Part shown: positions 1 through 64,000 of the stretch, one piece after another
Layout of the letters: each line of letters begins with the position of its first letter
Numbering within the stretch: position 1 is the stretch's first letter
DNA from: Escherichia coli
Lineage (GTDB): Bacteria; Pseudomonadota; Gammaproteobacteria; Enterobacterales; Enterobacteriaceae
Length of the DNA stretch: 64,000 bases
NCBI RefSeq assembly: GCF_050920415.1
Contig: NZ_CP169309.1
Direction: 5' to 3' (one strand)
Position numbers and translations under genes: made by a program
The notes under the pieces: model-generated
What the model was told of the DNA's origin: nothing
Seen by the model: only the letters and a program-made list of their open reading frames with translations
The model's database searches: none

Positions 1-1
1 G

Positions 2-247
2 TTGCTGGAAACCGTGCAGGTGCTGGTCAAAGACTACGATTTCAGTATCAGCGATGCCCTGCGCCCGCTCACCAGTAGCGTAGCCGGTTTCCTTAACCTG
101 AGCGGGAAAGGCGAAATTCTGCCAGGCAATGACGCAGACTTGCTGGTCATGACGCCAGAACTGCGCATTGAACAGGTATACGCTCGCGGCAAACTGATGG
201 TTAAAGACGGCAAAGCCTGCGTGAAAGGAACGTTTGAAACGGCATAA
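2..247 (+). CDS. iadA: Isoaspartyl dipeptidase, 3' end only (gene begins upstream of the window)
   Basis: ORF running in from the window edge, ending ...VKDGKACVKGTFETA; lies directly upstream of hypT as in E. coli synteny. Confidence 0.65.
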   Translation: MLETVQVLVKDYDFSISDALRPLTSSVAGFLNLSGKGEILPGNDADLLVMTPELRIEQVYARGKLMVKDGKACVKGTFETA

Positions 248-311
248 ACGGTTGTCAGCCGCCCGAATGGACGTAGAATGCCCGCAAGGGCGGCTGACAG
301 AGTAAAACGTA

Positions 312-1223
312 ATGGATGACTGTGGTGCAGTTTTGCATAATATTGAAACAAAATGGCTTTATGATTTTCTGACCCTGGAAAAATGCCGCAACTTTTCCCA
401 GGCGGCAGTCAGTCGCAACGTCTCACAACCCGCATTTAGCCGTCGCATCCGCGCGCTGGAACAGGCGATTGGCGTTGAATTGTTTAACCGCCAGGTGACA
501 CCTCTGCAACTCTCGGAACAAGGAAAAATCTTCCATTCGCAGATCCGCCATCTGCTGCAACAGTTAGAGAGCAACCTTGCAGAACTGCGTGGCGGCAGCG
601 ATTACGCGCAACGTAAAATCAAGGTAGCCGCTGCACACTCTCTTTCTCTCGGTCTTTTACCGTCCATTATCAGCCAGATGCCGCCGCTCTTTACCTGGGC
701 GATTGAAGCCATTGATGTTGATGAAGCGGTCGATAAACTGCGTGAAGGGCAAAGCGACTGTATTTTTTCCTTTCATGACGAAGATTTGCTGGAAGCGCCG
801 TTTGACCACATTCGCTTATTTGAATCTCAATTGTTCCCCGTCTGCGCCAGTGACGAACACGGAGAAGCACTTTTTAACCTCGCACAGCCACACTTTCCGT
901 TACTGAATTACAGCCGCAACTCCTACATGGGGCGATTGATTAACCGTACCCTGACGCGCCACAGTGAGTTAAGTTTCAGCACCTTTTTTGTCTCGTCGAT
1001 GAGCGAGCTTTTAAAGCAGGTTGCCCTCGACGGCTGTGGGATTGCCTGGCTGCCGGAGTACGCCATCCAACAAGAAATTCGCAGCGGGAAGCTTATCGTT
1101 CTGAATCGGGACGAACTGGTGATCCCGATTCAGGCCTATGCATACCGGATGAATACCCGTATGAATCCCGTGGCCGAACGCTTCTGGCGCGAACTGCGCG
1201 AGCTGGAGATTGTGCTTAGCTGA
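312..1223 (+). CDS. hypT: LysR-family transcriptional regulator (hypochlorite-responsive HypT/YjiE)
   Basis: 303-aa ATG-initiated ORF with an N-terminal LysR-type HTH ([30 protein letters not shown]) and a LysR substrate-binding-like C-terminus; synteny with iadA and iraD. Confidence 0.85.
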
Positions 1224-1608
1224 CATTCTCCAGCGTCGCACTACACCAACCGCCACTATCCCAGACCAGATCATACGTTAGCGGTTCATCGTCGTGGTGC
1301 AGCATTATCTCAAGGCTGATCGCCAGCGTGTGGCTGTACGCTTCTTTCAAATTGACCTGCAACGCCGCAATCCGAGGCTCATGAAATAACAGTGCAGAAC
1401 GTAGTTGACGGCAATACCAGCTCTGGAGATGTTTGTCGCTCTGGTTATGCACTTGCCACTCAGGCATACCTGAAACAAGTAATGAAGGTAATGCCGAATG
1501 AGGAGAATTAAAAAGAGTGAGGAGATCGCTGCATACCGATTTACGCAGTGATAACGTTTTATTGCCTGAAATTTCAGGTGAAACAGCCTGAAGTGATTGG
1601 CGCATCAT
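1216..1608 (-). CDS. iraD: Anti-adaptor protein IraD (RpoS stabiliser)
   Basis: Track ORF 1216..1617; probable start at the internal Met (MMRQSLQAV...) giving about 130 aa; position between hypT and yjiC. Confidence 0.7.
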
Positions 1609-2281
1609 TTTGCGCACTCCTGACGTTTAGCAACATATGTGGCTTGCCCTGAATACCGGGCACCACTGTATTGATGCTCATTTTCCATAGCCATTCCCTT
1701 TTGTTCATTACATCCATGTCAGTCTGAGACAGGCCTGAATCCTGTCAGCAAAGTATAAAACCTTACTTGCCTATGAATATCTACTGACTTTTCAGGAAAA
1801 AAGTCATGATTTGATAAAAATCATCAAACTCAAAAAAAAACCGCTAGTATATTCTGAATATTCCGAATAGTTACGTAGATGAAAATACTTGTCACCGCCG
1901 CTACTTAATTTCGGTGGGAGATTATTTATTTCCGCATAATCAGCCATGCATTATTTGAAACAATTAGTTTGTAAATAATATAAATTGATAACATATCAAA
2001 TACATCAAAAACACCATTCACAGGCATTATTAATATAGACATCAATATAACAACATCAAATTCCAATTAGTAATAAGATATGCTTTTAAATTGCATGCAA
2101 ATAATTTTAAATGAGCGTTTTTTGATACTTTAGAGTGTTTCCCACCCTTTAATATCACTGTGTAGAGTTGATATCACTACAACAGAAACATGCATGTCAT
2201 TTGTTTACTTCTCTTTTTACTACAGAAAAATTTATCTATTTTTCTAAAACATCAGTGAAATACTCATAAAAGGTTATTAAT

Positions 2282-3103
2282 ATGTCTATGCCAATAAGCA
2301 ATGCCGCTAACAACAAAATTTTTACAGATAATCATTTCGCTCATCATCCAAATGCCGATAAAGAATTAGCAGACAGTATGCCCTCGCATCTTAACTCGGA
2401 AAACATCTATGTCAGACCTCTTGTTCGTGGAAATAACCATAACTATGATGGGGGAAGTGTTGTCGAAATTAGACAGCTTGAAATTGGTAAACAAGGGTAT
2501 TGGCCATTCAATTACGTAACAGCCGCATGTAAAGAATCCGATGGTATTTCAATCACAGGAAACATACGCTGTGGTACCTGGAAGGCCAGCTCAGTATTAG
2601 ACGGAATATACGGTGGAGTATGTAAAAAGGCGCATGTTTCCGCAGCGTTAGAAGCTGGTCTACGGTTTAACCTAACTATGGATTCTAAAATTCCAAACAC
2701 GATACATGAAATAACCCTAGGCCCTGGTTGCAATGTTCCAGGCTATGCGGGAACCACGATAGGATACCTGGCAACACTCCCCCTTGAAAAGGTTGAAAAT
2801 TGGCAAGATACAACATTGCCAAGAATTGATATCTATATTGATCAGATAATGACTGTGTCAGGGGTAGCAAATTCTTCTGGATTCGCCCTTGCTGCATTAC
2901 TTAATGCTAATATTGGAATGGGAAATGACCCAATAATTGGTATAGAAGCCTATCCTGGTACCGCTGAGATCCACGCTAAGATTGGATATAAAGTTATCCC
3001 CGGGGATGAAAATGCACATGTCAAACGTATGACTCTGCAACCGTCATCTCTCCCAGAACTGTTTGAATTAAAAAATGGTGAATGGAATTATATTGGTAAA
3101 TAA
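2282..3103 (+). CDS. yjiC: Hypothetical protein YjiC
   Basis: 273-aa ATG ORF preceded by a long AT-rich intergenic region; position matches yjiC between iraD and uxuR; no functional motif recognised. Confidence 0.6.
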   Translation: MSMPISNAANNKIFTDNHFAHHPNADKELADSMPSHLNSENIYVRPLVRGNNHNYDGGSVVEIRQLEIGKQGYWPFNYVTAACKESDGISITGNIRCGTWKASSVLDGIYGGVCKKAHVSAALEAGLRFNLTMDSKIPNTIHEITLGPGCNVPGYAGTTIGYLATLPLEKVENWQDTTLPRIDIYIDQIMTVSGVANSSGFALAALLNANIGMGNDPIIGIEAYPGTAEIHAKIGYKVIPGDENAHVKRMTLQPSSLPELFELKNGEWNYIGK

Positions 3104-3243
3104 CCACTGGGAAGAATGAGTACTAACATTCAGGTTATACAGATATTTAAACAATACCCTGCAATTTACAAAGTAATACTCATTGCAACTTCTTAATTTA
3201 AGAAAGCGCAAGGAACGTTTACCCTTGCGCTTATCATAATAAG

Positions 3244-4017
3244 TCAGGCGTCGACTTTATCCAGCGGCCATGAATCAAACAGATAGCCATCAAAATAAAT
3301 ATCGTCAACGTTCGAGAATTCAAGCAGACGTTGCTTCACGTTTTCCAGATGCTGCCACATTGCCAGCTTCGCCGCTCGGGCGTCTTTTTTGATTAACGCG
3401 GCGAGGATCTGTTTGTGATCGCCCAACCACTCTTTGCGATACAGGCTGTCATCCAGATGGCTGTGCAATTGGATCCACATTGGATTGTTTTCCCGCCACT
3501 GCCAGGACTGACGGAATAGCTCCACCAGCATGCTGTTATGCGTTGCTTCGGCAATGGCGAGATGGAACTGCATATCACCGCTTTCGCTGCTACCCGGCGC
3601 GCTGGAAGCCAGTTCACGCTCTTCCAGTTGCAATGCCTGACGCATTTTGACGATATCTTCGCGGGTAGCCTGCAGGGCGGCAAATTCCGCGATGTTACTT
3701 TCCAGTAACTGACGCGCCTGTAACAGCTCAAAAGGACCCGCATCATTGCAAACGTTGGCATCCGGACCGTCTGTGTTCTGGCTGTCTGAGCTATCAAGAA
3801 CATAAATACCGGCACCCCGGCGCACTTCCACCAGCCCTTTGATCTCCAGCATGATCAGCGCTTCACGTACCACCGTCCGCGTGACATCAAGCATTTCTGC
3901 AATTTCACGCTCCGGCGGCAGCCGTTCGCCAGGATTGTACGGCGTCTTTATGATCAGATCGCGGATCATCGCCCCGACTTCCTGGTAAGGTCTTTGCGCA
4001 GAGGTGGCAGATTTCAT
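3244..4017 (-). CDS. uxuR: GntR-family repressor of the uxu hexuronate operon
   Basis: 257-aa ORF with GntR-type winged HTH near the N-terminus (ERLPPEREIAEMLDVTRTVVREAL) and an FCD-like C-terminus. Confidence 0.9.
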   Translation of the reverse strand: MKSATSAQRPYQEVGAMIRDLIIKTPYNPGERLPPEREIAEMLDVTRTVVREALIMLEIKGLVEVRRGAGIYVLDSSDSQNTDGPDANVCNDAGPFELLQARQLLESNIAEFAALQATREDIVKMRQALQLEERELASSAPGSSESGDMQFHLAIAEATHNSMLVELFRQSWQWRENNPMWIQLHSHLDDSLYRKEWLGDHKQILAALIKKDARAAKLAMWQHLENVKQRLLEFSNVDDIYFDGYLFDSWPLDKVDA

Positions 4018-4052
4018 GGTGTTGTGTCCGTTAGGTGCAGTTAATCAAATTT

Positions 4053-4090
4053 TTGCCGGATGCGTCGTGCACGCCTTATCCGGCCTACAA
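4053..4090. repeat. REP (repetitive extragenic palindromic) element
   Basis: tgccggatgcgtcgtgcacgccttatccggcctacaa, the typical E. coli REP consensus, in the uxuR-uxuB intergenic region. Confidence 0.5.
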
Positions 4091-4230
4091 CGGGCGATTT
4101 TACGGCCCCCGTCAATCTCAAACTATACCATTAGCACTGGAAGTTGGCACGTACAGGTGGGCAAAAAACGAAAACTGGTCAACCAAATATTATTTTGATT
4201 GACCAGTAAGTCTGTTGGGTAATCAGTTAG

Positions 4231-5691
4231 TTACAGCGCAGCCACACACTCGCGCGCACCGCGTTCGCACAGCTGCTGATATGCCGCCGTCACCGCGCCA
4301 ACAAAGTCGGCATTCTGCGGCAGATCATCGGCAAAAATACCGCTCAGGCCCAGCAGCGCTTTCACGCGGTCTGCGCCCTGATACTGCGCGTTAATCTTCT
4401 GGAACTCGGCCAGCATCGGGTCAACCACGTCAATGGCATTACCCTGCTCATCCACACCCTGGGTGTAGCGCATCCAGCCAGCCACGCCGAGCGCCAGGTG
4501 ACGCCAGCTACCGCCGTTTTGTAGGTGCAGACGCACCGGGTCCAGCAAACGCTGCGGTAACTTCTGGCTGCCGTCCATCGCAATCTGCCAGGTACGGTGA
4601 CGCAGAGACGGGTTGCTGAAACGCTCGATCAGCAGCGTCGCATAGGCGTTCAGGTCCGTACCTTCCGGCATCGACAGCGTTGGCGCTTGTTCCTGCATCA
4701 TCAGGGCAAAGGCCGCTTTGCGATAATCCGGATTAGTCATGGTGTCGGCAATGGTTTCATAGCCGCCGAGGTAACCGAGGTACGCCAGGAAAGAGTGGCT
4801 GCCGTTCAGCATACGCAATTTCATCATTTCGAACGGCACAACGTCTGCAACGAACTGTGCGCCCACTTTATCCCAGTCCGGGCGACCATTAACGAAGTTA
4901 TCTTCAATCACCCACTGACGGAACGGTTCGCAGGCAATGGCACACGGGTCATAAACACCCAGCTGGTCAGCAATTTCCTGTAAGGTTTCTGGCGTCGCAG
5001 CCGGAACGATGCGGTCAACCATGGTGCACGGGAAGGTGACATTCTCTTCAATCCATGCAGCCAGCTGCGGATCACGCGCCTGAGCCAGCCCCAGAACGGC
5101 AACTTTTGCCACGTGGCCGTTTTCACGCACGTTGTCGCAGGACATGACAGTAAACGCTTTCAGCCCTTTTTCACGACGCAGACGCAAAGCTTCAACGATG
5201 TAACCAATCGCGGACTTCGGCGCAGTCGGGTTTTCCAGATCGTGCTTGATCAGCGGGTTATTGAGATCCAGCTGACCGCTCGCCGCATCGGCGCAATAAC
5301 CTTTCTCTGTGACTGTCAGGGAGACAATCGCCGTCTGCGGACGCGCCATCGCGTTGAGAATACCTTCACAACCGTCGATTTCCGGGTGCAGCGCTTCTTT
5401 CATCGAGCCAATAATTTTCAGCTCGGTGCTTTCTGCGCCTTTTTCCGCTACGGTGTACAGCAGTTGCTGTTTTTTCAGGTTTTCGATCAGCACACGGTCG
5501 TTGCCTGGCATCAGGTTAACTTCGCAGATCCCCCAGTCGCTATCCGTGCTTTCCAGCAGGTGATGGGTGTACAGCGCCTGGTGCGCGCGGTGAAACGCCC
5601 CGCAACCGAGATGCACAATGCGTGATTCCAGACGAGAATGATCCCATGACGGGCGGGCAACCGGCAGATTGCTGTCAACAATAGTAGTCAT
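4231..5691 (-). CDS. uxuB: D-mannonate oxidoreductase (fructuronate reductase)
   Basis: 486-aa ORF with an N-terminal Rossmann fold (VHLGCGAFHRAHQA), mannitol-dehydrogenase family; synteny uxuA-uxuB-uxuR. Confidence 0.9.
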   Translation of the reverse strand: MTTIVDSNLPVARPSWDHSRLESRIVHLGCGAFHRAHQALYTHHLLESTDSDWGICEVNLMPGNDRVLIENLKKQQLLYTVAEKGAESTELKIIGSMKEALHPEIDGCEGILNAMARPQTAIVSLTVTEKGYCADAASGQLDLNNPLIKHDLENPTAPKSAIGYIVEALRLRREKGLKAFTVMSCDNVRENGHVAKVAVLGLAQARDPQLAAWIEENVTFPCTMVDRIVPAATPETLQEIADQLGVYDPCAIACEPFRQWVIEDNFVNGRPDWDKVGAQFVADVVPFEMMKLRMLNGSHSFLAYLGYLGGYETIADTMTNPDYRKAAFALMMQEQAPTLSMPEGTDLNAYATLLIERFSNPSLRHRTWQIAMDGSQKLPQRLLDPVRLHLQNGGSWRHLALGVAGWMRYTQGVDEQGNAIDVVDPMLAEFQKINAQYQGADRVKALLGLSGIFADDLPQNADFVGAVTAAYQQLCERGARECVAAL

Positions 5692-5771
5692 CGTAAACTC
5701 CAGAATCCGTCTTCAGAGAGTGACGGCAAGGAAGAAGGAACCGGCACGGCGCGCAGCCATGCCGGTGGATA

Positions 5772-6956
5772 TTAACGGCTAAAGAAAGCGCGCTGGATCG
5801 CCATTTCGACGCCGCGAACTTCAGCCAGACCTTTCAGACGACCAATCGCGGAGTAACCTGGGTTGGTTTTCTTCTTCAGGTCGTCCAGCATCTGATGACC
5901 GTGGTCCGGACGCATCGGGATCAGGTCTTCTTTGCCTTCCGCTTTACGACGGTGTTCTTCTTCAACAATCGCTTTCACCACTTCGTACATATCAACGTCA
6001 CCGTTCAGGTGCGCCGCTTCGTGGAAGGTTTTCGGGTTATCTTCACGCATGGTGGAACGCAGATGGGTGAAGTAAATACGCGGACCGAACTGCTTGATCA
6101 TATCAACCAGATCGTTGTCAGCACGCACGCCGTAGGAACCGGTGCACATGGTGAAACCGTTCGCCATGCTGTTTACGGTATCAACCATCCACTGCATATC
6201 TTCAATGGTGGAAACGATACGCGGCAGGCCGAGGATTGGGCGCGGCGGATCGTCCGGGTGAACAGCCATACGCACGCCAACTTCTTCCGCAACTGGAATG
6301 ATCGCCTTCAGGAAGACCGCAAAGTTTTCGCGCAGTTTGGCTTTGTCGATATCTTTGTACAGCTCCAGGTGCTTACGGAACTGGTCAAGGGTGTAGCCTT
6401 CTTCCGCGCCCGGCAGACCGGCAATGATGTTACGGGTCAGACGCGCTTTGTCTTCGTCGCTCATAGTGGCGAAGCGTTCAGCGGCCTGAGCAATTTCTTC
6501 TTCGGTGTAATCCGCTTCCGCGCCTGGACGCTTGAGGATGTGCATTTCAAACGCAGCAAATTCGATCTGGTCGAAGCGCAGAGCTTTGGAGCCATCTGGC
6601 AGCACGTATTCGAGGTCAGTACGGGTCCAGTCGAGCACCGGCATGAAGTTGTAGCACACGGTGCGAATGCCGCACTGCGCCAGATTGCGCAGAGTTTGCT
6701 GATAGTTAGCGATCCACTGCTCGTAGTTGCCAGTATGAGTTTTGATATCTTCGTGAATTGGCACGCTTTCTACGACAGACCACACCAGGCCTGCGTCTTC
6801 AACGATCGCCTTGCGTTTGAGGATCTCTTCTACGGACCATACTTCCCCGTTCGGGATATGGTGCAAAGCGGTAACCACGCCAGTCGCGCCCGCCTGACGG
6901 ACATCAGCTAAAGTGACCGGATCATTAGGGCCGTACCAGCGCCAGGTCTGTTCCAT
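5772..6956 (-). CDS. uxuA: D-mannonate dehydratase
   Basis: Track ORF is 406 aa; the internal Met at [14 protein letters not shown] gives the expected 394 aa. Confidence 0.9.
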
Positions 6957-7295
6957 GATTTTTCCTCTTTCACATAGTGGGTTCCACAGCAAAAAAACGC
7001 GGAATCCCGGAGTTGTTTAGGTATCCGGATGAACAACCAGACCGCAGCCGTGGCATTGCATCGGATGAGATGGCGTATAAGTTCTACCTTTTGGTAAGAC
7101 ATGTCAACCCGAATTCAAAAATTGGTTAACCACATCACAAGATTTTCACGCGCACGCTCGTTGCTGCAAATTGCAGCAAAGGGTAATTGATAGTTATTAA
7201 TCAGAGGGTGTGACATTCATCGCAACAATGGTTGACCAATTTACATAACATGTCGCCCAAAATAACAACGGTTCAACCAGGTAAGGTAAAACGTT

Positions 7296-8639
7296 ATGCA
7301 TGTGCTTAACATTCTTTGGGTAGTATTCGGTATCGGTCTGATGCTGGTACTGAATTTGAAGTTCAAAATCAATTCAATGGTGGCTTTGCTAGTGGCGGCG
7401 CTATCCGTCGGGATGTTGGCGGGCATGGATTTGATGTCGCTGCTGCACACCATGAAAGCGGGCTTCGGCAACACGCTGGGGGAACTGGCAATCATTGTTG
7501 TGTTCGGTGCGGTCATTGGTAAATTGATGGTCGACTCCGGCGCGGCTCATCAGATAGCGCATACGCTGCTGGCGCGTCTCGGCCTGCGCTATGTCCAGAT
7601 ATCGGTGATTATCATCGGCCTGATTTTTGGTCTGGCGATGTTCTATGAAGTGGCCTTTATCATGTTAGCGCCGCTGGTTATCGTCATTGCCGCCGAAGCT
7701 AAAATTCCGTTCCTGAAACTGGCTATTCCGGCAGTAGCGGCTGCTACCACCGCACATTCACTTTTCCCTCCGCAGCCGGGTCCGGTGGCGCTGGTGAATG
7801 CTTATGGTGCAGATATGGGGATGGTTTATATCTATGGTGTACTGGTGACAATCCCAAGCGTAATCTGCGCAGGCCTGATTCTGCCGAAGTTCCTCGGTAA
7901 TCTTGAGCGCCCAACGCCATCATTCCTCAAAGCGGATCAACCGGTGGATATGAATAATCTCCCCTCTTTCGGCGTTTCGATTCTGGTACCGCTGATCCCG
8001 GCGATCATTATGATCTCTACCACTATCGCCAATATCTGGCTGGTCAAAGACACCCCTGCGTGGGAAGTCGTTAACTTTATCGGTTCATCGCCGATTGCAA
8101 TGTTTATTGCGATGGTGGTTGCATTCGTACTCTTTGGCACCGCGCGTGGTCATGACATGCAGTGGGTGATGAACGCCTTTGAAAGCGCGGTAAAAAGCAT
8201 TGCGATGGTGATTCTGATCATCGGTGCGGGCGGCGTGCTGAAGCAGACCATCATCGACACCGGCATTGGTGACACCATCGGCATGTTGATGTCCCACGGC
8301 AATATCTCGCCCTACATCATGGCGTGGCTGATCACTGTGCTAATTCGTCTGGCGACGGGTCAAGGTGTGGTTTCGGCGATGACTGCCGCCGGGATTATCA
8401 GTGCTGCAATCCTTGATCCAGCAACCGGTCAACTGGTTGGCGTGAATCCGGCGCTGCTGGTACTGGCGACGGCTGCGGGTTCCAACACCCTCACCCACAT
8501 TAACGATGCCTCATTCTGGTTGTTCAAAGGTTACTTTGACCTGTCAGTAAAAGACACGTTGAAAACATGGGGTCTGCTGGAGCTGGTCAACTCCGTGGTT
8601 GGGCTGATTATTGTGTTGATTATTAGCATGGTAGCGTAA
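7296..8639 (+). CDS. gntP: High-affinity gluconate permease (GntP family)
   Basis: 447-aa polytopic membrane protein ORF, divergent from uxuA. Confidence 0.9.
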
Positions 8640-8699
8640 AAGAACACCAGAGCCTGCCAATGGCAGGCTCAGTTCGGATTGTCGGCAAAGTGCGCTTTG

Positions 8700-8790
8700 T
8701 TTATGCCAGATGCGACGCTGGCGCGTCTTATCTGGCCTACAAAGGGCTAACGTGCGGGTTTGTAGGTAGCGTAGCGCATCAGGCAATATT
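8700..8790. repeat. REP/BIME-like palindromic repeats
   Basis: ccagatgcgacgctggcgcgtcttatctggcctac and gtaggtagcgtagcgcatcaggca motifs downstream of gntP. Confidence 0.5.
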
Positions 8791-8823
8791 GCGTACCAGC
8801 ATTAGCAATGTCCTGTGATTTCT

Positions 8824-9726
8824 TTATTGATAAACAAAAGTCACGCCAATAATCGATTGCACATTCCCTGCAGTCACCTGCCCTCCGGTACGTGCGTAAT
8901 TTGCCGTTAATCCCAGACTTACCGCCGAAGTCCCTACTGCTCCTAACGATACCGTGTTATTCGCTGGAATAATCGTACCGTTGCGCGTCAACTGTACGCC
9001 GACGCCCTGTGCTGGTGAAAACGACGCGGTATTGGTGAAAATCGAATTGCCCGCATCTGCGGTTGTGCCGGAGAGGTAATACCCCAGGTTCTGGCTTTTC
9101 GCACAATAAACGGTAAGAGGAATAGGTACCGAACCGGGATAGTCCGGCAGAGTCACGGTGACATCACGAGCAGAAACATCACAGCCGCCAGTAGGCACCA
9201 CCACATCATTATTGGCGTAAATATTCCACACAAACTGGAAATCATCGCTGTTATAGTTATTGGTCTGTCGCAAAATTAGCACGGCAATTAATGAGCCAGC
9301 CTTAATCGCCACCCCACCCGCACTGCTCACAGGCGTCAAATAAAGCGCCACCGGCCACGGCTTATCCGTTCTCGAATTATAAACAACGCGCGGCGTTTCG
9401 CTGGTAGTCGGGAAAGGATAGCTACTGCCATTATATTTTACGGTCCCGGAAAAATTAGATAACACGCCGCCATAAGCCGAACCTCGTTGCAGTGTGACAT
9501 AGTCTGTAATGGTTTCCGGGTAATCGTTATGGCAAAAGATTTGCGTCGAAAGATCTACGACCAGGTTTTGCCCCACATTCACGGCGGGCGCAAGGTTTAC
9601 ATAAACATTGGCGCTGCCACCGCCAATAGGGATAGCGGTGCCATTGGCGGTTTTACAGGCGAATGACCAGGCATTTACCGACCAGCCCATCAGCAGTACA
9701 GCAAACAGGGTAATAACTCTTTTCAT
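8824..9726 (-). CDS. fimH: Type 1 fimbrial tip adhesin FimH (mannose-binding)
   Basis: Signal peptide MKRVITLFAVLLMGWSVNAWS followed by mature FACKTANGTAIPIGGG...; 300 aa from the second Met of the track ORF. Confidence 0.9.
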   Translation of the reverse strand: MKRVITLFAVLLMGWSVNAWSFACKTANGTAIPIGGGSANVYVNLAPAVNVGQNLVVDLSTQIFCHNDYPETITDYVTLQRGSAYGGVLSNFSGTVKYNGSSYPFPTTSETPRVVYNSRTDKPWPVALYLTPVSSAGGVAIKAGSLIAVLILRQTNNYNSDDFQFVWNIYANNDVVVPTGGCDVSARDVTVTLPDYPGSVPIPLTVYCAKSQNLGYYLSGTTADAGNSIFTNTASFSPAQGVGVQLTRNGTIIPANNTVSLGAVGTSAVSLGLTANYARTGGQVTAGNVQSIIGVTFVYQ

Positions 9727-9745
9727 TACAATCATCTCTTCGGAT

Positions 9746-10249
9746 TCAGCTGTAGGTATAGGTGATGCTAATCACTGCCTGAATGGTTCCCTGAGTGGCT
9801 CCGCCATTTACCGTCAATGCTCTAACCTGTAACGGGAAGTGCGCTGATTGTGAGGAATCATCCACCTGAACTGTTTTGGTTGCGCCAGTATTCAATGTGT
9901 TGCCACTGTCATCTTGCAGCTCTAACTGGATGTTTTGCGCGGTCCCCTGGTTTTTATAATATCCCGTACTATCGGCTGCCCCGCTGAAGCTGGCGGTGAC
10001 CCTCGATGTTCCCACCGGACAATGAGTCAACTCTAACGCAACATCATGCCAGGCCGATGCCGCACCGGCAGACACGAGACTGAAAGAATAAAGATCGCCG
10101 AGATCAACCGTGGCATTAGTGGTGGAAACCGTGCACGGTTTGGCGACGACCTTACCGTTCACGGTGATCGTGACATCGGCTGCCTGTAGCGTCGCACTTA
10201 CGAGCGTCAACATTGCCGCCAATAAACACCCACGTATGCGCCATTTCAT
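9746..10249 (-). CDS. fimG: Type 1 fimbrial minor subunit FimG
   Basis: About 167-aa pilin-like ORF with signal peptide, between fimH and fimF. Confidence 0.85.
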   Translation of the reverse strand: MKWRIRGCLLAAMLTLVSATLQAADVTITVNGKVVAKPCTVSTTNATVDLGDLYSFSLVSAGAASAWHDVALELTHCPVGTSRVTASFSGAADSTGYYKNQGTAQNIQLELQDDSGNTLNTGATKTVQVDDSSQSAHFPLQVRALTVNGGATQGTIQAVISITYTYS

Positions 10250-10261
10250 GAGCATCTCCTG

Positions 10262-10792
10262 TTACTGATATTCAAGAGTGAAGGTAGCCGTGGCATTGAT
10301 ATGCCCCGCAGTGACAGGCACCTGTGTCGCCATTAGCCGGGCGTAAAAATTCAGCGTATTTGGTTTACCCGGCGTCAGGGTCGTCCACGAAATCGCGGAG
10401 GATGGCGCATTAAGGGGGATCTGATTTTGTTGCTCATTCAGAAGCTGTATTCCCAGCCCCGCAGCCGCTGACACCGTATTTTCAAGTGCAAGCAGATTGG
10501 CATTGTGACTATCTGCAACGCCGGTAAACCCAACCTTTACGGCAGAAACGGCATTACCACAGGGTGACAGCAAAATACGAAATGGAACGACAGGAGTCGT
10601 CGCGCCAATGTTGTTAAATTGCTTCGCCGCGTTTTCCATCAGATCAACAGTAAAATTGGTTGATTCAGCGGCCACACTACAGCCGTTATCTCTGACATAG
10701 CCGCGGATAGTAATCGTGCTATCCGCAGCCAAAGCGTGACTTACCGCCAGCCACAAAAAAGCGCACAGAAGATAAAAAGGTTTGCTTTTCAT
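10262..10792 (-). CDS. fimF: Type 1 fimbrial minor subunit FimF
   Basis: About 176-aa pilin-like ORF with signal peptide and C-terminal TFTLEYQ. Confidence 0.85.
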
Positions 10793-10801
10793 CACGCCCC
10801 C

Positions 10802-13438
10802 TTAACGACATTCAGCTGATAGCTGGGTTAATAACTGCTGCTGACTCTCTGGTGGCAGTTGATAATTGGCGACACAGTGAGCATTTTCCTCTTCTCCCCA
10901 TTTCACCTGAACTTTTCCCGCTAAAGGCATCCCGCTGAGATAAACCTGACCATTATCCGCAACAATGCCGCTACTCTGGCTACTCTCTGATGTGACCATC
11001 GCCCCAAACGGCAGCGGCTTATTATTATGGGTTAGCGTCATGAGCAGTTTTATCCCAACACGCGCTTTAAACTCTGCTCGCACAATTGCCCCACGGGTGG
11101 GAACAACGTTAGCGACCGCGTTATCTAAATCGACGTTATCAGCCAGGGTATTGGTATCCAGCGCCACTCTATTTTCCCGATATTCTGTGGCATAAGGCAG
11201 CACGGCATAGCCGCGCCAGTCGGTACGCACCCCCGTCTGGTTTTCAACTTTTGCATCTTTTGCGCCAGGCGCTTTAACAAGCACCACCGTATCGTTTAAC
11301 GGCTGCCCCAGCGTTACGCCATTGGCATGAGCCAATACCCCACCGCTGATTCCGTAATAGAGCTGCTTAATATCATCGCTATGGCTGTAACCAATGTTGG
11401 CATTGCCGTAGCCACCGCGATAATTCAGCGCGGCGTAGCCTGTACTTCCGCTATTTCCATCGCCTCCCCCGGCATAGCCGGTTTGCACGCTATAACTGAG
11501 GTTGTTGTCTTCCAGCAACGTACCGTATACACCGGCCAGATTGGTCATCCGACCGTTGAGATCGTGTGACATGCTGTAGCTGGCACTGGCATGTCGCCAC
11601 TGAGATTTACTGTCAGAACGCAGCCAGTGGCTGAAAGGAATATTGATGTTAAGAGCCAACATCTGATCCCGTCCTTTTTGCCACGCGTTTTTCGTCAGGC
11701 TATAGCTGAGCGTCCAGTTGATATCTTCGAAAGCAGTATTTAATCCAGCCTGGAATTGCTCATCGACATTACTCGTTCCCCAATAAGTTTGATGGCTACC
11801 ACTCAAATACAGTGTTGATGTGCGTCCGAGTTGCTGAGTAACAGTGAGCTGTAATTTCCCGCGTTTGTTATAAGCGAGATTGTAATAGTCGGTAAATTTC
11901 GGCTTAACCTGAATAACACCATCCTGTGTTTCGATGTTGTAGCCACTCATTCGGCTGTATGTTGTATCAGCGAAATTAAAATACCCGCTGGTCGAGTAAC
12001 GGTAACCCACTAACTGAAAATTCGTACCTGACTCATTGAGCGATTTGTTATAGAGAAAACGCACCGATTGACCGTCATGCTGACTGTCATCAGGAAGTGT
12101 GGAATTAGCCTGCGTCATATCCACGGACAGAGCGCCCAGTGCCCCCATGTTTTTCCCGATACCGAAATTAAAAGCGCGATAACGATCCGCCAGTTGCGTT
12201 CCACCATATATTGTCCAGCCAGCCGGAAGGCCGTGGAGTAATGTACTCTGGAAAAAACGGGGTTTATCCTGTTGCGCATTTCCACTACGGTATTCTCCAG
12301 CCGTAATGGAATAACGAGTATGCCCTTCACGTTGCAAAAGCGGGACTGACGAATAGGGTACGGTAAAGATCTGCGTGCTACCGTCAGCCTCTTTAATCGT
12401 TACCTGCAAGTCACCACTATTACCTGCGGCATAGATATCGTTGATGGTAAAAGGCCCCGGTGGCACCGTACTATTATAAATGTCATACCCATTTTGTTTA
12501 ATAGTGACCTGTGCAGTACCACGCGCAATACCGTGGATCACCGGGGCAAATCCTCTTTGGCTATCGGGTAACATATTGTCATCTGAGGCCAATTGTGCGC
12601 CGCGAAAGTTAATACCATCGAAAATATCGCCCTGAGTATAACCATCACCCAGCGTCAGCCGGGAACGTAACGGAATTATGTCTCGCTCAAGCCAGGTATT
12701 GATATGTTGCCATTTATTTTTGCTACCTGATGAACTGTCGCTACTGTTATAACTCCAGGTGGTATTGTCGCGTAAACGCCATGCACCAATATTTAACCCA
12801 CTCTGTAGGTTTAAATATGCATAATGGCTGTTACCACCAATCCGATTCTGTACACTATTTCCGCTGAAATTATAATTGAGCAATCCGGCATTAATACCGG
12901 GGTCCCATAACTCTGGAGGAATATAACCACGCGCGCGATTACTCATAAATGCCTGAGGGATCGTCAGGTTGAGTCGCTGCTGACCAACATCTAAATGCGC
13001 AGTAGCGTCATGGATCATTGTGGTTAATGGCACGCAGGCATCATCCGCCAGCAAATTCATACCGGAGACAGAAGCCGTATTCAGCCCCATACTGGCAAGT
13101 TGAGCGCGCGTCAGGCAGGGAACAATCCCTTGTTCACTGTCGCCCGTATTAAAGGTGACATCACGCGTTGCCATATAACCATTATTCAAATAGATATCGA
13201 CGCGATACGTCCCAGGTGGTAATTCTTGACCATTCTCAAAACGCGATAAATCAGCCACAGCCTGGGGATCATCCGCTAAAAAACGCGGGTTAAAATAGAG
13301 TTCGGCAGATGACAAAGGTGCCTGTGTGGCAAAAACACAGGCAACAGAGAGCCGAACAAAAAAACCAGCCAGACGAGGCTTACGAATATGCAAGCATTGT
13401 GTGTTTCGCTGGTAAAGTCTTAAATTCAGATATGACAT
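10802..13438 (-). CDS. fimD: Outer-membrane fimbrial usher FimD
   Basis: 878-aa ORF, usher-like, in the canonical fim position. Confidence 0.95.
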   Translation of the reverse strand: MSYLNLRLYQRNTQCLHIRKPRLAGFFVRLSVACVFATQAPLSSAELYFNPRFLADDPQAVADLSRFENGQELPPGTYRVDIYLNNGYMATRDVTFNTGDSEQGIVPCLTRAQLASMGLNTASVSGMNLLADDACVPLTTMIHDATAHLDVGQQRLNLTIPQAFMSNRARGYIPPELWDPGINAGLLNYNFSGNSVQNRIGGNSHYAYLNLQSGLNIGAWRLRDNTTWSYNSSDSSSGSKNKWQHINTWLERDIIPLRSRLTLGDGYTQGDIFDGINFRGAQLASDDNMLPDSQRGFAPVIHGIARGTAQVTIKQNGYDIYNSTVPPGPFTINDIYAAGNSGDLQVTIKEADGSTQIFTVPYSSVPLLQREGHTRYSITAGEYRSGNAQQDKPRFFQSTLLHGLPAGWTIYGGTQLADRYRAFNFGIGKNMGALGALSVDMTQANSTLPDDSQHDGQSVRFLYNKSLNESGTNFQLVGYRYSTSGYFNFADTTYSRMSGYNIETQDGVIQVKPKFTDYYNLAYNKRGKLQLTVTQQLGRTSTLYLSGSHQTYWGTSNVDEQFQAGLNTAFEDINWTLSYSLTKNAWQKGRDQMLALNINIPFSHWLRSDSKSQWRHASASYSMSHDLNGRMTNLAGVYGTLLEDNNLSYSVQTGYAGGGDGNSGSTGYAALNYRGGYGNANIGYSHSDDIKQLYYGISGGVLAHANGVTLGQPLNDTVVLVKAPGAKDAKVENQTGVRTDWRGYAVLPYATEYRENRVALDTNTLADNVDLDNAVANVVPTRGAIVRAEFKARVGIKLLMTLTHNNKPLPFGAMVTSESSQSSGIVADNGQVYLSGMPLAGKVQVKWGEEENAHCVANYQLPPESQQQLLTQLSAECR

Positions 13439-13504
13439 TATTCCTCCGGTTTAAAATTACCCGGCAGTCAATTCTTTTTATTCAGGCGAAAAATTCCCCC
13501 TGCG

Positions 13505-14230
13505 TTATACCATTACGCCCGTCATTTTTGGAGTAAGTGCGCCATAATCATTTATTGTTCGGTAAGTAATGTTGCTTCCTGCATCAGAAGGTAATTTAAC
13601 TGTGCTTTCGCCCATTGGAGGCACCAATGCATTTTCAAGAACCCGAGTTCCGGCATTCAACTCTGTTACCGTCAGGTAATAGGGTGTCGGGTTAATCAGC
13701 GTCAGAGAATTCGCGCTACGACGAAATCTTAACTTTTCTGCGGCCTGATCGGGTGGCAACGCTAATTTAGCCGGGCGATAGTACAATTTAATGCGGCTGA
13801 TAATTGCGAGCTGTAGCGTATTCTCAGTCAATTTTGATTTATCCATTGACGGAATCGCTTTAACGTTCATCCAGAATAAACTTTCCCGGTCCTGTGGCAA
13901 TTGGTTATTTGTTGCATCAAGAATACGCAAGGTATTCTCTTTTTTTCCCTTCATCGCAAACAGAGGTGGTGTCACGATAAAACGACCATCCTTTACACCA
14001 TCGGCATTTTCTACCCATGATTGAATTAAATAGGTGCTATTTTCATCATTATTTGTCACGGCAAGTTGTACTTGTTTTTGCCCTGCCGGATAAATAACGC
14101 GAGTCGCACCTAAGGCCACTCCTGCTTCCGCGCGTCCGGCAGCCATCATTGCCATGATCATCAGGATACCTGCCAGCAAGCAGAATGTTATTTCCTGCAA
14201 TTTCCTTACATTGACGTTTTTATTACTCAC
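13505..14230 (-). CDS. fimC: Periplasmic fimbrial chaperone FimC
   Basis: 241-aa ORF with signal peptide and PapD-like chaperone sequence. Confidence 0.95.
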   Translation of the reverse strand: MSNKNVNVRKLQEITFCLLAGILMIMAMMAAGRAEAGVALGATRVIYPAGQKQVQLAVTNNDENSTYLIQSWVENADGVKDGRFIVTPPLFAMKGKKENTLRILDATNNQLPQDRESLFWMNVKAIPSMDKSKLTENTLQLAIISRIKLYYRPAKLALPPDQAAEKLRFRRSANSLTLINPTPYYLTVTELNAGTRVLENALVPPMGESTVKLPSDAGSNITYRTINDYGALTPKMTGVMV

Positions 14231-14266
14231 TGTCCTGTTCCTGTTATCACATTATCTGCTGAACAA

Positions 14267-14806
14267 TTACTGATAGGTTAAAGAGAACCAGGCCTGAGCA
14301 TTGGCGATGCCGCCAGTAACCCGACGCCCGGTAGCACGATATTTGGCGATGAAATGTAACGAAGTAGAGCCTGAGTAAAGCCGTTTCCAGTTTGCTGGAG
14401 GACGATTAATCGGTACAAGGTTTCCTTCATCATCAAACAACGCTACGCCAATATTGGTGGCAATCCCTGGCCCCTCTCCCACGGAAAGCACATCCGGATT
14501 TTTACCATCCGCGACACCGTGAAACGCCACACCCACACGTTCACTCACCACCGTGCTACATTCCCGTAAATGAATAACAAAAGGCACCGGTGCGCTATCT
14601 TCCCCAACCGCATGAAACCGGTTACTGCTGATTTGCCCCATATTGACCGTCATTTGTTTATCACCAGCTTCAATCCGGCAAGCTTCTGCAATAATGACGC
14701 CCTGAAATTGCATATTTCCGCCGGGCAACGTGGTGTTCCATTTATTTCCGGCCAGAGCAAACATTGGCAGCAACGACGCTAATAGAAATAATCTCTTCCT
14801 TTTCAT
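14267..14806 (-). CDS. fimI: Fimbrin-like protein FimI
   Basis: Track ORF extends upstream; start taken at [20 protein letters not shown] (179 aa); pilin-like C-terminus ...AWFSLTYQ. Confidence 0.8.
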
Positions 14807-14870
14807 CGTTATTTTTATCGCACAAGGGTGGGCATCCCTGCCCGTAAAGACGTCCCTGAACCTGGGTAGG

Positions 14871-15419
14871 TTATTGATACTGAACCTTGAAGGTCGCATC
14901 CGCATTAGCAGCACCTGGGGTTGCGGCACCGGTTGCAAAGTAACGCGCCTGGAACGGAATGGTGTTAGTACCGTTATTCAGGGTTGTTTGTGCACTAAAT
15001 GTCGCACCGTCCAGCGCCAGCGCAGCACCGGTTCTGTCCAGAATTTGCACACCAACGTTTGTTGCGCTACCTGTAGCAGAACTCTGCAGAGCCAGTACAT
15101 CAGTATGCGTAGCATCAATTGCCGTACCTAAGAAGGCAACAGCGGCTTTTGTAGCAACAGTGGTATCGCAATCATTCAGCTGAATGTTAAAACCAACGGC
15201 AGAGCTGGTTGCTCCAGTCTGCTTCAGGCTAGCGGTACGAACCTGTCCTAACTGAACGGTTTGATCAACAGAGCCTGCATCAACTGCGCAAGCGGCGTTA
15301 ACAACTTCCCCTTTGAAGTGAACGGTCCCACCATTTACCGTCGTAGTATCGGCCAGAGCCGCTGCGGAACTGAGGGACAGAGCCGACAGAACAACGATCG
15401 CCAAAGTTTTAATTTTCAT
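14871..15419 (-). CDS. fimA: Type 1 fimbrial major subunit FimA
   Basis: Start at [23 protein letters not shown] (182 aa) rather than the upstream non-ATG of the track ORF; C-terminal ...ATFKVQYQ. Confidence 0.95.
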
Positions 15420-15537
15420 GCTGCTTTCCTTTAAAAAAACTGTTTCTAAATCGACATGGGCAGTCGTTCTGTACACTTTGTTTTGAAACGAATTGGACTG
15501 CCAACACTGCACAGTTCTTCCCCAAAAGATGAAACAT

Positions 15538-15851
15538 TTGGGGCCATTTTGACTCATAGAGGAAAGCATTACGCACGAACTTTCTTAGTTTATTATTTGG
15601 ATTTATATTCTATTAATACATTCTTTTATAGATTTTCATATTGAACACGGTGGTTTTTGGAGAGATGAATGAGGAAGTTGCTTCGAGACACAGAAACGTT
15701 AACTTTACCTATAGCGGAGGTGATGTGAAATTAATTTATAAGAGAAACAATTTACATATCAAACAGTTAGTTGCTTTATATCGTTTTTTTATATTTTTAT
15801 GCTTGAGAACAAATACAAAACTTTTTTATGATATGGACAGTTTGGCCCCAA
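15538..15851. promoter_or_regulatory. fimS: fimS invertible phase-variation switch (314 bp) bounded by 9-bp inverted repeats; carries the fimA promoter
   Basis: ttggggcca at 15538-15546 and its exact reverse complement tggccccaa at 15843-15851, 314 bp end to end, lying between fimE and fimA. Confidence 0.85.
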
Positions 15852-15898
15852 TTGTCTTATATTTCTTTATCTTTTCATATTATTATCAATAAGTTACA

Positions 15899-16495
15899 TC
15901 AGGCATCTTCTCTTTTTAATTTTTCGTTTATGAGATTATTTCTTTCCCATAATCCGGCAAAACGTGCAGCATTACTGGCGGTATAACGCACAGTATGGCG
16001 AATATTTCGATGCCCGAGATAATCCTGAATTAAACGGGTATCTGCACCACGCTCCGCCAGTTCATAACCGCAAGCATGCCTTAACATATGAGGATGAGTC
16101 TGCGTCACGGTTCCAGCTTCAATACCGGCATCGCGAATAATGCGATAGGCCTGCTGGCGAGAAAGTCGACTCCCGCGGCGAGAAATAAATATGGCGTCGG
16201 TCTGGTCAGCGCCTTTCCAGTTAGTACGTTCCTGGGTCCAGCGCTCCACAGCTTCACGCTCATCAAAACGTAACGGGTGAACGGTAGAAAATCCGTTCTT
16301 CAGTCGGCGGATATTTATTCGACCTTCGTTAAGGTCAAGATCCTGATAATGCAGATCAAGCAGTTCACTAATACGCATCCCATGCCGATATGCCAACAAA
16401 ATTAGGCAATAATCTCTGGCTCCCGTTGCCCCGTAACAAACCGCCTGCATCATGTCCTGAACTTCTTTACCGGTAAGATAACGACGTTTACTCAC
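15899..16495 (-). CDS. fimE: Tyrosine site-specific recombinase FimE (ON-to-OFF inversion of fimS)
   Basis: 198-aa ORF with integrase-family catalytic residues (HPHMLRHACGY...LGHRNIRHTVRYT); the recombinase gene nearest fimS. Confidence 0.95.
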   Translation of the reverse strand: MSKRRYLTGKEVQDMMQAVCYGATGARDYCLILLAYRHGMRISELLDLHYQDLDLNEGRINIRRLKNGFSTVHPLRFDEREAVERWTQERTNWKGADQTDAIFISRRGSRLSRQQAYRIIRDAGIEAGTVTQTHPHMLRHACGYELAERGADTRLIQDYLGHRNIRHTVRYTASNAARFAGLWERNNLINEKLKREDA

Positions 16496-16972
16496 AATAG
16501 TAGTACTCCTGACTGAGATATATTTGAATGAATACCTATAGGAAACCTCGATCGGTTAAAATTAGCCCAATAGATAAAAAGATAACCACACAGGAAGTTA
16601 TGTGGCTATCAGTCAATTACATTAAATATCATACAAAAATAAAATATCACTGATGTGACAACATCTATTTTCATTGATTTGATTCAATATAACAATAGAT
16701 TGCAGCGGATTAACTTCCAGTTGCTTAAAAAATAAAGAAAAAAGTGCAGAAACAGGAGAACTTGAGTGATGTGTAAATTTATGAATGATTTTGTTTATTT
16801 ATTTTGAAGAACATAAACCATTGTATTTTGTATGGATATGGTTAACTTAATGTTTATTATGATAATTAAGGATCACACTTACAATAACATCAATTAATAA
16901 ATGGTTAATCATTTTTGATATATCGTAAGAATAATGTATTTTTTAACACCATCCCTGGTATCTCATCTATCT

Positions 16973-17575
16973 CTATAAAACAGCGTGATGCTGTCGTCCT
17001 CTGGCTCTATCCCAGATGCCGTAAAAACGCCCTGCATTGCTGGCGGTATACCAGACAGTATGACGAATATTGCGATGCCCAAGATAATCCTGGATAAGTC
17101 GTGTATCTATTCCCATATTCGCCAAAGCAAAACCACACGAATGGCGTAACATATGCGGATGAATCTCCAGTGATAACCCAGCATTACCACCAGAAGTCGA
17201 GATAATATGGTAAAACTGTTGCCGAGAAAGCGGGTTCCCCTTACGTGATAAAAATACCCACTCGCTCTCAGCATGCGGATAAGAAGTACGTATACTCAAC
17301 CAGTTTTTTAAAGCCTGAACTTCTTTGTTCAATAGCGGGTGCGTTGTTGAAAAGCCTTTTTTTAATCGATGGATATATATACACTTTGCCTTAAGATCAA
17401 TATCCGAAATCCTCAATCGACAAATTTCACTCGCCCGGAAACCATGAATAAAACAAAGCAAAGTCAGACAATAATTACGTGCTGCATGAGGCCCGGTATT
17501 TGCTGCTTTAAGGAGTGACTCGATTTCACTATGGGTCAGGAAGTTCCTTTTTTTGTTATCAGCCTTATTCTTCAT
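16973..17575 (-). CDS. fimB: Tyrosine site-specific recombinase FimB (bidirectional inversion of fimS)
   Basis: 200-aa paralogue of FimE (HPHMLRHSCGF...LGHRNIRHTVWYT), upstream of fimE. Confidence 0.95.
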   Translation of the reverse strand: MKNKADNKKRNFLTHSEIESLLKAANTGPHAARNYCLTLLCFIHGFRASEICRLRISDIDLKAKCIYIHRLKKGFSTTHPLLNKEVQALKNWLSIRTSYPHAESEWVFLSRKGNPLSRQQFYHIISTSGGNAGLSLEIHPHMLRHSCGFALANMGIDTRLIQDYLGHRNIRHTVWYTASNAGRFYGIWDRARGRQHHAVL

Positions 17576-19002
17576 CGTTTTCCCTTATAATTACAGACGC
17601 GCACTAGCTGTGCTGGGTTAGCAATAATCCAACATTTTAATCCTGATTATGTTTATAAAAGCGAACGTTTGCTTAATAACTAACGTAAGTGGACCAGTTC
17701 TTCTGAGTGAACTTAAATGGAGTAGCGATAGTTACTTATAATAACTTTGCCATACAAACGCCATGCTCTTGCATGCTATGTACCTTTATATATTTATCAA
17801 TCTGATACGAATCTAATAATAACCCTCATCATTAATGCAACTAATCTTATCTATATATCATGTGATATGTTCTGTAACAAGTAAAATCAACATAAAAAAT
17901 TCAGCAAAATTTAATATTCGTTCAACTAGCCGTCTCACATATGACATTATTAGTCAACTGCATTTGCCACAAGATGGCTATTTCATGGAACGCAGTAATT
18001 TCTTAGCGTCTATTATCATGCTAATTCTTAGGTCCCTAGCGATTATTCCAGCCTGGTTCGTCAGCTTACGCCATGAGATTGCTACATTCCTTTTTATCAT
18101 GGAGATATGGGGGAAAGCAGGCGACGCTTTTTCATCTACATTCATTGGTAAATATGGCTTTGGTCACTACGCCTTAAACCTTCTTCAATCACAGCTATTC
18201 GCCGGGCGATACGGCAAACAAACTAAGTGAAGCATCATCCTGAAAACACCAATGCGTACTGAACATCAACAAGCCTCTCCTGATCGACTTCAGAAGTGAC
18301 CAGTTACAAGCCACAAACCTGGAAACATATTTCATGATGAGAATTATGCTCAGCCTGATGGCGGGTAAACACTTATTTTCACCACGCTCACTGAGTTAGC
18401 CAGCAAAGGCCTCTTGTTTAGAGAGCAAATAAATTACATATAAAACAAATAGTTAATCAAATATCTTTGATTTGTGAAGGCCATCGTAAGTGTTCGTCTG
18501 ACTTCACATGGCATCTTCTTCATAGAAAAATATAGACATATTTTGTGACACGAATTGCAAATCTGGTTTTGTTATATGGATTGTGTGATTTTTGATCTGG
18601 TATAACAGGTATAAAGGTGTACCGCAGTAGTCAATGAGACTGAGCATCTCGCAATCTATGACAAACATCACTTCAGTCTGAAAGGAATATGAAAATGAGA
18701 TCAACAGACACTCTATTTTATGACTCTGGATAAAATGGATTGAGTAAGTGATATAGCTTACGAACATTCAAATCAATTAAACATCAGAAGAGATTTTATA
18801 CTCAGGTATTTAATCTGGTTCTCTGTTTATTTAAATAATGTGGAAGATAATTTTCACAGGAGACCTTATACAAAAAATATAAAATACAGCTACCAGTTAC
18901 CAAAGACACTATAAGCCTGGCAAAAAATATTACACAACATAAATGCTAATTGTTTATGCGGGCTTTGTATTGCTTTCTGTATCCTACAAATGAGTGAAAT
19001 TT

Positions 19003-19719
19003 ATGAAAAAGGCTAAAATACTTTCTGGCGTATTATTACTGTGCTTTTCGTCACCATTAATTTCTCAAGCTGCGACACTAGACGTACGTGGTGGATATCG
19101 TAGTGGAAGCCACGCCTATGAGACTCGACTCAAAGTCAGTGAGGGATGGCAAAATGGATGGTGGGCAAGTATGGAAAGTAATACCTGGAATACCATTCAT
19201 GATAATAAAAAGGAAAATGCCGCACTCAATGATGTTCAGGTTGAAGTTAATTACGCGATTAAACTTGATGATCAATGGACGGTGCGCCCGGGAATGTTAA
19301 CGCATTTTAGCAGCAACGGCACACGCTACGGACCCTACGTAAAACTGTCCTGGGACGCGACAAAAGATCTTAATTTTGGCATTCGCTATCGTTACGACTG
19401 GAAAGCTTACCGACAACAAGACTTATCCGGTGAGATGTCTCGTGATAACGTTCATCGTTGGGATGGATATGTCACTTACCATATTAATAGTGATTTCACC
19501 TTCGCATGGCAAACGACGCTATACAGCAAACAAAACGATTATCGCTATGCAAACCATAAGAAATGGGCGACGGAAAATGCATTTGTTCTACAATACCATA
19601 TGACGCCTGATATTACGCCATACATAGAATATGACTACCTTGACCGTCAGGGTGTTTATAACGGCAGAGATAATTTATCAGAAAACAGTTATCGCATTGG
19701 TGTGTCATTTAAACTGTAG
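19003..19719 (+). CDS. nanC: KdgM-family outer-membrane channel for N-acetylneuraminic acid
   Basis: 238-aa ORF from MKKAKILSGVLLLCFSSPLISQA with a beta-barrel-like alternating pattern and C-terminal ...YRIGVSFKL. Confidence 0.85.
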   Translation: MKKAKILSGVLLLCFSSPLISQAATLDVRGGYRSGSHAYETRLKVSEGWQNGWWASMESNTWNTIHDNKKENAALNDVQVEVNYAIKLDDQWTVRPGMLTHFSSNGTRYGPYVKLSWDATKDLNFGIRYRYDWKAYRQQDLSGEMSRDNVHRWDGYVTYHINSDFTFAWQTTLYSKQNDYRYANHKKWATENAFVLQYHMTPDITPYIEYDYLDRQGVYNGRDNLSENSYRIGVSFKL

Positions 19720-19738
19720 TAGACAGGAGACAGTCACA

Positions 19739-20845
19739 ATGAATAAAACAATAACGGCGCTTGCTATCATGATGGCTTCATTTGCCGCAAACGCGTCTGT
19801 ATTACCGGAAACTCCGGTGCCATTTAAAAGTGGTACCGGAGCAATTGATAACGACACTGTCTACATTGGTTTAGGTAGCGCAGGTACGGCATGGTACAAG
19901 CTGGATACACAGGCCAAAGATAAAAAATGGATAGCGTTAGCTGCATTCCCTGATGGGGCGAGAGATCAAGCAACCTCTGCATTTATTGATGGCAATCTGT
20001 ACGTATTTGGCGGCATTGGCAAAAACAGCGAAGGCTTGACTCAGGTATTTAATGACGTACACAAATACAACCCCAAAACCAATAGCTGGGTTAAATTGAT
20101 GTCGCACGCGCCGATGGGCATGGCGGGCCATGTGACTTTTGTACACAACGGCAAGGCTTATGTTACTGGCGGTGTTAACCAGAATATCTTCAATGGCTAT
20201 TTTGAAGATCTCAACGAAGCTGGAAAAGATTCAACCGCTATAGATAAAATCAACGCCCACTATTTTGACAAAAAAGCAGAAGATTATTTCTTCAATAAGT
20301 TTCTGTTGTCTTTTGATCCCTCAACACAGCAATGGAGTTACGCTGGCGAATCTCCCTGGTACGGGACGGCTGGTGCAGCGGTTGTGAATAAAGGCGATAA
20401 AACCTGGCTTATTAATGGTGAAGCCAAACCAGGACTACGAACGGATGCCGTATTTGAACTTGATTTCACCGGTAATAATTTGAAATGGAATAAACTTGCT
20501 CCCGTCTCATCACCAGATGGCGTCGCTGGCGGTTTTGCAGGCATGAGCAATGACTCACTTATATTTGCCGGAGGGGCCGGATTCAAAGGTTCACGGGAAA
20601 ATTACCAAAACGGTAAGAACTATGCGCATGAAGGCCTGAAAAAATCATATAGCGCTGATATTCATCTTTGGCATAACGGGAAATGGGATAAATCGGGCGA
20701 ATTATCGCAAGGTCGGGCCTACGGAGTATCATTGCCCTGGAATAATAGTTTATTGATTATTGGCGGTGAAACTGCAGGCGGCAAAGCGGTAACGGATTCA
20801 GTATTGATCTCTGTGAAGGATAATAAAGTCACAGTGCAAAACTAA
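19739..20845 (+). CDS. nanM: N-acetylneuraminate epimerase/mutarotase (Kelch-repeat protein)
   Basis: 368 aa from the internal Met MNKTITALAIMMASFAANA (signal peptide); repeated GG/GH Kelch-like blades; directly follows nanC. Confidence 0.85.
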   Translation: MNKTITALAIMMASFAANASVLPETPVPFKSGTGAIDNDTVYIGLGSAGTAWYKLDTQAKDKKWIALAAFPDGARDQATSAFIDGNLYVFGGIGKNSEGLTQVFNDVHKYNPKTNSWVKLMSHAPMGMAGHVTFVHNGKAYVTGGVNQNIFNGYFEDLNEAGKDSTAIDKINAHYFDKKAEDYFFNKFLLSFDPSTQQWSYAGESPWYGTAGAAVVNKGDKTWLINGEAKPGLRTDAVFELDFTGNNLKWNKLAPVSSPDGVAGGFAGMSNDSLIFAGGAGFKGSRENYQNGKNYAHEGLKKSYSADIHLWHNGKWDKSGELSQGRAYGVSLPWNNSLLIIGGETAGGKAVTDSVLISVKDNKVTVQN

Positions 20846-20909
20846 CGCTTCAGGGCCCCAGTAAAGGGGCCCTACTATCAATTTATCATTTCAATTACGC
20901 GAAAATTAT

Positions 20910-21890
20910 ATGAACGCAATAATATCGCCCGATTATTACTATGTTCTTACCGTTGCTGGTCTGTCTAATGCCATGGCGTATGGCGAAGGACTGCCATTAC
21001 CGGACAGGGAAGATACGCCTCATCCCAGAATTAAACAATTAGCGAGATTTGCGCATACGCATCCCGGAGGCCCGTCATGTCACTTTAACGACATTATTCC
21101 ACTGACTCACTGCCCACACGATGTTCAGGATATGCAGGGTTATCACCATCCTCTGGCAACGAATCATCAAACACAGTACGGCACCGTTGGCCAGGCTCTG
21201 CATATTGCACGGAAATTACAGCCCTTTATTCCTGATAACGCGGGGGTTCTCATCGTTCCATGTTGCCGTGGCGGATCGGCTTTTACTGCGGGCAGCGAAG
21301 GGACATATTCAGAACGGCACGGAGCCAGCCATGATGCTTGTCGTTGGGGAACGGATACCCCTCTATACCAGGATTTAGTCAGCAGAACGCGAGCCGCACT
21401 GGCAAAAAATCCGCATAACAAATTCCTCGGCGTATGCTGGATGCAAGGCGAATTTGACTTAATGACAAGTGACTACGCGTCACACCCTCAACACTTTAAT
21501 CATATGGTTGAAGCCTTTCGTAGGGATCTAAAACAATACCATTCTCAGCTTAATAATATTACTGGCGCGCCGTGGTTTTGCGGCGATACCACCTGGTACT
21601 GGAAAGAAAGTTTCCCTCATGCGTATGAAGCTATTTATGGCAATTATCAAAATAATATTTTAGCCAATATTATTTTCATCGACTTCCAGCAACAAGGTGA
21701 AAGAGGGCTGACGAACGCGCCTGATGAAGATCCGGACGATTTAAGCACGGGATATTTCGGTTCAGCGTACCGGTCACCGGAGAACTGGACGACGGCACTG
21801 CGAAGCAGTCATTTCAGCGCGGCAGCCCGTCGGGGGATTATTTCTGACAGGTTTGTAGAAGCAATTTTGCAGTTTTGGAGCGAAAGGTGA
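20910..21890 (+). CDS. nanS: 9-O-acetyl-N-acetylneuraminate esterase (YjhS)
   Basis: 326-aa ORF downstream of nanM in the same orientation. Confidence 0.8.
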   Translation: MNAIISPDYYYVLTVAGLSNAMAYGEGLPLPDREDTPHPRIKQLARFAHTHPGGPSCHFNDIIPLTHCPHDVQDMQGYHHPLATNHQTQYGTVGQALHIARKLQPFIPDNAGVLIVPCCRGGSAFTAGSEGTYSERHGASHDACRWGTDTPLYQDLVSRTRAALAKNPHNKFLGVCWMQGEFDLMTSDYASHPQHFNHMVEAFRRDLKQYHSQLNNITGAPWFCGDTTWYWKESFPHAYEAIYGNYQNNILANIIFIDFQQQGERGLTNAPDEDPDDLSTGYFGSAYRSPENWTTALRSSHFSAAARRGIISDRFVEAILQFWSER

Positions 21891-22472
21891 GCGGGGAGTT
21901 TATTCATGGGGGATGTCCTTGTCCGTTCCCAAAACAGGCAACAAAAAACAAATGAGATCAAGGTAATATCTCTTCACTTGCAGGCTCGAACAGCAGGCAA
22001 TTGCCAATATAATAATCTGGCACAAGGGTGAAAAACGCGCACCGCATAAACCGTTGTTATTGCTTAAAGATTAGCCGGATGCCTTAATAGACATCCGCGC
22101 CTTTTCGATTATGGCTCGGAAATCTACGAACCTCTGCACAGTTTACTGGAACGTTTTGGACCACAGCGTTCACAGTACCGACCTGATATGCCGTTCTGGC
22201 GATTATAAGGCGACGGATTCTGGCAAATAGACGATGATAATATGCTTAATGATGTTCAAAGAAATTAGGCCATCATTATATTATTGCTTGCATTTTCTTT
22301 CATTCCCAAAAGCACCCGCCATTAATCCCAGGCGCATTATGCAAAGGAAAATGATTAGGTAAACAATAAGATTTATAATCAGGAAAGGCGACTCGCAATA
22401 AAACGCAAAGTCGCCTTAACATTGGTAAAATATGCCCTTTACTACTCCTGTATCATGAACGGCTCATCACAT

Positions 22473-25400
22473 TTAAAGCTGACGTTGATCCAGACTGCTA
22501 TATATTGCCTTTATTTCATTTTTTACGCTTTCGCCACGGTACACCAAAGACGTATCGTATCGTTGATACTTATCTTCCCGTGCAGCACTGAACCAGTTAA
22601 AAGATCCGACACACAGCAGTTCTTCATCCTCAATCACAATTTTGCTGTGGACACGATTAACCAATTTCGTAGCGATACCCATCTTATTGAGCTTTTCAAC
22701 AGCATCATTCAGCAGATGTTTTTTCTCCTGACGCTTATCATCATCGACATGCGCTATATTGCAGTTTTTATCCGTCACCACAGTAATATCAATGCCCCGG
22801 GAACGGGCCAAAGCCATTGATGCCAGAAATCCCGTTTGCTCCATTTTTTGCCAGGATAACCAAGGGGAAATAATCGTTATTTTCTTTTGAGCTCCGGCAA
22901 GAGTCATGTTCAAAAATTCATCATGCTGCTCCACGCCATGCAGCGTTGAAATTTGTGTATGTGCGGAAATTAAATCCTGTCGTTTATGAAACTCAAATTG
23001 CAACGCATTATTATCTGAAGAAAAGAGATATTTTGCCAATAACCCTCGCGGCGAAAATGCGGGCTGCATCTCGATAAGGTCCATATCGCCAAATACCAGA
23101 AAACTATCTTTAGCGCGTGAGACAGCAACATTGAGGATACTGCTGTTGCTATCAAGAAACCTGCCATCTTCATGTTTTGAGTAGACTGGAGAAAAGAGAA
23201 CAATCGCCCTTTCCGCCCCCTGCAAGGAGTGCACAGTCCCCACTGTCAGTGAACCCTCCTCGTCTTTGCCATTAATTTCCAGCTTACGCAATGACGTTTT
23301 GATAGCATTAACCTGCGCCGAAAATGGCGTCACAACACCAACAACTTTGTACAGTGGTTCCCCGTAATGGCGCTCTATATCATCCTTATGTGCCACCAGC
23401 CATGCTGCTATTGTTTCAGCTTCAAGAGGGTTATAACGGCTCCCCCCATTTGGCTTCATGCCTCTACCATCAATATGTAAATATCCCATTGCGGGGAAAA
23501 TCGTCCCTTTTTCCATCCCTCTTTTAGGCTGCAACTTACCGTGATAGCAAAGTGAGTTACAGTAGCCGATGATGTTATTGAAACAGCGACGATGCTCATA
23601 CAGATACATTCCGCGCTCGAACTTGGGATCATACTGGTAGTGAGAGTTAAACTGGGCTACCTGCATTACGCTGCCAGATGCTGCACTTTTTCCAGACCCA
23701 CACACGTGAGTATATGTATTTATTAACTCTTCCTGAGTGCCACCAGAAATAATATTCTCCTCAAGCATATTGCCCATATCAGTGACGGGTAGACAATTCC
23801 AGATTGGAGCTATTTGCTCCGTATCGCCAATCACCAGCGCTTTCTTCGCCAATGCAAAGGAAGCTGCAGCAACCTCCGGGAGTACCTGCCCGGCTTCATC
23901 GACAATCAGTAAATCAGCAAAGTTATATAAATAATTATTATCCGATGTTCTATCGCCACCAAAAGATTTTCTTCTGTTCATATGGTAAGGCAACATGTAG
24001 CAGGTCATCACCACACAAGGAGTAAGTTTCATTCTTCTTAGCCAACGAGCCTCGGCGATAGTTATCCCGGTAATTCCTTTTTCTTTTTGCAAATTATCTA
24101 TAGCTGCCATATCAATCAGCCAACGCCCCTCCCAATAATGGGTCGCTACCAAGAACGCTGGAAAACGAATCTGAGTATCGGCAAGTTCATCCGCTCCTGA
24201 AAGATTCAATTCATCGTCACCTCTGTAACCCAAAGCATAAGTCAACTCACGCCATTGTTTTGCAGCTTCTATTTCGCGTCGGGCTATATCCTTCGCATAG
24301 TTGATGTTCTGTTGGCACTCATCCTGCTCCTTTTGCGTTTTAGCAATCAAACTATCAATAAATTCATCAATATCTTCGGGATAATTTCCCTGGAACGATG
24401 TCATTCTTGTGCCAAACGTAGAGTCCAGGAAGAGGTTAATCTGGTAATGGCGTTTAGTACGAACAGCAGGAAGCCATGACAAAACCGCATACACTAGCGA
24501 CTCATCAGCACGGTATTGCTGCCACTGCTTTTTACCTCTTGTTAAAAGTGAAATTTCATTGCCAATATTGAGAAGACGTGTGTTTTCGTCCTGAAGATAC
24601 TGGTCGAGATTCTCACTGATGGCTCGCTGTTCATGGCGGATATCATTAAGCCTGCGCCATGTGGGTTCGATTTGCTGAAGTTGAATAAACTGTGAAGTTA
24701 AACGTTCATGCAAAAGCGTCACTACATGCTCTGGTGAATTGCACTCTCCAGCTCCAAACGCCACCTCCGCTTTTTCAAGGTAAAATGCCCGGGCTTTTTC
24801 CAGATATTCCTGGGATTCAACGTGGTTAAAAAAATCTTCAGTCTGGTATTTCTTCGCAGCCTCAACCTGACGGCTTTTAGACGGAAAATAAGCGCCATAG
24901 CTTATTACCTCCGGCAACCAACGACCAGCCATTACGCCAAAACCAGTAGAGAAATCTTTTCCAAAGGCTTCAATAATATTGGTGACGGCCTGATTGTTAG
25001 TTGATGTGGCAATAATTACAGGAGGTTCAGCTTGATTAAGTGCGGCTCTAGTCCATTCGGTGGCGATAATAGAAAGCACCAGCGTAGTTTTACCCGTTCC
25101 CGGAGGACCGTTAACAGCGAGCATATCCCCCTGCTGTTGAGTCAGATAATGGCTCAGGGCATCGCGCTGCGCCACTGCCAGCGGAAACTTATCGCCGGAA
25201 TGCCCCAGACGTTCGCAGAACATAGCATTCTTAGCGAGAAGTGGCTCTAGTGGAACCATTTCATTTGAGGCAAAACGCGTTAATAGAGGAACCTTAACCT
25301 GGCTCATCAGCAGATGGTCATACAAAGGCAGGATATGAACACTGGCCCCTACATGCTGGCTAGCTTTAACAATATAACCGTATCCAGCCCGTTCGTATGG

Positions 25401-25988
25401 CTCAGATGTAGCGACCCAATTTCCAGCGACGTTTCTTAAAAGGTTATCTGACTGTTGAAGATAATTTTGCCAATGCTGACGATACCTGGCATGGCGTTCC
25501 GCTTTCTCTTCGTCAGTTTCTTTGTAATGTTCTGGTTGACCTTCATTAATGGTGGCTGTGTTATGCGTAGTTTTGTATTTGTCATATTGCACCAACTCAC
25601 CAATAGAAAAATGACCGGAAGGGAGAGGTTCAAGCAGATCGCGGGGAATAGTGGCTGAAGCGGCAGGAAACAAAAAACCTTCCCTATTAAGAAGAGCGGA
25701 GGTAACCAGTGGCGTAATAATTGCGGGTGCACCTGCCGTTTGCTCTTTGCCATGCTTTACAATGCGGTTCCACACCTGGGGCCGTAACACGACTTCAACG
25801 TTTTTTACAGACTCCCCTTCACCGTCAAAAAATGCCCGAATAGTTTCGTCATCCAACTGCCCTGCGGTGATATTTATCCACCGAATGAATGATTCCGTAT
25901 CTTTACGTGAAAACGTTCCTTTGCCAGATTCGGCGTCAGCTAGGGAGTTGCGCCAGTATGAAGTGAATCCCAATGTATTGCTGTCCAT
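22473..25988 (-). CDS. Large SF1 helicase (Upf1/Dna2-like ATPase core) fused to a C-terminal phospholipase-D/HKD nuclease domain; candidate single-gene defence protein
   Basis: 1171-codon [15 protein letters not shown] Walker A (aa 294-302; nt 25083-25109); LLIVDEAGQ motif II (DEAGQ aa 697-701; nt 23886-23900); [11 protein letters not shown] and [10 protein letters not shown] resembling SF1 motifs V/VI; C-terminal [21 protein letters not shown] = HxK(x)4D...GSxN signature (nt 22596-22649); sits immediately 3' of tRNA-leuX. Confidence 0.8.
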
Positions 25989-26253
25989 TTCTCATTCCGT
26001 GACATAATAGAAATCATTGATTTCATTGATGTAAATATTACTTATGATTAAACATTGTCCACGATGCGAGCGCGATCGCAATAAATATTGTGCCTGGAGG
26101 ATGGATTAGATTTTCTGAAAGAGCTAAATCCTTAATAGATAAACGCGTACATACTTGGTTCGGTATTCTTAAGGGATTTAATATGGATTGAACCAGGTTG
26201 ACGTTAGTTGAAAAAAACAGTGGAAAAGATTTGTGTGGCGCGGATTTCAGGCA

Positions 26254-26278
26254 TAAAAAAAGACCTCAGTTGAGGTCT
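26254..26278 (-). terminator. Probable intrinsic terminator of tRNA-leuX
   Basis: Hairpin agacctca/tgaggtct; read on the minus strand it is followed by a run of 7 T, directly after the tRNA 3' end. Confidence 0.5.
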
Positions 26279-26291
26279 ATTTACATACTTT

Positions 26292-26376
26292 TGGTGCCGA
26301 AGGCCGGACTCGAACCGGCACGTATTTCTACGGTTGATTTTGAATCAACTGCGTCTACCGATTTCGCCACTTCGGC
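26292..26376 (-). tRNA. leuX: tRNA-Leu (anticodon CAA)
   Basis: Reverse complement reads GCCGAAGTGGCGAAATCGGTAGACGCAGTTGATTCAAAATCAACCGTAGAAATACGTGCCGGTTCGAGTCCGGCCTTCGGCACCA: 85 nt, cloverleaf-compatible, CAA anticodon, encoded CCA end. Confidence 0.95.
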
Positions 26377-26571
26377 ACTGAAGAGGTATGCGGAAAACGT
26401 TGTGGATTATACCTGTCGCACGCCACCATGCAAGCGCCAGCTTGCTCGCACCTCGCTAAGTGCTGAAATTTTCAGCATTGCATACAGCGATGTGCAACCT
26501 TTGTCACACTCCAGGCACCACGCCCTACCATGCTCTACACTTCCCAGACAACACCAGAGAAGGACAAAAAT

Positions 26572-27591
26572 ATGTCGATGATAAAAAGCTATGCCGCAAA
26601 AGAGGCTGGCGGCAAACTGGAAGTTTATGAGTACGATCCCGGTGAACTGAAGCCACAAGATGTCGAAGTGCAGGTGGATTACTGCGGGATCTGCCATTCC
26701 GATCTGTCGATGATCGACAACGAATGGGGATTTTCACAGTATCCGCTGGTTGCCGGGCATGAGGTGATTGGGCGCGTGGTGGCGCTCGGGAGCGCCGCGC
26801 AGGATAAAGGTTTGCAGGTCGGTCAGCGTGTCGGGATTGGCTGGACGGCGCGAAGCTGTGGTCACTGCGATGCCTGTATTAGCGGTAATCAGATCAACTG
26901 TGAGCAAGGTGCGGTGCCAACAATTATGAATCGCGGCGGTTTTGCCGAGAAGTTGCGTGCAGACTGGCAATGGGTGATTCCACTGCCGGAAAATATCGAT
27001 ATCGAATCCGCCGGGCCGCTGCTGTGTGGTGGTATCACGGTCTTCAAACCACTGTTAATGCACCATATCACTGCCACCAGCCGCGTTGGGGTAATTGGTA
27101 TTGGCGGGCTGGGGCATATCGCTATAAAACTTCTGCACGCAATGGGATGCGAGGTGACGGCCTTTAGTTCTAATCCGGCGAAAGAGCAGGAAGTGCTGGC
27201 GATGGGTGCCGATAAAGTAGTGAATAGCCGCGATCCGCAGGCACTGAAAGCACTGGCGGGGCAGTTTGATCTCATTATCAACACCGTCAACGTCAGCCTC
27301 GACTGGCAGCCTTATTTTGAGGCGCTGACGTATGGCGGTAATTTCCATACAGTCGGCGCGGTCCTCACGCCGCTGTCTGTTCCGGCCTTTACGTTAATTG
27401 CGGGCGACCGCAGCGTCTCTGGTTCAGCAACAGGTACACCTTATGAGCTGCGTAAGCTGATGCGCTTTGCCGCCCGCAGCAAGGTTGCGCCGACTACCGA
27501 ACTGTTCCCGATGTCGAAAATTAACGACGCCATTCAGCATGTACGCGATGGTAAAGCGCGCTACCGCGTGGTGTTGAAAGCAGATTTTTGA
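26572..27591 (+). CDS. ahr: NADPH-dependent Zn-containing aldehyde reductase (YjgB)
   Basis: 339 aa from [14 protein letters not shown]; zinc-ADH signatures ([23 protein letters not shown]) and a GxGxxG NAD(P) fold. Confidence 0.85.
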
Positions 27592-27594
27592 AAA

Positions 27595-28158
27595 TCATTC
27601 GCAGCGCTGATCTGAGGCGCTGCCCTCTTTCGCACATATTCTGTTTTGTCTTATCGCCAGCACAGCCTGCCGACATTGTTCGGTGACATTGGCAATATCA
27701 TGGTTGATATCAATGCGCACAATATCCTGTTCATCTGCTTGTGGTCGCTCCAGCGCCTCAAACTGACTTTTTAGTAACGCTACCGGCATAAAATGCCCAG
27801 CCCGACGCTGCATTCGCGCGAGAATAGTTTCATAATCGCCATCTAACCAGAGGAAATGAACATGGGGGCTACCCTTGCGTAAAATATCACGATACTGTTT
27901 TTTTAATGATGAACAGACAATAAATCCTGTTTCATTCTTTTTATAAAGACTGTATGAAGCATCATTTAAGCGTTCCAGCCAGGGAAGTCGATCTTCATCA
28001 GATAATGGAATGCCTTGCGACATTTTATCTATATTTTTGGCTGGATGAAGATCGTCACCATCAATAAATTTCGCAGACAATAACGCGGCAACCTTGCTAC
28101 CAATTAATGTTTTACCACTCCCTGATACGCCCATCAAAATAAAGCTTTCACCCGCCAT
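27595..28158 (-). CDS. idnK: Gluconokinase (thermosensitive, GntII system)
   Basis: 187-aa ORF with P-loop GVSGSGKT; divergent from idnD. Confidence 0.85.
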   Translation of the reverse strand: MAGESFILMGVSGSGKTLIGSKVAALLSAKFIDGDDLHPAKNIDKMSQGIPLSDEDRLPWLERLNDASYSLYKKNETGFIVCSSLKKQYRDILRKGSPHVHFLWLDGDYETILARMQRRAGHFMPVALLKSQFEALERPQADEQDIVRIDINHDIANVTEQCRQAVLAIRQNRICAKEGSASDQRCE

Positions 28159-28374
28159 TTAAAATCTCCTGAATCATCTTACCTGCGGCGATACTACGCC
28201 TGGCGGCATAATAATTTCACGTTTTTTTATTTCTGTTGATAAGAATTACAAGGCACATCACGTTATGCGTAACATAGTAATGTAACAATTTTCTGACGTG
28301 ATCTTCATCACAAATAATGACAATTAAAACCGCTTAAATGCTTCCGAGGTGTCTACCTGACCAGTGAGGAATTT

Positions 28375-29406
28375 ATGCAAGTGAAAACACAGTCCTGCGT
28401 TGTTGCGGGCAAGAAAACTGTTGCCGTTACCGAGCAGACGATAGATTGGAATAATAATGGAACATTAGTACAAATAACCCGAGGTGGAATTTGCGGTTCC
28501 GATTTACATTATTATCAGGAAGGAAAAGTAGGTAATTTCATGATAAAGGCACCGATGGTGTTAGGTCATGAAGTTATCGGTAAAGTTATTCATAGCGACT
28601 CATCAGAATTACATGAAGGGCAAACGGTAGCCATTAATCCGTCTAAACCTTGCGGTCACTGCAAATACTGCATTGAACATAACGAGAATCAGTGTACAGA
28701 GATGCGTTTTTTTGGCAGTGCCATGTATTTCCCTCATGTTGATGGTGGCTTTACCCGTTATAAAATGGTCGAAACGTCGCAATGTGTCCCTTATCCGGCC
28801 AAAGCTGACGAAAAGGTTATGGCTTTTGCCGAACCTTTAGCCGTCGCGATTCATGCCGCACATCAGGCCGGCGAGTTACAGGGCAAGCGAGTATTTATTT
28901 CCGGTGTTGGGCCCATTGGCTGCCTGATTGTCAGTGCTGTGAAAACACTGGGGGCCTCGGAAATTGTCTGTGCCGATGTGAGTCCCCGTTCCCTTTTGCT
29001 GGCCAAAGAGATGGGGGCGGATGTGCTCGTAAACCCACAAAACGACGACATGGATCACTGGAAAGCGGAAAAAGGCTATTTCGATGTCAGCTTTGAAGTG
29101 TCCGGTCATCCTTCATCAGTGAATACCTGTCTGGAGGTCACTCGTGCACGCGGCGTAATGGTGCAGGTAGGTATGGGAGGCGCGATGGCAGAATTCCCAA
29201 TGATGACGTTGATTGGTAAGGAGATTTCACTCAAAGGCTCTTTCCGTTTTACCAGCGAATTTAATACCGCAGTGTCATGGCTGGCGAATGGCGTTATCAA
29301 TCCACTGCCTTTACTGAGTGCTGAATATCCCTTCACTGACCTGGAAGAGGCGCTACGTTTCGCCGGTGATAAAACCCAGGCAGCAAAAGTCCAGCTTGTT
29401 TTCTAA
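28375..29406 (+). CDS. idnD: L-idonate 5-dehydrogenase (Zn-dependent MDR family)
   Basis: 343-aa ORF with GICGSDLH and GHEVIGKV zinc-ADH motifs; first gene of idnDOTR. Confidence 0.9.
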   Translation: MQVKTQSCVVAGKKTVAVTEQTIDWNNNGTLVQITRGGICGSDLHYYQEGKVGNFMIKAPMVLGHEVIGKVIHSDSSELHEGQTVAINPSKPCGHCKYCIEHNENQCTEMRFFGSAMYFPHVDGGFTRYKMVETSQCVPYPAKADEKVMAFAEPLAVAIHAAHQAGELQGKRVFISGVGPIGCLIVSAVKTLGASEIVCADVSPRSLLLAKEMGADVLVNPQNDDMDHWKAEKGYFDVSFEVSGHPSSVNTCLEVTRARGVMVQVGMGGAMAEFPMMTLIGKEISLKGSFRFTSEFNTAVSWLANGVINPLPLLSAEYPFTDLEEALRFAGDKTQAAKVQLVF

Positions 29407-29429
29407 GAGATAAATAAAGGAATAATACA

Positions 29430-30194
29430 ATGAACGATCTATTTTCACTGGCAGGAAAAAATATCTTGATTACCGGTTCAGCACAGGGCATTGGCTTTTT
29501 ACTGGCAACCGGCCTGGGTAAATATGGCGCACAAATAATTATTAATGATATTACTGCCGAACGCGCAGAACTTGCTGTAGAAAAACTCCGCCAGGAGGGT
29601 GTTCGGGCCGTTGCCGCACCTTTTAATGTTACCCATAAACATGAAATTGATACCGCCGTTGAACATATCGAAAAGGACATCGGCCCCATTGATGTGCTGG
29701 TGAATAACGCCGGTATCCAGCGCCGTCATCCTTTTACTGAGTTCCCTGAACAAGAGTGGAATGATGTGATCGCAGTAAACCAGACCGCCGTGTTCCTGGT
29801 GTCGCAAGCGGTAACTCGTCACATGGTTGAACGCAAGGCGGGTAAAGTTATTAATATTTGCTCGATGCAAAGCGAACTGGGACGTGACACCATCACCCCT
29901 TATGCCGCATCGAAAGGAGCGGTAAAAATGCTCACCCGCGGCATGTGCGTCGAGCTGGCGCGCCACAATATTCAGGTCAACGGTATTGCGCCGGGCTATT
30001 TCAAAACAGAAATGACTAAAGCACTGGTTGAGGACGAAGCCTTCACCGCCTGGTTGTGCAAACGGACCCCCGCCGCACGCTGGGGCGATCCGCAGGAACT
30101 GATTGGTGCTGCGGTGTTCCTTTCTTCAAAAGCCTCTGATTTCGTAAACGGCCACCTGTTGTTTGTTGATGGCGGCATGTTGGTGGCTGTTTAA
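29430..30194 (+). CDS. idnO: 5-keto-D-gluconate 5-reductase (short-chain dehydrogenase)
   Basis: 254-aa ORF with TGSAQGIG Rossmann motif and YAASK catalytic motif. Confidence 0.9.
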   Translation: MNDLFSLAGKNILITGSAQGIGFLLATGLGKYGAQIIINDITAERAELAVEKLRQEGVRAVAAPFNVTHKHEIDTAVEHIEKDIGPIDVLVNNAGIQRRHPFTEFPEQEWNDVIAVNQTAVFLVSQAVTRHMVERKAGKVINICSMQSELGRDTITPYAASKGAVKMLTRGMCVELARHNIQVNGIAPGYFKTEMTKALVEDEAFTAWLCKRTPAARWGDPQELIGAAVFLSSKASDFVNGHLLFVDGGMLVAV

Positions 30195-30258
30195 CAGCCA
30201 CTACCCTGCGTGCAGCGCGAAAGCGCTGCTTTTCTGGCACTAATAAGAGATAAAGACT

Positions 30259-31578
30259 ATGCCATTAATCATTATTGCGGCAGGCGTCGCGCTGCTTCTT
30301 ATCCTGATGATCGGCTTTAAAGTTAACGGCTTTATTGCCCTCGTTCTGGTAGCTGCCGTCGTCGGATTTGCCGAAGGGATGGATGCACAGGCCGTCCTGC
30401 ACTCTATACAAACTGGTATCGGCAGCACGCTCGGCGGGCTGGCAATGATCCTCGGTTTCGGGGCCATGTTAGGCAAGCTGATTTCTGATACGGGCGCGGC
30501 ACAACGTATCGCCACTACGCTGATTGCTACTTTTGGTAAAAAACGCGTGCAATGGGCGCTAGTGATCACCGGTCTGGTTGTGGGCCTCGCCATGTTTTTT
30601 GAAGTGGGTTTTGTCCTGCTGTTGCCGTTGGTATTTACCATCGTAGCATCATCAGGATTACCCCTGTTGTATGTTGGCGTACCAATGGTAGCAGCGCTCT
30701 CTGTAACCCACTGTTTTCTGCCGCCACATCCTGGTCCTACTGCCATCGCGACTATCTTTGAGGCTAATCTCGGAACGACTCTACTGTATGGATTTATCAT
30801 TACCATTCCGACAGTTATTGTCGCAGGACCGCTGTTTTCTAAACTGCTAACTCGCTTTGAGAAAGCACCACCAGAAGGCTTATTTAATCCTCATCTGTTT
30901 AGCGAAGAGGAGATGCCCTCCTTCTGGAACAGTATTTTCGCTGCCGTGATCCCGGTCATCCTGATGGCTATCGCCGCCGTTTGTGAAATTACGTTACCGA
31001 AAACTAACACCGTGCGCCTCTTCTTTGAATTTGTCGGTAGCCCTGCCGTTGCGCTGTTTATTGCCATTGTTATTGCGATTTTCACACTGGGCCGACGTAA
31101 TGGACGCACCATCGAGCAAATCATGGATATCATTGGGGATTCTATAGGCGCTATCGCGATGATTGTGTTTATTATCGCTGGCGGCGGCGCGTTTAAGCAG
31201 GTATTAGTAGATAGCGGTGTCGGGCAGTATATTTCACACTTAATGACCGGAACTACGCTTTCGCCGTTATTGATGTGCTGGACTGTTGCGGCGCTGTTGC
31301 GTATCGCTCTGGGCTCTGCCACCGTCGCGGCCATTACCACCGCGGGTGTGGTGTTGCCGATTATCAACGTTACCCATGCCGATCCCGCTTTAATGGTACT
31401 GGCAACCGGTGCGGGCAGCGTGATCGCGTCACACGTAAACGACCCTGGCTTCTGGCTATTTAAAGGGTATTTTAATCTGACGGTTGGTGAAACGTTGCGT
31501 ACCTGGACGGTGATGGAAACCCTTATTTCTATTATGGGTTTGCTGGGCGTGTTAGCCATTAACGCCGTATTGCACTGA
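30259..31578 (+). CDS. idnT: L-idonate/5-ketogluconate/gluconate transporter (GntP family)
   Basis: 439-aa polytopic membrane ORF, paralogous to gntP. Confidence 0.9.
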   Translation: MPLIIIAAGVALLLILMIGFKVNGFIALVLVAAVVGFAEGMDAQAVLHSIQTGIGSTLGGLAMILGFGAMLGKLISDTGAAQRIATTLIATFGKKRVQWALVITGLVVGLAMFFEVGFVLLLPLVFTIVASSGLPLLYVGVPMVAALSVTHCFLPPHPGPTAIATIFEANLGTTLLYGFIITIPTVIVAGPLFSKLLTRFEKAPPEGLFNPHLFSEEEMPSFWNSIFAAVIPVILMAIAAVCEITLPKTNTVRLFFEFVGSPAVALFIAIVIAIFTLGRRNGRTIEQIMDIIGDSIGAIAMIVFIIAGGGAFKQVLVDSGVGQYISHLMTGTTLSPLLMCWTVAALLRIALGSATVAAITTAGVVLPIINVTHADPALMVLATGAGSVIASHVNDPGFWLFKGYFNLTVGETLRTWTVMETLISIMGLLGVLAINAVLH

Positions 31579-31644
31579 AAGAATAAAATATTGTGATGTA
31601 GTTTCGGGGGAAGATTGAAGATTCCCCCGACGTTGGGAGAAGTT

Positions 31645-32643
31645 ATGCTCAATCACAGAATTTCTTTACAGGATATCGCTACGCTGGCTGGCGTAACAAA
31701 AATGACCGTGAGTCGTTATATCCGCTCGCCGAAAAAGGTGGCAAAGGAAACAGGCGAGCGCATCGCCAAAATTATGGAGGAGATCAATTATATCCCTAAT
31801 CGCGCTCCCGGCATGTTGTTGAATGCACAAAGTTATACCCTCGGTATCTTGATTCCGTCATTTCAAAATCAACTCTTCGCTGACATTCTCGCGGGAATAG
31901 AATCCGTCACCTCTGAGCATAATTATCAGACCCTTATTGCTAATTACAATTACGATCGCGATTCCGAAGAAGAGTCGGTGATTAACCTGCTCTCTTATAA
32001 CATTGACGGGATTATTCTTTCGGAAAAATATCACACCATCAGGACGGTGAAATTTCTGCGTTCAGCCACCATTCCGGTCGTGGAATTGATGGATGTACAG
32101 GGAGAACGGCTGGATATGGAGGTCGGTTTTGATAATCGGCAGGCCGCTTTTGACATGGTGTGTACCATGCTGGATAAGCGAGTCAGGCGCAAAATTCTGT
32201 ATCTCGGTTCCAAAGATGACACCCGCGATGAACAGCGTTATCAGGGGTATTGCGATGCGATGATGCTGCATAATCTTTCCCCGTTACGCATGAATCCACG
32301 CGCCATCTCATCCATTCATTTAGGAATGCAATTAATGCGTGATGCCCTTAGCGCAAACCCGGATTTAGACGGTGTATTTTGCACCAATGACGATATTGCG
32401 ATGGGTGCGCTTCTGCTGTGCCGCGAGCGAAACCTCGCCGTGCCAGAACAAATTTCCATTGCGGGTTTTCATGGGCTGGAGATTGGCAGGCAAATGATCC
32501 CAAGCCTCGCCAGCGTAATTACTCCCCGTTTTGATATTGGTCGGATGGCCGCCCAAATGTTGCTGAGCAAAATTAAAAATAACGATCACAACCACAACAC
32601 TGTTGACCTCGGGTATCAGATTTATCACGGTAACACGCTTTAG
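31645..32643 (+). CDS. idnR: LacI-family regulator of idonate catabolism
   Basis: 332 aa from [26 protein letters not shown] (LacI-type HTH) with a periplasmic-binding-protein-like C-terminus. Confidence 0.85.
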
Positions 32644-32720
32644 GTTATTTTCTCTTCATTACACGTATTCTCTTTGCCGGACGTTGCCTATACTCCAGGC
32701 AGGAAACTGGAGGAAATCTC

Positions 32721-34223
32721 ATGAGCGAACCCCTGTTAATTGCCCGCACGTCGGACACAGAACTGTTTTTATTGCCGGGAATGGCTAACCGTCACGGGCT
32801 GATTACTGGCGCAACGGGGACGGGTAAGACCGTTACGCTGCAAAAACTGGCGGAGTCATTGTCGGAAATCGGTGTACCGGTGTTTATGGCTGATGTAAAA
32901 GGCGATCTGACCGGCGTCGCGCAGGCAGGAACTGCGTCGGAAAAACTGCTCGCAAGGCTTAATAATATCGGCGTCAATGACTGGCAACCACATGCTAATC
33001 CGGTGGTGGTGTGGGATATCTTTGGCGAGAAAGGCCACCCGGTGCGGGCGACGGTTTCAGACCTGGGGCCGCTGTTGCTGGCACGACTGTTGAATCTCAA
33101 CGATGTGCAATCTGGCGTGATGAATATTATCTTCCGCATTGCGGACGATCAGGGATTGTTGCTGCTCGACTTTAAAGATTTGCGGGCGATTACCCAGTAC
33201 ATCGGCGATAACGCCAAATCCTTCCAGAATCAGTACGGTAATATCAGTAGCGCATCGGTTGGTGCCATCCAGCGCGGGCTGTTATCGCTGGAACAGCAAG
33301 GCGCAGCACACTTCTTTGGTGAGCCGATGCTGGATATCAAAGACTGGATGCGTAGCGATACCAAAGGTAAAGGCGTTATCAATATCCTCAGCGCTGAGAA
33401 GCTTTATCAGATGCCGAAACTGTACGCCGCCAGCCTGCTGTGGATGCTTTCAGAGTTATATGAACAATTGCCGGAAGCGGGCGATCTGGAGAAACCAAAA
33501 CTGGTGTTTTTCTTCGACGAAGCACATCTGCTGTTTAACGATGCGCCACAGGTACTGCTGGATAAGATTGAGCAGGTGATAAGGCTTATTCGCTCAAAAG
33601 GCGTGGGCGTCTGGTTCGTTTCGCAAAACCCGTCAGATATTCCGGATAATGTGCTCGGACAGCTCGGTAATCGCGTTCAACACGCTTTGCGGGCTTTTAC
33701 GCCCAAAGATCAGAAAGCAGTAAAAGCTGCGGCGCAAACCATGCGGGCCAATCCGGCGTTTGATACCGAAAAGGCAATCCAGGAACTGGGGACCGGCGAG
33801 GCGTTAATCTCGTTTCTCGATGCGAAAGGAAGTCCTTCAGTGGTGGAACGGGCGATGGTTATCGCGCCTTGTTCGCGAATGGGGCCGGTGACGGAAGATG
33901 AGCGTAACGGCCTGATTAATCACTCCCCGGTGTATGGCAAGTACGAGGATGACGTGGACCGGGAATCCGCCTATGAGATGTTGCAAAAAGGCTTTCAGGC
34001 CAGTACCGAGCAGCAAAATAATCCTCCCGCGAAAGGGAAAGAGGTGGCGGTGGATGACGGTATTCTTGGTGGATTGAAGGATATTTTGTTTGGCACTACC
34101 GGACCACGCGGCGGGAAGAAAGATGGTGTGGTGCAAACAATGGCGAAAAGCGCCGCCCGCCAGGTGACGAATCAGATTGTACGCGGTGTGCTGGGGAGTT
34201 TGCTGGGGGGGAGAAAAAGGTAA
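32721..34223 (+). CDS. yjgR: Uncharacterised P-loop ATPase (YjgR)
   Basis: 500-aa ORF with Walker [10 protein letters not shown]; conserved position between idnR and lptG. Confidence 0.8.
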
Positions 34224-34242
34224 GTCAGGTGCGATTTGTCTT

Positions 34243-34280
34243 TGCCTGATGCGACGCTGGCGCGCCTTATCATGCCTACA
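34243..34280. repeat. REP element
   Basis: tgcctgatgcgacgctggcgcgccttatcatgcctaca downstream of yjgR. Confidence 0.5.
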
Positions 34281-34383
34281 CTACTGCAATATATTGAATT
34301 TTCATGATTTTTCAGGCATGAACGAAGCACACTTTGCTAACAATAATAAAGGGAGCTTTCGCTCCCCTTATACGTTCATCCAG

Positions 34384-35466
34384 TTACGATTTTCTCATTA
34401 ACAGCCACAGGCTGATTAAGAAGAAGCTGGCGCTTGGCAACAGTGCGCCGATGATCGGCGGGATGCCGTAAACCAGCGTCAGCGGGCCGAAGATCTGGTC
34501 CAGTACGTAGAAGACAAAACCGAAGCTGATACCGGTGACCACACGCACGCCCATCGGCACGCTACGCAGTGGGCCGAAGATGAACGACAGCGCCATCAGC
34601 ATCATCACCGCCACGGATAACGGCTGGAAGATTTTGCTCCACATGTTGAGCTGATAACGTCCGGCATCCTGACCGCTCGACTTCAGATACTTCACGTAGT
34701 TGTGCAAACCACTGATGGAGAGTGCATCCGGGTCCAGCGCCACCACGCCCAGTTTGTCTGGCGTGAGGTTGGTTTTCCAGGTGCCGCTCACCGTCTGCGA
34801 ACCGGTGATCTGTTTCGGATTGGTCAGATCAGATTCATCAACCTGCGACAGACGCCAGACTTTATGTTCCGGGTCAAACTTCGCGGTAGCGGCATAGCGT
34901 ACAGATTCCAGACGACGATTCTCATTAAAGGCATAGATACTGATGCCACCTAACTCTTCGTCACCTTTAACCCGCTCAATGTAGACGAAGTTGTTGCCAT
35001 CTTTTGCCCATAAACCTTGCTGGGTAGAGAGCAACGAGCCACCGTACATCGCCTGCGCACGGTAGTTACGCGCCATCTGCTCGCCCTGCGGTGCGACCCA
35101 TTCGCCAATCGCCATCGTCAACAAGACCAGCGGAATGGCGGTTTTCATCACCGACAGCGCCACCTGCATACGGGTAAAACCAGAAGCCTGCATGACCACC
35201 AGTTCGCTGCGCTGCGCCAACATCCCAAGACCAAGCAACGCCCCAAGCAGAGCCGCCATCGGGAAGAAGATTTGCACATCTTTCGGCACGCTCAGCAAGG
35301 TATACATTCCTGCGCCTAACGCGTCGTAACTCCCCTGCCCGGCTTTTTTCAGCTGATCGACAAACTTGATAATGCCCGACAGCGACACCAGCATGAACAG
35401 CGTCATCATGATGGTGGTGAAAATAGTTTTACCGATATAGCGGTCAAGTACGCCAAAAGGTTGCAT
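34384..35466 (-). CDS. lptG: LPS export ABC transporter permease LptG
   Basis: About 360-aa membrane ORF; 3' end of the lptF-lptG pair, start overlapping the lptF stop. Confidence 0.9.
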   Translation of the reverse strand: MQPFGVLDRYIGKTIFTTIMMTLFMLVSLSGIIKFVDQLKKAGQGSYDALGAGMYTLLSVPKDVQIFFPMAALLGALLGLGMLAQRSELVVMQASGFTRMQVALSVMKTAIPLVLLTMAIGEWVAPQGEQMARNYRAQAMYGGSLLSTQQGLWAKDGNNFVYIERVKGDEELGGISIYAFNENRRLESVRYAATAKFDPEHKVWRLSQVDESDLTNPKQITGSQTVSGTWKTNLTPDKLGVVALDPDALSISGLHNYVKYLKSSGQDAGRYQLNMWSKIFQPLSVAVMMLMALSFIFGPLRSVPMGVRVVTGISFGFVFYVLDQIFGPLTLVYGIPPIIGALLPSASFFLISLWLLMRKS

Positions 35467-36566
35467 CACACCGCTCCTTTACGCGAAAAACTGGCGCGCA
35501 GGCGGCGGACCGGCACGGTGTCCCAAAGGTTGAGAACAATCGCCAAAGCCAGATAAATCAGGTTTACGGTCCACATCCACAGCGTCGGGTCCAGCTTACC
35601 TTTACCGCCGTTCGATTTCAGGGAGGTCTGGATCAGGAAGAACAACAGATACAGCAGCATGGCTGGCAGCATCGACAGTACGCGCCCCTGACGCGGGTTA
35701 ACCACGCTCAGCGGAACGACCATAAGCGCCATCATAAACACGGTGAATACCAGCGTGATACGCCAGTTCAGTTCTGCGCGGGCACGATCGGTGTCAGTGT
35801 TCCACAATGTGCGCATGTCCATCTGGTCAGTATCGTTCGGGTCGAGCGCCACCGCCTGGTGACCAATGATCGCCTGATAATCCTGGAAGTCCGTAATGCG
35901 AAAATCACGTAACAGTGCAGTGCCTTCGAAACGCGTTCCCTGGTTGAGAGTGACGACCTGGGAGCCGTCGCGCAGCTGGGTTAAATGTCCGGAATCGGCC
36001 ACCACCACAGAAGGACGTGCATTACCTTTTGGTCGAATTTGCGCGAGGAACACATCTTTGAAATCGCTGCCGTCAACGCTTTCGATGAACAGCACCGAGC
36101 TGCCATTAGTCGCTTGCTGGAATTGCCCTTGCGCCAGCGCCGCCATGCCAGGGTTCGCTTTCGCTTCTGCTAACACTTCATCCTGATGACGCGATGACCA
36201 CGGTCCCGCCCACATCACGTTAACCGCCGCGACGATTGCCGTGAATACCGCAAGGATCATTGCCGCTTTCACCAGAACCGCTTTGCTCAAGCCGCAGGCA
36301 TGCATTACCGTAATTTCACTTTCGGTATACAGTTTGCCCAGCGTCATCAGCAGCCCGAGGAACAGGCTTAATGGCAGGATAAGCTGCGCCATTTCCGGCA
36401 CGCCCAACCCGAGAAGGGAGAGCACCAGATTCGCCGGAATATCGCCGTCAACCGCTGCGCCGAGGATCCTCACTAACTTTTGACAGAAGAAGATCAAAAG
36501 CAAGATGAAGAGTATCGCCAGCTGGCTTTTGAGCGTCTCCCGCACCAGATATCTTATGATTATCAC
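35466..36566 (-). CDS. lptF: LPS export ABC transporter permease LptF
   Basis: 366-aa membrane ORF divergent from pepA. Confidence 0.9.
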   Translation of the reverse strand: MIIIRYLVRETLKSQLAILFILLLIFFCQKLVRILGAAVDGDIPANLVLSLLGLGVPEMAQLILPLSLFLGLLMTLGKLYTESEITVMHACGLSKAVLVKAAMILAVFTAIVAAVNVMWAGPWSSRHQDEVLAEAKANPGMAALAQGQFQQATNGSSVLFIESVDGSDFKDVFLAQIRPKGNARPSVVVADSGHLTQLRDGSQVVTLNQGTRFEGTALLRDFRITDFQDYQAIIGHQAVALDPNDTDQMDMRTLWNTDTDRARAELNWRITLVFTVFMMALMVVPLSVVNPRQGRVLSMLPAMLLYLLFFLIQTSLKSNGGKGKLDPTLWMWTVNLIYLALAIVLNLWDTVPVRRLRASFSRKGAV

Positions 36567-36829
36567 TTTAAATACGCCCGTAAAAACTCGTCTTTTGCAG
36601 GATTTTAGCTTGTTTCATGGCTTAAACGTCATTTATTCTCTTGAGTCGTCGAAATCGTCGCTAAGATAATTATACTCAACGGATTCACCTCTCAGATTTT
36701 GTTCTGACGTGCCAATGCCGTAATAACGTTAAGATTAACACGAAGTCATCGCAACAGCGGACATGAGTTACGAAAGCTTGCAATTCTATCTGTAGCCACC
36801 GCCGTTGTCTTTAAGATTCAGGAGCGTAG

Positions 36830-38344
<1,515 letters not shown>

Positions 38345-38360
38345 TTGCATCAGGCTGTGT

Positions 38361-38554
<194 letters not shown>

Positions 38555-38604
38555 GCTGTGTATTACCAAATGCATATTTAAATCCACCACAAGAAGCCCC
38601 ATTT

Positions 38605-39048
38605 ATGAAAAACGCAACGTTCTACCTTCTGGACAATGACACCACCGTCGATGGCTTAAGCGCCGTTGAGCAGCTGGTGTGCGAAATTGCCGCAGAACGT
38701 TGGCGCAGCGGTAAGCGCGTACTCATCGCCTGTGAAGATGAAAAGCAGGCTTACCGACTGGATGAAGCCCTGTGGGCGCGTCCGGCAGAAAGCTTTGTTC
38801 CGCATAATTTAGCGGGAGAAGGACCGCGCGGCGGTGCACCGGTGGAGATCGCCTGGCCACAAAAGCGTAGCAGCAACCCGCGCGATATATTGATTAGTCT
38901 GCGAACAAGCTTTGCAGATTTTGCCACCGCTTTCACAGAAGTGGTAGACTTCGTTCCTTATGAAGATTCTCTGAAACAACTGGCGCGCGAACGCTATAAA
39001 GCCTACCGCGTGGCTGGTTTCAACCTGAATACGGCAACCTGGAAATAA
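38605..39048 (+). CDS. holC: DNA polymerase III chi subunit
   Basis: 147-aa ORF; stop overlaps the valS start codon (taATGg). Confidence 0.9.
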
Positions 39049-41903
39049 TGGAAAAGACATACAACCCACAAGATATCGAACAGCCGCTTTACGAGCACTG
39101 GGAAAAGCAGGGCTACTTTAAGCCTAATGGCGATGAAAGCCAGGAAAGTTTCTGCATCATGATCCCGCCGCCGAACGTCACCGGCAGTTTGCATATGGGT
39201 CACGCCTTCCAGCAAACCATCATGGATACCATGATCCGCTATCAGCGCATGCAGGGCAAAAACACCCTGTGGCAGGTCGGTACTGACCACGCAGGGATCG
39301 CTACCCAGATGGTCGTTGAGCGCAAGATTGCCGCAGAAGAAGGTAAAACCCGTCACGACTACGGCCGCGAAGCTTTCATCGACAAAATCTGGGAATGGAA
39401 AGCGGAATCCGGCGGCACCATTACCCGTCAGATGCGCCGTCTCGGCAACTCCGTCGACTGGGAGCGTGAACGCTTCACCATGGACGAAGGCCTGTCCAAT
39501 GCGGTGAAAGAAGTTTTCGTTCGTCTGTATAAAGAAGACCTGATTTACCGTGGTAAACGCCTGGTAAACTGGGACCCGAAACTGCGTACCGCTATCTCTG
39601 ACCTGGAAGTGGAAAACCGCGAATCGAAAGGTTCGATGTGGCACATCCGCTATCCGCTGGCTGATGGCGCGAAAACAGCAGACGGTAAAGATTATCTGGT
39701 GGTTGCGACTACCCGTCCGGAAACCCTGCTGGGCGATACCGGCGTGGCCGTTAACCCGGAAGATCCGCGTTACAAAGATCTGATTGGCAAATATGTCATT
39801 CTGCCGCTAGTTAACCGTCGTATTCCGATTGTTGGCGACGAACACGCCGATATGGAAAAAGGCACCGGCTGCGTGAAGATCACTCCGGCGCACGACTTTA
39901 ACGACTATGAAGTCGGTAAACGTCACGCCCTGCCGATGATCAACATCCTGACCTTTGACGGTGATATCCGTGAAAGCGCCCAGGTGTTCGATACTAAAGG
40001 TAACGAATCTGACGTTTATTCCAGCGAGATCCCGGCAGAGTTCCAGAAACTGGAGCGTTTTGCCGCGCGTAAAGCAGTCGTTGCTGCGGTTGATGCACTC
40101 GGCCTGCTGGAAGAAATTAAACCGCACGACCTGACCGTTCCTTACGGCGACCGTGGCGGCGTAGTTATCGAACCGATGCTGACCGACCAGTGGTACGTGC
40201 GTGCCGATGTACTGGCGAAACCGGCAGTTGAAGCGGTTGAGAACGGCGACATTCAGTTCGTACCGAAGCAGTACGAAAACATGTACTTCTCCTGGATGCG
40301 CGATATTCAGGACTGGTGTATCTCTCGTCAGCTGTGGTGGGGTCACCGTATCCCGGCATGGTACGACGAAGCGGGTAACGTTTATGTTGGCCGCAACGAA
40401 GACGAAGTGCGTAAAGAAAATAACCTCGGTGCCGACGTTGCCCTGCGTCAGGACGAAGACGTTCTCGACACCTGGTTCTCCTCCGCGCTGTGGACCTTCT
40501 CCACGCTCGGCTGGCCGGAAAACACCGACGCACTGCGCCAGTTCCACCCAACCAGCGTGATGGTATCCGGCTTCGACATCATCTTCTTCTGGATTGCCCG
40601 CATGATCATGATGACCATGCACTTCATCAAAGATGAAAATGGCAAACCGCAGGTGCCGTTCCACACCGTTTACATGACCGGCCTGATTCGTGATGACGAA
40701 GGCCAGAAGATGTCCAAATCCAAGGGTAACGTTATCGACCCGCTGGATATGGTTGATGGAATTTCTCTGCCGGAACTGCTGGAAAAACGTACCGGCAATA
40801 TGATGCAGCCGCAGCTGGCGGACAAAATCCGTAAGCGCACCGAGAAGCAGTTCCCGAACGGCATTGAGCCCCACGGCACTGATGCCCTGCGCTTTACCCT
40901 GGCCGCACTCGCTTCTACCGGTCGTGACATCAACTGGGATATGAAGCGTCTGGAAGGTTACCGTAACTTCTGTAACAAGCTGTGGAACGCCAGCCGCTTT
41001 GTGCTGATGAACACAGAAGGTCAGGATTGCGGCTTCAACGACGGCGAAATGACGCTGTCGCTGGCGGACCGCTGGATTCTGGCGGAGTTCAATCAGACCA
41101 TTAAAGCGTACCGCGAAGCGCTGGACAGCTTCCGCTTCGATATCGCCGCAGGCATTCTGTATGAATTCACCTGGAACCAGTTCTGTGACTGGTATCTGGA
41201 GCTGACCAAGCCGGTAATGAACGGTGGCACCGAAGCAGAACTGCGCGGTACTCGCCATACGCTGGTGACTGTACTGGAAGGTCTGCTGCGCCTCGCGCAT
41301 CCGATCATTCCGTTCATCACCGAAACCATCTGGCAGCGTGTGAAAGTACTTTGCGGTATCACTGCCGACACCATCATGCTGCAACCGTTCCCGCAGTATG
41401 ATGCATCTCAGGTTGATGAAGCCGCACTGGCCGACACCGAGTGGCTGAAGCAGGCGATCGTTGCGGTACGTAACATCCGTGCAGAAATGAACATCGCACC
41501 GGGTAAACCGCTGGAGCTGCTGCTGCGTGGTTGCAGCGCGGATGCAGAACGTCGCGTAAATGAAAACCGTGGCTTCCTGCAAACGCTGGCGCGTCTGGAA
41601 AGCATCACCGTGCTGCCTGCCGATGACAAAGGTCCGGTTTCCGTTACGAAGATCATCGACGGTGCAGAGCTGCTGATCCCGATGGCTGGCCTCATCAACA
41701 AAGAAGATGAGCTGGCGCGTCTGGCGAAAGAAGTGGCGAAGATTGAAGGTGAAATCAGCCGTATCGAGAACAAACTGGCGAACGAAGGCTTTGTCGCCCG
41801 CGCACCGGAAGCGGTCATCGCGAAAGAGCGTGAGAAGCTGGAAGGCTATGCGGAAGCGAAAGCGAAACTGATTGAGCAGCAGGCTGTTATCGCCGCGCTG
41901 TAA
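39048..41903 (+). CDS. valS: Valine--tRNA ligase
   Basis: 951-aa ORF with class I HIGH ([13 protein letters not shown]) and KMSKS motifs and a C-terminal coiled coil. Confidence 0.95.
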
Positions 41904-41924
41904 TCAACACCGTGATGAAAACGA

Positions 41925-41951
41925 AGGCCGGAGCATGCTCCGGCCTTTTTT
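41925..41951 (+). terminator. Intrinsic terminator after valS, possibly bidirectional with yjgN
   Basis: aggccggagc-at-gctccggcct hairpin followed by tttttt, between convergent valS and yjgN. Confidence 0.6.
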
Positions 41952-41956
41952 ATCTC

Positions 41957-43153
41957 TTACAGAAATGGTAAAGAAGGCATAACTCCCCGAGAAATACTGG
42001 CTAAGAAGCCTTTATCTGGTTGTTCTTCTTTATTGATTAAAGGAAGGTCATCCAAATCGCCCAGCAAATACGTATTTTTTGCCTGCCAGTCAATCATCCA
42101 TATTTTCAACAGTGGATAAGCCAGACCGCCCGTAATCCCGGATATCACCACCAACGCACACATGCGATAAAGCATACCGTGGTACGTTAAAGTTGAGCGA
42201 AAACGAATACGCCCATCATTCAGTGATAGGTTGCTCATAAAATGGTTTCGCAACGACACCGTTAAATAACTGGTGCTAACAGCAATCCCAAAATAATAGA
42301 TTAACTGCGCGATTATCATTTTACGTTGCATTTCCATAAATTGCTGTAAATTCTCAATGTCATCATTTGCATATACAGAACTATCATACGCATTTAATAT
42401 TTGATCGAAGATAATATAACCAGCAACAGCGAGAAAAGGCAATAAAGCTAAAAATGCGAGAATGGCATATTTTATACAATACGTAGTATCTAATTTCACC
42501 TTGAAACGATGTATACCGAAACTGGTATTGCTCCAGAGAAAACTCATTACCAGACTATATAAAGTACCATTAAAAATACCAATGGAAACAATACCAACTA
42601 TTGCCATCAGAACCATAGATATAATAACACTACTTGAACTATTGGCATGTAGCATCTTTGTCGAGATAAAGAAAACAGTCCCCATCCCAACGGCCATTAA
42701 AATCGGCAAGAAAAAGGTCACCCACCAGAACCCTTTCATAGAGCAATTAAAACTAAATCTTACGCCGTTGAGACTGGTCATTAAGGCCTGATGACGCAGT
42801 CCTTTTGCTGCCATAAATATAAGCAAAACCAACAGTAACAAAGTCAAAACACAACCAACAAGCGGCATATCTGCTGACACTGTCATTAAGATTGCGAAAT
42901 AGAAAAAAACAAAAACAAGACAACTAACAAAAACATTCCCACCGGTAATTCCATAAGAAAATCGTTGTCCGTTAACTTCCATATTAGCATAAAGATAACG
43001 CTTACATTTCATTAATGCCCATGGTAAATAGATACCTAACGTTATAATCGTTAACAACACATTCACCACACAAATAAGAAAATACCTCTCACCTGTACCA
43101 TGAAAAACAAACGAATGGGACGGAACATCCATTTCATTAATAACTTGAGCCAT
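41957..43153 (-). CDS. yjgN: Inner-membrane protein YjgN (DUF898-like)
   Basis: Track ORF is 407 aa; start probably at the internal MAQVINEM giving about 398 aa; multiple hydrophobic helices. Confidence 0.75.
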   Translation of the reverse strand: MAQVINEMDVPSHSFVFHGTGERYFLICVVNVLLTIITLGIYLPWALMKCKRYLYANMEVNGQRFSYGITGGNVFVSCLVFVFFYFAILMTVSADMPLVGCVLTLLLLVLLIFMAAKGLRHQALMTSLNGVRFSFNCSMKGFWWVTFFLPILMAVGMGTVFFISTKMLHANSSSSVIISMVLMAIVGIVSIGIFNGTLYSLVMSFLWSNTSFGIHRFKVKLDTTYCIKYAILAFLALLPFLAVAGYIIFDQILNAYDSSVYANDDIENLQQFMEMQRKMIIAQLIYYFGIAVSTSYLTVSLRNHFMSNLSLNDGRIRFRSTLTYHGMLYRMCALVVISGITGGLAYPLLKIWMIDWQAKNTYLLGDLDDLPLINKEEQPDKGFLASISRGVMPSLPFL

Positions 43154-43345
43154 AAAAAATCCCTGAATTAAAAAATCCATTGATATAACTTATATATACA
43201 GACAGTAAAATGTTCTGCCACGTTACAATACTCTTATCAGTAATAGACTGGCAAAAACTTTATTACTTTATAAGTCGCTTGCGCACGTAAGAAGAGAGTG
43301 GTATTAAACAAATGTATAATTACTTTATTTTTATTGGGTTAAACT

Positions 43346-43849
43346 ATGAATAACATTGCGCCGCAATCACCTGTAATGCGTCGCCTGACGCTGCAGGATA
43401 ATCCTGCTATCGCCCGCGTCATTCGTCAGGTATCCGCCGAATACGGTCTTACCGCTGATAAAGGCTACACCGTCGCCGATCCGAATCTTGACGAGCTGTA
43501 TCAAGTGTATAGTCAGCCTGGCCATGCATATTGGGTAGTTGAGTACGAGGGTGAAGTGGTCGGCGGCGGTGGGATAGCGCCATTAACCGGGAGTGAGTCG
43601 GACATTTGCGAACTGCAAAAGATGTATTTTCTTCCGGCTATCCGCGGCAAAGGGCTGGCAAAAAAACTGGCCTTAATGGCGATGGAGCAGGCGCGAGAGA
43701 TGGGTTTCAAACGCTGCTATCTGGAAACGACAGCTTTTTTAAAGGAAGCCATTGCGCTTTATGAGCATTTGGGCTTTGAGCATATCGACTATGCGCTTGG
43801 CTGCACGGGCCATGTCGATTGTGAAGTGCGGATGTTGCGCGAACTCTAA
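43346..43849 (+). CDS. yjgM: GNAT-family N-acetyltransferase
   Basis: 167-aa ORF with an acetyl-CoA-binding-like motif (RGKGLAKKL). Confidence 0.8.
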
Positions 43850-43909
43850 AAAAATGCCCGCGTGTTCAACTCGCGGGCATTCGAACATTAACAACGTACG
43901 TTTTGTTTA

Positions 43910-43993
43910 TGCCGGATGTGACATGAATGCCTTATCCGGGCAACAAATTCACCAGGTTGCAGGAACTACCTGGGCCTGATGCGCTACGCTTAA
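43910..43993. repeat. REP elements
   Basis: gccggatgtgacatgaatgccttatccggg and gggcctgatgcgctacgc between yjgM and rraB. Confidence 0.5.
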
Positions 43994-44410
43994 TTAGTGG
44001 CGAACTCCGTCATCGTCTTCATCGACAAAATCTTCATCGTCGCCATCTTCGCCGTTAGGATCTTCAAAGTAAGTGCCCCAACCGTCGTACTCAACGTCAA
44101 ATTTCTCTGCCAGCGTCATCAGTTGTTCAACCTGGGCATCGATCAGATCGGCATTCAACGCGCACTCGCTGAGGATGTCGCAGCAAATCACCACATCACC
44201 ATCCTCTACTTCCAGTTCTTCCGGATCGGTGACTTCATATCCGAGTTTAAACGCTTCTACCGCTGCTTTCTCCAGCGTTTCAAGGTCGTCTGCGGAAAGA
44301 TGGTGCTCAATGGTGTACAGCGCATCTGGATCGCTGCCATCTTCCAGTAATTCTTCAATAATTAAACGTGTTTCTTCACGCTGTTCTTCCAGTTGTTCCG
44401 GGTTTGCCAT
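43994..44410 (-). CDS. rraB: RNase E inhibitor RraB
   Basis: 138-aa acidic ORF ([29 protein letters not shown]... with a D/E-rich C-terminus). Confidence 0.85.
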
Positions 44411-44507
44411 GGCTCATTCCTCTTAATGTCCTGCCGATACTCTTATTGTCACACACCACTGACATTGCCTCCACCTTTGTGATAAAGATTTATGCTTTAG
44501 ACTTGCA

Positions 44508-44544
44508 AATGAATAACCATACATATAAATTGAATTTTAATTCA
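44508..44544 (+). promoter_or_regulatory. argI promoter region with tandem ARG boxes (ArgR operators)
   Basis: tgaattttaattca palindrome at 44531-44544 with an adjacent tgaataaccataca half-palindrome, about 30-60 bp upstream of the argI ATG. Confidence 0.5.
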
Positions 44545-44571
44545 TTTAGGCGTTAGCCACAGGAGGGATCT

Positions 44572-45576
44572 ATGTCCGGGTTTTATCATAAGCATTTCCT
44601 GAAATTACTCGATTTCACGCCAGCTGAACTTAACAGCCTGCTGCAGTTAGCCGCGAAGCTGAAAGCCGATAAGAAAAGCGGTAAAGAAGAAGCCAAACTC
44701 ACTGGTAAAAACATCGCGCTCATCTTCGAAAAAGACTCGACCCGTACCCGATGCTCTTTCGAAGTTGCCGCATATGACCAGGGTGCTCGCGTTACTTATC
44801 TCGGTCCAAGCGGCAGCCAAATTGGTCATAAAGAGTCGATTAAAGACACTGCCCGCGTGCTTGGTCGCATGTATGACGGTATTCAGTATCGCGGCTATGG
44901 TCAGGAGATTGTCGAAACACTGGCGGAATACGCTGGCGTGCCGGTATGGAACGGCCTGACCAATGAGTTTCACCCCACGCAGCTGCTGGCGGATCTCCTC
45001 ACCATGCAGGAGCATTTGCCCGGCAAAGCGTTCAACGAAATGACGCTGGTCTATGCAGGTGACGCACGTAACAACATGGGCAATTCGATGCTCGAAGCTG
45101 CAGCGCTTACCGGTCTGGATTTGCGTCTGGTCGCGCCACAGGCGTGCTGGCCAGAAGCTGCGCTGGTTACGGAATGCCGCGCCCTGGCACAACAAAATGG
45201 CGGGAATATTACGCTGACGGAAGATGTAGCTAAAGGAGTTGAAGGTGCTGACTTTATCTATACCGATGTATGGGTGTCGATGGGTGAAGCAAAAGAAAAA
45301 TGGGCTGAACGCATTGCATTACTGCGTGATTATCAGGTGAACAGCAAGATGATGCAGTTGACCGGTAACCCGGAGGTCAAATTCCTCCACTGCCTGCCCG
45401 CGTTTCATGACGACCAAACGACGCTTGGCAAAAAAATGGCGGAAGAGTTTGGCCTACATGGCGGAATGGAAGTGACTGATGAGGTCTTCGAATCTCCCGC
45501 CAGCATTGTATTTGATCAGGCGGAAAACCGCATGCATACCATCAAAGCGGTGATGGTCGCGACGCTCAGTAAATAA
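44572..45576 (+). CDS. argI: Ornithine carbamoyltransferase
   Basis: 334-aa ORF with carbamoyl-phosphate-binding STRTR and the HCLP motif. Confidence 0.95.
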
Positions 45577-45592
45577 TTGACATCTCTATAAA

Positions 45593-45635
45593 GATGCCGG
45601 GAAATACAAAAAATATCCCGGCATCATATTATTTT
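45593..45635. terminator. Probable bidirectional intrinsic terminator between argI and yjgL
   Basis: gatgccggg-N15-cccggcatc hairpin with A/T runs on both sides, between convergent genes. Confidence 0.55.

Positions 45636-64000: not shown

Follow-up and report, generated by a model that had tools for sequence, protein, structure and literature searches.

The control region of iraD is already well characterized in Escherichia coli K-12 and provides the closest described system for the locus analyzed here. Sass, Ferrazzoli and Lovett considered the 672-bp interval upstream of K-12 iraD to be of exceptional size for E. coli and placed two transcription starts within it, at -417 (P1, induced at the stationary-phase transition) and at -137 (P2). 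In their work, both promoters responded to ppGpp, were induced by AZT independently of LexA, and were repressed by DnaA-ATP; DnaA bound cooperatively across the 672-bp fragment, and SspA acted on the region as well. Park et al. (2017) described four CsrA sites in the K-12 leader and an iraD Shine-Dalgarno sequence sequestered by structure, together with a 27-codon reading frame (ORF27, now idlP) with a stop codon overlapping the start of iraD, resulting in translational coupling. Repression of iraD by CsrA was found to proceed entirely through blocked initiation of ORF27, which was presented at the time as a new CsrA mechanism. Two further reading frames between P1 and P2, ORF23 (ytiC) and ORF47 (ytiD), were also reported to be translated, with iraD unaffected. 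In addition, H-NS is reported to inhibit IraD expression (Battesti et al. 2012, as cited in later work).

Two more general classes of system bear on this region. The first is upstream-ORF-mediated translational coupling, which the iraD leader resembles in that the idlP stop overlaps the iraD start (ATGA) and that, in K-12, translation of idlP opens the hairpin sequestering the Shine-Dalgarno sequence; it differs in that CsrA acts at the initiation region of the upstream ORF, far from the ribosome binding site of iraD. The second comprises the H-NS-associated "promoter islands" of Panyukov & Ozoline (2013), who listed the K-12 yjiC/iraD region (526 bp, 4554354_526) as one of 78 such islands, bound by H-NS in two ChIP data sets (Kahramanoglou, Oshima) and with its genes flagged as foreign by three predictors (GIST, Nakamura and Lawrence). 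In the abstract of that work, promoter islands are described as yielding short abortive oligonucleotides. The present locus shares with these islands its high AT content and a gene flagged as foreign, and its K-12 orthologous region is itself on the list; however, promoter islands are regarded as "transcriptionally defective", whereas the iraD/yjiC region of K-12 holds two productive, regulated promoters.

The locus examined here lies in a stretch of 64,000 nucleotides of E. coli DNA (NZ_CP169309.1), hereafter the window, whose first letter is position 1. According to the RefSeq annotation of an identical locus, hypT (312-1223, plus strand) is followed by iraD (1216-1608, minus strand, with the A of the start codon at 1608), which encodes the 130-aa anti-adaptor of RssB, by yjiC (2282-3103, plus strand), which encodes a 273-aa DUF2686 protein, and by uxuR (3244-4017, minus strand). 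The divergent iraD and yjiC genes flank an AT-rich gap of 673 bp (1609-2281), the second longest of the gaps between long ORFs in the window. Its position and gene order are those of the 672-bp K-12 promoter/leader region. From 1200 to 3300 the sequence was 100% identical to strain MFDS1022581 and 89.5% identical to K-12; the gap itself was 97.8% identical to K-12, with 15 differences (substitutions or indels) in 673 bp, and its identity per 100 bp (95-100%) was higher than that of hypT and iraD (92-98%). K-12 had been assumed as the source in a first-pass annotation of this DNA, but the strain is a different one; the DNA identity of its yjiC to the K-12 counterpart is only about 78%, and the protein identity 69%. 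The convergent hypT and iraD genes share 8 bp at their 3′ ends (1216-1223). The iraD product matched the NCBIfam IraD equivalog (E = 5.6e-86) as well as Pfam GPW_gp25, and it also gave a weak match to a TssE baseplate model; a baseplate protein of a phage or a type VI secretion system thus appears to be the origin of the IraD anti-adaptor.

The long AT-rich gap between divergent genes described in the first-pass annotation was borne out by composition. GC content was 0.319 for 1609-2281 and 0.316 for 1618-2281, compared with 0.484 for the whole window, and 1.3% of all 664-bp windows within the 64 kb reached a value as low as that of 1618-2281. AT content climbed toward yjiC, with GC values of 0.467 over the P2 leader (1609-1745), 0.307 over 1746-2025 and 0.254 over 2026-2281, the last of which, comprising the P1 promoter and the region upstream of yjiC, is the most AT-rich part; over 1746-3243, GC was 0.357. 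Of the edges first proposed for the gap, the right one (2281) was correct, while the left one (1618) had followed a GTG-extended ORF 9 bp longer than annotated iraD, which begins at 1608. Likewise, the run of nine A residues placed at about 1845 is real and lies at 1832-1840, within ytiD; it is the sole homopolymer of at least 9 bases in the 64 kb. The term "spacer" proved inappropriate: RefSeq annotates three small minus-strand genes inside the gap (idlP, an ORF of the ytiC type and a homologue of ytiD), for all of which translation has been reported, and iraD leader transcribed from P1 makes up 62% of the gap (417 of 673 bp), as judged from the start mapped in K-12.

Other AT-rich troughs were seen at 15150-19070 and 41860-47620. 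The first corresponds to the regulatory region of fimA-fimE-fimB-nanC, in which the gaps have GC values of 0.277-0.287. Within the second, a 407-aa ORF (41957-43180, GC 0.369) is probably yjgN and a 555-aa ORF (45634-47301, GC 0.324, with a GC3 of 0.291, the minimum of the window) is probably an annotated "DNA-binding protein"; both assignments were made by the coordinate offset to the related genome NZ_CP169399 (MFDS1022581), from which the window itself does not come: an IS2 located past nanM in the nan gene area of that record (against about 20900-22500 of the window) shifts downstream coordinates by about 1336 bp. In the uxuR-uxuB spacer (4040-4085, minus strand), an Rfam match to naRNA4 reached 30 bits, below the gathering score of 59.5, and is probably a REP-type repeat.

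We consider it very likely that 1609-2281 is a divergent regulatory region common to iraD and yjiC, the same as that dissected in K-12 and a composite of three parts. With the A of the iraD ATG set to 1608 and the published K-12 positions projected onto the window, P1, P2, the four CsrA sites (BS1-4), the DnaA box and the overlap of the idlP stop with the iraD start were all base-identical to K-12, and all 15 differences fell outside them. The proximal part, at about 1609-1803, would constitute the iraD control module, with P2, the CsrA sites, the 27 codons of idlP and the DnaA box. The distal part (1804-2059), specific to the common arrangement of the locus, would contribute P1, with its 417-nt leader, along with ytiD and ytiC, and the remaining 222 bp (2060-2281) would have to carry the yjiC promoter. 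From 1873 onward, the distal part would form a single AT-rich insertion/deletion block together with the 222-bp region and yjiC, the intergenic portion of which is reported to be bound by H-NS in K-12. Coordinates, K-12 identity, composition, conservation and the insertion/deletion were computed here, whereas promoter activity, the binding of CsrA, DnaA and H-NS, and translation are taken from the K-12 literature, function being carried over on the basis of the 97.8% identity. The earlier suggestion of a complex promoter region for stress-regulated iraD was right and had already been established in K-12, for which two promoters, control by ppGpp, SspA and DnaA, and CsrA-dependent coupling have been published.

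In the proximal module, the published P2 start projects to 1745 (-137, minus strand), and a -10 hexamer, TATACT, could be read from the sequence at 1757-1752. The CsrA sites follow on the minus strand: BS1 (1736-1745, ACAGGAUUCA), whose GGA lies 3 nt after the P2 start in exact agreement with the remark published for K-12; BS2 (1711-1720, GACAUGGAUG), with a published footprint from -112 to -103; BS3 (1692-1698, GGGAAUG; footprint -90 to -84), which overlaps the idlP Shine-Dalgarno sequence; and BS4 (about 1684-1687, UGGA; published footprint -78/-77). The DnaA box TTTTCCATA at -81 (1681-1689, plus strand) matched the sequence and position given by Sass et al., was found by a pattern scan and is the same as in K-12. 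The 27-aa iraD leader peptide is encoded by idlP (1605-1688, minus strand, RefSeq), whose end, ...GCA AAA TGA, overlaps the iraD ATG at 1608; it differs from K-12 IdlP at two residues (C12Y and A17T).

Conservation was most pronounced in this module. Across seven E. coli strains, the core at 1689-1803, which spans the CsrA sites, the P2 start and promoter, and about 45 bp upstream, contained no polymorphic column in 115 bp, where the density seen in hypT and iraD (6-9 polymorphic sites per 100 bp) would predict about 7.5. The idlP frame, ending in ...RQECAK with its stop over the iraD start, was kept both in E. albertii and in an alternative E. coli locus type, and identity to E. albertii reached 92-94% over 1601-1650 and 1751-1800 (94% in the latter). 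Judged by these alignments, the P2/CsrA/idlP module is the old, constrained and conserved part of the region. Folding of the P2 leader RNA did not show stability above that of shuffled sequence (z = -0.80), so that the evidence for the hairpin sequestering the Shine-Dalgarno sequence is the published structure mapping. DnaA-box-like sites were not enriched in the gap (3 versus about 1.65 expected). The consensus promoter scan found 4 promoter-like sites in the gap against 7.1 expected from shuffles, and thus no excess; it missed P2.

The same scan independently recovered the hexamers of P1, TTGATG-16-TATATT, with the -35 at 2059-2054 and the -10 at 2037-2032 (minus strand); the published start (-417) projects to 2025. 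Downstream lie ytiD (ORF47 in K-12; 1804-1947, minus strand), a 47-aa ORF in which the A9 run is read as FFF, and a ytiC-type ORF (1926-2042, minus strand) annotated by RefSeq as a 38-aa "hypothetical protein". The Pfam YtiC model (PF23685) matched the latter with E = 1.4e-25 over residues 6-38, that is, 33 aa beginning at 2027, and the published start of ORF23 in K-12 corresponds to 1994. The annotated ATG at 2042 lies upstream of the P1 start and over its -10 element, and it was created by a SNP at 2041 (C in K-12) that adds an upstream start codon here. The 38-aa call is probably over-extended, because its ATG exists only through this SNP. The AUG of the 33-aa Pfam YtiC occupies 2027-2025, coinciding with the mapped start of P1; this raises the smaller possibility that YtiC might be translated from a leaderless P1 transcript.

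These distal elements had a narrower distribution. Homologues of ytiC and ytiD were absent from E. albertii, and ytiD was not conserved in the alternative E. coli locus type; ytiD, ytiC, P1 and 2066-2281 carried 5-13 polymorphic sites per 100 bp in the seven strains, equal to or above the coding flanks. By this comparison, P1 and the two small genes ytiC and ytiD belong specifically to the arrangement common in E. coli. In strain A29, the tract is A10 in place of A9 and ytiD is annotated as frameshifted, and ytiD therefore looks dispensable; homopolymer slippage at the A9 tract can switch ytiD off.

The gap was present in 4,903 of 5,426 complete E. coli genomes and yjiC in 4,895; about 10% of these genomes thus lack the gap, counted irrespective of their locus arrangement. 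One alternative order, dhaL-ptsP-iraD′-uxuR, is seen in NZ_LR778142 (locus coordinates 2465-3261), in which an iraD′ of 78% identity is separated from uxuR by 413 bp, and yjiC, P1, ytiC and hypT/iadA are missing. Homology to the window ends there at 1872 and resumes at 3244. The AT-rich insertion/deletion block is thereby delimited to 1873-3243; it takes in the 5′ part of ytiD, ytiC, P1, yjiC together with its promoter, and the spacer between yjiC and uxuR. E. albertii (locus coordinates 633-4134) keeps the order iraD-gap-yjiC-uxuR; its dhaL-ptsP left flank and the boundary at about 1872 are those of the alternative type, yet it carries yjiC. Since E. albertii has the gene, the block is old, and its absence from the minority locus type may equally reflect deletion of ancestral DNA. 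E. coli, Shigella and E. albertii were the only sources of YjiC relatives in the searches made: among 1.84 billion representatives, all matches were fragments from YjiC's own family, and a peptide-pattern scan of genome contigs, which reaches close relatives and is weak on distant DUF2686 members (YjfZ), returned E. albertii only. IS1 insertions were observed in the AT-rich gap of several strains, and in NZ_AP023286 (locus coordinates 2681-4231), two IS1 copies replace the segment from upstream of P2 up to uxuR, with loss of yjiC.

The gene at the center of the block, yjiC, was described at first pass as AT-rich and uncharacterized, which is accurate. Its GC content is 0.409, and its GC3 of 0.314 is the second lowest among 51 long ORFs (window median, 0.534); YjiC matched Pfam DUF2686 over its full length (residues 1-273; E = 2.7e-113; 378 bits against a gathering cutoff of 25), a family that NCBI terms "YjfZ/YjiC family". 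Comparison of the YjiC sequence with the PDB gave nothing better than E = 0.08, and neither a PADLOC defence family nor an NCBIfam model matched. An AlphaFold2 model built from a 9-sequence alignment was unusable (mean pLDDT, 34.8). The annotation of SYNB1934, a Nissle 1917 derivative, lists yjiC (locus coordinates 1708-2458) as a pseudogene with a frameshift.

The yjiC allele of this strain is rare, with 7 of 4,895 genomes at least 99% identical to it and 4,879 at 60-80%. Identity to K-12 fell from at least 95% before the start codon to 58-82% just after it and recovered to at least 90% past about 2900, so that most of the divergence lies within roughly the first 205 codons (sharpest at 2300-2900) between flanks of 95-100% identity. 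Over these first 205 codons, dS was 0.72 and dN/dS was 0.37 against K-12, a depth like that of the comparison with E. albertii. Taken with the near-identical flanks, these values indicate that yjiC truly encodes a protein, that constraint on it is relaxed, and that its allele lineages are either very old or imported. Deep allele lineages (dS about 0.7) whose divergence begins abruptly at the start codon and ends as abruptly near codon 205 would also suit long-term diversifying or balancing selection on yjiC, an Escherichia-restricted gene that shares its control region with iraD and, like it, is induced by replication stress, but we regard such selection as rather improbable; were it true, the gene would face a partner that varies (phage, host or competitor) and would not be a silent relic. 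Gene conversion from a paralogue was considered as a source of the divergent allele and was unsupported, as the median genome had one matching place in the distant DNA mode of the search.

Upstream of yjiC, the promoter scan did not detect any plus-strand match to the sigma-70 consensus within the 222 bp at 2060-2281. This segment is only 46-65% identical to E. albertii, and a 15-nt patch, AAATGAGCGTTTTTT (about 2109-2123), is identical there amid surroundings of only about 50-60%; the patch could be a regulator binding site or chance. A 673-bp gap in which 2060-2281 has no assigned function and such a patch has been kept might be thought to hide an undescribed element, whether a small RNA, a riboswitch or the remnant of a mobile element, but the scans make this very improbable. 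When 1000-4300 was compared with Rfam (E values of 1 or less), only sub-threshold chance matches resulted, the sole one inside the gap being to a eukaryotic snoRNA model that scored 22 bits where the gathering score is 50; a terminator scan found no terminator-like site; and a repeat search yielded nothing beyond a 23-nt pair of 74% identity and an inverted pair of 14 nt (1963-1976/3164-3177), both judged to be chance in AT-rich DNA. Moreover, 1850-2280 is poorly conserved in E. albertii (46-62%) and as polymorphic as the coding flanks.

The two remaining explanations concern the AT-richness itself and what it does. It may be native, with promoter, UP-element and curved-DNA needs plus mutation bias shaping a long regulatory gap without any transfer, and yjiC being an old, lowly expressed gene under weak codon selection. 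That other gaps of the window are AT-rich too, down to the values of the fim switch region, that the order shared with E. albertii places the block before the species split, and that neither a mobility signature nor a donor was found are all consistent with this idea. We nevertheless consider it unlikely, since promoter needs cannot account for the GC3 of yjiC, the alternative locus type lacks the block, no family member outside Escherichia/Shigella turned up among the representatives searched, and three independent predictors call the K-12 genes foreign. Somewhat less unlikely, although still doubtful, is that the region is chiefly a promoter island, an H-NS-held, heterochromatin-like array of overlapping RNA-polymerase sites whose mostly abortive transcription serves mainly to keep yjiC silent. 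Its listing as such in K-12, its H-NS occupancy in both ChIP data sets and the abortive products described for such islands favor this possibility. Productive, regulated transcription from P1 and P2 in K-12 and the lack of an excess of promoter-like hexamers do not. In K-12, LexA-independent AZT induction further raised ytiC 260-fold (the strongest response of any gene), ytiD 33-fold, idlP 18-fold, iraD 14-fold and yjiC 11-fold, and the induction of all five genes means that the region is clearly not transcriptionally dead.

A composite divergent regulatory region, part of which lies in a possibly acquired or orphan block, remains the reading we prefer. The block displays several features expected of H-NS-silenced acquired DNA, namely high AT content, atypical codon composition in yjiC and a patchy distribution within and between species. 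The GC3 of yjiC sets it apart from the other ORFs, so that composition leaves the idea of a foreign origin standing. No flanking repeats, tRNA or integrase indicative of mobility were found around the block, no phage carried a match to yjiC in the phage search, the plasmid matches were non-mobilizable records of 0.37-4.9 Mb, probably chromosomal DNA filed as plasmids, with no true plasmid among them, and the searches made identified no donor lineage. The first-pass proposal of an older, horizontally acquired segment thus draws support from composition, the insertion/deletion polymorphism and the Escherichia/Shigella-only relatives, and none from a donor or mobility signature; an old foreign or orphan origin of the block is supported, not proven, by its composition, its distribution and the published K-12 data. 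Silencing by nucleoid proteins, proposed in the same annotation, fares similarly: it is supported, not proven, by the publication of the K-12 region as an H-NS-bound island and by the reported H-NS inhibition of IraD expression. A scan for high-affinity H-NS motifs showed no enrichment in the gap and was uninformative. On the strength of the K-12 data, silencing of an old, AT-rich, lineage-restricted block by H-NS is a plausible reading, and we infer that it would extend to this strain.

Collectively, our analysis adds minor new points to a control region already known from K-12: the invariance of the P2/CsrA core in seven strains, the tie of P1, ytiC and ytiD to the common arrangement, and the rare divergent yjiC allele. 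It opens no new question. As worked out in K-12, this region sets the level of IraD and thereby the stability of the general stress sigma factor RpoS when DNA is damaged and when cells enter stationary phase. Here, P1 and the small genes ytiC and ytiD are part of an AT-rich block that is younger and is linked to yjiC, which is highly polymorphic. The locus may be of interest for the question of how AT-rich DNA of possibly foreign origin gets recruited as regulatory sequence.

Follow-up and report, generated by a model that had tools for sequence, protein, structure and literature searches.

Type 1 pili of E. coli carry at their tip the two-domain adhesin FimH. Allosteric switching of its N-terminal lectin domain and C-terminal pilin domain takes the protein from a tense state of low affinity to a relaxed state of high affinity and back. 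The fimH allele in the DNA analysed here (a stretch of 64,000 nucleotides, hereafter referred to as the window) has Ala at residue 27 and Asn at residue 78 of the mature protein. A sequence-only reading had set these residues against Val27 and Ser78 of the K-12 allele and had counted positions 27, 70 and 78 among the pathoadaptive sites that affect mannose binding under shear. The question raised by this locus is whether the two residues are adaptations of the window strain or whether it is K-12 that has changed. We consider it highly probable that the gene is an intact, ordinary natural fimH allele with the Ala27/Asn70/Asn78 residues of the outgroups, and that its differences from K-12 arose on the K-12 side and are not adaptations of the window strain.

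The fimH gene of the window

An intact fimH gene occupies positions 8824–9726 of the window on the minus strand. Its translation is 300 residues long and is followed by a stop codon; the open reading frame, the translation and Pfam searches identify the product as the D-mannose-specific adhesin of type 1 fimbriae. The longest open reading frame starts three codons upstream, at 9735. The start at 9726 is the one used in K-12 and in a RefSeq genome with identical fimH (NZ_CP169399.1), whose annotation places fimH at the same coordinates as the window frame. The signal peptide MKRVITLFAVLLMGWSVNAWS (21 residues, 9664–9726, minus strand) does not differ from that of K-12. It is followed by the lectin, or mannose-binding, domain (mature residues 1–158, 9190–9663, minus strand), delimited by Pfam and a residue check, and by the pilin domain (mature residues 160–279, 8827–9186, minus strand), which has zero amino-acid differences from K-12.

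Both domains were recovered in profile searches. The N-terminal domain matched PF09160 (FimH_man-bind) over the full profile, 1–145, with 245.7 bits (cut-off 25; E-value 1.6e-73), and the C-terminal domain matched PF00419 (Fimbrial) at residues 181–300 with 33.1 bits (cut-off 25.6; E-value 8e-08). A search of the same protein against NCBIfam returned only the YehD and FimI models, both below threshold, so the assignment to the FimH family rests on Pfam, operon context and near-identity to K-12. The residues of the mannose pocket and the tyrosine gate, a list that we take to be established structural knowledge of FimH, are all intact: F1, I13, N46, D47, Y48, I52, D54, Q133, N135, Y137, D140 and F142. 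Two of them, N135 and Q133, are reported to be essential (PMC1618777, PMC5302871). Cysteines at 3, 44, 161 and 187 supply the two disulfide pairs.

The gene is the last of fimAICDFGH and lies downstream of fimB, fimE and the switch fimS. The rest of the cluster (fimG, fimF, fimD, fimC, fimI, fimA, fimS, fimE and fimB; 9746–17575, minus strand) was located from its open reading frames and is annotated as intact in NZ_CP169399.1. On one side the cluster is flanked by gntP and uxuAB, on the other by nanCMS.

Residues 27, 70 and 78 in E. coli and its relatives

Direct alignment of the window gene with MG1655 fimH (NC_000913.3, 4548808–4549710) revealed differences at 27 of 903 nucleotides (97.0% identity). 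Twenty-five of these are silent. The two replacements, in mature numbering, are V27A (GTC to GCC) and S78N (AGT to AAT). This ratio of replacement to silent changes, with a dN/dS of 0.025 (Nei-Gojobori), indicates that the gene is under strong purifying selection; amino-acid replacements are not in excess. Codon 27 (GCC) is found at 9583–9585, codon 70 (AAT) at 9454–9456 and codon 78 (AAT) at 9430–9432, all on the minus strand. At codon 70 K-12 likewise has Asn, the nearest relatives of the window allele have His and the B2-type clade has Ser. The mature protein contains the segments ...NLAPAVNVG... (Ala27) and ...VKYNGSS... (Asn78), and both residues had thus been read correctly from the sequence. 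The K-12 residues given in the sequence-only reading also proved to be right: the alignment could have revealed the same residues in both proteins, but positions 27 and 78 differ.

The protein variant and its polymorphic sites have already been described, and their discovery value is little. Variant 17 of Dreux 2013 (strain 6259), defined relative to K-12 by V27A and S78N only, has the same changes as the window protein and shows no protein-level difference from it as far as the table of that work goes (PMC3554634). The same protein is annotated as WP_000832216.1 in MFDS1022581, the strain of NZ_CP169399.1, and in strain A21, and at least 1,000 public contigs encode it. The FimH of K-12/J96 (V27/N70/S78; PDB 1KLF, 1QUN, 4XOB) shares 298 of 300 residues, the pocket, the domains and the operon context with the window, but has Val27 and Ser78 and the 27 nucleotide differences given above. 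The nearest solved structure is that of F18-type FimH from the S70/N78 clade (PDB 3JWN, 4XOD, 4XOE). It has Ala27 and Asn78, as the window does, and its mature sequence shows a single difference, Ser70 in place of Asn70. FimH22 of ST131 clade B (ZH063, SaT040, S250) agrees with the window in A27/N70/N78, and Asn at both 70 and 78 has been reported for H22 (PMC5369007). It also carries A242V (PMC9428848), whereas the window protein keeps Ala242, and the window gene differs from that of ZH063 at 24 nucleotides. Finally, the consensus, or 'evolutionarily primary', FimH (A27/N70/S78; SMS-3-5, EH485) resembles the window protein in Ala27, Asn70 and the lack of any hotspot change. It is one residue away, having Ser78, the derived state by the outgroup comparison described below.

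The frequency of each state was assessed by exact-word BLAST queries against 5,426 complete E. coli genomes, with each 28-base seed spanning the diagnostic base. Counts around codon 27 with an 83-mer and a 33-mer were incomplete because silent polymorphisms at gene nucleotides 131, 137 and 141 split the Ala27 alleles, and they were replaced by a count with a 30-mer that has nucleotide 143 in every seed. The Ala27 30-mer was present in at least 3,987 of the 5,426 genomes. The Val27 33-mer was found in at least 834, a lower bound, since it was counted on K-12-like flanks only. At positions 70 and 78, the N70/S78 haplotype was detected in 4,533 genomes, S70/N78 in 324 and N70/N78 in 66; together these make up 4,923 of the 4,959 genomes that have a near-full-length fimH. 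Exact-word counts of this kind miss alleles with additional polymorphisms nearby. Roughly four in five alleles thus have Ala27, and Val27 of K-12 belongs to a minority. Asn78 is likewise in the minority, at about 8%, and its occurrence without Ser70 is uncommon, at about 1.3%. The genome set is skewed to clinical and laboratory strains, so that these values are not population estimates. Seven N70/N78 genomes were sampled. Six encode the ST131-H22 type protein with A242V, and one, strain A21, encodes exactly the window protein. At the nucleotide level the allele is rare: the exact sequence is present in one of the 5,426 complete genomes, and only seven have a fimH that is at least 98.2% identical.

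To establish the direction of change, FimH homologues from other genera were considered. A search with the consensus A27/N70/S78 protein as query, a choice that leaves the outgroup columns unaffected, yielded 108 aligned homologues with 67–87% identity from Kluyvera, Citrobacter, Klebsiella and other genera. At position 27, 62 of the 108 have Ala and one has Val. At position 78 Asn is found in 91 and Ser in six. Ser70 occurs in 72 of the homologues and Asn70 in 30, and since the more distant genera mostly have Ser70, the polarity of this position is ambiguous.

Closer outgroups were obtained by scanning a single genome of each species with a degenerate DNA pattern; the matches included neither the main E. 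coli representative nor E. fergusonii, E. marmotae or E. ruysiae. Two sequences were retained. The first, fimH of E. albertii NBRC 107761 (3418–4304 of its extracted locus), is 87% identical and is a pseudogene in this type strain: a 16-nucleotide deletion (gene nucleotides 421–436) causes the frame to stop early. The second comes from E69 (CP089930.1, 4.44 Mb), which is labelled E. coli. Over 4.5 kb (uxuA-gntP-fimHGF) E69 is 93–95% identical to both the window and K-12, and its fimH is 42–52 bases from each sampled E. coli fimH. E69 was used as an outgroup only on account of this 5–7% divergence from both, a divergence more in keeping with a cryptic Escherichia lineage than with E. coli itself.

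Both close outgroups encode A27/N70/N78, and both share the window bases at gene nucleotides 143, 296, 312 and 315. Since they have the window state at both sites, K-12 is derived at both, through A27V and, in the main E. coli clade, N78S. Site-by-site ancestral inference of this kind is approximate, as is the neighbour-joining tree described below, as fimH recombines. The mildly new point is that Ala27 and Asn78 together would be the old states by comparison with the outgroups, with the common 'consensus' Ser78 being derived. The result bears on reference bias: variant calls made against K-12 make Ala27 seem a mutant residue, though it is K-12 that carries the derived Val27. The greater age of Asn78 relative to the common E. 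coli Ser78 is useful when FimH variants are polarised in studies of pathoadaptation. It is also relevant to the choice of a 'wild-type' sequence in vaccine and anti-adhesive work.

Predicted function and the question of pathoadaptation

The variant named in the literature is A27V, which Hommais 2003, as cited in Dreux 2013, is said to have described as pathoadaptive; this is the change of K-12, and the polarity implied by a pathoadaptive Ala27 is reversed. That 27, 70 and 78 are well-documented polymorphic sites, as the sequence-only reading had it, agrees with the literature (PMC3554634, PMC1618777). Its implication that the window allele carries pathoadaptive changes at them is not supported. 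Ala27 is not only the majority and the close-outgroup state but also the published consensus, being present in most natural variants, and the K-12 protein is a consensus-clade FimH with A27V (Dreux 2013, PMC3554634). On the ground that most natural variants have A27, the same authors considered V27A unlikely to be pathoadaptive and contested an earlier published claim to the contrary (PMC3554634). Asn78, the state of the outgroups, is treated in the literature as a clade marker and not as a hotspot. When introduced alone into K-12 FimH, S78N left the haemagglutination titre the same, and N70S reduced it to half (PMC1618777).

An effect of these residues on mannose binding had also been claimed. 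According to Bouckaert 2006, none of residues 27, 70 and 78 lies near the mannose pocket, and isolated lectin domains of variants at these sites have the same affinity for mannosides (PMC1618777). Differences have been described with FimH that has Ala27 as its sole difference from K-12/J96, for which haemagglutination was 4–8 times lower (PMC1618777). A passage in PMC5369007 that cites Sokurenko credits A27V with an about ten-fold higher ratio of mono- to tri-mannose binding, and the Val27 of K-12/J96 FimH is associated with stronger static binding (PMC1618777, PMC5369007). Judged from such published single-site data, Ala27 would favour the low-affinity tense state relative to Val27 of K-12. 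Weaker static (monomannose) binding than that of the K-12 allele would be expected, with normal mannose specificity, and Asn78 would have hardly any functional effect; the phenotype of the Ala27 and Asn78 pair is an extrapolation from the single sites. The window protein is predicted most likely to be a normal catch-bond adhesin of the commensal type with low static affinity.

Could Ala27 and Asn78 nevertheless be adaptive, change the shear dependence of mannose binding and be markers of a pathogenic lineage? Kalas 2017 lists residue 27 as one of three positively selected residues that modulate FimH conformation by shifting the equilibrium between the tense and relaxed states (PMC5302871), and alleles of the S70/N78 clade colonised CEABAC10 mice better than K-12 and consensus alleles did (PMC3554634). 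The low count of the N70/N78 haplotype might also be taken to single out the allele. The mouse effects, however, belong to alleles of the S70/N78 clade, such as that of LF82 (S70/N78 with T158P), and not to the window protein. Zero hotspot replacements are found in the latter: the sites of A27V/T, G66, G73, A106, T158, V163, R166 and Y195 are all consensus (Dreux 2013, Table 2), and the common residue is present at each of hotspots 62, 66, 73, 106, 158, 163, 166, 188, 195, 242 and 269. The sole genome with the identical allele, MFDS1022581, is from South Korea, and its source was food of animal origin. Together with the majority and outgroup status of Ala27, the argument of Dreux 2013 and the neutral S78N titre, this leaves an adaptive origin of the two residues very improbable.

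A recent replacement would be expected as a single allele with no linked silent variation. Instead, the window protein is encoded by two alleles, that of the window and that of strain A21, which differ at 28 silent sites; the protein is either old or was assembled more than once. Recency of Asn78 is not supported either, because it is linked to a block of silent bases shared with the outgroups.

Lineage of the allele and its surroundings

A table of variable sites was compiled for 23 fimH alleles (the window and 22 others). Two features of the window allele stand out in it. The first is the silent-site block at gene nucleotides 312, 315, 318 and 321 (T, C, G and T; 9406–9415, minus strand). 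In the sampled alleles Asn78 is always accompanied by 312T, 315C and 321T, and 312T and 315C are also present in both close outgroups. The second is a rare silent haplotype in the pilin-domain half of the gene (nucleotides 546–681; 9046–9181, minus strand), which is wholly or mostly common to only four of the 22 other alleles: R32_14_1F, LR-58-1, EC42405 and 24A16CRGN010. The nearest relatives include R32_14_1F, which is 6 bases away and has His70, and LR-58-1, which has a K-12-like block around codon 78. The His70 relatives and the K-12-like block of LR-58-1 indicate that the lineage is mosaic and that position 70 varies within it. In a neighbour-joining tree rooted on E69, which is approximate on account of recombination, the window allele belongs to a small clade that is separate from the B2-type S70/N78 clade as well as from the main N70/S78 clade. 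Judged from these comparisons, the window nucleotide allele appears to represent a small fimH lineage that branches deeply, is mosaic in part and is seldom met with in sequenced genomes.

Among the nearest relatives, His70 (CAT) was observed not only in R32_14_1F but also in EC42405, 24A16CRGN010 and 2020CK-00188. Descriptions of this site usually give Asn or Ser, to which His adds a third residue, and no mention of N70H was found in the FimH literature surveyed for the window allele.

It is quite possible, and we put this forward tentatively, that A27/N70/N78 is the ancestral Escherichia FimH. Each of the two main E. coli clades would then be a single step away from it, the consensus clade through N78S and the B2-type clade through N70S; the 'primary' Ser78 and the K-12 Val27 would both be derived, and the window allele would be a survivor of an old lineage.

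Asn78 could, alternatively, have been acquired by homologous recombination, an allele with N70 having received the short block around codon 78 from a B2-type allele (S70/N78) instead of retaining it from an ancestor. Gene nucleotides 291–330 of the window differ by 0–1 bases from every Asn78 allele and by 4–6 from Ser78 alleles, and nucleotides 1–290 differ by 5–8 bases from B2-type alleles, as expected of such an import. Exchange of similar segments is seen in LR-58-1, which combines the window background with a K-12-like block at 296–321, and in 2020CK-00188, whose 5′ half resembles that of the window allele and whose 3′ half is of the common type. Yet codon 70, only 24 nucleotides upstream, is not in the B2 state. 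Moreover, 296A, 312T and 315C are the states of both close outgroups and 318G of the window matches E69 and not the B2 alleles, so a retained old haplotype explains the block equally well. We regard the import as somewhat unlikely. It is, besides, compatible with an ancestral A27/N70/N78, because blocks of old haplotypes are reshuffled in fimH.

A further route to the same protein would be an S70N reversion within the S70/N78 clade, which would make the window FimH a recent derivative of a B2-type protein. S70N is among the recurrent hotspots of Dreux 2013, where variants with N70/N78 stand next to the S70/N78 clade (PMC3554634), and the N70/N78 alleles of strain A21 and of the ST131-H22 type do fall in the B2-type DNA clade. 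The window DNA, however, is 24–28 bases from these alleles and lies in the other, small clade of the rooted tree. B2-type alleles of the S70/N78 clade, including those of IHE3034 and WP2-W18, share Asn78 with the window, which has Asn at position 70; they are 25–27 bases from it and form a separate clade in the neighbour-joining tree. Reversion may explain other N70/N78 alleles, but there is very little chance that it gave rise to the allele of the window.

Several features of the surrounding DNA were also recorded. The window and the MFDS1022581 chromosome (NZ_CP169399.1) differ over the 64 kb by three base mismatches and one IS2 present only in MFDS1022581. The window strain is, therefore, a very close relative of MFDS1022581 or an IS-free isolate of it. 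The IS2 breaks nanS of MFDS1022581 at a site corresponding to about 20962–20966 of the window, where nanS (sialate O-acetylesterase, 326 aa, 20910–21890) is intact. The uxu-fim-nan segment (1–25000) is a rare haplotype as a whole: only a single complete genome reaches 99% identity over the 25 kb, and the next best are 98.4–98.5% identical.

The intergenic region between fimE and fimA (15420–15898) is 88.7% identical to that of MG1655, with 52 mismatches over 479 bases, and is far more divergent than fimH (97%). The invertible switch fimS (15538–15851) within it is colinear with the MG1655 reference orientation, which is presumably the OFF phase. Its two inverted repeats of 9 bp, TTGGGGCCA, are both preserved, with a distance of 305 bases between them.

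The spacer between gntP and fimH is 184 bases long in the window and 242 in K-12. A 'hypothetical protein' of 52 codons annotated there in NZ_CP169399.1 (8660–8818) is probably not a real gene, because the spacer appears to hold REP-like palindromic repeats. On the other side of the cluster, the stretch from nanS to a tRNA-Leu gene (about 21900–26400) contains, according to the annotation of MFDS1022581, the frameshifted remnant of a restriction endonuclease that binds phosphorothioated DNA and the helicase YjhR (1,171 aa), content of the variable kind expected beside a tRNA integration site.

What the first reader, a model, noticed from the sequence alone, without database searches (positions are those of the whole stretch)
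15538..15851. fimS invertible switch may be captured in the phase-OFF orientation
The 314-bp element is flanked by perfect 9-bp inverted repeats. The best sigma70-like promoter abutting an inverted repeat is TTGAGA (15803-15808), an 18-bp spacer, then TATGAT (15827-15832) on the plus strand, pointing toward fimE and away from fimA, which is on the minus strand. My recollection is that the fimA promoter -10 is TATGATA and lies next to the fimA-proximal inverted repeat in phase ON, so this molecule would be phase OFF. An alternative fimA-directed promoter-like element (TTGATA, 16-bp spacer, TATAAA) sits mid-switch on the minus strand, so the call is uncertain.
Basis: partly seen in the sequence, partly recalled or inferred. 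Interest (0 to 1): 0.45.

Follow-up and report, generated by a model that had tools for sequence, protein, structure and literature searches.

The report
fimS pilus switch, OFF orientation
This is the well-known invertible DNA switch that turns E. coli type 1 pili on and off, and it was sequenced in its usual "off" position, as in about 94% of complete E. coli genomes, so the finding is correct but ordinary.

Summary
Window 15538-15851 is the 314-bp fimS element, bounded by perfect 9-bp inverted repeats (TTGGGGCCA / TGGCCCCAA). It lies between fimE and fimA, both on the minus strand. TTGAGA-N18-TATGAT sits at 15803-15832 on the plus strand, next to the fimE-proximal repeat, and points away from fimA.

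The phase-OFF call is supported. The switch is collinear with three references that are OFF by published criteria:
- MG1655 gives the published OFF fragments in silico for both the SnaBI and the BstUI assay.
- The UTI89 reference is stated to be OFF by the authors of PMC6458436.
- NZ_AP021890, which gives the published ON fragments, is inverted relative to the window.

OFF is the default state in assemblies. Of 4725 complete E. coli genomes with the locus, 4451 are collinear with the window and 250 with a synthetically flipped version.

FimB, FimE, the repeats, the adjoining recombinase half-sites and both IHF consensus sites are intact. The switch therefore looks captured in OFF rather than locked.

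One mildly unusual point: this fimS allele is rare, with 13 of 4693 genomes at 95% identity or more. It has lost the SnaBI and BstUI sites used in the standard orientation assays.

Already known; low interest.

The parts
15538..15851 (-). fimS, the 314-bp invertible switch of the type 1 fimbrial operon, in the phase-OFF orientation
   Evidence: Gapless 275/314 identity to MG1655 fimS in the same orientation and 110/314 when flipped. Collinear with the OFF references MG1655 and UTI89 and inverted relative to the ON-type NZ_AP021890.
15538..15546 (.). IRR, the fimA-proximal 9-bp inverted repeat TTGGGGCCA (recombination site)
   Evidence: The sequence equals the published repeat 5'-TTGGGGCCA (PMC8777976).
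15843..15851 (.). IRL, the fimE-proximal 9-bp inverted repeat TGGCCCCAA (recombination site)
15803..15832 (+). PfimA: -35 TTGAGA (15803-15808), 18-bp spacer, -10 TATGAT (15827-15832), reading toward fimE and away from fimA. The predicted start is near A15839.
   Evidence: Found by the scan. Both hexamers are identical in MG1655, UTI89 and the window although 4 of the 18 spacer bases differ. The -10 is also identical in C. amalonaticus, where the -35 is TTGCAA at the same 18-bp spacing. The assignment of these hexamers to the mapped fimA promoter (Olsen and Klemm 1994) rests on my own knowledge; the start site is inferred.
15757..15769 (+). IHF site II, inside the switch: TATCAAACAGTTA, matching WATCAANNNNTTR
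   Evidence: Consensus search; identical in MG1655. Literature: one IHF site lies inside fimS and one adjacent to it (PMC11316696; PMC9993118).
15884..15896 (+). IHF site I, outside the switch between IRL and the fimE stop codon: TATCAATAAGTTA
   Evidence: Consensus search. Literature: IHF-1 is adjacent to IRL (PMC9993118).
15582..15612 (.). Region homologous to the K-12 Fis / LRP-2 binding region at the promoter-distal end. It lies on the fimA side, as expected in OFF.
   Evidence: Placed by aligning the published mutagenesis primer FBSREV2 and its description (PMC9993118) to MG1655, and MG1655 to the window. The window differs from K-12 at several positions here.
14871..15419 (-). fimA, major type 1 fimbrial subunit, disconnected from its promoter in this orientation
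   Evidence: ORF; PGAP annotation of the near-identical record NZ_CP169399.
15899..16495 (-). fimE, tyrosine recombinase (ON-to-OFF), intact at 198 aa
   Evidence: It has 5 amino-acid differences from MG1655 FimE (positions 14, 91, 98, 197, 198); my judgement is that none is a catalytic residue.
16973..17575 (-). fimB, tyrosine recombinase (bidirectional), intact at 200 aa
   Evidence: One amino-acid difference from MG1655 FimB, at position 196.
15735..15762 (-).
   Evidence: Read. TTGATA is the reverse complement of the IHF II core, and the -10 lacks the final T. K-12 has TGTAAA at the -10 position.

Best explanation
Window 15538-15851 is fimS, the invertible promoter element that controls phase variation of E. 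coli type 1 fimbriae. In this molecule it is in the phase-OFF orientation.

The fimA promoter (TTGAGA-18-TATGAT) lies next to the fimE-proximal repeat. It fires toward fimE, antisense to fimE's 3' end, so fimAICDFGH has no promoter and the cell is non-fimbriate.

The tyrosine recombinases FimB (either direction) and FimE (ON-to-OFF) are encoded just upstream. They cut and rejoin within the two 9-bp inverted repeats, helped by IHF at sites I and II and by Lrp and Fis at the promoter-distal end. Because FimE dominates, most cells in a culture are OFF, and an assembly consensus therefore normally shows OFF.

Shown here:
- the identity of the element;
- its orientation relative to validated references;
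- the intactness of the recombinases, the repeats and the IHF sites;
- the predominance of OFF in public genomes.

Inferred from the literature on K-12:
- the promoter's transcription start;
- Rho-dependent termination of fimE mRNA inside the OFF-oriented switch;
- the ability of this particular allele to invert.
For: - Anatomy.
- Same orientation as MG1655 (275/314 same versus 110/314 flipped) and as UTI89 (271 versus 111).
- MG1655 reproduces the published OFF fragment sizes in two independent assays: SnaBI 162+442 against 161+440 (PMC4374849) and BstUI 540+188 against 539+187 (PMC9993118).
- NZ_AP021890 reproduces the published ON sizes, 405+198 and 293+434, and is the exact inversion of MG1655 between the repeats at 311/314.
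- The UTI89 reference is stated to be OFF (PMC6458436).
- The Fis/LRP-2 end is 'promoter-distal' and forms the right end in OFF (PMC9993118). In the window this end is next to fimA.
- Survey: 4451 of 4725 genomes with the locus are collinear with the window, and 250 are collinear with the synthetic flipped sequence.
- Stool metagenomes show about 7.7% ON (PMC10925322).
- FimB and FimE are full length with 1 and 5 substitutions. Both IHF consensus sites are conserved. The sequences next to the repeats are identical to K-12 for at least 7 bp outside and at least 18 bp inside each repeat.
- The mechanism statements (FimB/FimE roles, IHF, Lrp, Fis, the Rho-dependent terminator active only in OFF) come from PMC9993118 and PMC2647292.
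Against: - I could not retrieve the primary paper that mapped the fimA promoter. Equating TTGAGA/TATGAT with PfimA therefore rests on my recollection, on its position at the end opposite the 'promoter-distal' Fis site, and on cross-genus conservation.
- One non-specialist paper (PMC5979011) names its 'active-direction' primer in a way that would prime on the MG1655 orientation. Its product sizes (710 bp ON, 718 bp OFF) nevertheless fit MG1655 = OFF, so I treat the primer naming as a text error.
- No genome carrying this rare allele is seen in the ON orientation (13 of 13 OFF), so inversion of this allele is not directly shown.
Confidence: 0.95

Rival explanations
1. The switch is not merely caught in OFF but genetically locked there. 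This allele would no longer invert, as in O157:H7 (a deletion within fimS) or Shigella (fimB nonsense mutation).
For: All 13 complete genomes with this allele are OFF. The allele differs from K-12 at 39 of 314 positions, and 23 of these are clustered in the Lrp/Fis end that promotes OFF-to-ON bias (role of that end in PMC9993118).
Against: - With a background ON rate of about 5%, 13 of 13 OFF is what chance predicts.
- The element is 314 bp with no indel relative to K-12.
- Both repeats are perfect and the flanking half-site sequences are identical to K-12.
- Both IHF sites are intact.
- FimB and FimE are full length with only 1 and 5 substitutions, none of which I judge to be at a catalytic residue.
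Confidence: 0.08
2. In this orientation fimA is still transcribed, from the mid-switch minus-strand element TTGATA-16-TATAAA (15762-15735). The molecule would then be functionally ON or leaky.
For: The element exists and points toward fimA. In this allele the -10-like hexamer is TATAAA, closer to consensus than the TGTAAA of K-12.
Against: - TTGATA is the reverse complement of the core of IHF site II (15757-15769), a high-affinity IHF site according to PMC11316696, so it is likely occupied.
- The hexamer lacks the highly conserved final T of the -10 and did not pass the scan's criteria; the scan found only a 9/12 variant, TTGATA-18-TAAATT, which K-12 also has.
- Promoter-like matches in this AT-rich region are at chance level, 4 found against 2.5 +/- 1.9 expected.
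- In the reviews read here, transcription is abolished in the OFF orientation (PMC2636892).
Confidence: 0.04
3. The orientation in the assembly is an artefact or an arbitrary consensus of a mixed population and says nothing about the culture.
For: [quoted passage not shown] Mixed ON/OFF reads are commonly seen (PMC10925322; PMC6458436). A consensus hides minority molecules.
Against: A consensus reports the majority, and the majority state in broth culture is OFF. The independently assembled, near-identical genome NZ_CP169399 shows the same orientation. This view complements the main explanation rather than contradicting it.
Confidence: 0.1

Closest known systems
fimS of E. coli K-12 MG1655 and UPEC UTI89 (reference sequences, phase OFF)
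   Same: - Same locus order: fimB-fimE-fimS-fimA.
- Same 314-bp length and the same 9-bp repeats.
- The same promoter hexamers at the same spacing.
- The same IHF I and II sites.
- The same orientation.
   Different: - 39 of 314 substitutions relative to MG1655 (87.6% identity), concentrated in the Lrp/Fis end.
- The SnaBI and BstUI sites used to assay orientation are lost.
- The allele is shared at 95% identity or more by only 13 of 4693 complete genomes.
Phase-ON fimS as assembled in NZ_AP021890 and E. coli E69 (CP089930)
   Same: The same element, with the same repeats and flanks.
   Different: The 314-bp segment is reverse-complemented, so TTGAGA-18-TATGAT abuts the fimA-proximal repeat and reads into fimA.
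fimS-like switch of Citrobacter amalonaticus S646
   Same: - A FimE homologue 84% identical.
- The same 9-bp repeats.
- An identical 24-bp stretch covering the repeat and the -10 TATGAT (the exact-match search pattern).
- A -35-like hexamer at the same 18-bp spacing.
- An OFF-type orientation in the assembly.
   Different: The interior of the switch is strongly diverged and the -35 is TTGCAA. I am not aware of experimental work on it.

Membership tests
fimS invertible switch of type 1 fimbriae | A 314-bp segment bounded by perfect 9-bp inverted repeats, 5'-TTGGGGCCA | tested here: met
   15538-15546 and 15843-15851; element length 314 bp. Definition taken from PMC8777976 and PMC2647292.
fimS invertible switch of type 1 fimbriae | Located immediately upstream of fimA and downstream of the recombinase genes fimB and fimE | tested here: met
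   fimB 16973-17575, fimE 15899-16495 and fimA 14871-15419, all on the minus strand.
fimS invertible switch of type 1 fimbriae | Sequence homology to the characterised K-12 element | tested here: met
   275/314 identical with no gaps.
fimS invertible switch of type 1 fimbriae | Carries the fimA promoter next to one repeat | tested here: met
   TTGAGA-18-TATGAT at 15803-15832. The hexamers are invariant in MG1655, UTI89 and the window, and the -10 is invariant in Citrobacter. Promoter activity and the start site cannot be tested with these tools.
fimS invertible switch of type 1 fimbriae | IHF sites, one inside and one adjacent to the element | tested here: met
   Consensus matches at 15757-15769 and 15884-15896, conserved with K-12. 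Binding itself was not tested.
fimS invertible switch of type 1 fimbriae | Actually inverts by recombination within the repeats | tested here: inconclusive
   Inversion exactly at the repeats is seen between genomes that carry the common allele (MG1655 versus NZ_AP021890, 311/314 as reverse complement; 250 ON-type genomes). For this rare allele all 13 genomes are OFF. No reads are available.
Phase-OFF state of fimS | Collinear with references validated as OFF, and inverted relative to an ON reference | tested here: met
   - MG1655 is OFF by the published SnaBI and BstUI fragment sizes (PMC4374849, PMC9993118).
- UTI89 is stated to be OFF (PMC6458436).
- The window is collinear with both and inverted relative to NZ_AP021890.
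Phase-OFF state of fimS | The promoter is directed away from fimA, and the promoter-distal (Fis/LRP-2) end is next to fimA | tested here: met
   description in PMC9993118.
Phase-OFF state of fimS | No fimA transcription and no fimbriae | not testable with these tools
   This needs expression or agglutination data from the strain.

The most novel reading that the evidence does not exclude
The window carries a rare, roughly 12% diverged fimS allele, shared at 95% identity or more by only 13 of 4693 complete genomes. Its substitutions cluster in the Lrp/Fis-binding, promoter-distal end. They also sharpen two promoter-like elements that matter only in the OFF orientation: TATAAA in the mid-switch element pointing toward fimA, and TATATT in a hybrid element spanning the fimE-proximal junction. 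This allele could have a different switching bias, or leaky or antisense transcription in OFF, compared with the K-12 and UPEC switches.
Probability: 0.1. Interest if true: 0.3.

Novelty: already known. Interest (0 to 1): 0.07.

Why it matters
It matters little beyond correct annotation. fimS is among the best-studied invertible promoters, and OFF is its default state in cultures and assemblies.

Two practical points follow:
- This strain's allele lacks the SnaBI and BstUI sites, so the two standard PCR-digest orientation assays would give an uncut product. They could not report the switch's orientation in this strain. HinfI, or orientation-specific PCR with primers redesigned for this allele, would still work.
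- About 5% of complete E. coli genomes are deposited with the switch ON. Comparative pipelines should treat this 314-bp inversion as phase variation, not as a structural variant.

Tried and rejected
- I tried to retrieve the primary papers on the fimA promoter and the terminator (Abraham 1985, PMC390624; Hinde 2005, PMC1317003; Kelly 2006, PMC1540041). None is held.
- A full-text search for 'TATGAT' plus 'fimA' returned no paper on the E. coli fimA promoter; the listed titles concern other topics and I did not open them. A search for 'antisense' plus 'fimE' returned only a review.
- The orientation-specific primers of PMC5979011 are internally inconsistent: the sizes fit MG1655 = OFF, but the primer naming fits the opposite. 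I did not rely on them.
- The statistical significance of the 9-bp repeat and of the promoter match alone is not above chance. The argument therefore rests on homology and on observed inversions.
- A scan of one genome per species for the repeat plus the -10 found only three loci: E. coli E69, C. amalonaticus, and a probably mis-binned 'Bacteroides' MAG contig. It did not reveal a donor for the rare allele.
- An 83-aa plus-strand ORF at 15641-15892 crosses the repeat boundary in AT-rich DNA. I disregarded it as a mechanical ORF.
- No terminator-like hairpin was found in 15350-16000. This is consistent with the fimE terminator being Rho-dependent, but it is not informative.

Full report
**Observation.**
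- TTGGGGCCA is at 15538-15546 and its complement TGGCCCCAA is at 15843-15851, delimiting 314 bp. Each 9-mer occurs once in the window.
- On the plus strand, TTGAGA (15803-15808), 18 bp and TATGAT (15827-15832) form a 10/12 sigma-70-like site.
- fimA (14871-15419), fimE (15899-16495) and fimB (16973-17575) lie on the minus strand. The same coordinates carry these names in the PGAP annotation of NZ_CP169399. That record is identical to the window apart from two substitutions and an IS2 that the window lacks.
- The alternative minus-strand element TTGATA-16-TATAAA is at 15762-15735.

**Is it more than chance?** Not from the motifs alone.
- Perfect 9-mer inverted repeats 250-350 nt apart are common: 51 seeds in the window against about 26 +/- 7 in block shuffles.
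- The AT-rich region gives 4 promoter-like hits against 2.5 +/- 1.9 expected.

The feature is real because of three other lines of evidence.
- It aligns without gaps to the K-12 switch at 275/314 positions.
- Natural genomes differ by an inversion whose breakpoints are exactly these repeats. MG1655 and NZ_AP021890 match at 97/314 as written and at 311/314 when one is reverse-complemented.
- A 24-bp stretch covering the repeat and the -10 TATGAT is identical in a Citrobacter amalonaticus locus. That locus has a FimE homologue 84% identical to the window's, a -35-like TTGCAA at the same 18-bp spacing, and an interior that has otherwise diverged strongly.

**Which orientation is OFF?** I tested this against published, experimentally used definitions rather than memory.
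[quoted passage not shown] In silico, MG1655 gives 162+442 and NZ_AP021890 gives 405+198.
- PMC9993118 (Dorman laboratory) gives primers OL4 and OL20 and BstUI fragments of 539+187 bp for OFF and 433+293 bp for ON. MG1655 gives 540+188 and NZ_AP021890 gives 293+434.
- PMC6458436 states that the UTI89 reference genome has fimS OFF. UTI89 is collinear with MG1655, at 302/314 against 99 when flipped.
[quoted passage not shown] In MG1655 and in the window this end adjoins fimA.

The window is collinear with MG1655 (275 against 110) and with UTI89 (271 against 111). In all three, TTGAGA-18-TATGAT reads toward fimE.

One source, PMC5979011, is internally inconsistent. Its product sizes fit this assignment, but its primer naming does not.

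**How common is this?** A 1-kb query across the switch is matched collinearly (at least 80% in one piece) in 4451 of 4725 complete E. coli genomes that have the locus. The same query with the 314 bp flipped in silico is matched collinearly in 250. The remaining 24 match neither. So about 94% of assemblies are OFF and about 5% are ON. This fits the roughly 7.7% ON measured from reads in stool metagenomes (PMC10925322) and the dominance of FimE-driven ON-to-OFF switching (PMC9993118, PMC2647292). An OFF consensus is the expected outcome.

**Mechanism.**

Shown here:
- The element, its repeats and the promoter orientation.
- Intact FimB (one substitution, position 196) and FimE (five substitutions, positions 14, 91, 98, 197, 198).
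- Flanks next to both repeats identical to K-12, where the recombinase half-sites lie.
- Conserved IHF consensus sites inside the switch (15757-15769) and beside it (15884-15896).

Taken from the literature:
- FimB inverts in both directions and FimE mainly ON-to-OFF.
- IHF is essential for inversion.
- Lrp and Fis bias the switch toward ON.
- A Rho-dependent terminator within fimS shortens and destabilises the fimE transcript only in OFF.

Inferred:
- In this molecule PfimA should start near A15839 and transcribe through IRL into the 3' end of fimE as antisense RNA, leaving fimAICDFGH without a promoter.
- The switch is probably competent to invert, because all known parts are intact. This allele has not been seen in ON, however.

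TTGATA (15762-15757) is the reverse complement of the TATCAA core of IHF site II. The TATAAA hexamer lacks the conserved final T. The scan tool found only a 9/12 variant, TTGATA-18-TAAATT, which K-12 shares. Reviews state that transcription of fimA is abolished in the OFF orientation (PMC2636892). I give this rival about 4%.

**What is unusual?** Only the allele.
- The 314 bp are 95% or more identical in just 13 of 4693 genomes; 4667 are in the 80-90% band.
- All 13 are OFF. That is not significant given a 5% ON background.
- Of the 39 differences from MG1655, 23 fall in MG1655 positions 204-282 of the element, the Lrp/Fis end.
- The fim cluster as a whole is 95-97% identical to K-12. The lowest values in 200-bp bins, 87-92%, span 15001-16000, the 5' part of fimA, fimS and the 3' end of fimE.
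- The substitutions remove the SnaBI and BstUI sites, so both standard assays would leave the amplicon uncut. HinfI still distinguishes the orientations.
- To my knowledge, sequence heterogeneity of the fim switch among isolates has been described before (Leathart and Gally 1998; not read here).

**Verdict.** This is a correct reading of a textbook element in its default state. It is already known and of low interest, with a small residual possibility that the rare allele behaves differently.

Noticed in passing
window 15538-15851: The fimS allele is rare. Only 13 of 4693 complete E. coli genomes have a switch 95% or more identical, and 4667 are 80-90% identical. Of the 39 differences from MG1655, 23 cluster at the Lrp/Fis end, around window 15570-15648.
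   Followed up: partly
window 15400-16000: This allele lacks the SnaBI (TACGTA) and BstUI (CGCG) sites on which the two standard PCR-digest orientation assays depend. The Inv-1/Inv-2 and OL4/OL20 amplicons would stay uncut. The HinfI site near IRR is retained.
   Followed up: yes
window 15834-15863 (+): A second 10/12 promoter-like site, TGGACA-18-TATATT, spans the fimE-proximal repeat. It exists only in the OFF orientation and reads toward fimE. K-12 has the weaker TGTATT at the -10 position. It may be chance.
   Followed up: no
window ~20962-20966, versus NZ_CP169399 locus L008 20967-22297: The window equals E. coli MFDS1022581 over at least 48.7 kb, except for 2 substitutions and an IS2 copy downstream of nanM that is present in that genome and absent from the window.
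   Followed up: yes
window 17576-26376: Only about 9 kb separate fimB from tRNA-Leu(CAA) leuX at 26292-26376. The stretch holds nanC, nanM, a truncated sialate O-acetylesterase gene, a fragment of a phosphorothioate-dependent restriction endonuclease gene, and yjhR (annotation of the near-identical record). From memory, the leuX-adjacent island is much larger in K-12.
   Followed up: no
window 37391-37585 (-), 38421-38496 (-), 55568-55683 (-): Rfam hits above the gathering score: Ysr276 (188 bits), which by the near-identical record's annotation lies close to the lptF start and the small gene ytgA; naRNA4 (75 bits); and a Mg2+ riboswitch (126 bits). These look like ordinary core-genome features.
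   Followed up: no
L006 (Citrobacter amalonaticus S646) 1285-2380; L005 (E. coli E69): C. amalonaticus carries a fimE-fimS-fimA locus with the same 9-bp repeats and the same -10, assembled in the OFF-type orientation. The E. coli genome found in the one-genome-per-species collection, E69, is assembled in the ON-type orientation.
   Followed up: partly
L004 (CAUHML010000277.1): A 3.3-kb contig binned into an 'uncultured Bacteroides sp.' MAG ends in the E. coli fimS repeat and -10 sequence. It is probably a mis-binned Escherichia contig.
   Followed up: no
literature: PMC5979011: In this paper the primer named for the 'active' fimS direction primes on the MG1655 (OFF) orientation, giving 718 bp. 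Its reverse complement gives about 710 bp on an ON genome. The names appear swapped relative to the stated product sizes.
   Followed up: yes

Follow-up and report, generated by a model that had tools for sequence, protein, structure and literature searches.

The fimB–nanC interval

The window (the whole stretch of Escherichia coli DNA analysed, 64,000 nt in length) carried fimA, fimE and fimB on the minus strand and nanC, nanM and nanS on the plus strand, and the fim/nan locus was thus oriented opposite to the K-12 map. The product of the ORF to the left of the interval was 99.5% identical to K-12 FimB, and the same ORF is named fimB in the record of a 100%-identical strain. On the right, the encoded protein was 99.6% identical to K-12 NanC and was annotated as nanC by PGAP in that same record. 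The two genes are divergent, and the gap between them (17576-19002) measured 1,427 bp and had a G+C content of 35.7% vs 48.4% for the whole window, climbing to ~45% at 18100-18400. The initial annotation had described an AT-rich interval of ~1.4 kb between divergent fimB and nanC, and its coordinates proved to be exact. It had also called the interval unusually long, which was confirmed in the annotated 41-kb neighbourhood of the 100%-identical strain. There the fimB–nanC gap was three times as long as any other gap between features, and the next-largest ones (479 and 477 bp) were the two other fim regulatory gaps. In K-12 and in that strain alike, PGAP places no feature inside the gap.

A homologous stretch was found in 5,109 of the 5,426 complete E. 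coli genomes, and the region aligned collinearly and over its full length with the K-12 interval (95% identity excluding gaps). For the analysis of conservation, 15 alleles were aligned: the window, K-12, 12 other E. coli and 'E. coli E69'. The latter is a divergent Escherichia, in which the 4-fold sites of fimB and nanC differed by 17% from those of the window. The features of the region are listed in Table 1.

Table 1. Features, predicted elements and conservation segments in and around the fimB–nanC interval. Positions are those of the window.
Feature	Position	Strand	Description
fimE	15899-16495	minus
fimB CDS	16973-17575	minus	200-aa ORF; fim-switch tyrosine recombinase; bounds the region on the left
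fimB 5' untranslated leader	17576-17845	minus	~270 nt here, 271 nt in K-12
MicA target	~17594-17610		in fimB leader, near ribosome-binding site
ops-like element	17751-17762		TGGCGTTTGTAT; in fimB leader
fimB sigma-70 promoter	17846-17880	minus	-10 TATATA at 17852-17857; -35 TTGTTA at 17875-17880
131-aa ORF	17835-18230	plus
81-aa C-terminal version of 131-aa ORF	starts at 17985		PGAP 'hypothetical protein' in some genomes
SlyA operator OSA1	18013-18024	minus	TTAGCATGATAA; exact published sequence; overlaps H-NS sites
SlyA operator OSA2	18028-18039	minus	CTAGGGACCTAA; exact published sequence; overlaps H-NS sites
NagC operator ONC2	18326-18348		CATATTTCATGATGAGAATTATG; fimB-proximal; TT/AA at +/-5,6 and C/G at both +/-11
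Divergent patch	18401-18668		~270 bp; defines the rare haplotype; ends at the 34-bp deletion
IHF-like core	18440-18452	plus	AAACAAATAGTTA; midway between the NagC operators; one mismatch to WATCARNNNNTTR
87-aa ORF	18504-18767	minus
NagC operator ONC1	18537-18559		CATATTTTGTGACACGAATTGCA; nanC-proximal; TT/AA at +/-5,6 and C at -11
CRP-like site	18544-18559		TGTGA-N6-TTGCA; overlaps ONC1
Dam site	18595-18598		GATC; one base upstream of the NanR operator
NanR operator	18599-18621	plus	GGTATAACAGGTATAAAGGTGTA; repeats GGTATA, GGTATA and GGTGTA, separated by ACA and AA
Putative nanC -10	18601-18606	plus	TATAAC; within the first NanR repeat
Putative nanC 5' leader	18613-19002	plus	predicted length ~390 nt
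34-bp deletion junction	after 18668		in nanC leader
14-codon upstream ORF	18689-18733	plus	MKMRSTDTLFYDSG; in nanC leader, with Shine-Dalgarno
Spot 42 target	~18970-18988		in nanC leader; pairs with the 5' end of Spot 42
nanC CDS	19003-19719	plus	238 aa; N-acetylneuraminic acid outer-membrane channel; ATG at 19003; right boundary of the region
Segment: fimB leader and promoter	17576-17965		conservation high
Segment: spacer A, SlyA/H-NS region to ONC2	18046-18320		conservation low
Segment: ONC2 island	18334-18383		conservation high
Segment: spacer between NagC operators	18387-18530		conservation low
Segment: ONC1, CRP site, nanC promoter, first two NanR repeats	18532-18606		conservation very high
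Segment downstream of the first two NanR repeats	18607-18672		conservation low
Segment: nanC leader	18673-19002		conservation high

Promoters, operators and leaders

In K-12, fimB is transcribed from a sigma-70 promoter with a 271-nt leader, and a deletion that ends adjacent to its -10 element lies at -277 from the ORF (PMC3911127). The SlyA operators TTAGCATGATAA and CTAGGGACCTAA are situated at -167 to -194 of this promoter, and H-NS protection at fimB extends from ~-500 to +150 (PMC3173223). The promoter in the window was placed using the length of the untranslated region, the -277 deletion end and the positions of the SlyA sites. With the two SlyA operators found exactly at 18013-18039, the fimB transcription start would be fixed, by homology with K-12, at about 17845. 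The fimB promoter and leader were 97-99% identical to those of K-12, and their positions agreed with the published ones (PMC3911127). Among the 15 alleles the -35 region was invariant, and identical copies of OSA2 and OSA1 were present in 13 and 10, respectively. A generic promoter and terminator scan was uninformative, as it missed the fimB promoter and returned fewer promoter-like matches than were obtained in shuffled sequences.

The fimB leader itself shared 97% identity with K-12 and 93% with E69, compared with 83-84% at 4-fold sites. Two elements described in the K-12 leader, the ops-like element TGGCGTTTGTAT ~180 nt upstream of the fimB ATG and the MicA target near the ribosome-binding site (PMC3911127), were both located. 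The seed duplex of MicA with its target had a predicted energy of -21.1 kcal/mol, a value matched by 2 of 300 shuffles, and the target was identical in all 15 alleles.

On the nanC side, the operator for NanR that had been anticipated from GGTATA repeats was identified. The composite pattern had a single match in the 64 kb of the window and none in 100 shuffles, whereas the lone hexamer GGTATA was not enriched (19 found vs 18.9 expected). The first and second repeats were invariant in all 15 alleles and the third was variable. The adjacent GATC is a known feature that the nanC operator shares with the two other NanR sites, those of nanATEK-yhcH and nanXY (PMC5155068). By genomic SELEX, NanR was shown to bind the nanC/fimB spacer, the sole site that was still bound after the addition of Neu5Ac (PMC5934670).

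The TATAAC hexamer within the first NanR repeat is a candidate -10 element for nanC. If it is used as such, nanC transcription would start at ~18613 and the centre of the CRP-like site would lie at -61.5. The putative promoter would then be self-consistent as a class I promoter, with NanR covering the -10 element and +1. This arrangement is supported by the nanXY (yjhBC) promoter, where the stretch comprising the CRP-like site, the GATC and the GGTATA repeats recurs as a module (81 nt, 83% identity), and also by the long 5' UTR reported for nanC (PMC3495738). The nanXY and nanC promoters differ in two respects: beyond the module their leaders show no relationship, and the third NanR repeat, degenerate at nanC of the window, reads GGTATA at nanXY.

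Published work places NanR and NagC operators ~470-760 bp upstream of fimB (PMC3173223). The rules for NagC sites name TT/AA at +/-5,6 as the only invariant positions and C/G at +/-11 as the mark of high affinity (PMC4288165). The NagC operators that had been claimed for the interval were found as two 23-bp sites, ONC2 and ONC1, both with TT/AA at +/-5,6. ONC2 was located ~480-490 bp upstream of the fimB start (published, ~470 bp; PMC3173223), and ONC1, ~700 bp from this start, also fitted the published range. A repeat finder independently flagged the two sites as related 21-nt direct repeats that lay 211 bp apart and could be extended to 23 bp. In 14 of the 15 alleles ONC2 was identical, forming a conserved island amid diverged DNA, and ONC1 had at most one substitution across the 15 alleles. 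The motif scan that had been proposed for both operator types gave a mixed outcome. It validated the NanR operator, but the minimal NagC pattern was no commoner in the window than in shuffles, and as a motif it is undistinctive by itself. Similarly, matches to the CRP consensus with at most two mismatches occurred in the window at chance frequency, and the CRP-like site, which has two mismatches, was not significant alone. Because the minimal patterns are at chance frequency, the NagC and CRP sites were assigned from their location, their conservation and published work, and not from motif statistics.

The centre-to-centre distance between ONC2 and ONC1 was 212 bp in 14 alleles and 211 bp in the window. 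E69 retained the 212-bp distance by two compensating indels, despite mismatches in 36-41% of the spacer. This indicates that the length of the NagC–NagC spacer, and not its sequence, is probably constrained, as expected for a loop bridged by proteins. Sohanpal reportedly placed an IHF site midway between two NagC operators in 2007. The order of the NanR, NagC and IHF sites and the 212-bp NagC spacing are what we take to be the arrangement of K-12, and the sequence of the window is consistent with it. The initial annotation had listed IHF sites as well, and this point stood in part: an IHF-like core was present midway between the NagC operators, but it contained one mismatch, and no perfect match to the IHF consensus was found within the region. 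The core was kept, with substitutions, in the 15 alleles, inside a spacer that is otherwise hypervariable.

The nanC mRNA is known to have a long 5' UTR with a Spot 42 site near the start codon (PMC3495738). The seed duplex of Spot 42 with its target in the window reached -25.4 kcal/mol, matched by 1 of 300 shuffles; the Spot 42 sequence used was confirmed in 5,424 genomes. Over 18673-19002 the nanC leader differed from K-12 by 2.4%, compared with 4.6% at 4-fold sites. The folding stability of the nanC and fimB leaders was not unusual relative to shuffles (z-scores of -0.25 and +0.63, respectively), and no Rfam match with E <= 1 was obtained over 16400-19800. Given the predicted nanC leader and the fimB leader, ~660 of the 1,427 bp would be transcribed as leaders. 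The earlier description of the interval as non-coding therefore needs a qualification: the 131-aa and 87-aa ORFs are not genes, as set out below, but non-coding does not mean untranscribed where two long 5' leaders occupy ~660 of the 1,427 bp.

Conservation footprint and alternative readings

Comparison with E69 separated the interval into slowly and rapidly changing blocks. The two spacers had mismatches at 35-41% of positions and many indels, while the promoter and leader blocks had mismatches at 5-13%; spacer A alone accumulated 35% mismatches and 45 gap columns vs 17% differences at 4-fold sites. The pattern shows that the conserved islands coincide with the predicted regulatory elements and that the intervening spacers appear to evolve faster than synonymous sites. 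The comparison, of modest added value, thus separates the parts under constraint, namely operators and promoters, the two leaders and the 212-bp spacing to the base, from those that are free to drift. A FimB search of 100,044 species genomes recovered fimB homologues in Citrobacter, Klebsiella, Raoultella and others, in which no nanC neighbour and no similarity to the region were found. E69 is consequently the outermost member of the comparison, and the arrangement is specific to the genus, because the fimB loci outside Escherichia have neither nanC as a neighbour nor similar DNA.

These data bear on other explanations for so long a gap. One is that the gap derives from a gene or mobile element that has since decayed, and that its central part is functionless. 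Such an origin would fit the central spacers (18046-18320 and 18387-18530), which evolve at or above the synonymous rate and gather indels, the G+C content of ~45% at 18100-18400, and the restriction of the region to Escherichia. However, the translated central ORFs had no homologue outside E. coli and no Pfam match, neither terminal repeats nor IS-like features were found, and the alleles keep the NagC–NagC distance to the base pair, so that the spacer behaves as a measured linker. We regard this explanation as very unlikely, and a decayed origin, even if correct, would be compatible with a regulatory function. A hidden protein-coding gene, consisting of the 131-aa ORF or its 81-aa C-terminal version, is less likely still, indeed extremely improbable. 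The 131-aa ORF was open in 10 of the 15 sampled alleles (in one of them with an in-frame 12-nt insertion), the 81-aa version is annotated by PGAP in strains WL297 and MB50, and the protein database held 92 related E. coli entries. Against this, frameshifts or stops interrupted the frame in K-12 (88 aa), in O157:H7 (73 aa) and in two other alleles, and in E69 it was destroyed. Among the ten open alleles the pN/pS of the ORF in its own frame was 1.6, worse than in both other frames. No Pfam match was obtained for the four ORFs of the region that were tested, the homologues were all E. coli hypothetical proteins of 79-207 aa with none from another genus, and neither version carries an annotation in K-12 or the 100%-identical strain. 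Moreover, the N-terminal third of the 131-aa ORF is antisense to the fimB promoter and leader, and the part that follows covers the SlyA operators; this overlap explains the conservation across the start of the ORF.

The 87-aa ORF was present solely in alleles with the 34-bp deletion, and no ORF of at least 25 aa was preserved in all 15 alleles. A literature search at the level of article texts yielded no usable Ribo-seq evidence of small proteins in the interval. The 131-aa and 87-aa ORFs were rejected as genes on the grounds of broken frames (K-12, O157 and E69), the pN/pS of 1.6 for the 131-aa ORF, the lack of Pfam matches and the lack of homologues outside E. coli, which agrees with the initial annotation, where both had been judged probably not to be genes.

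A further alternative concerns the nanC leader, which may hold an undescribed device: a translated 14-codon upstream ORF that modulates nanC, for example by shielding the leader from premature termination. The Shine-Dalgarno sequence (AAGGA; AGGAG in E69), start, stop and length of this ORF were kept in all 15 alleles including E69, and the leader around it was somewhat more conserved than 4-fold sites. The peptide, however, was not conserved (four non-synonymous and one synonymous change vs E69), and an ORF of 14 codons can easily survive by chance in DNA that is ~87% conserved. The K-12 RefSeq record contains no small protein at this position, yet it lists the neighbouring YthB, a small protein named in a ribosome-profiling study of stalled initiation. 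The nanC leader was also not unusually structured (z-score -0.25) and had no Rfam match. Such a device is therefore unlikely in our view, though less so than a decayed remnant.

In the window, the sequence elements of the control region are present, with the IHF-like core as a candidate for the IHF site, in correct order and with correct spacing, and are selectively conserved. NanR and NagC sites control fimB and nanC in K-12 (PMC3173223, PMC5934670, PMC5401889), and with both operator types located in the interval, the overall claim of a sugar-responsive control region with NanR and NagC operators is supported. We consider it highly probable that the interval is the known divergent fimB–nanC regulatory region of E. 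coli, that is, a shared control region without a gene. Binding of NanR, NagC, IHF, SlyA and H-NS at these elements and the response of fimB and nanC to sugars are known from the literature for K-12 only, and would be expected to occur likewise in this strain. The regulatory region as such is already known and the link is established for K-12, and its presence here brings nothing new in kind.

Regulation described for K-12 and the rare allele of the window

In the mechanism described for K-12 in the literature, NanR binds the GGTATA repeats over the putative -10 element and start of nanC, and NagC occupies two operators separated by ~212 bp, between which IHF bends the DNA. The bound NanR and NagC repress nanCMS while activating the fimB promoter from a distance of 470-760 bp. 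NanR is freed by sialic acid and NagC by GlcNAc-6-phosphate, and on release of the regulators nanCMS is induced, fimB expression decreases and the OFF-to-ON switching of type 1 fimbriae goes down. H-NS silences the AT-rich DNA around the fimB promoter, with SlyA counteracting it at its two operators. After transcription, MicA targets the long fimB leader and Spot 42 the long nanC leader. The region in this way lets the host sugars sialic acid and GlcNAc turn the sialic-acid pore on and type 1 fimbriae down.

Among the NanR promoters, only the nanC copy also has a remote effect on a second gene, the divergent fimB, and only there does a NagC–IHF–NagC loop accompany the NanR operator. The nagE–nagB, chb and glmU systems resemble the region in that their NagC sites come as a pair of 23-bp quasi-palindromes with TT/AA at +/-5,6, which are bound cooperatively via a DNA loop (PMC4288165, PMC5401889). 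They differ from fimB, where NagC is a distant activator instead of a local repressor and IHF assists a loop as long as 212 bp.

In K-12 the fimB–nanC (yjhA) region lies between the same two genes as in the window, and its elements follow one another in the same order. The SlyA operators, ONC1, ONC2, the first two NanR repeats, the GATC, the fimB promoter and the MicA and Spot 42 sites were identical in the two. The region is 1,427 bp long in the window and 1,455 bp in K-12. The window lacked 34 bp of the nanC leader and contained an 11-bp segment (18251-18261) that is missing from K-12-type alleles. It was furthermore divergent in the 270-bp patch, with 16% mismatches to K-12 over 18387-18530, carried GGTGTA instead of GGTGCA as the third NanR repeat, and had a NagC spacing of 211 bp instead of 212 bp.

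The patch defines a rare haplotype. Only 6 of 5,099 genomes shared at least 95% identity with the window over 18395-18700, and all others had at most 90%. Relative to strain WL297, the window had 18% mismatches in 18387-18530 and less than 1% difference in fimB, nanC, the fimB leader and spacer A. Most of the differences in the patch were derived relative to E69, and the operators were untouched. The patch has the appearance of a short import, or of DNA that diverged rapidly in some other way. In other alleles, the 34-bp segment that is deleted here was flanked by the direct repeat CACTTCAGT; a repeat bounding the segment suggests that its loss may have arisen by slippage deletion. The 211-bp NagC spacing was common to the window and its identical relative.

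These allele-specific features are the sole points that depart from textbook knowledge, and they are minor. The patch, the NagC spacing shorter by 1 bp and the 34-bp deletion could together measurably alter the strength with which sialic acid and GlcNAc couple the induction of nanC to the down-regulation of fimB, or the 14-codon upstream ORF could be an undescribed translated regulatory element, or both. We hold this to be rather unlikely, if marginally less so than the leader device considered by itself. As a rare natural variant, the allele could serve as a ready-made test of the requirements for spacing and leader.

The distance between the fimB start and ONC2 also varied among the alleles. 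About three independent events hint that the helical phase between the two positions may be conserved. The distances observed were 481, 482, 492 and 512 bp, which correspond to 45.8, 45.9, 46.9 and 48.8 helical turns.

Operator spacing between fimB and nanC

The fimB–nanC intergenic region was compared among 15 alleles: the window, K-12, 12 other E. coli and E69 (L004, CP089930.1, deposited as "Escherichia coli strain E69"), which served as the outgroup. E69 differed from both the window and K-12 at ∼17% of the 4-fold sites of fimB and nanC and at ∼33% of those of nanM. E69, though labeled E. coli, behaves as a separate Escherichia lineage.

The spacing of the two NagC operators (centers 18337-18548 in the window) was 212 bp in 14 of the 15 alleles, including E69, where it was kept through two compensating indels; in the window it was 211 bp. 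The DNA between the operators has evolved faster than synonymous sites, which argues that its length and not its sequence is under constraint. A conserved block, GGTAAACACTTATTTTCACCACG, was situated immediately next to the proximal (fimB-side) operator. Among the alleles, the proximal NagC site lay 481, 482, 492 or 512 bp away from the fimB start (17845-18337 in the window) and at no other distance; the differences between these four values corresponded approximately to whole helical turns. This distance may be subject to a helical phase constraint, with few independent events behind the pattern. FimB sequences 98-100% identical to those of E. coli were also encountered on short contigs assigned to a Bacteroides MAG (L003) and to Jiangella anatolica (L025), which are almost certainly contamination of these non-enterobacterial assemblies.

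Features of the fim–nan region (window coordinates unless stated otherwise)
Feature	Position	Strand	Remark
IHF consensus match, perfect	15757-15769		AT-rich fimE–fimA interval
IHF consensus match, perfect	15884-15896		AT-rich fimE–fimA interval
Conserved block	18364-18386		
Divergent patch, rare haplotype	18401-18668		∼18% different from otherwise near-identical E. coli alleles
81-nt module	18542-18622		L030 2977-3057 at nanXY
Dam GATC	18595-18598		beside NanR operator
GATC-loss alleles	homologous position in L035 and L037		strains 23CRST042 and RMDEC465
14-codon upstream ORF	18689-18733	+	nanC leader; with Shine-Dalgarno sequence

The rare haplotype and the NanR module

The flanks of the divergent patch differed by <1% from the same near-identical alleles, and the operators within it were unchanged. 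The haplotype was common to only 6 of 5,099 complete genomes. The patch is probably either a short recombination import or the product of local rapid divergence.

An 81-nt module, with a CRP-like site at one end, the NanR repeats at the other and the GATC between them, was shared, at 83% identity, with the nanXY promoter of strain 300081. Like nanC, nanXY has a long gap before its ATG (∼400 nt), but the two leaders were unrelated. The GATC was lost by point mutation in two of the 15 sampled alleles.

The nanC leader

Compared with K-12 and the divergent E69, the nanC leader of the window lacked 34 bp at the junction 18668/18669. In K-12 and E69 this segment was flanked by a 9-bp direct repeat, CACTTCAGT, and such a repeat at its bounds suggests that the deletion arose by replication slippage. 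The 87-aa ORF on the opposite strand, judged not to be a gene, exists because of this deletion. The leader also contained a 14-codon upstream ORF (MKMRSTDTLFYDSG), which kept its start, stop and length in all 15 alleles; the sequence of the peptide was not conserved, and an annotation of the ORF was found nowhere.

The fim switch interval and damaged loci

The fimE–fimA interval, where the fim invertible switch is located, was collinear with that of K-12 HMS174, yet only 88.7% identical. Naturally damaged fim and nan loci of relatives were seen in L029 (strain 315), L001 (9403-10631), L028, L038 and L034. IS1 stood in place of fimB through part of fimH in strain 315, the replacement reaching position 263 of the intergenic region. 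fimB was frameshifted in strains MB50 and 2017-02-2CC, nanC carried an internal stop in WCHEC035148, and IS2 was inserted between nanM and nanS in a strain otherwise identical to the window.

Follow-up and report, generated by a model that had tools for sequence, protein, structure and literature searches.

A covarying G/C-rich stem-loop without a U-tract between nanM and nanS of Escherichia coli, a possible 3' boundary of the nanC-nanM message

Genes and features of the nanM-nanS junction

The window analysed here, a 64-kb stretch of E. coli DNA taken as a whole, carries the sialic acid genes nanC, nanM and nanS in one direction, with fimB divergent from them, an arrangement also found in E. 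coli K-12 (Table 1). Nearly all related loci have a KdgM-family gene ahead of nanM, the place that nanC holds here. The nanCMS genes are treated as a single NanR-controlled operon (PMC3658417), and a consensus scan found no promoter-like site on the + strand within 20800-20910, which is consistent with co-transcription of nanS and led us to reject a separate nanS promoter in the spacer. The reviews and recent papers on nanCMS that were examined describe neither a hairpin nor an internal terminator separating nanM from nanS.

Table 1. Features at and around the nanM-nanS junction (positions in the window)
Feature	Position	Strand	Basis or remark
fimB	16973..17575	-	
nanC (KdgM-family sialic acid porin), first gene of the operon	18994..19719	+	ORF; annotated as nanC in MFDS1022581 (L001) and K-12
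nanM (N-acetylneuraminate epimerase/mutarotase)	19739..20845	+	NCBIfam NF010730, 601 bits; annotation of homologous E. coli DNA
nanM stop codon, TAA	20843..20845	+	
nanM-nanS spacer, exactly 64 nt	20846..20909		sequence
Stem-loop A-GGGCCCC / AGTAAA / GGGGCCC-T, 22 nt	20852..20873	+	sequence, MFE fold, RNAalifold consensus, compensatory substitutions
5' arm GGGCCCC	20853..20859	+	
Loop AGTAAA	20860..20865	+	
3' arm GGGGCCC	20866..20872	+	
Closing (eighth) pair A-T	20852, 20873	+	
A/U-rich, G-poor single-stranded spacer, from hairpin to nanS ATG	20874..20909	+	sequence, alignment
nanS (sialate 9-O-acetylesterase), intact, 326 codons	20910..21890	+	ORF list; annotation of homologous E. coli DNA
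Candidate operon-end terminator CGGATGCC..ACATCCG, then CGCCTTTTCG	22076..22110	+	inferred
yjhR, intact 1171-codon helicase ORF	22473..25988	-	pseudogene in K-12 MG1655
treB stop codon	58336..58338		
treB-treC hairpin GGGGCGC-AATT-GCGCCCC	58347..58364		
treC ATG	58389		

The spacer between nanM and nanS holds a hairpin of seven G-C pairs and one A-U closing pair around a 6-nt loop, which begins 7 nt past the nanM stop and ends 37 nt ahead of the nanS ATG. In the remainder of the spacer the element TATCAATTT is conserved across Escherichia, and strain E69 tolerates a 12-nt insertion there. The nanS ATG has no recognisable Shine-Dalgarno sequence (20895-20912, ACGCGAAAATTAT-ATG), which suggests that translation initiation on nanS may be weak or unusual. 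Some 190 nt past the nanS stop lies a palindrome that the terminator scan picked out on the - strand and that probably serves the convergent nanS and yjhR transcripts as a shared or bidirectional end.

Fold, tail and chance expectation

In RNAfold, the minimum-free-energy structure of an 80-nt segment is the hairpin (-18.9 kcal/mol, z = -3.4), and none of 200 shuffles was equally stable. Taken alone, the hairpin reaches -17.6 kcal/mol in the window and -21.0 kcal/mol in its K-12 allele, and E. coli alleles range between -17.6 and -21. Sequence and fold thus bear out an earlier note made from the sequence, which had placed a GGGCCCC-AGTAAA-GGGGCCC hairpin right after the nanM stop. The note had also seen no T run behind it, and the tail that follows the stem (ACTATCAATTTA / ACUAUCAA) indeed has just two T among its first eight positions. 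The consensus terminator scan made no call at this hairpin, and its tail scored 0.61 against 4.38 for the terminator of a related locus described below (L147), these scores serving as a relative index only. The formula behind them is that of d'Aubenton-Carafa and colleagues from 1990.

The 64-kb window holds two perfect all-G/C hairpins of 7 bp with loops of 3-8 nt, where dinucleotide shuffles predict 0.29, and the presence of such a hairpin somewhere in the window is unremarkable (P about 0.24). The significance of the nanM hairpin is therefore established by comparative data and not by window statistics: it is not a chance occurrence because it is placed in a 64-nt spacer after a stop codon and, above all, because it is conserved. 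The sole other hairpin of this kind in the window lies between treB and treC, 8 nt past the treB stop and 24 nt before the treC ATG. Like the nanM hairpin, it is a perfect 7-bp all-G/C stem without a T-run, ahead of a co-directional gene in a sugar-catabolic operon; it differs in its unrelated sequence, its 4-nt loop and the clear Shine-Dalgarno sequence that follows. Its occurrence underlines how ordinary this class of structure is.

The 78 nt downstream of the stem contain 16 C and 7 G. This bias ranks only at the 89th percentile of same-strand 78-nt windows, and A and T predominate in the spacer, which falls short of establishing a rut site there; the strongest C-over-G region of the operon lies at 21040-21120, within nanS.

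Several other identities were considered and set aside. The hairpin is a single-copy element, with a median of one site in each of the 5036 complete E. coli genomes that have it and one match at up to two mismatches in the 64-kb window, and a covariance model built from its orthologues found no further sites in about 200 kb of fetched sequence. A REP/BIME or other dispersed palindromic repeat is ruled out by this copy number and by the lack of a REP consensus. An Rfam scan of 17000-24000 at E values up to 10 returned chance matches only, among which the single overlap with the hairpin was astro_FSE (13.9 bits against a gathering score of 70, E = 9.4). A terminator on the antisense strand was rejected as well: being palindromic, the stem folds equally on the - strand, but the tail there (UGAAGCGUUAGUUUU) has no proximal U-run, and the alleles that carry a G-U pair, described below, are unpaired on that strand.

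Hairpins after nanM in related loci

Gene order across related loci indicates that nanC-nanM is a conserved module whose downstream gene varies, with a hairpin at the module's 3' edge. In one nanC-nanM-nanS locus (L020; NanM 71% identical), where a SASA-domain gene 66% identical to nanS occupies the nanS position, nanM is followed by an unrelated 9-bp hairpin, AGCCCGGAG-ATAT-CTCCGGGCT, which stands 5 nt past the nanM stop and about 8 nt ahead of the called nanS start and has no T-run. A more distant locus (L024, 59% identity) has a 13-bp hairpin between nanM and a sialidase autotransporter gene, and in two further loci (L019, an enterobacterial contig with NanM 77% identical, and L148) the hairpin after nanM precedes a yjhB-like MFS transporter gene. 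The picture is less regular elsewhere: the position after nanM holds just a weak A/U-rich fold in L017, a Salmonella enterica serovar Eastbourne contig; an Aeromonas locus (L021) has a weak and distant fold (-6.3 kcal/mol, 43 nt past the nanM stop); and the hairpin of L146 is not adjacent to the nanM stop. The Salmonella contig has, at 3607-3700, an extra G/C hairpin between nanM and the yjhB-like gene (CCCACCTCCC-AGG-GAGGTGGG) that is absent from L019, and its called MFS start, which overlaps the nanM stop, looks mis-annotated.

The tails of these structures differ with gene context. Hairpins between nanM and a following gene have one to four U in the first eight positions, and the tails that were scored reach 0.6-1.0. 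The nanM gene of L147, by contrast, ends its operon and faces a convergent gene; its hairpin is followed by UUUUUGUU, with U at seven of eight positions and a score of 4.4, a textbook terminator. A U-tract that is present when nanM is terminal and missing when a co-directional gene follows looks like the result of selection for read-through, and it is the contrast with L147 that argues most strongly for a functional absence of the U-tract, polymerase being meant to continue. The judgement of the earlier note that the nanM-nanS hairpin is unlikely to be an efficient intrinsic terminator is upheld by the scarcity of U in its tail, by the negative scan, and by the orthologous and analogous hairpins before co-directional genes, which have no U-tract either.

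The same observations weigh on the foremost rival explanation, a weak or partial intrinsic terminator or attenuator at which a fraction of polymerases would release at the imperfect tail UACUAUCAAUUU, perhaps with NusA or NusG, so that nanS transcription would be set directly below that of nanC-nanM. The strength of the stem equals that of genuine terminators, some U is found in the distal tail (AAUUUAUCAUUU; CUACAUUUUAUUUU in L019), and Dar and Sorek considered that hairpins of this kind might terminate intrinsically but inefficiently, with Rho as backup (PMC6061677). With only two or three U in the first eight positions, however, with tail scores far below that of L147, with the scan negative, and with the U-tract missing in every examined lineage that has a co-directional downstream gene while present where nanM is terminal, we regard attenuation as unlikely, at odds of roughly one to four.

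Conservation, covariation and strand

The hairpin is present in 5035 of 5426 complete E. coli genomes (~93%); the K-12 36-mer around it is found exactly in 3253 genomes, with one difference in 1504 and with two in 278. Sampled E. coli alleles vary at the outermost pair and at the first position of the loop, which is A or G. A 1-nt deletion in the ST131 allele leaves an 8-bp stem, though a weakened one, a double deletion in L031 likewise weakens the stem, and the allele of RIVM and CH459 has one G-U pair within it. Larger changes are matched on both arms. The stem reads GGGCTCC/GGAGCCC in strain E69, in a gut-metagenome contig (L029), in a second E. coli nan locus (L016) and in E. albertii, where the closing A-U is in addition replaced by C-G; it reads GGGCCTC/GAGGCCC in SCPM-O-B-8794 and GACTCTC/GAGAGTC in L019.

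With manual registration of the alignment, on which the full count rests, compensatory double changes occur at six of nine pair positions, and all seven core pairs are free of disrupting substitutions. In the counts made by alignment tools the proportion of paired cells is 93-94%, against 20-59% in controls in which the 3' partners were slid by one to three columns, and between 0 and 2 of 500 shuffles reached the observed covariation score. These tool counts are conservative, as MAFFT and Infernal both align L019 one column off, and the covariance model missed the diverged hairpins of L020, L023 and L024; RNAalifold recovers the helix independently. A NanM scan of genome contigs yielded four loci, all from Escherichia, and in a metagenome DNA-pattern scan 28 of 120 stretches were true nanM ends. 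Across homologues, base pairs are kept by compensatory substitutions, as is looked for in a structured RNA under selection. A larger conserved fold that would sequester the nanS start was tried by RNAalifold over -40..+50 and rejected: covariation was confined to the hairpin, and the other helices consisted of invariant coding sequence.

The wobble alleles indicate which strand is concerned. The G-U pair of RIVM and CH459 and a U-G pair in L023 are paired in the + strand RNA and become A-C mismatches in the antisense RNA; these alleles pair in the + strand RNA alone, which points to the sense transcript as the molecule under selection. The junction thus bears a sense-strand RNA structure that is conserved by covariation and has no U-tract in every intercistronic context examined.

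The esterase gene seems to be frequently lost. In several E. coli strains nanS is annotated as a pseudogene or as a partial gene, and it has decayed in E. albertii and in L023, with nanC-nanM and the hairpin intact (L004, L005, L006, L008, L009, L014, L023). Mobile elements cluster at the nanM-nanS junction: in E. coli fS149a (L007, about 330-349) an IS1 copy sits 2-3 bp past the hairpin on its 3' side, and IS2 interrupts the nanS start in MFDS1022581 (L001 3139-4367), in which the spacer is 100% identical to that of the window. One paper also reports a transposon inserted experimentally into the spacer between nanS and nanM (PMC5010248). In E. whittamii and Escherichia sp. E1V33 (L012 4118-4200, and L013) a deletion runs from within the 5' arm, after CAGGG, to about codon 27 of nanS; nanS fragments alone are left, and the deletion junction forms a new A/U-rich inverted repeat, TTTTCAGG..CCTGAAAA.

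The hairpin could in principle be an evolutionary relic, the ancestral terminator of a two-gene nanC-nanM operon whose U-tract eroded after a downstream gene was joined and which would now be functionless. Such a history would agree with the conserved nanC-nanM core and its differing downstream genes, with the canonical terminator after the terminal nanM of L147, and with a hairpin that outlasts the degradation of nanS. In a neutral relic, however, substitutions that break pairing should build up as fast as changes in the flanking spacer. The compensatory double substitutions at six of nine pairs indicate instead that selection on pairing continues, and in L019, L020 and L024 the stem has turned over entirely with pairing and position kept, so that we hold a functionless remnant to be rather improbable, with perhaps one chance in seven.

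A possible protective hairpin at the end of the nanC-nanM message

The reading that we favour, with a probability of about one half, is that the hairpin is a selected sense-RNA stem-loop which is read through by polymerase and acts as a barrier to 3' exonucleases, uncoupling nanC-nanM from nanS. The structure would belong to the nanC-nanM-nanS mRNA and mark the 3' boundary of the nanC-nanM module. With no U-tract to release it, RNA polymerase would mostly pass the hairpin into nanS. Transcripts cut in the A/U-rich spacer, or ending diffusely downstream through the action of Rho near the start of nanS, where translation would be poor and G is scarce, would then be trimmed in the 3'-to-5' direction by PNPase or RNase II back to the G/C stem. 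The outcome would be a discrete and stable nanC-nanM mRNA, and a nanS level that is lower and separately set. Endonucleolytic cleavage or Rho action downstream is made plausible by the A/U-rich, single-stranded spacer together with the missing Shine-Dalgarno sequence of nanS.

We infer that the stem stops exonucleases, lets polymerase through and affects the nanM:nanS ratio. The earlier note had offered an RNA stability or processing element, or a partial attenuator, as what the hairpin could be; covariation, pairing of the wobble alleles in the sense RNA only and the match to a known class make this proposal the best-supported reading of its putative function. The hairpin persists where nanS has decayed or been deleted (E. 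albertii, L023), so its role would not lie solely in setting the nanM:nanS ratio, and its survival there fits protection of the nanC-nanM 3' end better than pure ratio-setting. Counting against the favoured reading, several E. coli alleles, those of ST131 and L031 among them, weaken the stem.

In the one E. coli Term-seq table searched, and in the TERMITe supplements, no 3' end falls in the corresponding K-12 spacer (4537595-4537658); the Term-seq cultures were not induced with sialic acid and the operon was repressed, hence that table is uninformative here. The only 3' end nearby in the data of Adams et al. 2021 is antisense, at K-12 4536716(+), inside nanS and near its 3' end, about 20 nt downstream of the stop codon of ythB, a small antisense gene annotated in K-12 (4536597-4536695).

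A more elaborate reading, which we consider improbable, at about one chance in ten, would make the hairpin a portable boundary element of the nanC-nanM cassette that renders the expression of whichever accessory gene is joined to it conditional, be it nanS, a yjhB/nanX-like transporter or a sialidase, for example by translation-dependent Rho attenuation just past the stem. The accessory function would then be made under particular states of sialic-acid supply or growth and not at a fixed ratio. Least credible of all is a palindrome that acts as DNA (bound by a dimeric protein, or forming a cruciform or a recombination hot spot) in place of an RNA element: the arms do form a perfect inverted repeat whose symmetric changes would preserve a DNA palindrome too, an IS1 insertion lies 2-3 bp away in one strain and the E. 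whittamii deletion ends inside the hairpin, but the G-U alleles break the DNA palindrome and not the sense-RNA helix, stems have been replaced wholesale between lineages with pairing kept, unlike a sequence-specific operator, and the site lies within the operon, far from the promoter region controlled by NanR and NagC.

Relation to known systems and significance

The protective stem-loop that we favour has well-characterized counterparts. Where an E. coli mRNA does not finish at an intrinsic terminator, its steady-state 3' end is precise and lies directly after a stable stem-loop, which has no U-rich tail, protects against PNPase and RNase II, and is followed by sequence with more C than G (Dar and Sorek 2018, PMC6061677). 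The nanM hairpin resembles that class in being stable and G/C-rich, with terminator-like energy, no U-rich tail and a position just past a coding region; in the excess of C over G downstream (16 vs 7) the likeness is weak. It differs in lying between two genes of one operon, whereas theirs stand at the ends of transcription units, and in that their class is defined by mapped steady-state 3' ends and by dependence on PNPase and RNase II, whereas the nanM hairpin was recognised by sequence, predicted fold and conservation. It resembles canonical intrinsic terminators in its stem, which is G/C-rich and in the range of 7-9 bp, in its short loop and in standing a few nucleotides past a stop codon, but it does not have their U-tract of 7-8 nt. 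An older parallel lies within an operon: in work of Newbury and colleagues from 1987, a REP element between malE and malF reportedly gives differential mRNA stability. The nanM hairpin likewise stands directly 3' of the upstream cistron in a polycistronic sugar-utilisation operon, and would be predicted to stabilise the upstream segment relative to the downstream one, but unlike that element it is single-copy, spans 22 nt and has no REP consensus.

The nanM hairpin is in this sense an unannotated example of a well-described and common class, useful for annotation and not surprising. The locus nonetheless offers a clean comparative example in which one hairpin position has a U-tract when nanM is terminal and none when a gene follows, a contrast that illustrates the interconversion of terminators and read-through protective hairpins proposed by Dar and Sorek (PMC6061677). 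If the favoured reading is true, nanCMS would not be a uniform unit: the message for the porin and the mutarotase would be stabilised and delimited apart from that for the esterase, which would bear on how E. coli balances sialic acid uptake against de-O-acetylation.

Follow-up and report, generated by a model that had tools for sequence, protein, structure and literature searches.

The leuX–nanS interval of the Escherichia coli DNA analysed here (a stretch of 64,000 nucleotides from contig NZ_CP169309.1, hereafter the window) is very probably an unoccupied leuX hotspot, in which the sequence between the two genes is the resident flank, a small decayed defence module that retains an intact Mokosh type II gene, yjhR. 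leuX serves as an attachment gene for P4-like satellites and for islands with P4-type integrases. It anchors defence hotspot #37; according to a review (PMC12707154), 97% of isolates have defence genes there, and an integrase typically occupies the side next to the tRNA. The vacancy of the site would explain why yjhR survives whole in the window. The Mokosh II system, hotspot #37, and the link between yjhR and Mokosh have all been published already; the window is a rare state of known parts, and no new system, mechanism, or element type is revealed by it. It can serve as a clean reference point for the busiest defence hotspot of E. coli in its ancestral or empty form, and it allows the long-annotated K-12 pseudogene yjhR to be explained as the remaining 3′ part of a Mokosh type II immune gene.

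Content of the leuX–nanS interval

ARAGORN detects one tRNA gene on the 64-kb window, a tRNA-Leu(CAA) at 26292–26376 on the minus strand, which corresponds to leuX, scores 59.4 bits against the Rfam tRNA model, and is annotated as tRNA-Leu in the identical RefSeq record. As leuX lies on the minus strand, its 3′ end points toward lower coordinates. The far boundary of the interval is formed by nanS (20910–21890, plus strand), an intact 326-aa ORF encoding sialate O-acetylesterase that is 97% identical to K-12 nanS. The gap between nanS and the 3′ end of leuX measures 4401 bp, in agreement with the spacing of about 4.4 kb given in the earlier note, and the limits of the interval, 21891–26376, are exact. 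The core genes around the interval, ahr/idn toward one end and nanCMS/fim toward the other, are those of the leuX hotspot generally.

The sole long ORF between nanS and leuX is located at 22473–25988 on the minus strand and encodes 1171 aa, and the leuX–yjhR spacer (25989–26291, minus strand, 303 bp) contains only spurious ORFs of at least 60 aa. A tblastn search of the whole 64-kb window with three leuX-island or P4-type integrases (those of 536, B7A, and a P4-like element) returned no match at E ≤ 1e-5, and the same queries detected no integrase remnant in any of the outgroup loci. The RefSeq annotation of a 100%-identical record contains no IS element in 21891–26376. The 25 nt at the 3′ end of leuX occur once only in the window when up to three mismatches are allowed, and the last 16 nt have only two distant chance matches, at 7458 and 40691, neither of which lies in the interval. 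The absence of an integrase, an IS element, and a direct repeat of the tRNA 3′ end, as stated in the earlier note, is thus borne out for the interval. Of the usual attributes of a genomic island, the integrase and the far-end repeat are absent, and strain-variable presence and an atypical GC content (yjhR has 45.1% and the spacer 35%, compared with 48.4% in the window and 54.2% in ahr) are present. The interval had been described as a minimal islet; it is indeed short and integrase-less, but a more fitting description is that of a resident flank beside a vacant attachment site.

The interval had also been said to hold just a helicase–nuclease gene, and this is correct with regard to intact genes, of which there is a single one, but two decayed endonuclease remnants are also present at 21880–22256, beside nanS. 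The first, identified by tblastn and blastn at 21990–22256 on the plus strand and labelled a pseudogene in the annotation of the identical record, derives from a phosphorothioate-DNA-binding type IV restriction endonuclease (REase) gene. It retains the N-terminal ~96 of 290 aa, is frameshifted, and has a 725-bp deletion; with the intact protein as the tblastn query, only aa 8–28 and 40–96 of 290 can still be recognised, spread over two frames. NF045808 (phosphorothioate-DNA-dependent restriction endonuclease) is matched by the intact homologue with 437 bits, and the remnant falls short of the full-length SBD and HNH protein of ~285–290 aa that this family comprises. The second, at 21880–21996, is made up of the 5′-terminal part of an HNH endonuclease gene and the region between this gene and the REase gene; blastn comparison with two loci in which nanS and the REase gene are separated by a 651-bp HNH gene (L005 and L012) places a deletion of ~627 bp here, with a 14-bp overlap at the junction. 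Both endonuclease genes are intact in genomes with a yjhR allele of 94% identity, which reveals the origin of the remnants. Two deletions would have cut the neighbouring type IV-like HNH and phosphorothioate-dependent REase genes to stubs, and the presence of two such remnants alongside yjhR suggests that the ancestral module had three genes.

The helicase–nuclease gene yjhR

The product of 22473–25988, named 'helicase YjhR' in RefSeq (WP_000378101.1), is, by its sequence, a full-length Mokosh type II protein (MkoC), in which an SF1 Upf1-like helicase is fused to a PLD nuclease. The PADLOC MkoC profile PDLC03924 is matched with 1466 bits (E = 0), residues 1–1169 aligning with positions 1–1135 of the 1136 in the profile, and the Pfam domains comprise AAA_11 (aa 273–461), AAA_12 (aa 795–969), and PLDc_2 (aa 1029–1153), with a Pfam PLDc active-site match at aa 1110–1134. 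A motif scan of the translation located the Walker A motif GPPGTGKT (aa 294–301; 25086–25109), the Walker B motif LLIVDEA (aa 693–699; 23892–23912), and the PLD active site HSKIVIED (aa 1114–1121; 22626–22649) with GSFN at aa 1128–1131, all encoded on the minus strand; the Walker A, Walker B, and HKD motifs are all intact. The helicase and nuclease domains noticed earlier are therefore both present, but the gene is not an anonymous one, as the profile match identifies it as mkoC.

Mokosh II consists of one helicase–PLD gene, and mutants in the ATPase site and in the PLD site lose defence (10.1101/2022.05.11.491447); EcMokosh II has been described as a monomer of ~132 kDa (10.1101/2025.07.10.664194). 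YjhR resembles Mokosh type II as defined by Millman et al. (2022) in its length of ~1170 aa, its N-terminal Upf1-like SF1 helicase (COG1112), and its C-terminal PLD nuclease, and its mass of ~133 kDa fits that reported for the EcMokosh II monomer. In contrast, it differs from the commoner E. coli MkoC of the PAI II536 type, with which it shares ~68% nucleotide identity and which scores 1684 bits on the profile that YjhR matches with 1466. Since this paralogue outscores YjhR, the E. coli Mokosh II that has been tested may belong to the paralogue clade. By analogy with the published mutagenesis of other Mokosh II systems, YjhR may be active in anti-phage defence; the ATP-driven Upf1-like SF1 helicase would sense phage nucleic acid, and the C-terminal PLD-family nuclease would act as the effector.

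The plain name in RefSeq, together with NCBIfam helicase matches that are all sub-threshold, would also suit a core-genome housekeeping DNA or RNA helicase that lies near leuX incidentally. This seems highly improbable, as YjhR aligns from end to end with the profile of a defence system, restriction-endonuclease genes or what remains of them lie next to yjhR, and mkoC adjoins type I restriction genes in other genera; a housekeeping role is effectively refuted by the distribution of yjhR, which only 0.2% of E. coli genomes have intact and the others have truncated or not at all.

The leuX site in K-12 and in the E. coli population

Alignment of the window to K-12 MG1655 (NC_000913.3, blastn) is colinear on both sides of the interval, with 20003–23700 corresponding to K-12 4538501–4534805 at 97.1% identity and 26242–28000 corresponding to K-12 4496539–4494781. 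The intervening 2541 bp (23701–26241), which comprise yjhR codons 1–762 and 253 bp of the spacer, are missing from K-12 and are replaced by 38,265 bp of KpLE2, such that the K-12 order is leuX, intB′, ~38 kb of KpLE2, the yjhR pseudogene, and nanS; the KpLE2 element with intB that the earlier note had placed at K-12 leuX is indeed found there. The K-12-type pseudogene corresponds to the 3′-terminal 1228 bp of the window ORF (22473–23700, minus strand), which are 98.2% identical in BW25113; the cut falls at codon 763. The supposition that K-12 yjhR is a fragment of a gene that remains uninterrupted in the window is therefore correct, and by position and sequence the two can be taken as orthologues. 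K-12 yjhR (b4308) occupies the same locus beside nanS, with the same strand relation, but it lacks codons 1–762, with the Walker A and Walker B motifs, and the promoter region. K-12 is in effect a natural null mutant for this allele, so that complementation could draw on the window, in which the gene is whole and has its native promoter. The distal part of KpLE2 (yjhP-yjhQ-topAI-yjhZ) was considered as a counterpart of the distal ends of islands in which yjhR is whole, and was rejected, as there is no homology beyond yjhR itself.

Among 5426 complete E. coli genomes, full-length yjhR occurs in 12 (0.2%) and lies directly beside leuX, as in the window, in only 3, while 1729 genomes, about one third, carry the 3′ fragment alone, at a coverage of at least 80% in 1568 of them. 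The site thus varies from strain to strain, as the earlier note had anticipated; the gene could instead have been universal, or unrelated to K-12 yjhR, and neither is the case. A core-region search indicates that the lineage of the window is rare and that the carriers of full-length yjhR do not form one clade. The leuX–yjhR junction is 99.5–100% identical in three complete genomes of independent origin (Korea and the USA) and constitutes a clean single att site, which leaves a negligible probability that the short interval is an assembly artefact in which an island was collapsed or dropped. The term resident flank is a relative one, in that the GC content of yjhR is below that of the window (45.1% versus 48.4%) and yjhR alleles of 94% and 88% identity occupy the same position.

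The att core (26286–26315) is present in the window as a single uninterrupted copy and is duplicated in occupied genomes. In the nine other genomes with full-length yjhR, different elements are inserted between leuX and yjhR; some are P4-like satellites with integrase, primase, Psu, and Sid-like genes, some are toxin–antitoxin-rich islands, and some are IS-rich islands with restriction-endonuclease and DNA-methyltransferase genes. On the yjhR side of each insertion, a copy of 17–24 nt of the leuX 3′ end abuts the same 303-bp spacer. In NZ_AP027764.1, homology on the yjhR side extends to 26315 and that on the leuX side starts from 26286, with a 12-kb P4-like satellite in between, and the attR copies in eight further genomes comprise 17–23 nt of the tRNA end. 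As the elements in these nine relatives are bounded by copies of the tRNA end, the window can be read as the unoccupied attachment site: the two flanks that are joined here are split in the relatives by an element with attL and attR copies of the core, as befits an attB. The satellites and the islands with P4-type integrases would recombine into the last ~20 nt of leuX, displacing yjhR from the tRNA gene, and in the KpLE2 lineage a later deletion would have taken the far end of the island, attR, the spacer, and yjhR codons 1–762, producing the K-12 pseudogene. The window shares the tRNA anchor and the flanking core genes with the leuX integration hotspot of KpLE2, PAI II536, and the P4 attB, defence hotspot #37 of Hochhauser et al. 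(2023), but it differs from a typical hotspot #37 in that the att site is empty and the sole defence gene is a resident flank gene. The main text of Hochhauser et al. contains no detail on leuX or yjhR.

The emptiness of the site may itself be secondary, if a satellite or island with a working integrase was excised precisely and recently, restoring attB. The closest yjhR alleles (99.7%) reside in genomes with a P4-like satellite or a toxin–antitoxin island whose attL/attR and integrase are intact, and the three empty-site genomes are not mutual nearest relatives, as judged from a core region 20–35 kb away, which fits repeated gain and loss. As precise excision is scarless, an emptied site and a never-occupied one would look alike, and the window holds no scar to set them apart; several attR copies, however, carry a 1-nt deletion that would survive some crossover positions, and this deletion is absent from the window. 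Such an excision is possible but rather doubtful.

Relationship of the yjhR module to integrase-bearing islands

The paralogue, which is 68% identical to yjhR at the nucleotide level, lies next to a PAI II536-type island integrase in ~880 of the 5426 genomes. It also encodes 1171 aa, follows immediately after the P4-type integrase gene, and is located at leuX in strain 536, whereas another strain has it at pheV. The PAI II536-type module and the window agree in that the first cargo gene past leuX is an mkoC with the same orientation to the tRNA gene; in the module, though, the tRNA gene and mkoC are separated by a 1263-bp tyrosine integrase gene, which has no counterpart in the window. The yjhR module could accordingly be the relic of an older leuX island, arranged as leuX–int–mkoC like PAI II536, from which the integrase was deleted, and this reading can be entertained seriously, if short of being favoured. 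The homology with the paralogue reaches 35 bp upstream of the yjhR ATG, and both the gene (45.1%) and the spacer (35%) are low in GC. In Pantoea endophytica, mkoC is located directly after tRNA-Leu(CAA) without an integrase, and in Xenorhabdus kozodoii one gene separates the two; orthologues of ~70% identity extend as far as Aeromonas, which implies horizontal transfer.

The spacer bears on the same question. In its entirety it was found in 11 genomes only (spacer search), and only its leuX-proximal part is common to the left arms of islands, between the tRNA and the integrase: the proximal 50 bp are 100% identical in the K-12 class, ~114 bp are ~86% identical in the O157 class, and 147 bp are ~88–91% identical in the B7A class. 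As up to 147 bp beside leuX resemble the integrase-proximal arms of islands, the module may itself derive from an older island. The first 50 bp, however, contain the tRNA's own intrinsic terminator (26261–26278, minus strand), which consists of a hairpin with the 7-bp stem AGACCTCAACTGAGGTCT followed by TTTTTTT (terminator scan) and is kept beside leuX in K-12, 536, and B7A; islands are expected to copy it, so homology there says little. Moreover, the segment 26024–26144 matches none of the five loci compared (K-12, 536, a pheV island, B7A, and a P4-like satellite genome), tblastn detected no remnant of an integrase, and the interval holds no far-end att repeat; in genomes whose HNH gene is intact there is no room for one, as that gene ends within a few bases of nanS. 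An origin from an older island would be compatible with an att site that is unoccupied today.

The yjhR-proximal part of the spacer (25989–26095, minus strand) forms a block that travels with yjhR and is conserved across genera, as seen in 17 upstream regions from 10 genera, and that also aligns pairwise with Pantoea. An RNA element was considered for the region upstream of yjhR and was rejected, as Rfam finds the tRNA only and RNAalifold gives −0.8 kcal/mol with no covariation. The block contains a −35-like TGGACA at 26061 and is predicted to be a promoter/operator acting at the DNA level rather than an RNA element. On a speculative and unlikely reading, mkoC and this block of ~110 bp would constitute a self-contained cassette that recurs after tRNA-Leu(CAA) without an integrase and possibly guards the attachment site against satellites and islands; were this true, the K-12-type 5′ truncation would be the outcome of a conflict between island and guard, not of neutral decay. 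Among phage records, the matches are only short unannotated Salmonella fragments at 60–69% identity and more distant sequences, and plasmid records give whole-protein matches at 53–63% identity, while three plasmid records have 90–99% identity; the close yjhR family seems to be mainly chromosomal.

An unoccupied attachment site at leuX

The sole tRNA gene in the window is a tRNA-Leu(CAA) gene on the minus strand (26292-26376), identified as leuX by its neighbours: ahr, idnK, and idnD to one side; nanS, nanM, and nanC to the other. The leuX locus is hotspot #37, at which defence genes have been reported in 97% of isolates (PMC12707154). The 3' end of leuX faces an AT-rich spacer of 303 bp (25989-26291, 35.3% GC), followed on the same strand by the yjhR ORF of 1171 codons (22473-25988), and a 582-bp gap without ORFs separates yjhR from nanS, which resides on the plus strand (20910-21890) and is complete with 326 codons, as in K-12. 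The coordinates of the minimal one-gene islet described in the earlier note (21891-26376) are exact. The window is 100% identical across 21000-27500 to E. coli MFDS1022581 (NZ_CP169399.1), in which the ORF is annotated as 'helicase YjhR'.

Among 5426 complete E. coli genomes, the 5' part of yjhR (23701-25988) is present at a coverage of at least 80% in 12; their alleles are of two kinds, with six at 99.6-100% and six at about 94.5% identity to the window. The diagnostic leuX–yjhR junction (25600-26700) is found in only three of the 5426 (MFDS1022581, 2020CK-00188, and R32_14_1F). In the other nine full-length genomes, leuX is separated from yjhR by one of several kinds of element: a P4-like satellite encoding an integrase, a primase, capsid-assembly proteins, Psu, and Icd-like and delta-like products; a toxin–antitoxin-rich island; or an IS-rich island with restriction-endonuclease and DNA-methyltransferase genes. 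In all nine, homology to the window covers yjhR, the entire spacer, and the leuX 3' end and stops at 26309-26315, leaving a partial copy of the tRNA end (17-23 nt) followed by element DNA. The leuX-side homology in NZ_AP027764.1 restarts at 26286, and therefore approximately 30 bp are duplicated around its 12-kb satellite. The att core is present in a single copy in the window and no integrase was found in its 64 kb, bearing out the earlier report of neither an integrase nor a direct repeat of the tRNA 3' end. The window therefore shows, in its empty state, the site used by these satellites and islands.

The attR copies in three comparison loci (L005 9768-9873, L007 9778-9883, and L015 7604-7709) have a common 1-nt deletion (TGGTGC-GAAGG), and the islands they adjoin are of three kinds and the yjhR alleles of two; a third group, in loci L012-L014, has the exact tRNA sequence. 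The common deletion could reflect the swapping of islands with retention of an old attR, or a variant attP common to the elements.

The core segment at 44000-60000 (mgtA, treBC, argF, and others; 18-34 kb away) is matched at an identity of at least 99% in only two of the 5426 genomes; the next-best matches reach 98.4% and 98.1%, most E. coli genomes are at about 97%, and the host therefore belongs to a rare, sparsely sampled lineage. The matches at 98.1% come from two further genomes with the 99.7% allele, and the other two empty-site genomes are not among the best 45 records for this segment; the leuX–yjhR segment is thus common to distinct backgrounds. Across 25600-26700, 1246 records are merely 90-95% identical to the window (E. 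coli B7A, about 91%), and the unusually divergent ahr (26530-27591) and leuX-proximal segment fits recombination or hitch-hiking beside the hotspot.

An IS2 element lies within nanS of MFDS1022581 at the equivalent of window 20962-20966, where the alignments overlap by 5 bp, and is absent from the window. As only one mismatch occurs over the 6631 bp upstream of this site, the window represents a near-identical strain or an IS-free version of MFDS1022581. The PGAP label 'sialate O-acetylesterase, incomplete, missing C-terminus' (345-615 bp) is applied to nanS in many fetched genomes and an intact call is made in others, which looks like annotation inconsistency and not biology.

Truncation of yjhR in K-12

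The order in MG1655 is leuX, intB', several IS elements, fec/sgc/yjh genes, the yjhR pseudogene, ythB, and nanS. By local BLAST, window 20003-23700 corresponds to K-12 4538501-4534805 (97.1%) and window 26242-28000 to K-12 4496539-4494781 (96.8%). The alignment to MG1655, which the earlier note had proposed, thus finds both flanks colinear with KpLE2 between them, and the 38,265 bp of KpLE2 therefore replace 2541 bp of the window (23701-26241), comprising yjhR codons 1-762 and 253 bp of the spacer. The remainder of yjhR in K-12 has neither Walker motif and no promoter. The description in that note of an intB-bearing KpLE2 and a yjhR fragment of this gene was correct, and its observation and interpretation hold. 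The 3' fragment of 1228 bp occurs in 1729 of the 5426 genomes (1568 at a coverage of at least 80%), and the K-12 breakpoint is common to most such fragments. A subclass about 125 bp shorter, as in the urinary isolate S65EC, adjoins ISEc52 beside the same KpLE2 distal genes.

Genome annotation and a preprint (10.1101/2022.12.12.520048) have already made the connection to K-12 yjhR, the latter by linking yjhR to Mokosh. This analysis adds precise breakpoints for K-12, evidence from att sites that the window is in the empty state, the frequency of that state (3/5426), and the identification of two endonuclease remnants.

YjhR as a Mokosh type II protein and its origin

YjhR matches the PADLOC MkoC profile (E=0, 1466 bits), with residues 1-1169 aligned to profile positions 1-1135 of 1136. 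Pfam identifies AAA_11 and AAA_12, which together make up an SF1 Upf1/DNA2-like helicase, and, at the C-terminus, a PLDc_2 domain that includes the PLD active-site motif; NCBIfam returns helicase matches only, all sub-threshold. The Walker A (GPPGTGKT, residues 294-301), Walker B (LLIVDEA, residues 693-699), and HKD (HSKIVIED, residues 1114-1121) motifs are intact. YjhR shares the defining domain architecture of Mokosh type II, a single gene whose product has an RNA-helicase-like domain at its N-terminus and a PLD nuclease at its C-terminus; in published work, defence was lost when either the ATP-binding or the PLD active site was mutated (10.1101/2022.05.11.491447). E. coli Mokosh II is reported in a later preprint to be a monomer of approximately 132 kDa that gave protection against a single member of the phage panel used, the ssDNA phage SECphi17 (10.1101/2025.07.10.664194). 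By its sequence, yjhR (mkoC) belongs to an already described defence system, Mokosh type II, and the hotspot in which it lies is likewise already described.

The evidence on the origin of the yjhR module is mixed, and both a native flank and an island origin are retained. A 68%-identical paralogue in about 880 of the 5426 genomes, also of 1171 residues (1684 bits on MkoC), is the first gene after a P4-type integrase in PAI II536, the leuX island of strain 536, and in a related island at pheV. An island origin is also favoured by GC content (gene 45.1%, spacer 35.3%, window 48.4%) and by the resemblance between the 50-147 bp of spacer nearest leuX and the arms joining tRNA to integrase in the K-12, O157, and B7A islands, although the 50 bp directly after leuX are merely its terminator, window 26024-26144 is unmatched in all five representative loci compared, and the module has neither an integrase remnant nor a far-end repeat. 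Two further observations favour an island origin. Full-length orthologues in Pantoea, Enterobacter, Xenorhabdus, Serratia, Yersinia, Erwinia, Buttiauxella, and Aeromonas are 66-73% identical in amino acids; such like identity over unlike host distances indicates horizontal transfer. The Pantoea endophytica mkoC lies 191 bp after tRNA-Leu(CAA), without an integrase, and in Xenorhabdus kozodoii one unknown gene lies between the two.

The stretch of approximately 110 bp preceding the mkoC start codon (25989-26095, minus strand) is conserved in 10 genera, in which the proteins are just 66-73% identical. The consensus includes TTATTGCGATCGnGTTCGCATCGTGGACAATGTTTAATCAT and ATCAACGAAATCAATAATTTT, and the block contains an inverted repeat (TGCGA-N7-TCGCA) next to a −35-like TGGACA; no RNA structure or Rfam match was found in it. 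It looks like a putative promoter/operator travelling with the gene.

Endonuclease remnants beside nanS

In the six genomes with the 94% allele, nanS and yjhR are separated by two intact genes: an HNH endonuclease gene of 651 bp and a restriction endonuclease (REase) gene of 873 bp, which matches NCBIfam NF045808, 'phosphorothioated DNA-binding restriction endonuclease' (437 bits). Relative to these genomes, the window has two deletions, both also in K-12, which remove about 627 bp, nearly the whole HNH gene, and 725 bp of the REase gene, leaving remnants at 21880-21996 and 21990-22256. These remnants were overlooked in the earlier description of an interval holding just the helicase–nuclease gene. 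As both genes are intact in the 94%-allele genomes, the ancestral flank was a three-gene defence module, of which mkoC is the sole intact member here.

The resident flank gene at the hotspot is a predicted phosphorothioate-DNA-cutting type IV endonuclease, deleted in most strains (remnant 21990-22256). The B7A leuX island (L017 1-8949) carries dptFGH, which are phosphorothioation-dependent restriction genes, and incompatibility between dptFGH and the flank endonuclease might have caused the decay of the latter. In Enterobacter asburiae (L023 8001-12546), mkoC is followed by a convergent NF045808-type phosphorothioate-DNA endonuclease with 32% identity to the Escherichia one (154.8 bits, under the 180-bit NF045808 cut-off), and the pairing may go beyond chance co-location. 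A 3.2-kb contig labelled 'MAG: Collinsella sp.' (JAIJJM010000365.1) spans the end of nanS, the endonuclease remnant, and a K-12-type truncated yjhR (residues 759-1171, 97%); it almost certainly comes from E. coli and was mis-binned.

Follow-up and report, generated by a model that had tools for sequence, protein, structure and literature searches.

The 1171-codon gene between nanS and leuX is, with a probability of about 85% judged from its sequence, an intact copy of Escherichia coli yjhR that would encode a type II Mokosh (MkoC), a one-gene system against phages and mobile elements. The window analyzed here is the whole 64,000-nucleotide stretch of DNA, and within it the gene begins with ATG and runs on the reverse strand for 3516 nt without an internal stop or frameshift (1171 amino acids plus the stop codon; calculated mass 132.4 kDa). 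Neither the gene nor its classification is new, since both are already public: RefSeq labels the protein “helicase YjhR” (WP_000378101.1) in a 4.5-kb piece of identical DNA, and the Cury et al. 2022 preprint regards the product of yjhR as a Mokosh in fused form.

The PADLOC profile for MkoC (PDLC03924, Mokosh type II) aligns with residues 1-1169 of the protein along model positions 1-1135 of 1136 (E = 0, 1466 bits). Profiles of MkoA (aa 692-974, 7e-33) and MkoB (aa 1011-1139, 2e-12) match parts of the same protein, and the DrmC profile also matches its PLD domain. The preliminary description had given this architecture as that of type II Mokosh and had proposed a search with defense-system profiles; the end-to-end MkoC match, together with 63% identity to a validated MkoC, bears this out. 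As in MkoC, a helicase is followed by a PLD nuclease in a single gene, and the Walker A, Walker B, and HKD motifs are intact. The gene and its parts are as follows.

22473..25988, reverse strand: yjhR / mkoC coding sequence, assigned as a single-polypeptide type II Mokosh (reading frame, PADLOC MkoC, RefSeq, dN/dS)
25239..25988, reverse strand: family-specific N-terminal domain (aa 1-250), with conserved YWRNSLAD (aa 10-18) and IPRDLLEP (aa 114-121)
23019..25193, reverse strand: Upf1-like SF1 helicase core (aa 266-990), an insertion-split RecA1 and then RecA2 (Pfam, profile, Foldseek)
25086..25109, reverse strand: Walker A or motif I, GPPGTGKT (aa 294-301, K300); G294-T302 invariant or at least 90% conserved in 71 homologs
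23919..24938, reverse strand: mostly helical RecA1 insertion of about 340 residues (aa 351-690), with model helices at 393-629
23886..23900, reverse strand: motif II or Walker B, DEAGQ (aa 697-701), at least 90% conserved in 71 homologs
23109..23129, reverse strand: motif VI, VAVSRAK (aa 954-960, R958); S957 invariant, V954-A959 at least 90% conserved
22476..22928, reverse strand: C-terminal PLD-family (HKD) nuclease domain (aa 1021-1171; Pfam PLDc_2, profile matches, PADLOC)
22596..22649, reverse strand: HKD motif, H1114-x-K1116-x4-D1121-x6-G1128-S-x-N1131, the sole HxK(x)4D match in the protein

All of the motifs named in the preliminary description (Walker A with K300, DEAGQ, the SRAK-type motif, H1114, and GSFN) are present at the residues it gave, and TVHSLQG lies at aa 918-924. 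The searches and the structure prediction it called for also came out in its favor. In Pfam, there are significant matches for the helicase (AAA_11, aa 273-461, 6e-9; AAA_12, aa 795-969, 1e-19) and for the nuclease (PLDc_2, aa 1029-1153, 5e-10; PLDc active-site motif, aa 1110-1134, 7e-6). The HKD sequence, HSKIVIED-x6-GSFN at aa 1114-1131, fits the canonical HxK(x)4D(x)6GSxN, and the polypeptide has one HKD motif and one PLDc_2 domain. The catalytic residues are kept in the 71 homologs, whose identity goes down to 28%; D1121 and G1128 are invariant, and conservation reaches at least 90% at H1114, K1116, S1129, and N1131. The insertion is located where Upf1-like helicases have their 1B/1C accessory domains, and no part of YjhR varies more than the middle of this insertion (aa 451-595), with a mean identity to distant homologs of 0.16 at aa 471-595 compared to 0.5-0.6 in the RecA cores.

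A profile built from the 71 sequences was searched against solved structures. The helicase matched SETX-like (1e-17), DNA2 (3e-17), Upf1 (8e-17), Sen1 (9e-15), and IGHMBP2 (1e-12) structures, and the PLD domain matched Nuc (1byr, 9e-7), NucT (6ehi), and PLD6/Zucchini (4ggj). The AlphaFold model of YjhR (pLDDT 90, pTM 0.85) has Upf1-like helicases as its top solved neighbors in Foldseek: SETX, Upf1, IGHMBP2, Aquarius, and DNA2, with E values from 6e-17 to 1e-13, a probability of 1.00, and TM scores (target) of 0.5-0.57 at an identity of only 11-14%. YjhR is thus a Upf1-like (SF1B) helicase by its RecA pair, its motifs I, II, V, and VI, its RecA1 insertion, and its Upf1, DNA2, and Sen1 neighbors, and its C-terminus has the motif and the fold of a PLD-superfamily (HKD) nuclease. 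No solved structure of a Mokosh protein was found by sequence, profile, or fold, the matches being generic Upf1-like helicases and small PLD nucleases, and the N-terminal domain (250 residues) is without a relative among solved structures. This domain is confined, in the top AFDB50 matches, to MkoC-type proteins and their fragments.

On the chromosome, leuX lies upstream of yjhR on the same strand, with its own terminator at 26261-26278, and nanS (20910..21890, forward strand), described as convergent in the preliminary description, does converge on yjhR, across a gap of 582 bp. The other features of this neighborhood are the following.

26292..26376, reverse strand: leuX, tRNA-Leu(CAA), an unoccupied integration site (ARAGORN, Rfam)
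25989..26090, reverse strand: conserved 5' region traveling with the gene (five-lineage alignment, promoter-like site)
22385..22417, reverse strand: terminator-like hairpin about 60 nt past the stop codon, a GGCGACU...AGUCGCC stem and then UUUCCUG
22000..22205, forward strand: stub of an SBD-HNH phosphorothioated-DNA-binding type IV endonuclease (RefSeq pseudogene on identical DNA)

Two descriptions of this neighborhood hold only in part. The gene had been called AT-richer than its neighbors, and at 45.1% GC it is so compared to the window (48.4%), nanS (48.4%), and ahr (54.2%), but not compared to nanM (44.1%) and nanC (41.7%), which have as low or lower GC. It had also been said to lack a partner gene. 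The open reading frame list and the RefSeq annotation contain no other intact gene between nanS and leuX, but the gap to nanS holds the type IV restriction stub, which is 206 bp long, frameshifted, deleted at its C-terminus (a shared deletion), and convergent with yjhR. “Stand-alone, no partner” is a description of a decayed locus, because strain 18KM2445, which carries the other full-length yjhR allele, has an intact 290-aa phosphorothioate-dependent type IV endonuclease convergent with yjhR (438 bits, where NF045808 has a cut-off of 180). Mokosh II has been reported to co-localize with type IV restriction in E. coli in a co-occurrence study. The homologs in Salmonella, Serratia, and Aeromonas are found among toxin, NACHT, Fic, IS, and island genes, with no conserved partner gene common to the three contexts. 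In an Rfam scan of 18000-30000, no non-coding RNA other than tRNA was seen.

Islands are inserted between leuX and yjhR in other strains, and yjhR is therefore chromosomal backbone flanking the leuX integration hot spot. In two of these strains, a partial copy of the leuX 3' end adjoins yjhR, with the island beyond the copy. A gene of a KpLE2-type or P4-type leuX island lies between leuX and a direct repeat, with an integrase, and yjhR has no such arrangement around it: the window has a single copy of the 23-mer at the leuX 3' end, 21000-27000 is free of att-like repeats, and no integrase appears in the open reading frame list or the annotation. The idea of yjhR as cargo of a leuX island was rejected, given the lack of a framing repeat and the position of yjhR outside the inserted elements in two island-bearing strains.

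The 5' region of yjhR is conserved across genera. In the five-lineage alignment, its non-coding identity exceeds the coding identity, though the proteins are only 63%-74% identical. It contains an imperfect dyad, TTGCGATCGCGCTCGCAT, at 26064-26081, an invariant GTGGACAAT that includes a -35-like TGGACA (26056-26061), and an invariant AAATCAAT at 26016-26023; the SG150-type gene discussed below keeps the dyad as TTGCA-N8-TGCAA. A promoter-like site, TGGACA-16-AATATT, is a weak match (9 of 12), and the promoter assignment is tentative because, taking the five aligned lineages together, no convincing -10 hexamer is found at the canonical distance from the invariant TGGACA. At the other end of the gene, the terminator hairpin has a minimum free energy of -29.1 kcal/mol and a z-score of -2.96 against shuffles (106-nt stretch).

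The full-length gene is rare, being found in only 12 of 5426 complete E. coli genomes, while about 1700 carry a dead 3' fragment. The yjhR of K-12 is such a fragment, and most fragment carriers among the matches listed share its breakpoint (at about 23700 of the window). Near-universal loss in E. coli could mean that the gene is costly or of little use. These counts, along with the adjacent endonuclease reduced to a stub and the weak promoter-like match, are also what one would expect if YjhR were an intact-looking but nonfunctional relic in a decaying locus, either not yet disabled or not expressed. However, the frame is open throughout, the catalytic residues are all intact, and the upstream region has been conserved across genera. 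The two full-length E. coli alleles differ with a dN/dS of 0.13 (0.06-0.16 in every domain) and a dS of 0.20. Judged by this ratio, yjhR is under purifying selection, and a value so low over such divergence would require long-term selection on the protein; a relic is very unlikely. The same rarity bears on whether YjhR might be a housekeeping helicase-nuclease of chromosomal repair or replication, DNA2-like or RecD-like, and not a protein of immunity. Weak similarity in sequence to DNA2, RecD, and RecD2 points that way, as does the location in the chromosomal backbone, where neither an integrase nor an att repeat is nearby, but more than 99% of E. coli genomes lack yjhR or have it truncated, and so it does not serve a core function. 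All NCBIfam repair-helicase scores are also far below their cut-offs, the homologs sit in variable, island, and defense contexts, and the end-to-end match is to a defense model with a close homolog of demonstrated phage phenotype, so that a housekeeping role is extremely improbable.

The mechanism of a type II Mokosh such as YjhR can be sketched from a homolog, the MkoC of E. coli 5-366-08_S1_C1 (system SG150), which gave E. coli protection against phages (Millman et al. 2022). It is the “EcMokosh II” or “EcMkoC” of Ragucci et al. 2025 and has the same sequence as WP_000344089.1. In the work of Millman et al., Walker A and PLD mutants of Mokosh lose defense. Ragucci et al. 2025 found EcMkoC to be a 132-kDa monomer by mass photometry that cut only single-stranded DNA (ssDNA) and nicked plasmid, in a panel that included no RNA substrates. 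EcMkoC protected only against an ssDNA phage in one panel, and its Walker mutants still cleave in vitro.

From this published work, the most likely mechanism is that a Upf1-like translocase delivers single-stranded nucleic acid to a single-HKD nuclease. Resting YjhR would be a monomer like its 63%-identical homolog, and on infection it would engage single-stranded nucleic acid, the helicase spending ATP to load on or translocate along the strand and thereby feeding the nuclease. ATP binding would be needed for defense in vivo and not for cleavage in vitro. We infer 5'-to-3' ATP-dependent translocation or unwinding by YjhR from family membership only. The active site of HKD nucleases is made from two HKD motifs, brought together by internal duplication or in a homodimer. 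Since YjhR has one motif, substrate-induced dimerization would be a likely step in activation, a suggestion of our own to which the monomeric state of the homolog by mass photometry is a counterpoint. Specificity is likely determined by the variable N-terminal and insertion regions. The differences between YjhR and the validated MkoC (37% of residues) are concentrated in these putative specificity regions, at aa 131-265 and 451-595.

One could also consider an RNA-directed system, in which the helicase acts on phage transcripts or R-loops, the nuclease activity of the PLD domain is directed at RNA, and ssDNA cleavage is a side activity. Among solved structures, the nearest helicases act on RNA (SETX with ssRNA, Upf1 with RNA, and IGHMBP2 with RNA), the PLD domain matches the RNA nuclease PLD6/Zucchini, and RNA or RNA/DNA-hybrid sensing has been proposed by Millman et al., as has a parallel with MOV10L1 and Zucchini by Cury et al. 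However, purified EcMkoC acted on ssDNA and plasmid and protected against an ssDNA phage, albeit in a panel without RNA substrates; the DNA enzymes DNA2 and Nuc match about as well as the RNA enzymes, and the evasion of Mokosh type I is published as depending on phage DNA glucosylation. RNA as the main target is possible but doubtful. With DNA as the target, YjhR-type Mokosh II may survey incoming ssDNA in general, such as conjugative strands, rolling-circle replicons, and ssDNA phages, and not only lytic phages, with the N-terminal domain as a possible sensor and substrate-driven dimerization of single HKD domains as a possible on-switch. Also, yjhR and the adjacent phosphorothioate-dependent endonuclease may be a functional pair, in which modified double-stranded DNA is cut and the ssDNA intermediates are cleared. 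If both held, the deletion behind the K-12 fragment, carried by most of the listed remnant carriers, would have left the leuX hot spot without this barrier to gene flow; taken jointly, this whole chain is unlikely.

As a discovery, the gene carries little weight, since a defense-finder profile matches the protein, a RefSeq name exists, and the family has phage-defense and first biochemical data. A search of the full-text literature brought up no study devoted to the mechanism or the structure of Mokosh II; the published sources found on Mokosh are the discovery paper, a eukaryote-homology preprint, a co-occurrence study, a biochemical survey of 16 systems, and a result on the evasion of type I. 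The value of the locus lies elsewhere. The K-12 pseudogene yjhR can be recognized as the probable C-terminal relic of a Mokosh II system. The intact gene would be a natural, selection-maintained second E. coli allele, usable for mapping target specificity, and the locus appears to be a case of a Mokosh II and type IV restriction pair decaying beside the leuX integration hot spot. It also draws attention to three features of Mokosh II: an N-terminal domain that resembles no solved structure, the presence of just one HKD motif in an enzyme reported to be a monomer, and the strong conservation of the dyad in the 5' region.

Compared to the validated SG150 MkoC, YjhR has the same length (1171 aa) and is colinear with it, at 63% identity, 78% positives, and 2 gaps. 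The two share the N-terminal domain, the helicase motifs, the insertion, the HKD motif, and the 5' regulatory elements. They are not the same protein: identity is 66% over the published 399 residues, which are identical to the first 399 of WP_000344089.1 (E. coli PCN033). The phage-protection data belong to SG150 MkoC, and the defense function of YjhR is a putative one. The loci differ as well, SG150 MkoC lying where a CP4-like island ends, with HNH, Mrr-like, TIR, and type I restriction-modification genes around it. The start region of SG150 MkoC occurs in about 143 of the 5426 complete genomes, as against 12 for full-length yjhR.

Mokosh type I (MkoA and MkoB) likewise pairs a COG1112/Upf1-like helicase with a PLD nuclease, but it does so in two genes, MkoA having an N-terminal Ser/Thr kinase (Millman et al.), whereas YjhR is one gene with no kinase and a different N-terminus. 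In the eukaryotic piRNA pathway, MOV10L1 and PLD6 resemble YjhR in the helicase fold and motifs and in the single-HKD PLD nuclease fold, and the Cury et al. preprint superposed the yjhR protein on both (TM 0.74 and 0.63, respectively). These are separate proteins that act on RNA precursors, whereas YjhR is a fusion whose homolog cuts ssDNA in vitro. The HxK(x)4D(x)6GSxN motif and the PLDc_2 fold are also found in Nuc (pKM101), NucT, and BfiI. All three are small, obligate homodimeric single-HKD nucleases, whereas the PLD domain of YjhR is tethered to a helicase, in a protein whose homolog is a monomer in solution.

An intact gene joining a helicase to a phospholipase D (PLD) nuclease, yjhR (mkoC), lies between nanS and leuX, and its interpretation as a type II Mokosh gene is supported. 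The gene and its surroundings are arranged as follows:

20910..21890, plus strand: nanS, convergent with the yjhR open reading frame (ORF)
22000-22205, plus strand: 206-bp frameshifted stub of an SBD-HNH type IV endonuclease gene in the yjhR-nanS gap, convergent to yjhR
22473..25988, minus strand: yjhR ORF, 1171 uninterrupted codons
26292..26376, minus strand: leuX, tRNA-Leu(CAA), on the same strand as yjhR

The PADLOC MkoC model covers YjhR end to end (E=0, 1466 bits, residues 1-1169 on positions 1-1135 of 1136), and the PADLOC type I Mokosh models MkoA (helicase) and MkoB (PLD) match it in part only. The one validated E. coli type II Mokosh system described by Millman et al., SG150 of E. coli 5-366-08_S1_C1, is 1171 aa long. 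Aligned with a full SG150-type protein, taken from E. coli PCN033, YjhR is colinear; 63% of residues are identical and 78% positive, and there are two gaps. The end-to-end match and the colinear homolog bear out the preliminary description, which had named the architecture as that of type II Mokosh. Over 4.5 kb the window matches E. coli MFDS1022581 at 100% identity, and there RefSeq names the gene yjhR (“helicase YjhR,” WP_000378101.1). Cury et al. describe its product as a fused form of Mokosh. The same description called the gene richer in AT than its neighbors. At 45.1% GC, this holds against the window (48.4%) and ahr (54.2%) but not against nanM and nanC, which are equal or lower. The gene nanS is intact in the window (326 aa); its counterparts in the nearest complete genomes are partial or interrupted by IS2. 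A 32-codon ORF (21809-21907, minus strand; YthB or hypothetical protein in RefSeq) overlaps the nanS 3' end in antisense.

Every motif read earlier from the sequence was found at its residues in YjhR, and Pfam matched both the helicase and the PLD domains:

aa 273-461: AAA_11
aa 294-301: Walker A GPPGTGKT, including K300
aa 697-701: DEAGQ
aa 795-969: AAA_12 (1e-19)
aa 954-960: VAVSRAK
aa 1029-1153: PLDc_2 (5e-10)
aa 1114-1131: canonical PLD signature, H1114-x-K-x4-D-x6-G-S-x-N1131

In a 71-sequence alignment with identity down to 28%, the Walker A loop, DEAGQ, Q923/G924, S957/R958, and the HKD residues are invariant or nearly so, as are the N-terminal motifs YWRNSLAD (aa 10-18) and IPRDLLEP (aa 114-121). 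A helical insertion (aa 351-690, about 340 residues) interrupts RecA1; its center and aa 131-265 show the lowest conservation in the protein. An AlphaFold2 model built from this alignment is confident (pLDDT 90, pTM 0.85), and its nearest solved folds are the Upf1-like SF1B helicases SETX, Upf1, IGHMBP2, Aquarius, DNA2, Sen1, and ZNFX1 (E 6e-17 to 1e-12; target TM about 0.5-0.57 for helicase-only chains). A profile search of PDB sequences returned the same helicases, plus Nuc, NucT, and PLD6/Zucchini for the C-terminal domain. Sequence, profile, and fold searches found no solved Mokosh structure, and no structural relative of the N-terminal domain was found.

The domain composition and integrity of YjhR are direct observations; its mode of action can be proposed. 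In a Mokosh II homolog, the ATP-binding site and the PLD site are both required for defense. Purified EcMkoC, the SG150 homolog, is a 132-kDa monomer (the calculated mass of the window protein is 132.4 kDa) that cuts only ssDNA substrates and nicks plasmid, and Walker mutants still do both; in one panel it protected against the ssDNA phage SECphi17 only. The Upf1-like translocase would load wherever invading nucleic acid exposes a single strand and hand that strand to the tethered HKD nuclease, with target specificity perhaps residing in the variable parts, the N-terminal region and the insertion. An HKD active site takes two HKD motifs and YjhR has exactly one, so the control step may be substrate-induced dimerization. 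The target may also be RNA, as the original Mokosh hypothesis had it. Evasion of type I Mokosh requires glucosylated DNA and so favors a DNA target.

When the window is aligned with a second E. coli allele, the SG150 type, Salmonella, and Serratia (loci L003, L005, L006, and L009), the roughly 100 nt 5' of the start codon show higher conservation than the coding sequence; the encoded proteins share only 63-74% identity. An imperfect dyad, TTGCGATCGCGCTCGCAT, lies upstream of yjhR; the SG150 type keeps TTGCA-N8-TGCAA, and the pattern across the aligned genes is TTGCn-N8-nGCAA. Beside it stand the invariant GTGGACAAT, which includes a -35-like hexamer, and a third conserved element, the invariant AAATCAAT. 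All three elements fall within window 26016-26081 (minus strand). No -10 element could be fixed upstream of yjhR, so the promoter call is tentative. The conserved region is probably a promoter with the operator of a putative regulator, traveling with the gene. A stable hairpin lies 3' of the stop codon.

Since leuX is a known integration site, yjhR could be considered island cargo. The leuX 3' end is present once in the window, no repeat or integrase framing yjhR was found there, and the site is empty. Two other strains with full-length yjhR have different elements between leuX and the gene, E. coli 2017-02-2CC a P4-like satellite and E. coli 18KM2445 a methyltransferase-rich island, and both keep an incomplete leuX 3'-end copy on the yjhR side. 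This copy separates island from gene in both strains, so the cargo reading was rejected and yjhR is chromosomal flank. The satellite (L004 11364-17541) carries primase-helicase, Icd-like, Psu, and Delta genes; the island (L003 11161-17796) carries two large DNA methyltransferases and an IS-disrupted restriction gene.

Among 5426 complete E. coli genomes, 12 carry full-length yjhR. They divide into two allele groups of six, one with at least 99.7% identity to the window and the other with 93.7%. Between the groups dS is 0.20 and dN/dS 0.13 (0.06-0.16 for each domain), and the full-length gene is therefore under clear purifying selection. About 1700 further E. coli genomes keep only part of it. 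Among the matches listed, most genomes retain the last ~1.2 kb, and this common breakpoint suggests one ancestral deletion; a few remnants stop about 125 bp earlier. In an aligned K-12-like strain (L002 6474-7714), homology stops at window ~23700, leaving codons ~764-1171, and KpLE2-type sequence (topAI, yjhQ, yjhP) follows. The K-12 pseudogene yjhR is accordingly the relic of a Mokosh II gene.

More widely, when 1.84 billion cluster representatives were searched exhaustively, 1101 clusters matched at E<=1e-30 and 9784 at E<=1e-3, and close relatives (69-74% identity, 1170-1180 aa) extend across Enterobacterales and Aeromonas. Two relatives of ~990 aa (L010 3851-7973, L011 288-3218) stop where the PLD domain would start. 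One, which begins 8 nt after a GGDEF-domain gene, may be a variant that uses another effector; the short contig carrying the other shows no such neighbor.

The gene had been described as having no partner. No intact gene occupies the yjhR-nanS gap, but the stub there derives from a phosphorothioated-DNA-binding type IV endonuclease gene, intact in E. coli 18KM2445 (L003 5986-6858; 290 aa; NF045808 438 bits, cut-off 180); its deletion is identical in the window and in K-12-like strains. The SG150-type gene is flanked by an HNH endonuclease and an Mrr-like enzyme, and Wu et al. found Mokosh II with type IV restriction in 882 of 975 E. coli instances, as well as co-localized. “No partner gene” is therefore the description of a decayed locus. 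Homologs in Salmonella, Serratia, and Aeromonas share no common neighboring gene across the three contexts compared, which supports an autonomous helicase-PLD protein. In PCN033 (L009 7776-18399), a CP4-like island ends in a dense group of defense genes: the SG150-type gene, the HNH endonuclease, a PADLOC PDC-S02/Mrr-like endonuclease, a degraded TIR gene, and type I R-M subunits.

Worth noting are the rarity of intact yjhR, the origin it gives for the K-12 pseudogene, a pairing with a type IV endonuclease that has decayed, an N-terminal domain without a structural relative, the puzzle of one HKD motif per chain when the homolog is a monomer, and the conserved upstream dyad. YjhR itself is of a known kind, a type II Mokosh protein whose gene is already named and whose classification is already public (RefSeq; Cury et al.).

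Follow-up and report, generated by a model that had tools for sequence, protein, structure and literature searches.

The open reading frame (ORF) at positions 22473..25988 of the analysed Escherichia coli DNA, a window of 64,000 nucleotides, lies on the minus strand and encodes 1171 amino acids followed by a stop codon, with a calculated mass of 132.4 kDa. Its DNA is 100% identical to the RefSeq E. coli gene annotated as "helicase YjhR" (WP_000378101.1), and its product matches the PADLOC MkoC profile of type II Mokosh (PDLC03924) with E = 0 and 1466 bits, residues 1–1169 aligning with profile positions 1–1135/1136. Type II Mokosh has been described as a system of one gene, whose product has a Upf1-like helicase at its N-terminus and a PLD nuclease at its C-terminus; Mokosh defence is abolished when either the site of ATP binding or that of the PLD nuclease is mutated (Millman et al., 2022; 10.1101/2022.05.11.491447). 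The yjhR protein has itself been taken as a fused Mokosh, its AlphaFold model giving a TM of 0.74 against MOV10L1 and of 0.63 against PLD6/Zucchini (Cury et al.). In the protein encoded here, an SF1 (COG1112/Upf1-like) helicase precedes a PLD-family nuclease in one polypeptide, and the Walker A/B and HKD catalytic motifs are all intact. The ORF is an intact yjhR, and its product, MkoC, is the sole protein of the anti-phage type II Mokosh system. The system is already known; what is new here is the description of the extra modules of the protein and of its relatives that have no PLD domain.

Upstream of the gene, with its 3′ end at a distance of 304 bp, is leuX, a tRNA gene known as a site of island integration, and the leuX terminator (26261–26278) falls between the two (Table 1). 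On the other side, past the remnant of a restriction endonuclease, follow nanS, nanM and nanC. A direct repeat of at least 11 nt of the leuX 3′ end, as would mark an island boundary, was looked for downstream of yjhR and none was found. By megablast, which more divergent MkoC alleles would escape, full-length yjhR is present in 12 of 5426 complete E. coli genomes; about 1700 others retain a fragment, usually the 3′ part that codes from about residue 763 onwards. The location at leuX, the restriction-enzyme remnant and the rarity of the intact gene are typical of accessory defence genes. In E. coli, type IV restriction systems are reported to be found in the same genomes as Mokosh II and close to it (Wu et al.), and the remnant beside yjhR agrees with this.

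Table 1. Features of the yjhR/mkoC locus, in window coordinates; residue numbers refer to MkoC/YjhR.
Feature	Coordinates	Strand	Basis or remark
Pseudogene remnant, phosphorothioate-DNA-binding restriction endonuclease, just downstream of yjhR	22000..22205	+	RefSeq annotation of identical sequence; coordinates converted from L001
Intact yjhR/mkoC, type II Mokosh	22473..25988	-	ORF, PADLOC MkoC, RefSeq identity
Single-HKD PLD nuclease domain, residues 1012-1171	22476..22955	-	
HKD active-site motif [18 protein letters not shown], residues 1114-1131	22596..22649	-	
Linker, residues 986-1011; end point of PLD-less relatives and site of the A995/L996 split of the published constructs	22956..23033	-	
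RecA2, residues 791-985; TVHSLQG 918-924, motif VI VAVSRAK 954-960	23034..23618	-	
RecA1 second part including motif II, residues 655-790	23619..24026	-	Pfam AAA_11 691-729; DNA2 757-795; strands 658-662, 693-696
Motif II/Walker B DEAGQ, residues 697-701	23886..23900	-	Motif search and family conservation
Accessory insertion in RecA1, residues about 351-654	24027..24938	-	AlphaFold2, family alignment, DNA2 alignment
RecA1 first part, residues 269-350: Q274/R275, Walker A, motif Ia [16 protein letters not shown]	24939..25184	-	Pfam, DNA2 alignment, secondary structure
Walker A GPPGTGKT, residues 294-301	25086..25109	-	(Near-)invariant across family
N-terminal family-specific alpha/beta domain, residues 1-268	25185..25988	-	
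Candidate sigma-70 promoter of yjhR, TGGACA-16-AATATT, 9/12 matches	26034..26061	-	Consensus match only
tRNA-Leu(CAA), leuX	26292..26376	-	3′ end faces yjhR

Pfam divides the 1171-residue protein into AAA_11 in two pieces (273–461 and 691–729), AAA_12 (795–969) and one PLDc_2 (1029–1153), with no match within residues 1–270 at E ≤ 10. The two RecA-like domains carry helicase motifs I, Ia, II and VI, as in Upf1-like SF1B helicases. A preliminary description of this ORF, made from its letters alone, had placed Walker A at residue 294 and DEAGQ about 400 residues further on; both positions hold, since DEAGQ begins 403 residues after GPPGTGKT and 395 residues separate the two motifs. The same description regarded the layout as unusual, which is correct as to its reality, but it is the norm of the family and not a peculiarity of this copy. 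When 1.84 billion representative proteins were searched exhaustively, 9784 relatives of MkoC/YjhR came up (1101 at E < 1e-30). Walker A lies at a median position of 295, and DEAGQ follows at a median distance of 403, in the 253 homologs in which both motifs are present. All close homologs (69–94% identity) have a length of about 1171 residues, and many relatives are just 30–48% identical, yet align from about residue 1–10 to about residue 1170. A split helicase with a long insertion is thus the typical layout of the whole MkoC family.

The N-terminal extra domain, put at about 290 residues in the preliminary description and taken there for a possible sensor or target-recognition module, is real but somewhat shorter (about 268 residues), since RecA1 starts near residue 270. 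In the AlphaFold2 model of the full-length protein (73-sequence alignment A1; mean pLDDT 91.4, pTM 0.87) residues 1–268 are mixed alpha/beta, with a helix at 3–21, a beta-rich core at about 24–128, and a 30-residue helix at 159–188, followed as far as residue 240 by more strands and helices. When 41 sequences were aligned (A2) and the domain was modelled on its own, the same secondary structure was obtained (pLDDT 89, pTM 0.79), which supports its being an autonomous unit. Conservation in A1 marks Y11, D18, G43, G104, R116, L119, P121, D136, W173 and Y223 as (near-)invariant, W12, R13 and H79 are also conserved, and a loop, at 151–180 in A1, is variable. The split alignments seen in distant relatives are due to a variable insert at about 143–170; an exchange of residues 1–165 in such proteins was considered and rejected, as 22 of 35 of them still match residues 1–145. 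A profile of the domain found no match among PDB sequences at E ≤ 1, and Foldseek against AFDB50 gave 141 matches at E ≤ 0.001, the best 50 of the 141 being all members or fragments of its own family. Structure prediction and fold comparison, which had been suggested as a check, thus describe an autonomous domain whose predicted fold is family-specific, neither a recognisable 1B barrel nor a degenerate second PLD half; no solved structural neighbour and no modified-DNA reader fold was found for it.

In the full-length model RecA1 begins near residue 270, is broken after motif Ia and resumes at the strand 658–662, and residues 371–653 in between are all alpha-helical, with pLDDT mostly above 84 in the insertion. 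Five helices are long: 419–457 (39 residues), 461–494 (34), 507–529 (23), 537–585 (49) and 596–629 (34). The model is of a single chain and informs neither inter-domain contacts nor the oligomer. The size of the insertion is apparent from the alignment with DNA2, in which MkoC 274–350 corresponds to DNA2 631–697 and MkoC 691–729 to DNA2 757–795; DNA2 697–757 faces MkoC 350–691, so that about 60 residues in DNA2 stand against about 340 in MkoC between the aligned blocks. The preliminary description had proposed coiled-coil or accessory insertions here, quoting a charged, heptad-like peptide. The peptide is present at residues 541–585, inside the 49-residue helix, and the predicted helices agree with the proposal, but a crude heptad score did not single the insertion out. 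R356, W357, G365, E391, R608 and the stretch [10 protein letters not shown] near 615–624 are (near-)invariant in A1; residues 420–600 are variable in sequence, but occupied in nearly every member of the family. By sequence, the insertion had no match in the PDB at E ≤ 10, nor in PHROG, and kinship to a solved structure on this basis was rejected.

Upf1-like SF1B helicases have two accessory subdomains: 1B, a beta-barrel carried by stalk helices and located ahead of Walker A, and 1C, a short insertion of helices that separates motif Ia from motif II. Both extra modules of MkoC may be ordinary, enlarged versions of the stalked 1B barrel and of the 1C prong of Upf1; their function would then be limited to gripping or splitting nucleic acid, without any sensing or regulation. 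The helicase part of the model resembles such enzymes, the comparison with solved structures giving paired values of 22.0 / 492 for SETX, 21.7 / 489 and 21.1 / 483 for Upf1, 20.9 / 483 for IGHMBP2, 20.0 / 516 for ZNFX1, 18.9 / 479 for DNA2 and 17.4 / 500 for Sen1. We regard the explanation by enlarged subdomains as a serious but minority possibility. Neither sequence nor structure comparison found a Mokosh entry in the PDB, and no paper devoted to the structure or mechanism of Mokosh was found in the searched literature.

About 12 representative clusters of relatives are devoid of the PLD domain: their proteins, of 970–1040 residues, stop at MkoC position ~988–1001, that is in the linker, and two of them (P0159 and P0165) match only positions 1–973 of the MkoC profile. 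The PLD-less genes that were checked are complete within their contigs, P0166 ending near a contig end. Both extra modules are retained in all of them, which supports, short of proof, the view that these modules belong with the sensor and motor functions of the protein. The neighbours of the PLD-less genes are heterogeneous, with no partner gene common to the loci checked, and no single alternative effector can be named. They include a 683-residue protein in which a PD-(D/E)xK-like "D..E.K" motif was seen by eye (locus L002), a 209-residue unannotated protein 8 bp downstream (L004), a GGDEF protein 8 bp upstream (L006), an ART-PolyVal protein and an 899-residue protein upstream (L007), an overlapping CTD1 gene followed by MComp1 (L010), and unannotated proteins of 872 and 277 residues (L011).

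The PLD part of MkoC/YjhR holds one HxK(x)4D(x)6GSxN motif and one PLD fold of about 150 residues, the second half being absent from the chain. That only one HKD is present had already been stated in the preliminary description, and a closer search agrees with it: HxK(x)4D occurs at 1114–1121 and is followed by GSFN (signature HSKIVIED-x6-GSFN), the PLDc_2 match is single, none of the 253 homologs has more than one HKD, and the model contains no cryptic PLD half. H1114, K1116, D1121, G1128, S1129 and N1131 are (near-)invariant in the family. Comparison of this C-terminal domain with solved structures gave the single-HKD PLD proteins NucT (14.0), Nuc (13.2), SauUSI (13.1) and Zucchini (12.3). 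In Nuc, BfiI and Zucchini, which are stable homodimers, two chains each give one HKD to the active site.

Biochemical data on an E. coli Mokosh II have been reported (10.1101/2025.07.10.664194). EcMokosh II was purified, with constructs M1-A995 and L996-end and a monomer mass of 132 kDa, and the numbering of A995/L996 is common to the 1171-residue Enterobacterales clade, E. coli alleles included; because both construct numbering and mass fit, the purified protein is very probably YjhR of this window or a close allele. In that study EcMokosh II measured about 138 kDa by mass photometry without substrate, corresponding to a monomer. It cut only ssDNA (M13 and SECphi17) and nicked plasmid, while no dsDNA substrate was cut, E. 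coli chromosomal DNA included; the nuclease mutant did not cleave and the NTPase mutant still did. In a panel of 11 phages, defence was observed only against the ssDNA phage SECphi17 (10.1101/2025.07.10.664194). Text and figure legend of the same report disagree on whether 1 uM protein is required for activity. The preliminary description had left the gene unnamed, and the mass measurement that it proposed was thus already published for YjhR or a close allele. Its statement that nuclease activity would need dimerisation follows from the single-HKD enzymes Nuc, Zucchini and BfiI, but the purified E. coli Mokosh II is monomeric and yet cuts ssDNA in a PLD-dependent way. For this reason any MkoC dimer would have to be transient or substrate-induced, or else the enzyme would work non-canonically.

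Taken together, an intact yjhR/MkoC with the anatomy described above and the mechanism that follows is, in our judgement, a highly probable explanation of the locus. MkoC, a monomer when at rest according to the literature, would engage single-stranded nucleic acid exposed during phage replication. ATP-driven 5′-to-3′ translocation would be expected from its helicase family, ATP binding being required for defence in vivo in the published experiments. The strand would then be cut by the PLD site, which was likewise found to be required. The active nuclease most likely forms when two MkoC molecules meet on the substrate, because one HKD makes up only half of a canonical PLD site. The N-terminal domain and the insertion would most likely act on the side of recognition or regulation and not in catalysis, because both are kept together with the helicase in the PLD-less relatives. 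A wider reading joins these elements and is advanced only tentatively. The N-terminal 268 residues would be an undescribed fold that senses infection or substrate, and the insertion would mediate the substrate-induced pairing that creates a two-HKD site. The N-terminal domain and the split helicase would form a reusable chassis, found also without PLD beside other candidate effector genes, namely those of the GGDEF protein, the ART-PolyVal protein, the CTD1/MComp1 pair and the large unannotated proteins, in what may be uncatalogued Mokosh-like systems.

The nature of the target admits a different account. The physiological target could be RNA, since the published substrate panel was without RNA; the helicase would then scan phage transcripts or RNA/DNA hybrids, a Zucchini-like PLD domain would cut RNA, and the cleavage of ssDNA in vitro would be a side activity. 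We hold an RNA-targeting Mokosh to be possible but rather improbable. Such a system would parallel the MOV10L1/PLD6 pair of the piRNA pathway. Less credible still is abortive infection, in which the triggered nuclease would attack host nucleic acids indiscriminately and kill or arrest the cell, instead of being selective for phage ssDNA: the purified enzyme nicks plasmid DNA, and neither Pfam nor fold comparison recognised a sequence-specificity module, but its inactivity on dsDNA, that of the E. coli chromosome included, makes such an outcome unlikely. A housekeeping role in DNA repair or RNA quality control, suggested by the bare RefSeq name and by kinship with DNA2 and Upf1, can practically be dismissed in view of the intact gene in 12 of 5426 genomes with a 3′ remnant in many others, its place at the leuX tRNA beside a restriction-enzyme remnant and the experimental anti-phage activity of type II Mokosh.

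What remains of interest in this known system are the two extra modules, the activation of a monomeric single-HKD enzyme, the choice between RNA and ssDNA as target and the PLD-less relatives. About 570 of the 1171 residues of a widespread immune protein form two conserved modules, one of them without a solved structural relative. The published enzyme is a monomer and yet an active single-HKD nuclease, which makes the activation step the point of interest. Judging by the PLD-less relatives, other outputs may be coupled to the sensor-motor part. In the animal piRNA pathway, MOV10L1 and Zucchini form a pair of which Mokosh has been proposed to be the relative in bacteria, and the way in which the Mokosh helicase controls the PLD nuclease would inform both the phage-defence and the piRNA fields.

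Compared with known systems, YjhR shares with type II Mokosh (MkoC) the order of helicase and PLD, the motifs, length, mass and numbering, and no feature distinguishes the two. Type I Mokosh is similar in part, MkoA profiles matching about residues 690–990 of YjhR (E = 7e-33 and 2e-26) and MkoB its PLD domain (E = 2e-12), but it consists of two genes, and the MkoA helicase also carries a Ser/Thr kinase domain (Millman et al.). The MkoA matches stop short of the N-terminal domain and of the helical insertion of MkoC. With respect to the Upf1-like SF1B helicases (Upf1, SETX/Sen1, IGHMBP2, ZNFX1, DNA2 and MOV10L1), MkoC has an insertion of about 300 residues as against about 60 in DNA2, an N-terminal domain that does not match their accessory domains, and a PLD nuclease fused at its C-terminus. 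Type IV restriction enzymes of the SauUSI type combine an N-terminal PLD, an SF2 motor and a modified-DNA reader domain, whereas in YjhR the PLD is C-terminal, the motor is SF1 and no such reader fold was found. Finally, while the single-HKD PLD nucleases Nuc, NucT, the catalytic domain of BfiI and Zucchini/PLD6 are stable homodimers, EcMokosh II is monomeric and its nuclease is tethered to a helicase.

A homolog search with YjhR, the MkoC helicase-nuclease of type II Mokosh, shows that helicases resembling MkoC exist without the PLD domain. These relatives are 967–1036 aa in length and stop within the linker, near residue 990–1000 of the query. They still carry the helical insertion as well as the N-terminal domain, and two of them (P0159 and P0165) match the PADLOC MkoC profile over positions 1–973 only. 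The neighbors of the PLD-less helicase genes differ from locus to locus in the six loci listed in the table, and such loci may represent uncatalogued Mokosh-like systems equipped with different effectors. Within the otherwise conserved N-terminal domain of MkoC, the loop of residues 143–170 is hypervariable, being occupied in only about 55% of the homologs; certain distant relatives have a version enlarged by as many as roughly 100 residues. The loop could serve as a specificity or interaction surface.

Features of the yjhR region (window coordinates) and loci of PLD-less MkoC relatives (locus coordinates)
Feature	Location	Strand	Description
Restriction-enzyme pseudogene remnant	window 22000-22205	+	RefSeq "phosphorothioated DNA-binding restriction endonuclease"; directly downstream of yjhR
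MkoC hypervariable loop	window 25479-25562	-	residues 143–170
leuX and its terminator	window 26261-26376	-	tRNA-Leu(CAA) with clear intrinsic terminator, AGACCTCAACTGAGGTCT then TTTTTTT
L002	143-5726		neighbor: 683-aa protein, PD-(D/E)xK-like motif (by eye)
L004	4001-7724		neighbor: 209-aa unknown protein
L006	3851-7973		neighbor: GGDEF protein
L007	1612-7982		neighbors: ART-PolyVal protein and 899-aa unknown
L010	920-6226		neighbors: CTD1/MComp1 pair
L011	4001-10493		neighbors: 872-aa and 277-aa unknowns

As for the nuclease activity of MkoC, the published accounts of the purified E. coli protein (EcMokosh II) diverge: the main text of the preprint reports activity over the whole range of protein concentrations, 10 nM to 1 μM, whereas two of its figure legends report cleavage at 1 μM only (10.1101/2025.07.10.664194). 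This discrepancy bears directly on whether two molecules have to pair for nuclease activity.

Among 5426 complete E. coli genomes, full-length yjhR occurs in just 12 (megablast), and in about 1700 further genomes, including that of the laboratory strain Rosetta2(DE3), the gene is reduced to a remnant which, among the matches listed for the compared stretch (window 22473-23700), is the 3' portion, from about residue 763 onwards. Neither an integrase gene nor a direct repeat of the tRNA 3' end of at least 11 nt is present between leuX and nanS in the window, and therefore the island usually associated with leuX is absent from this strain; certain O157:H7 genomes have an annotated integrase at the equivalent position. 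The intact yjhR adjoining leuX may be the ancestral state, with truncation having occurred later, via island insertion at the tRNA.

On the other side of yjhR, many E. coli genomes carry an annotated fragment matching the restriction-endonuclease remnant. Type IV restriction systems are reported to co-localize with Mokosh II in E. coli (Wu et al.), and the presence of this remnant beside yjhR fits the published association.
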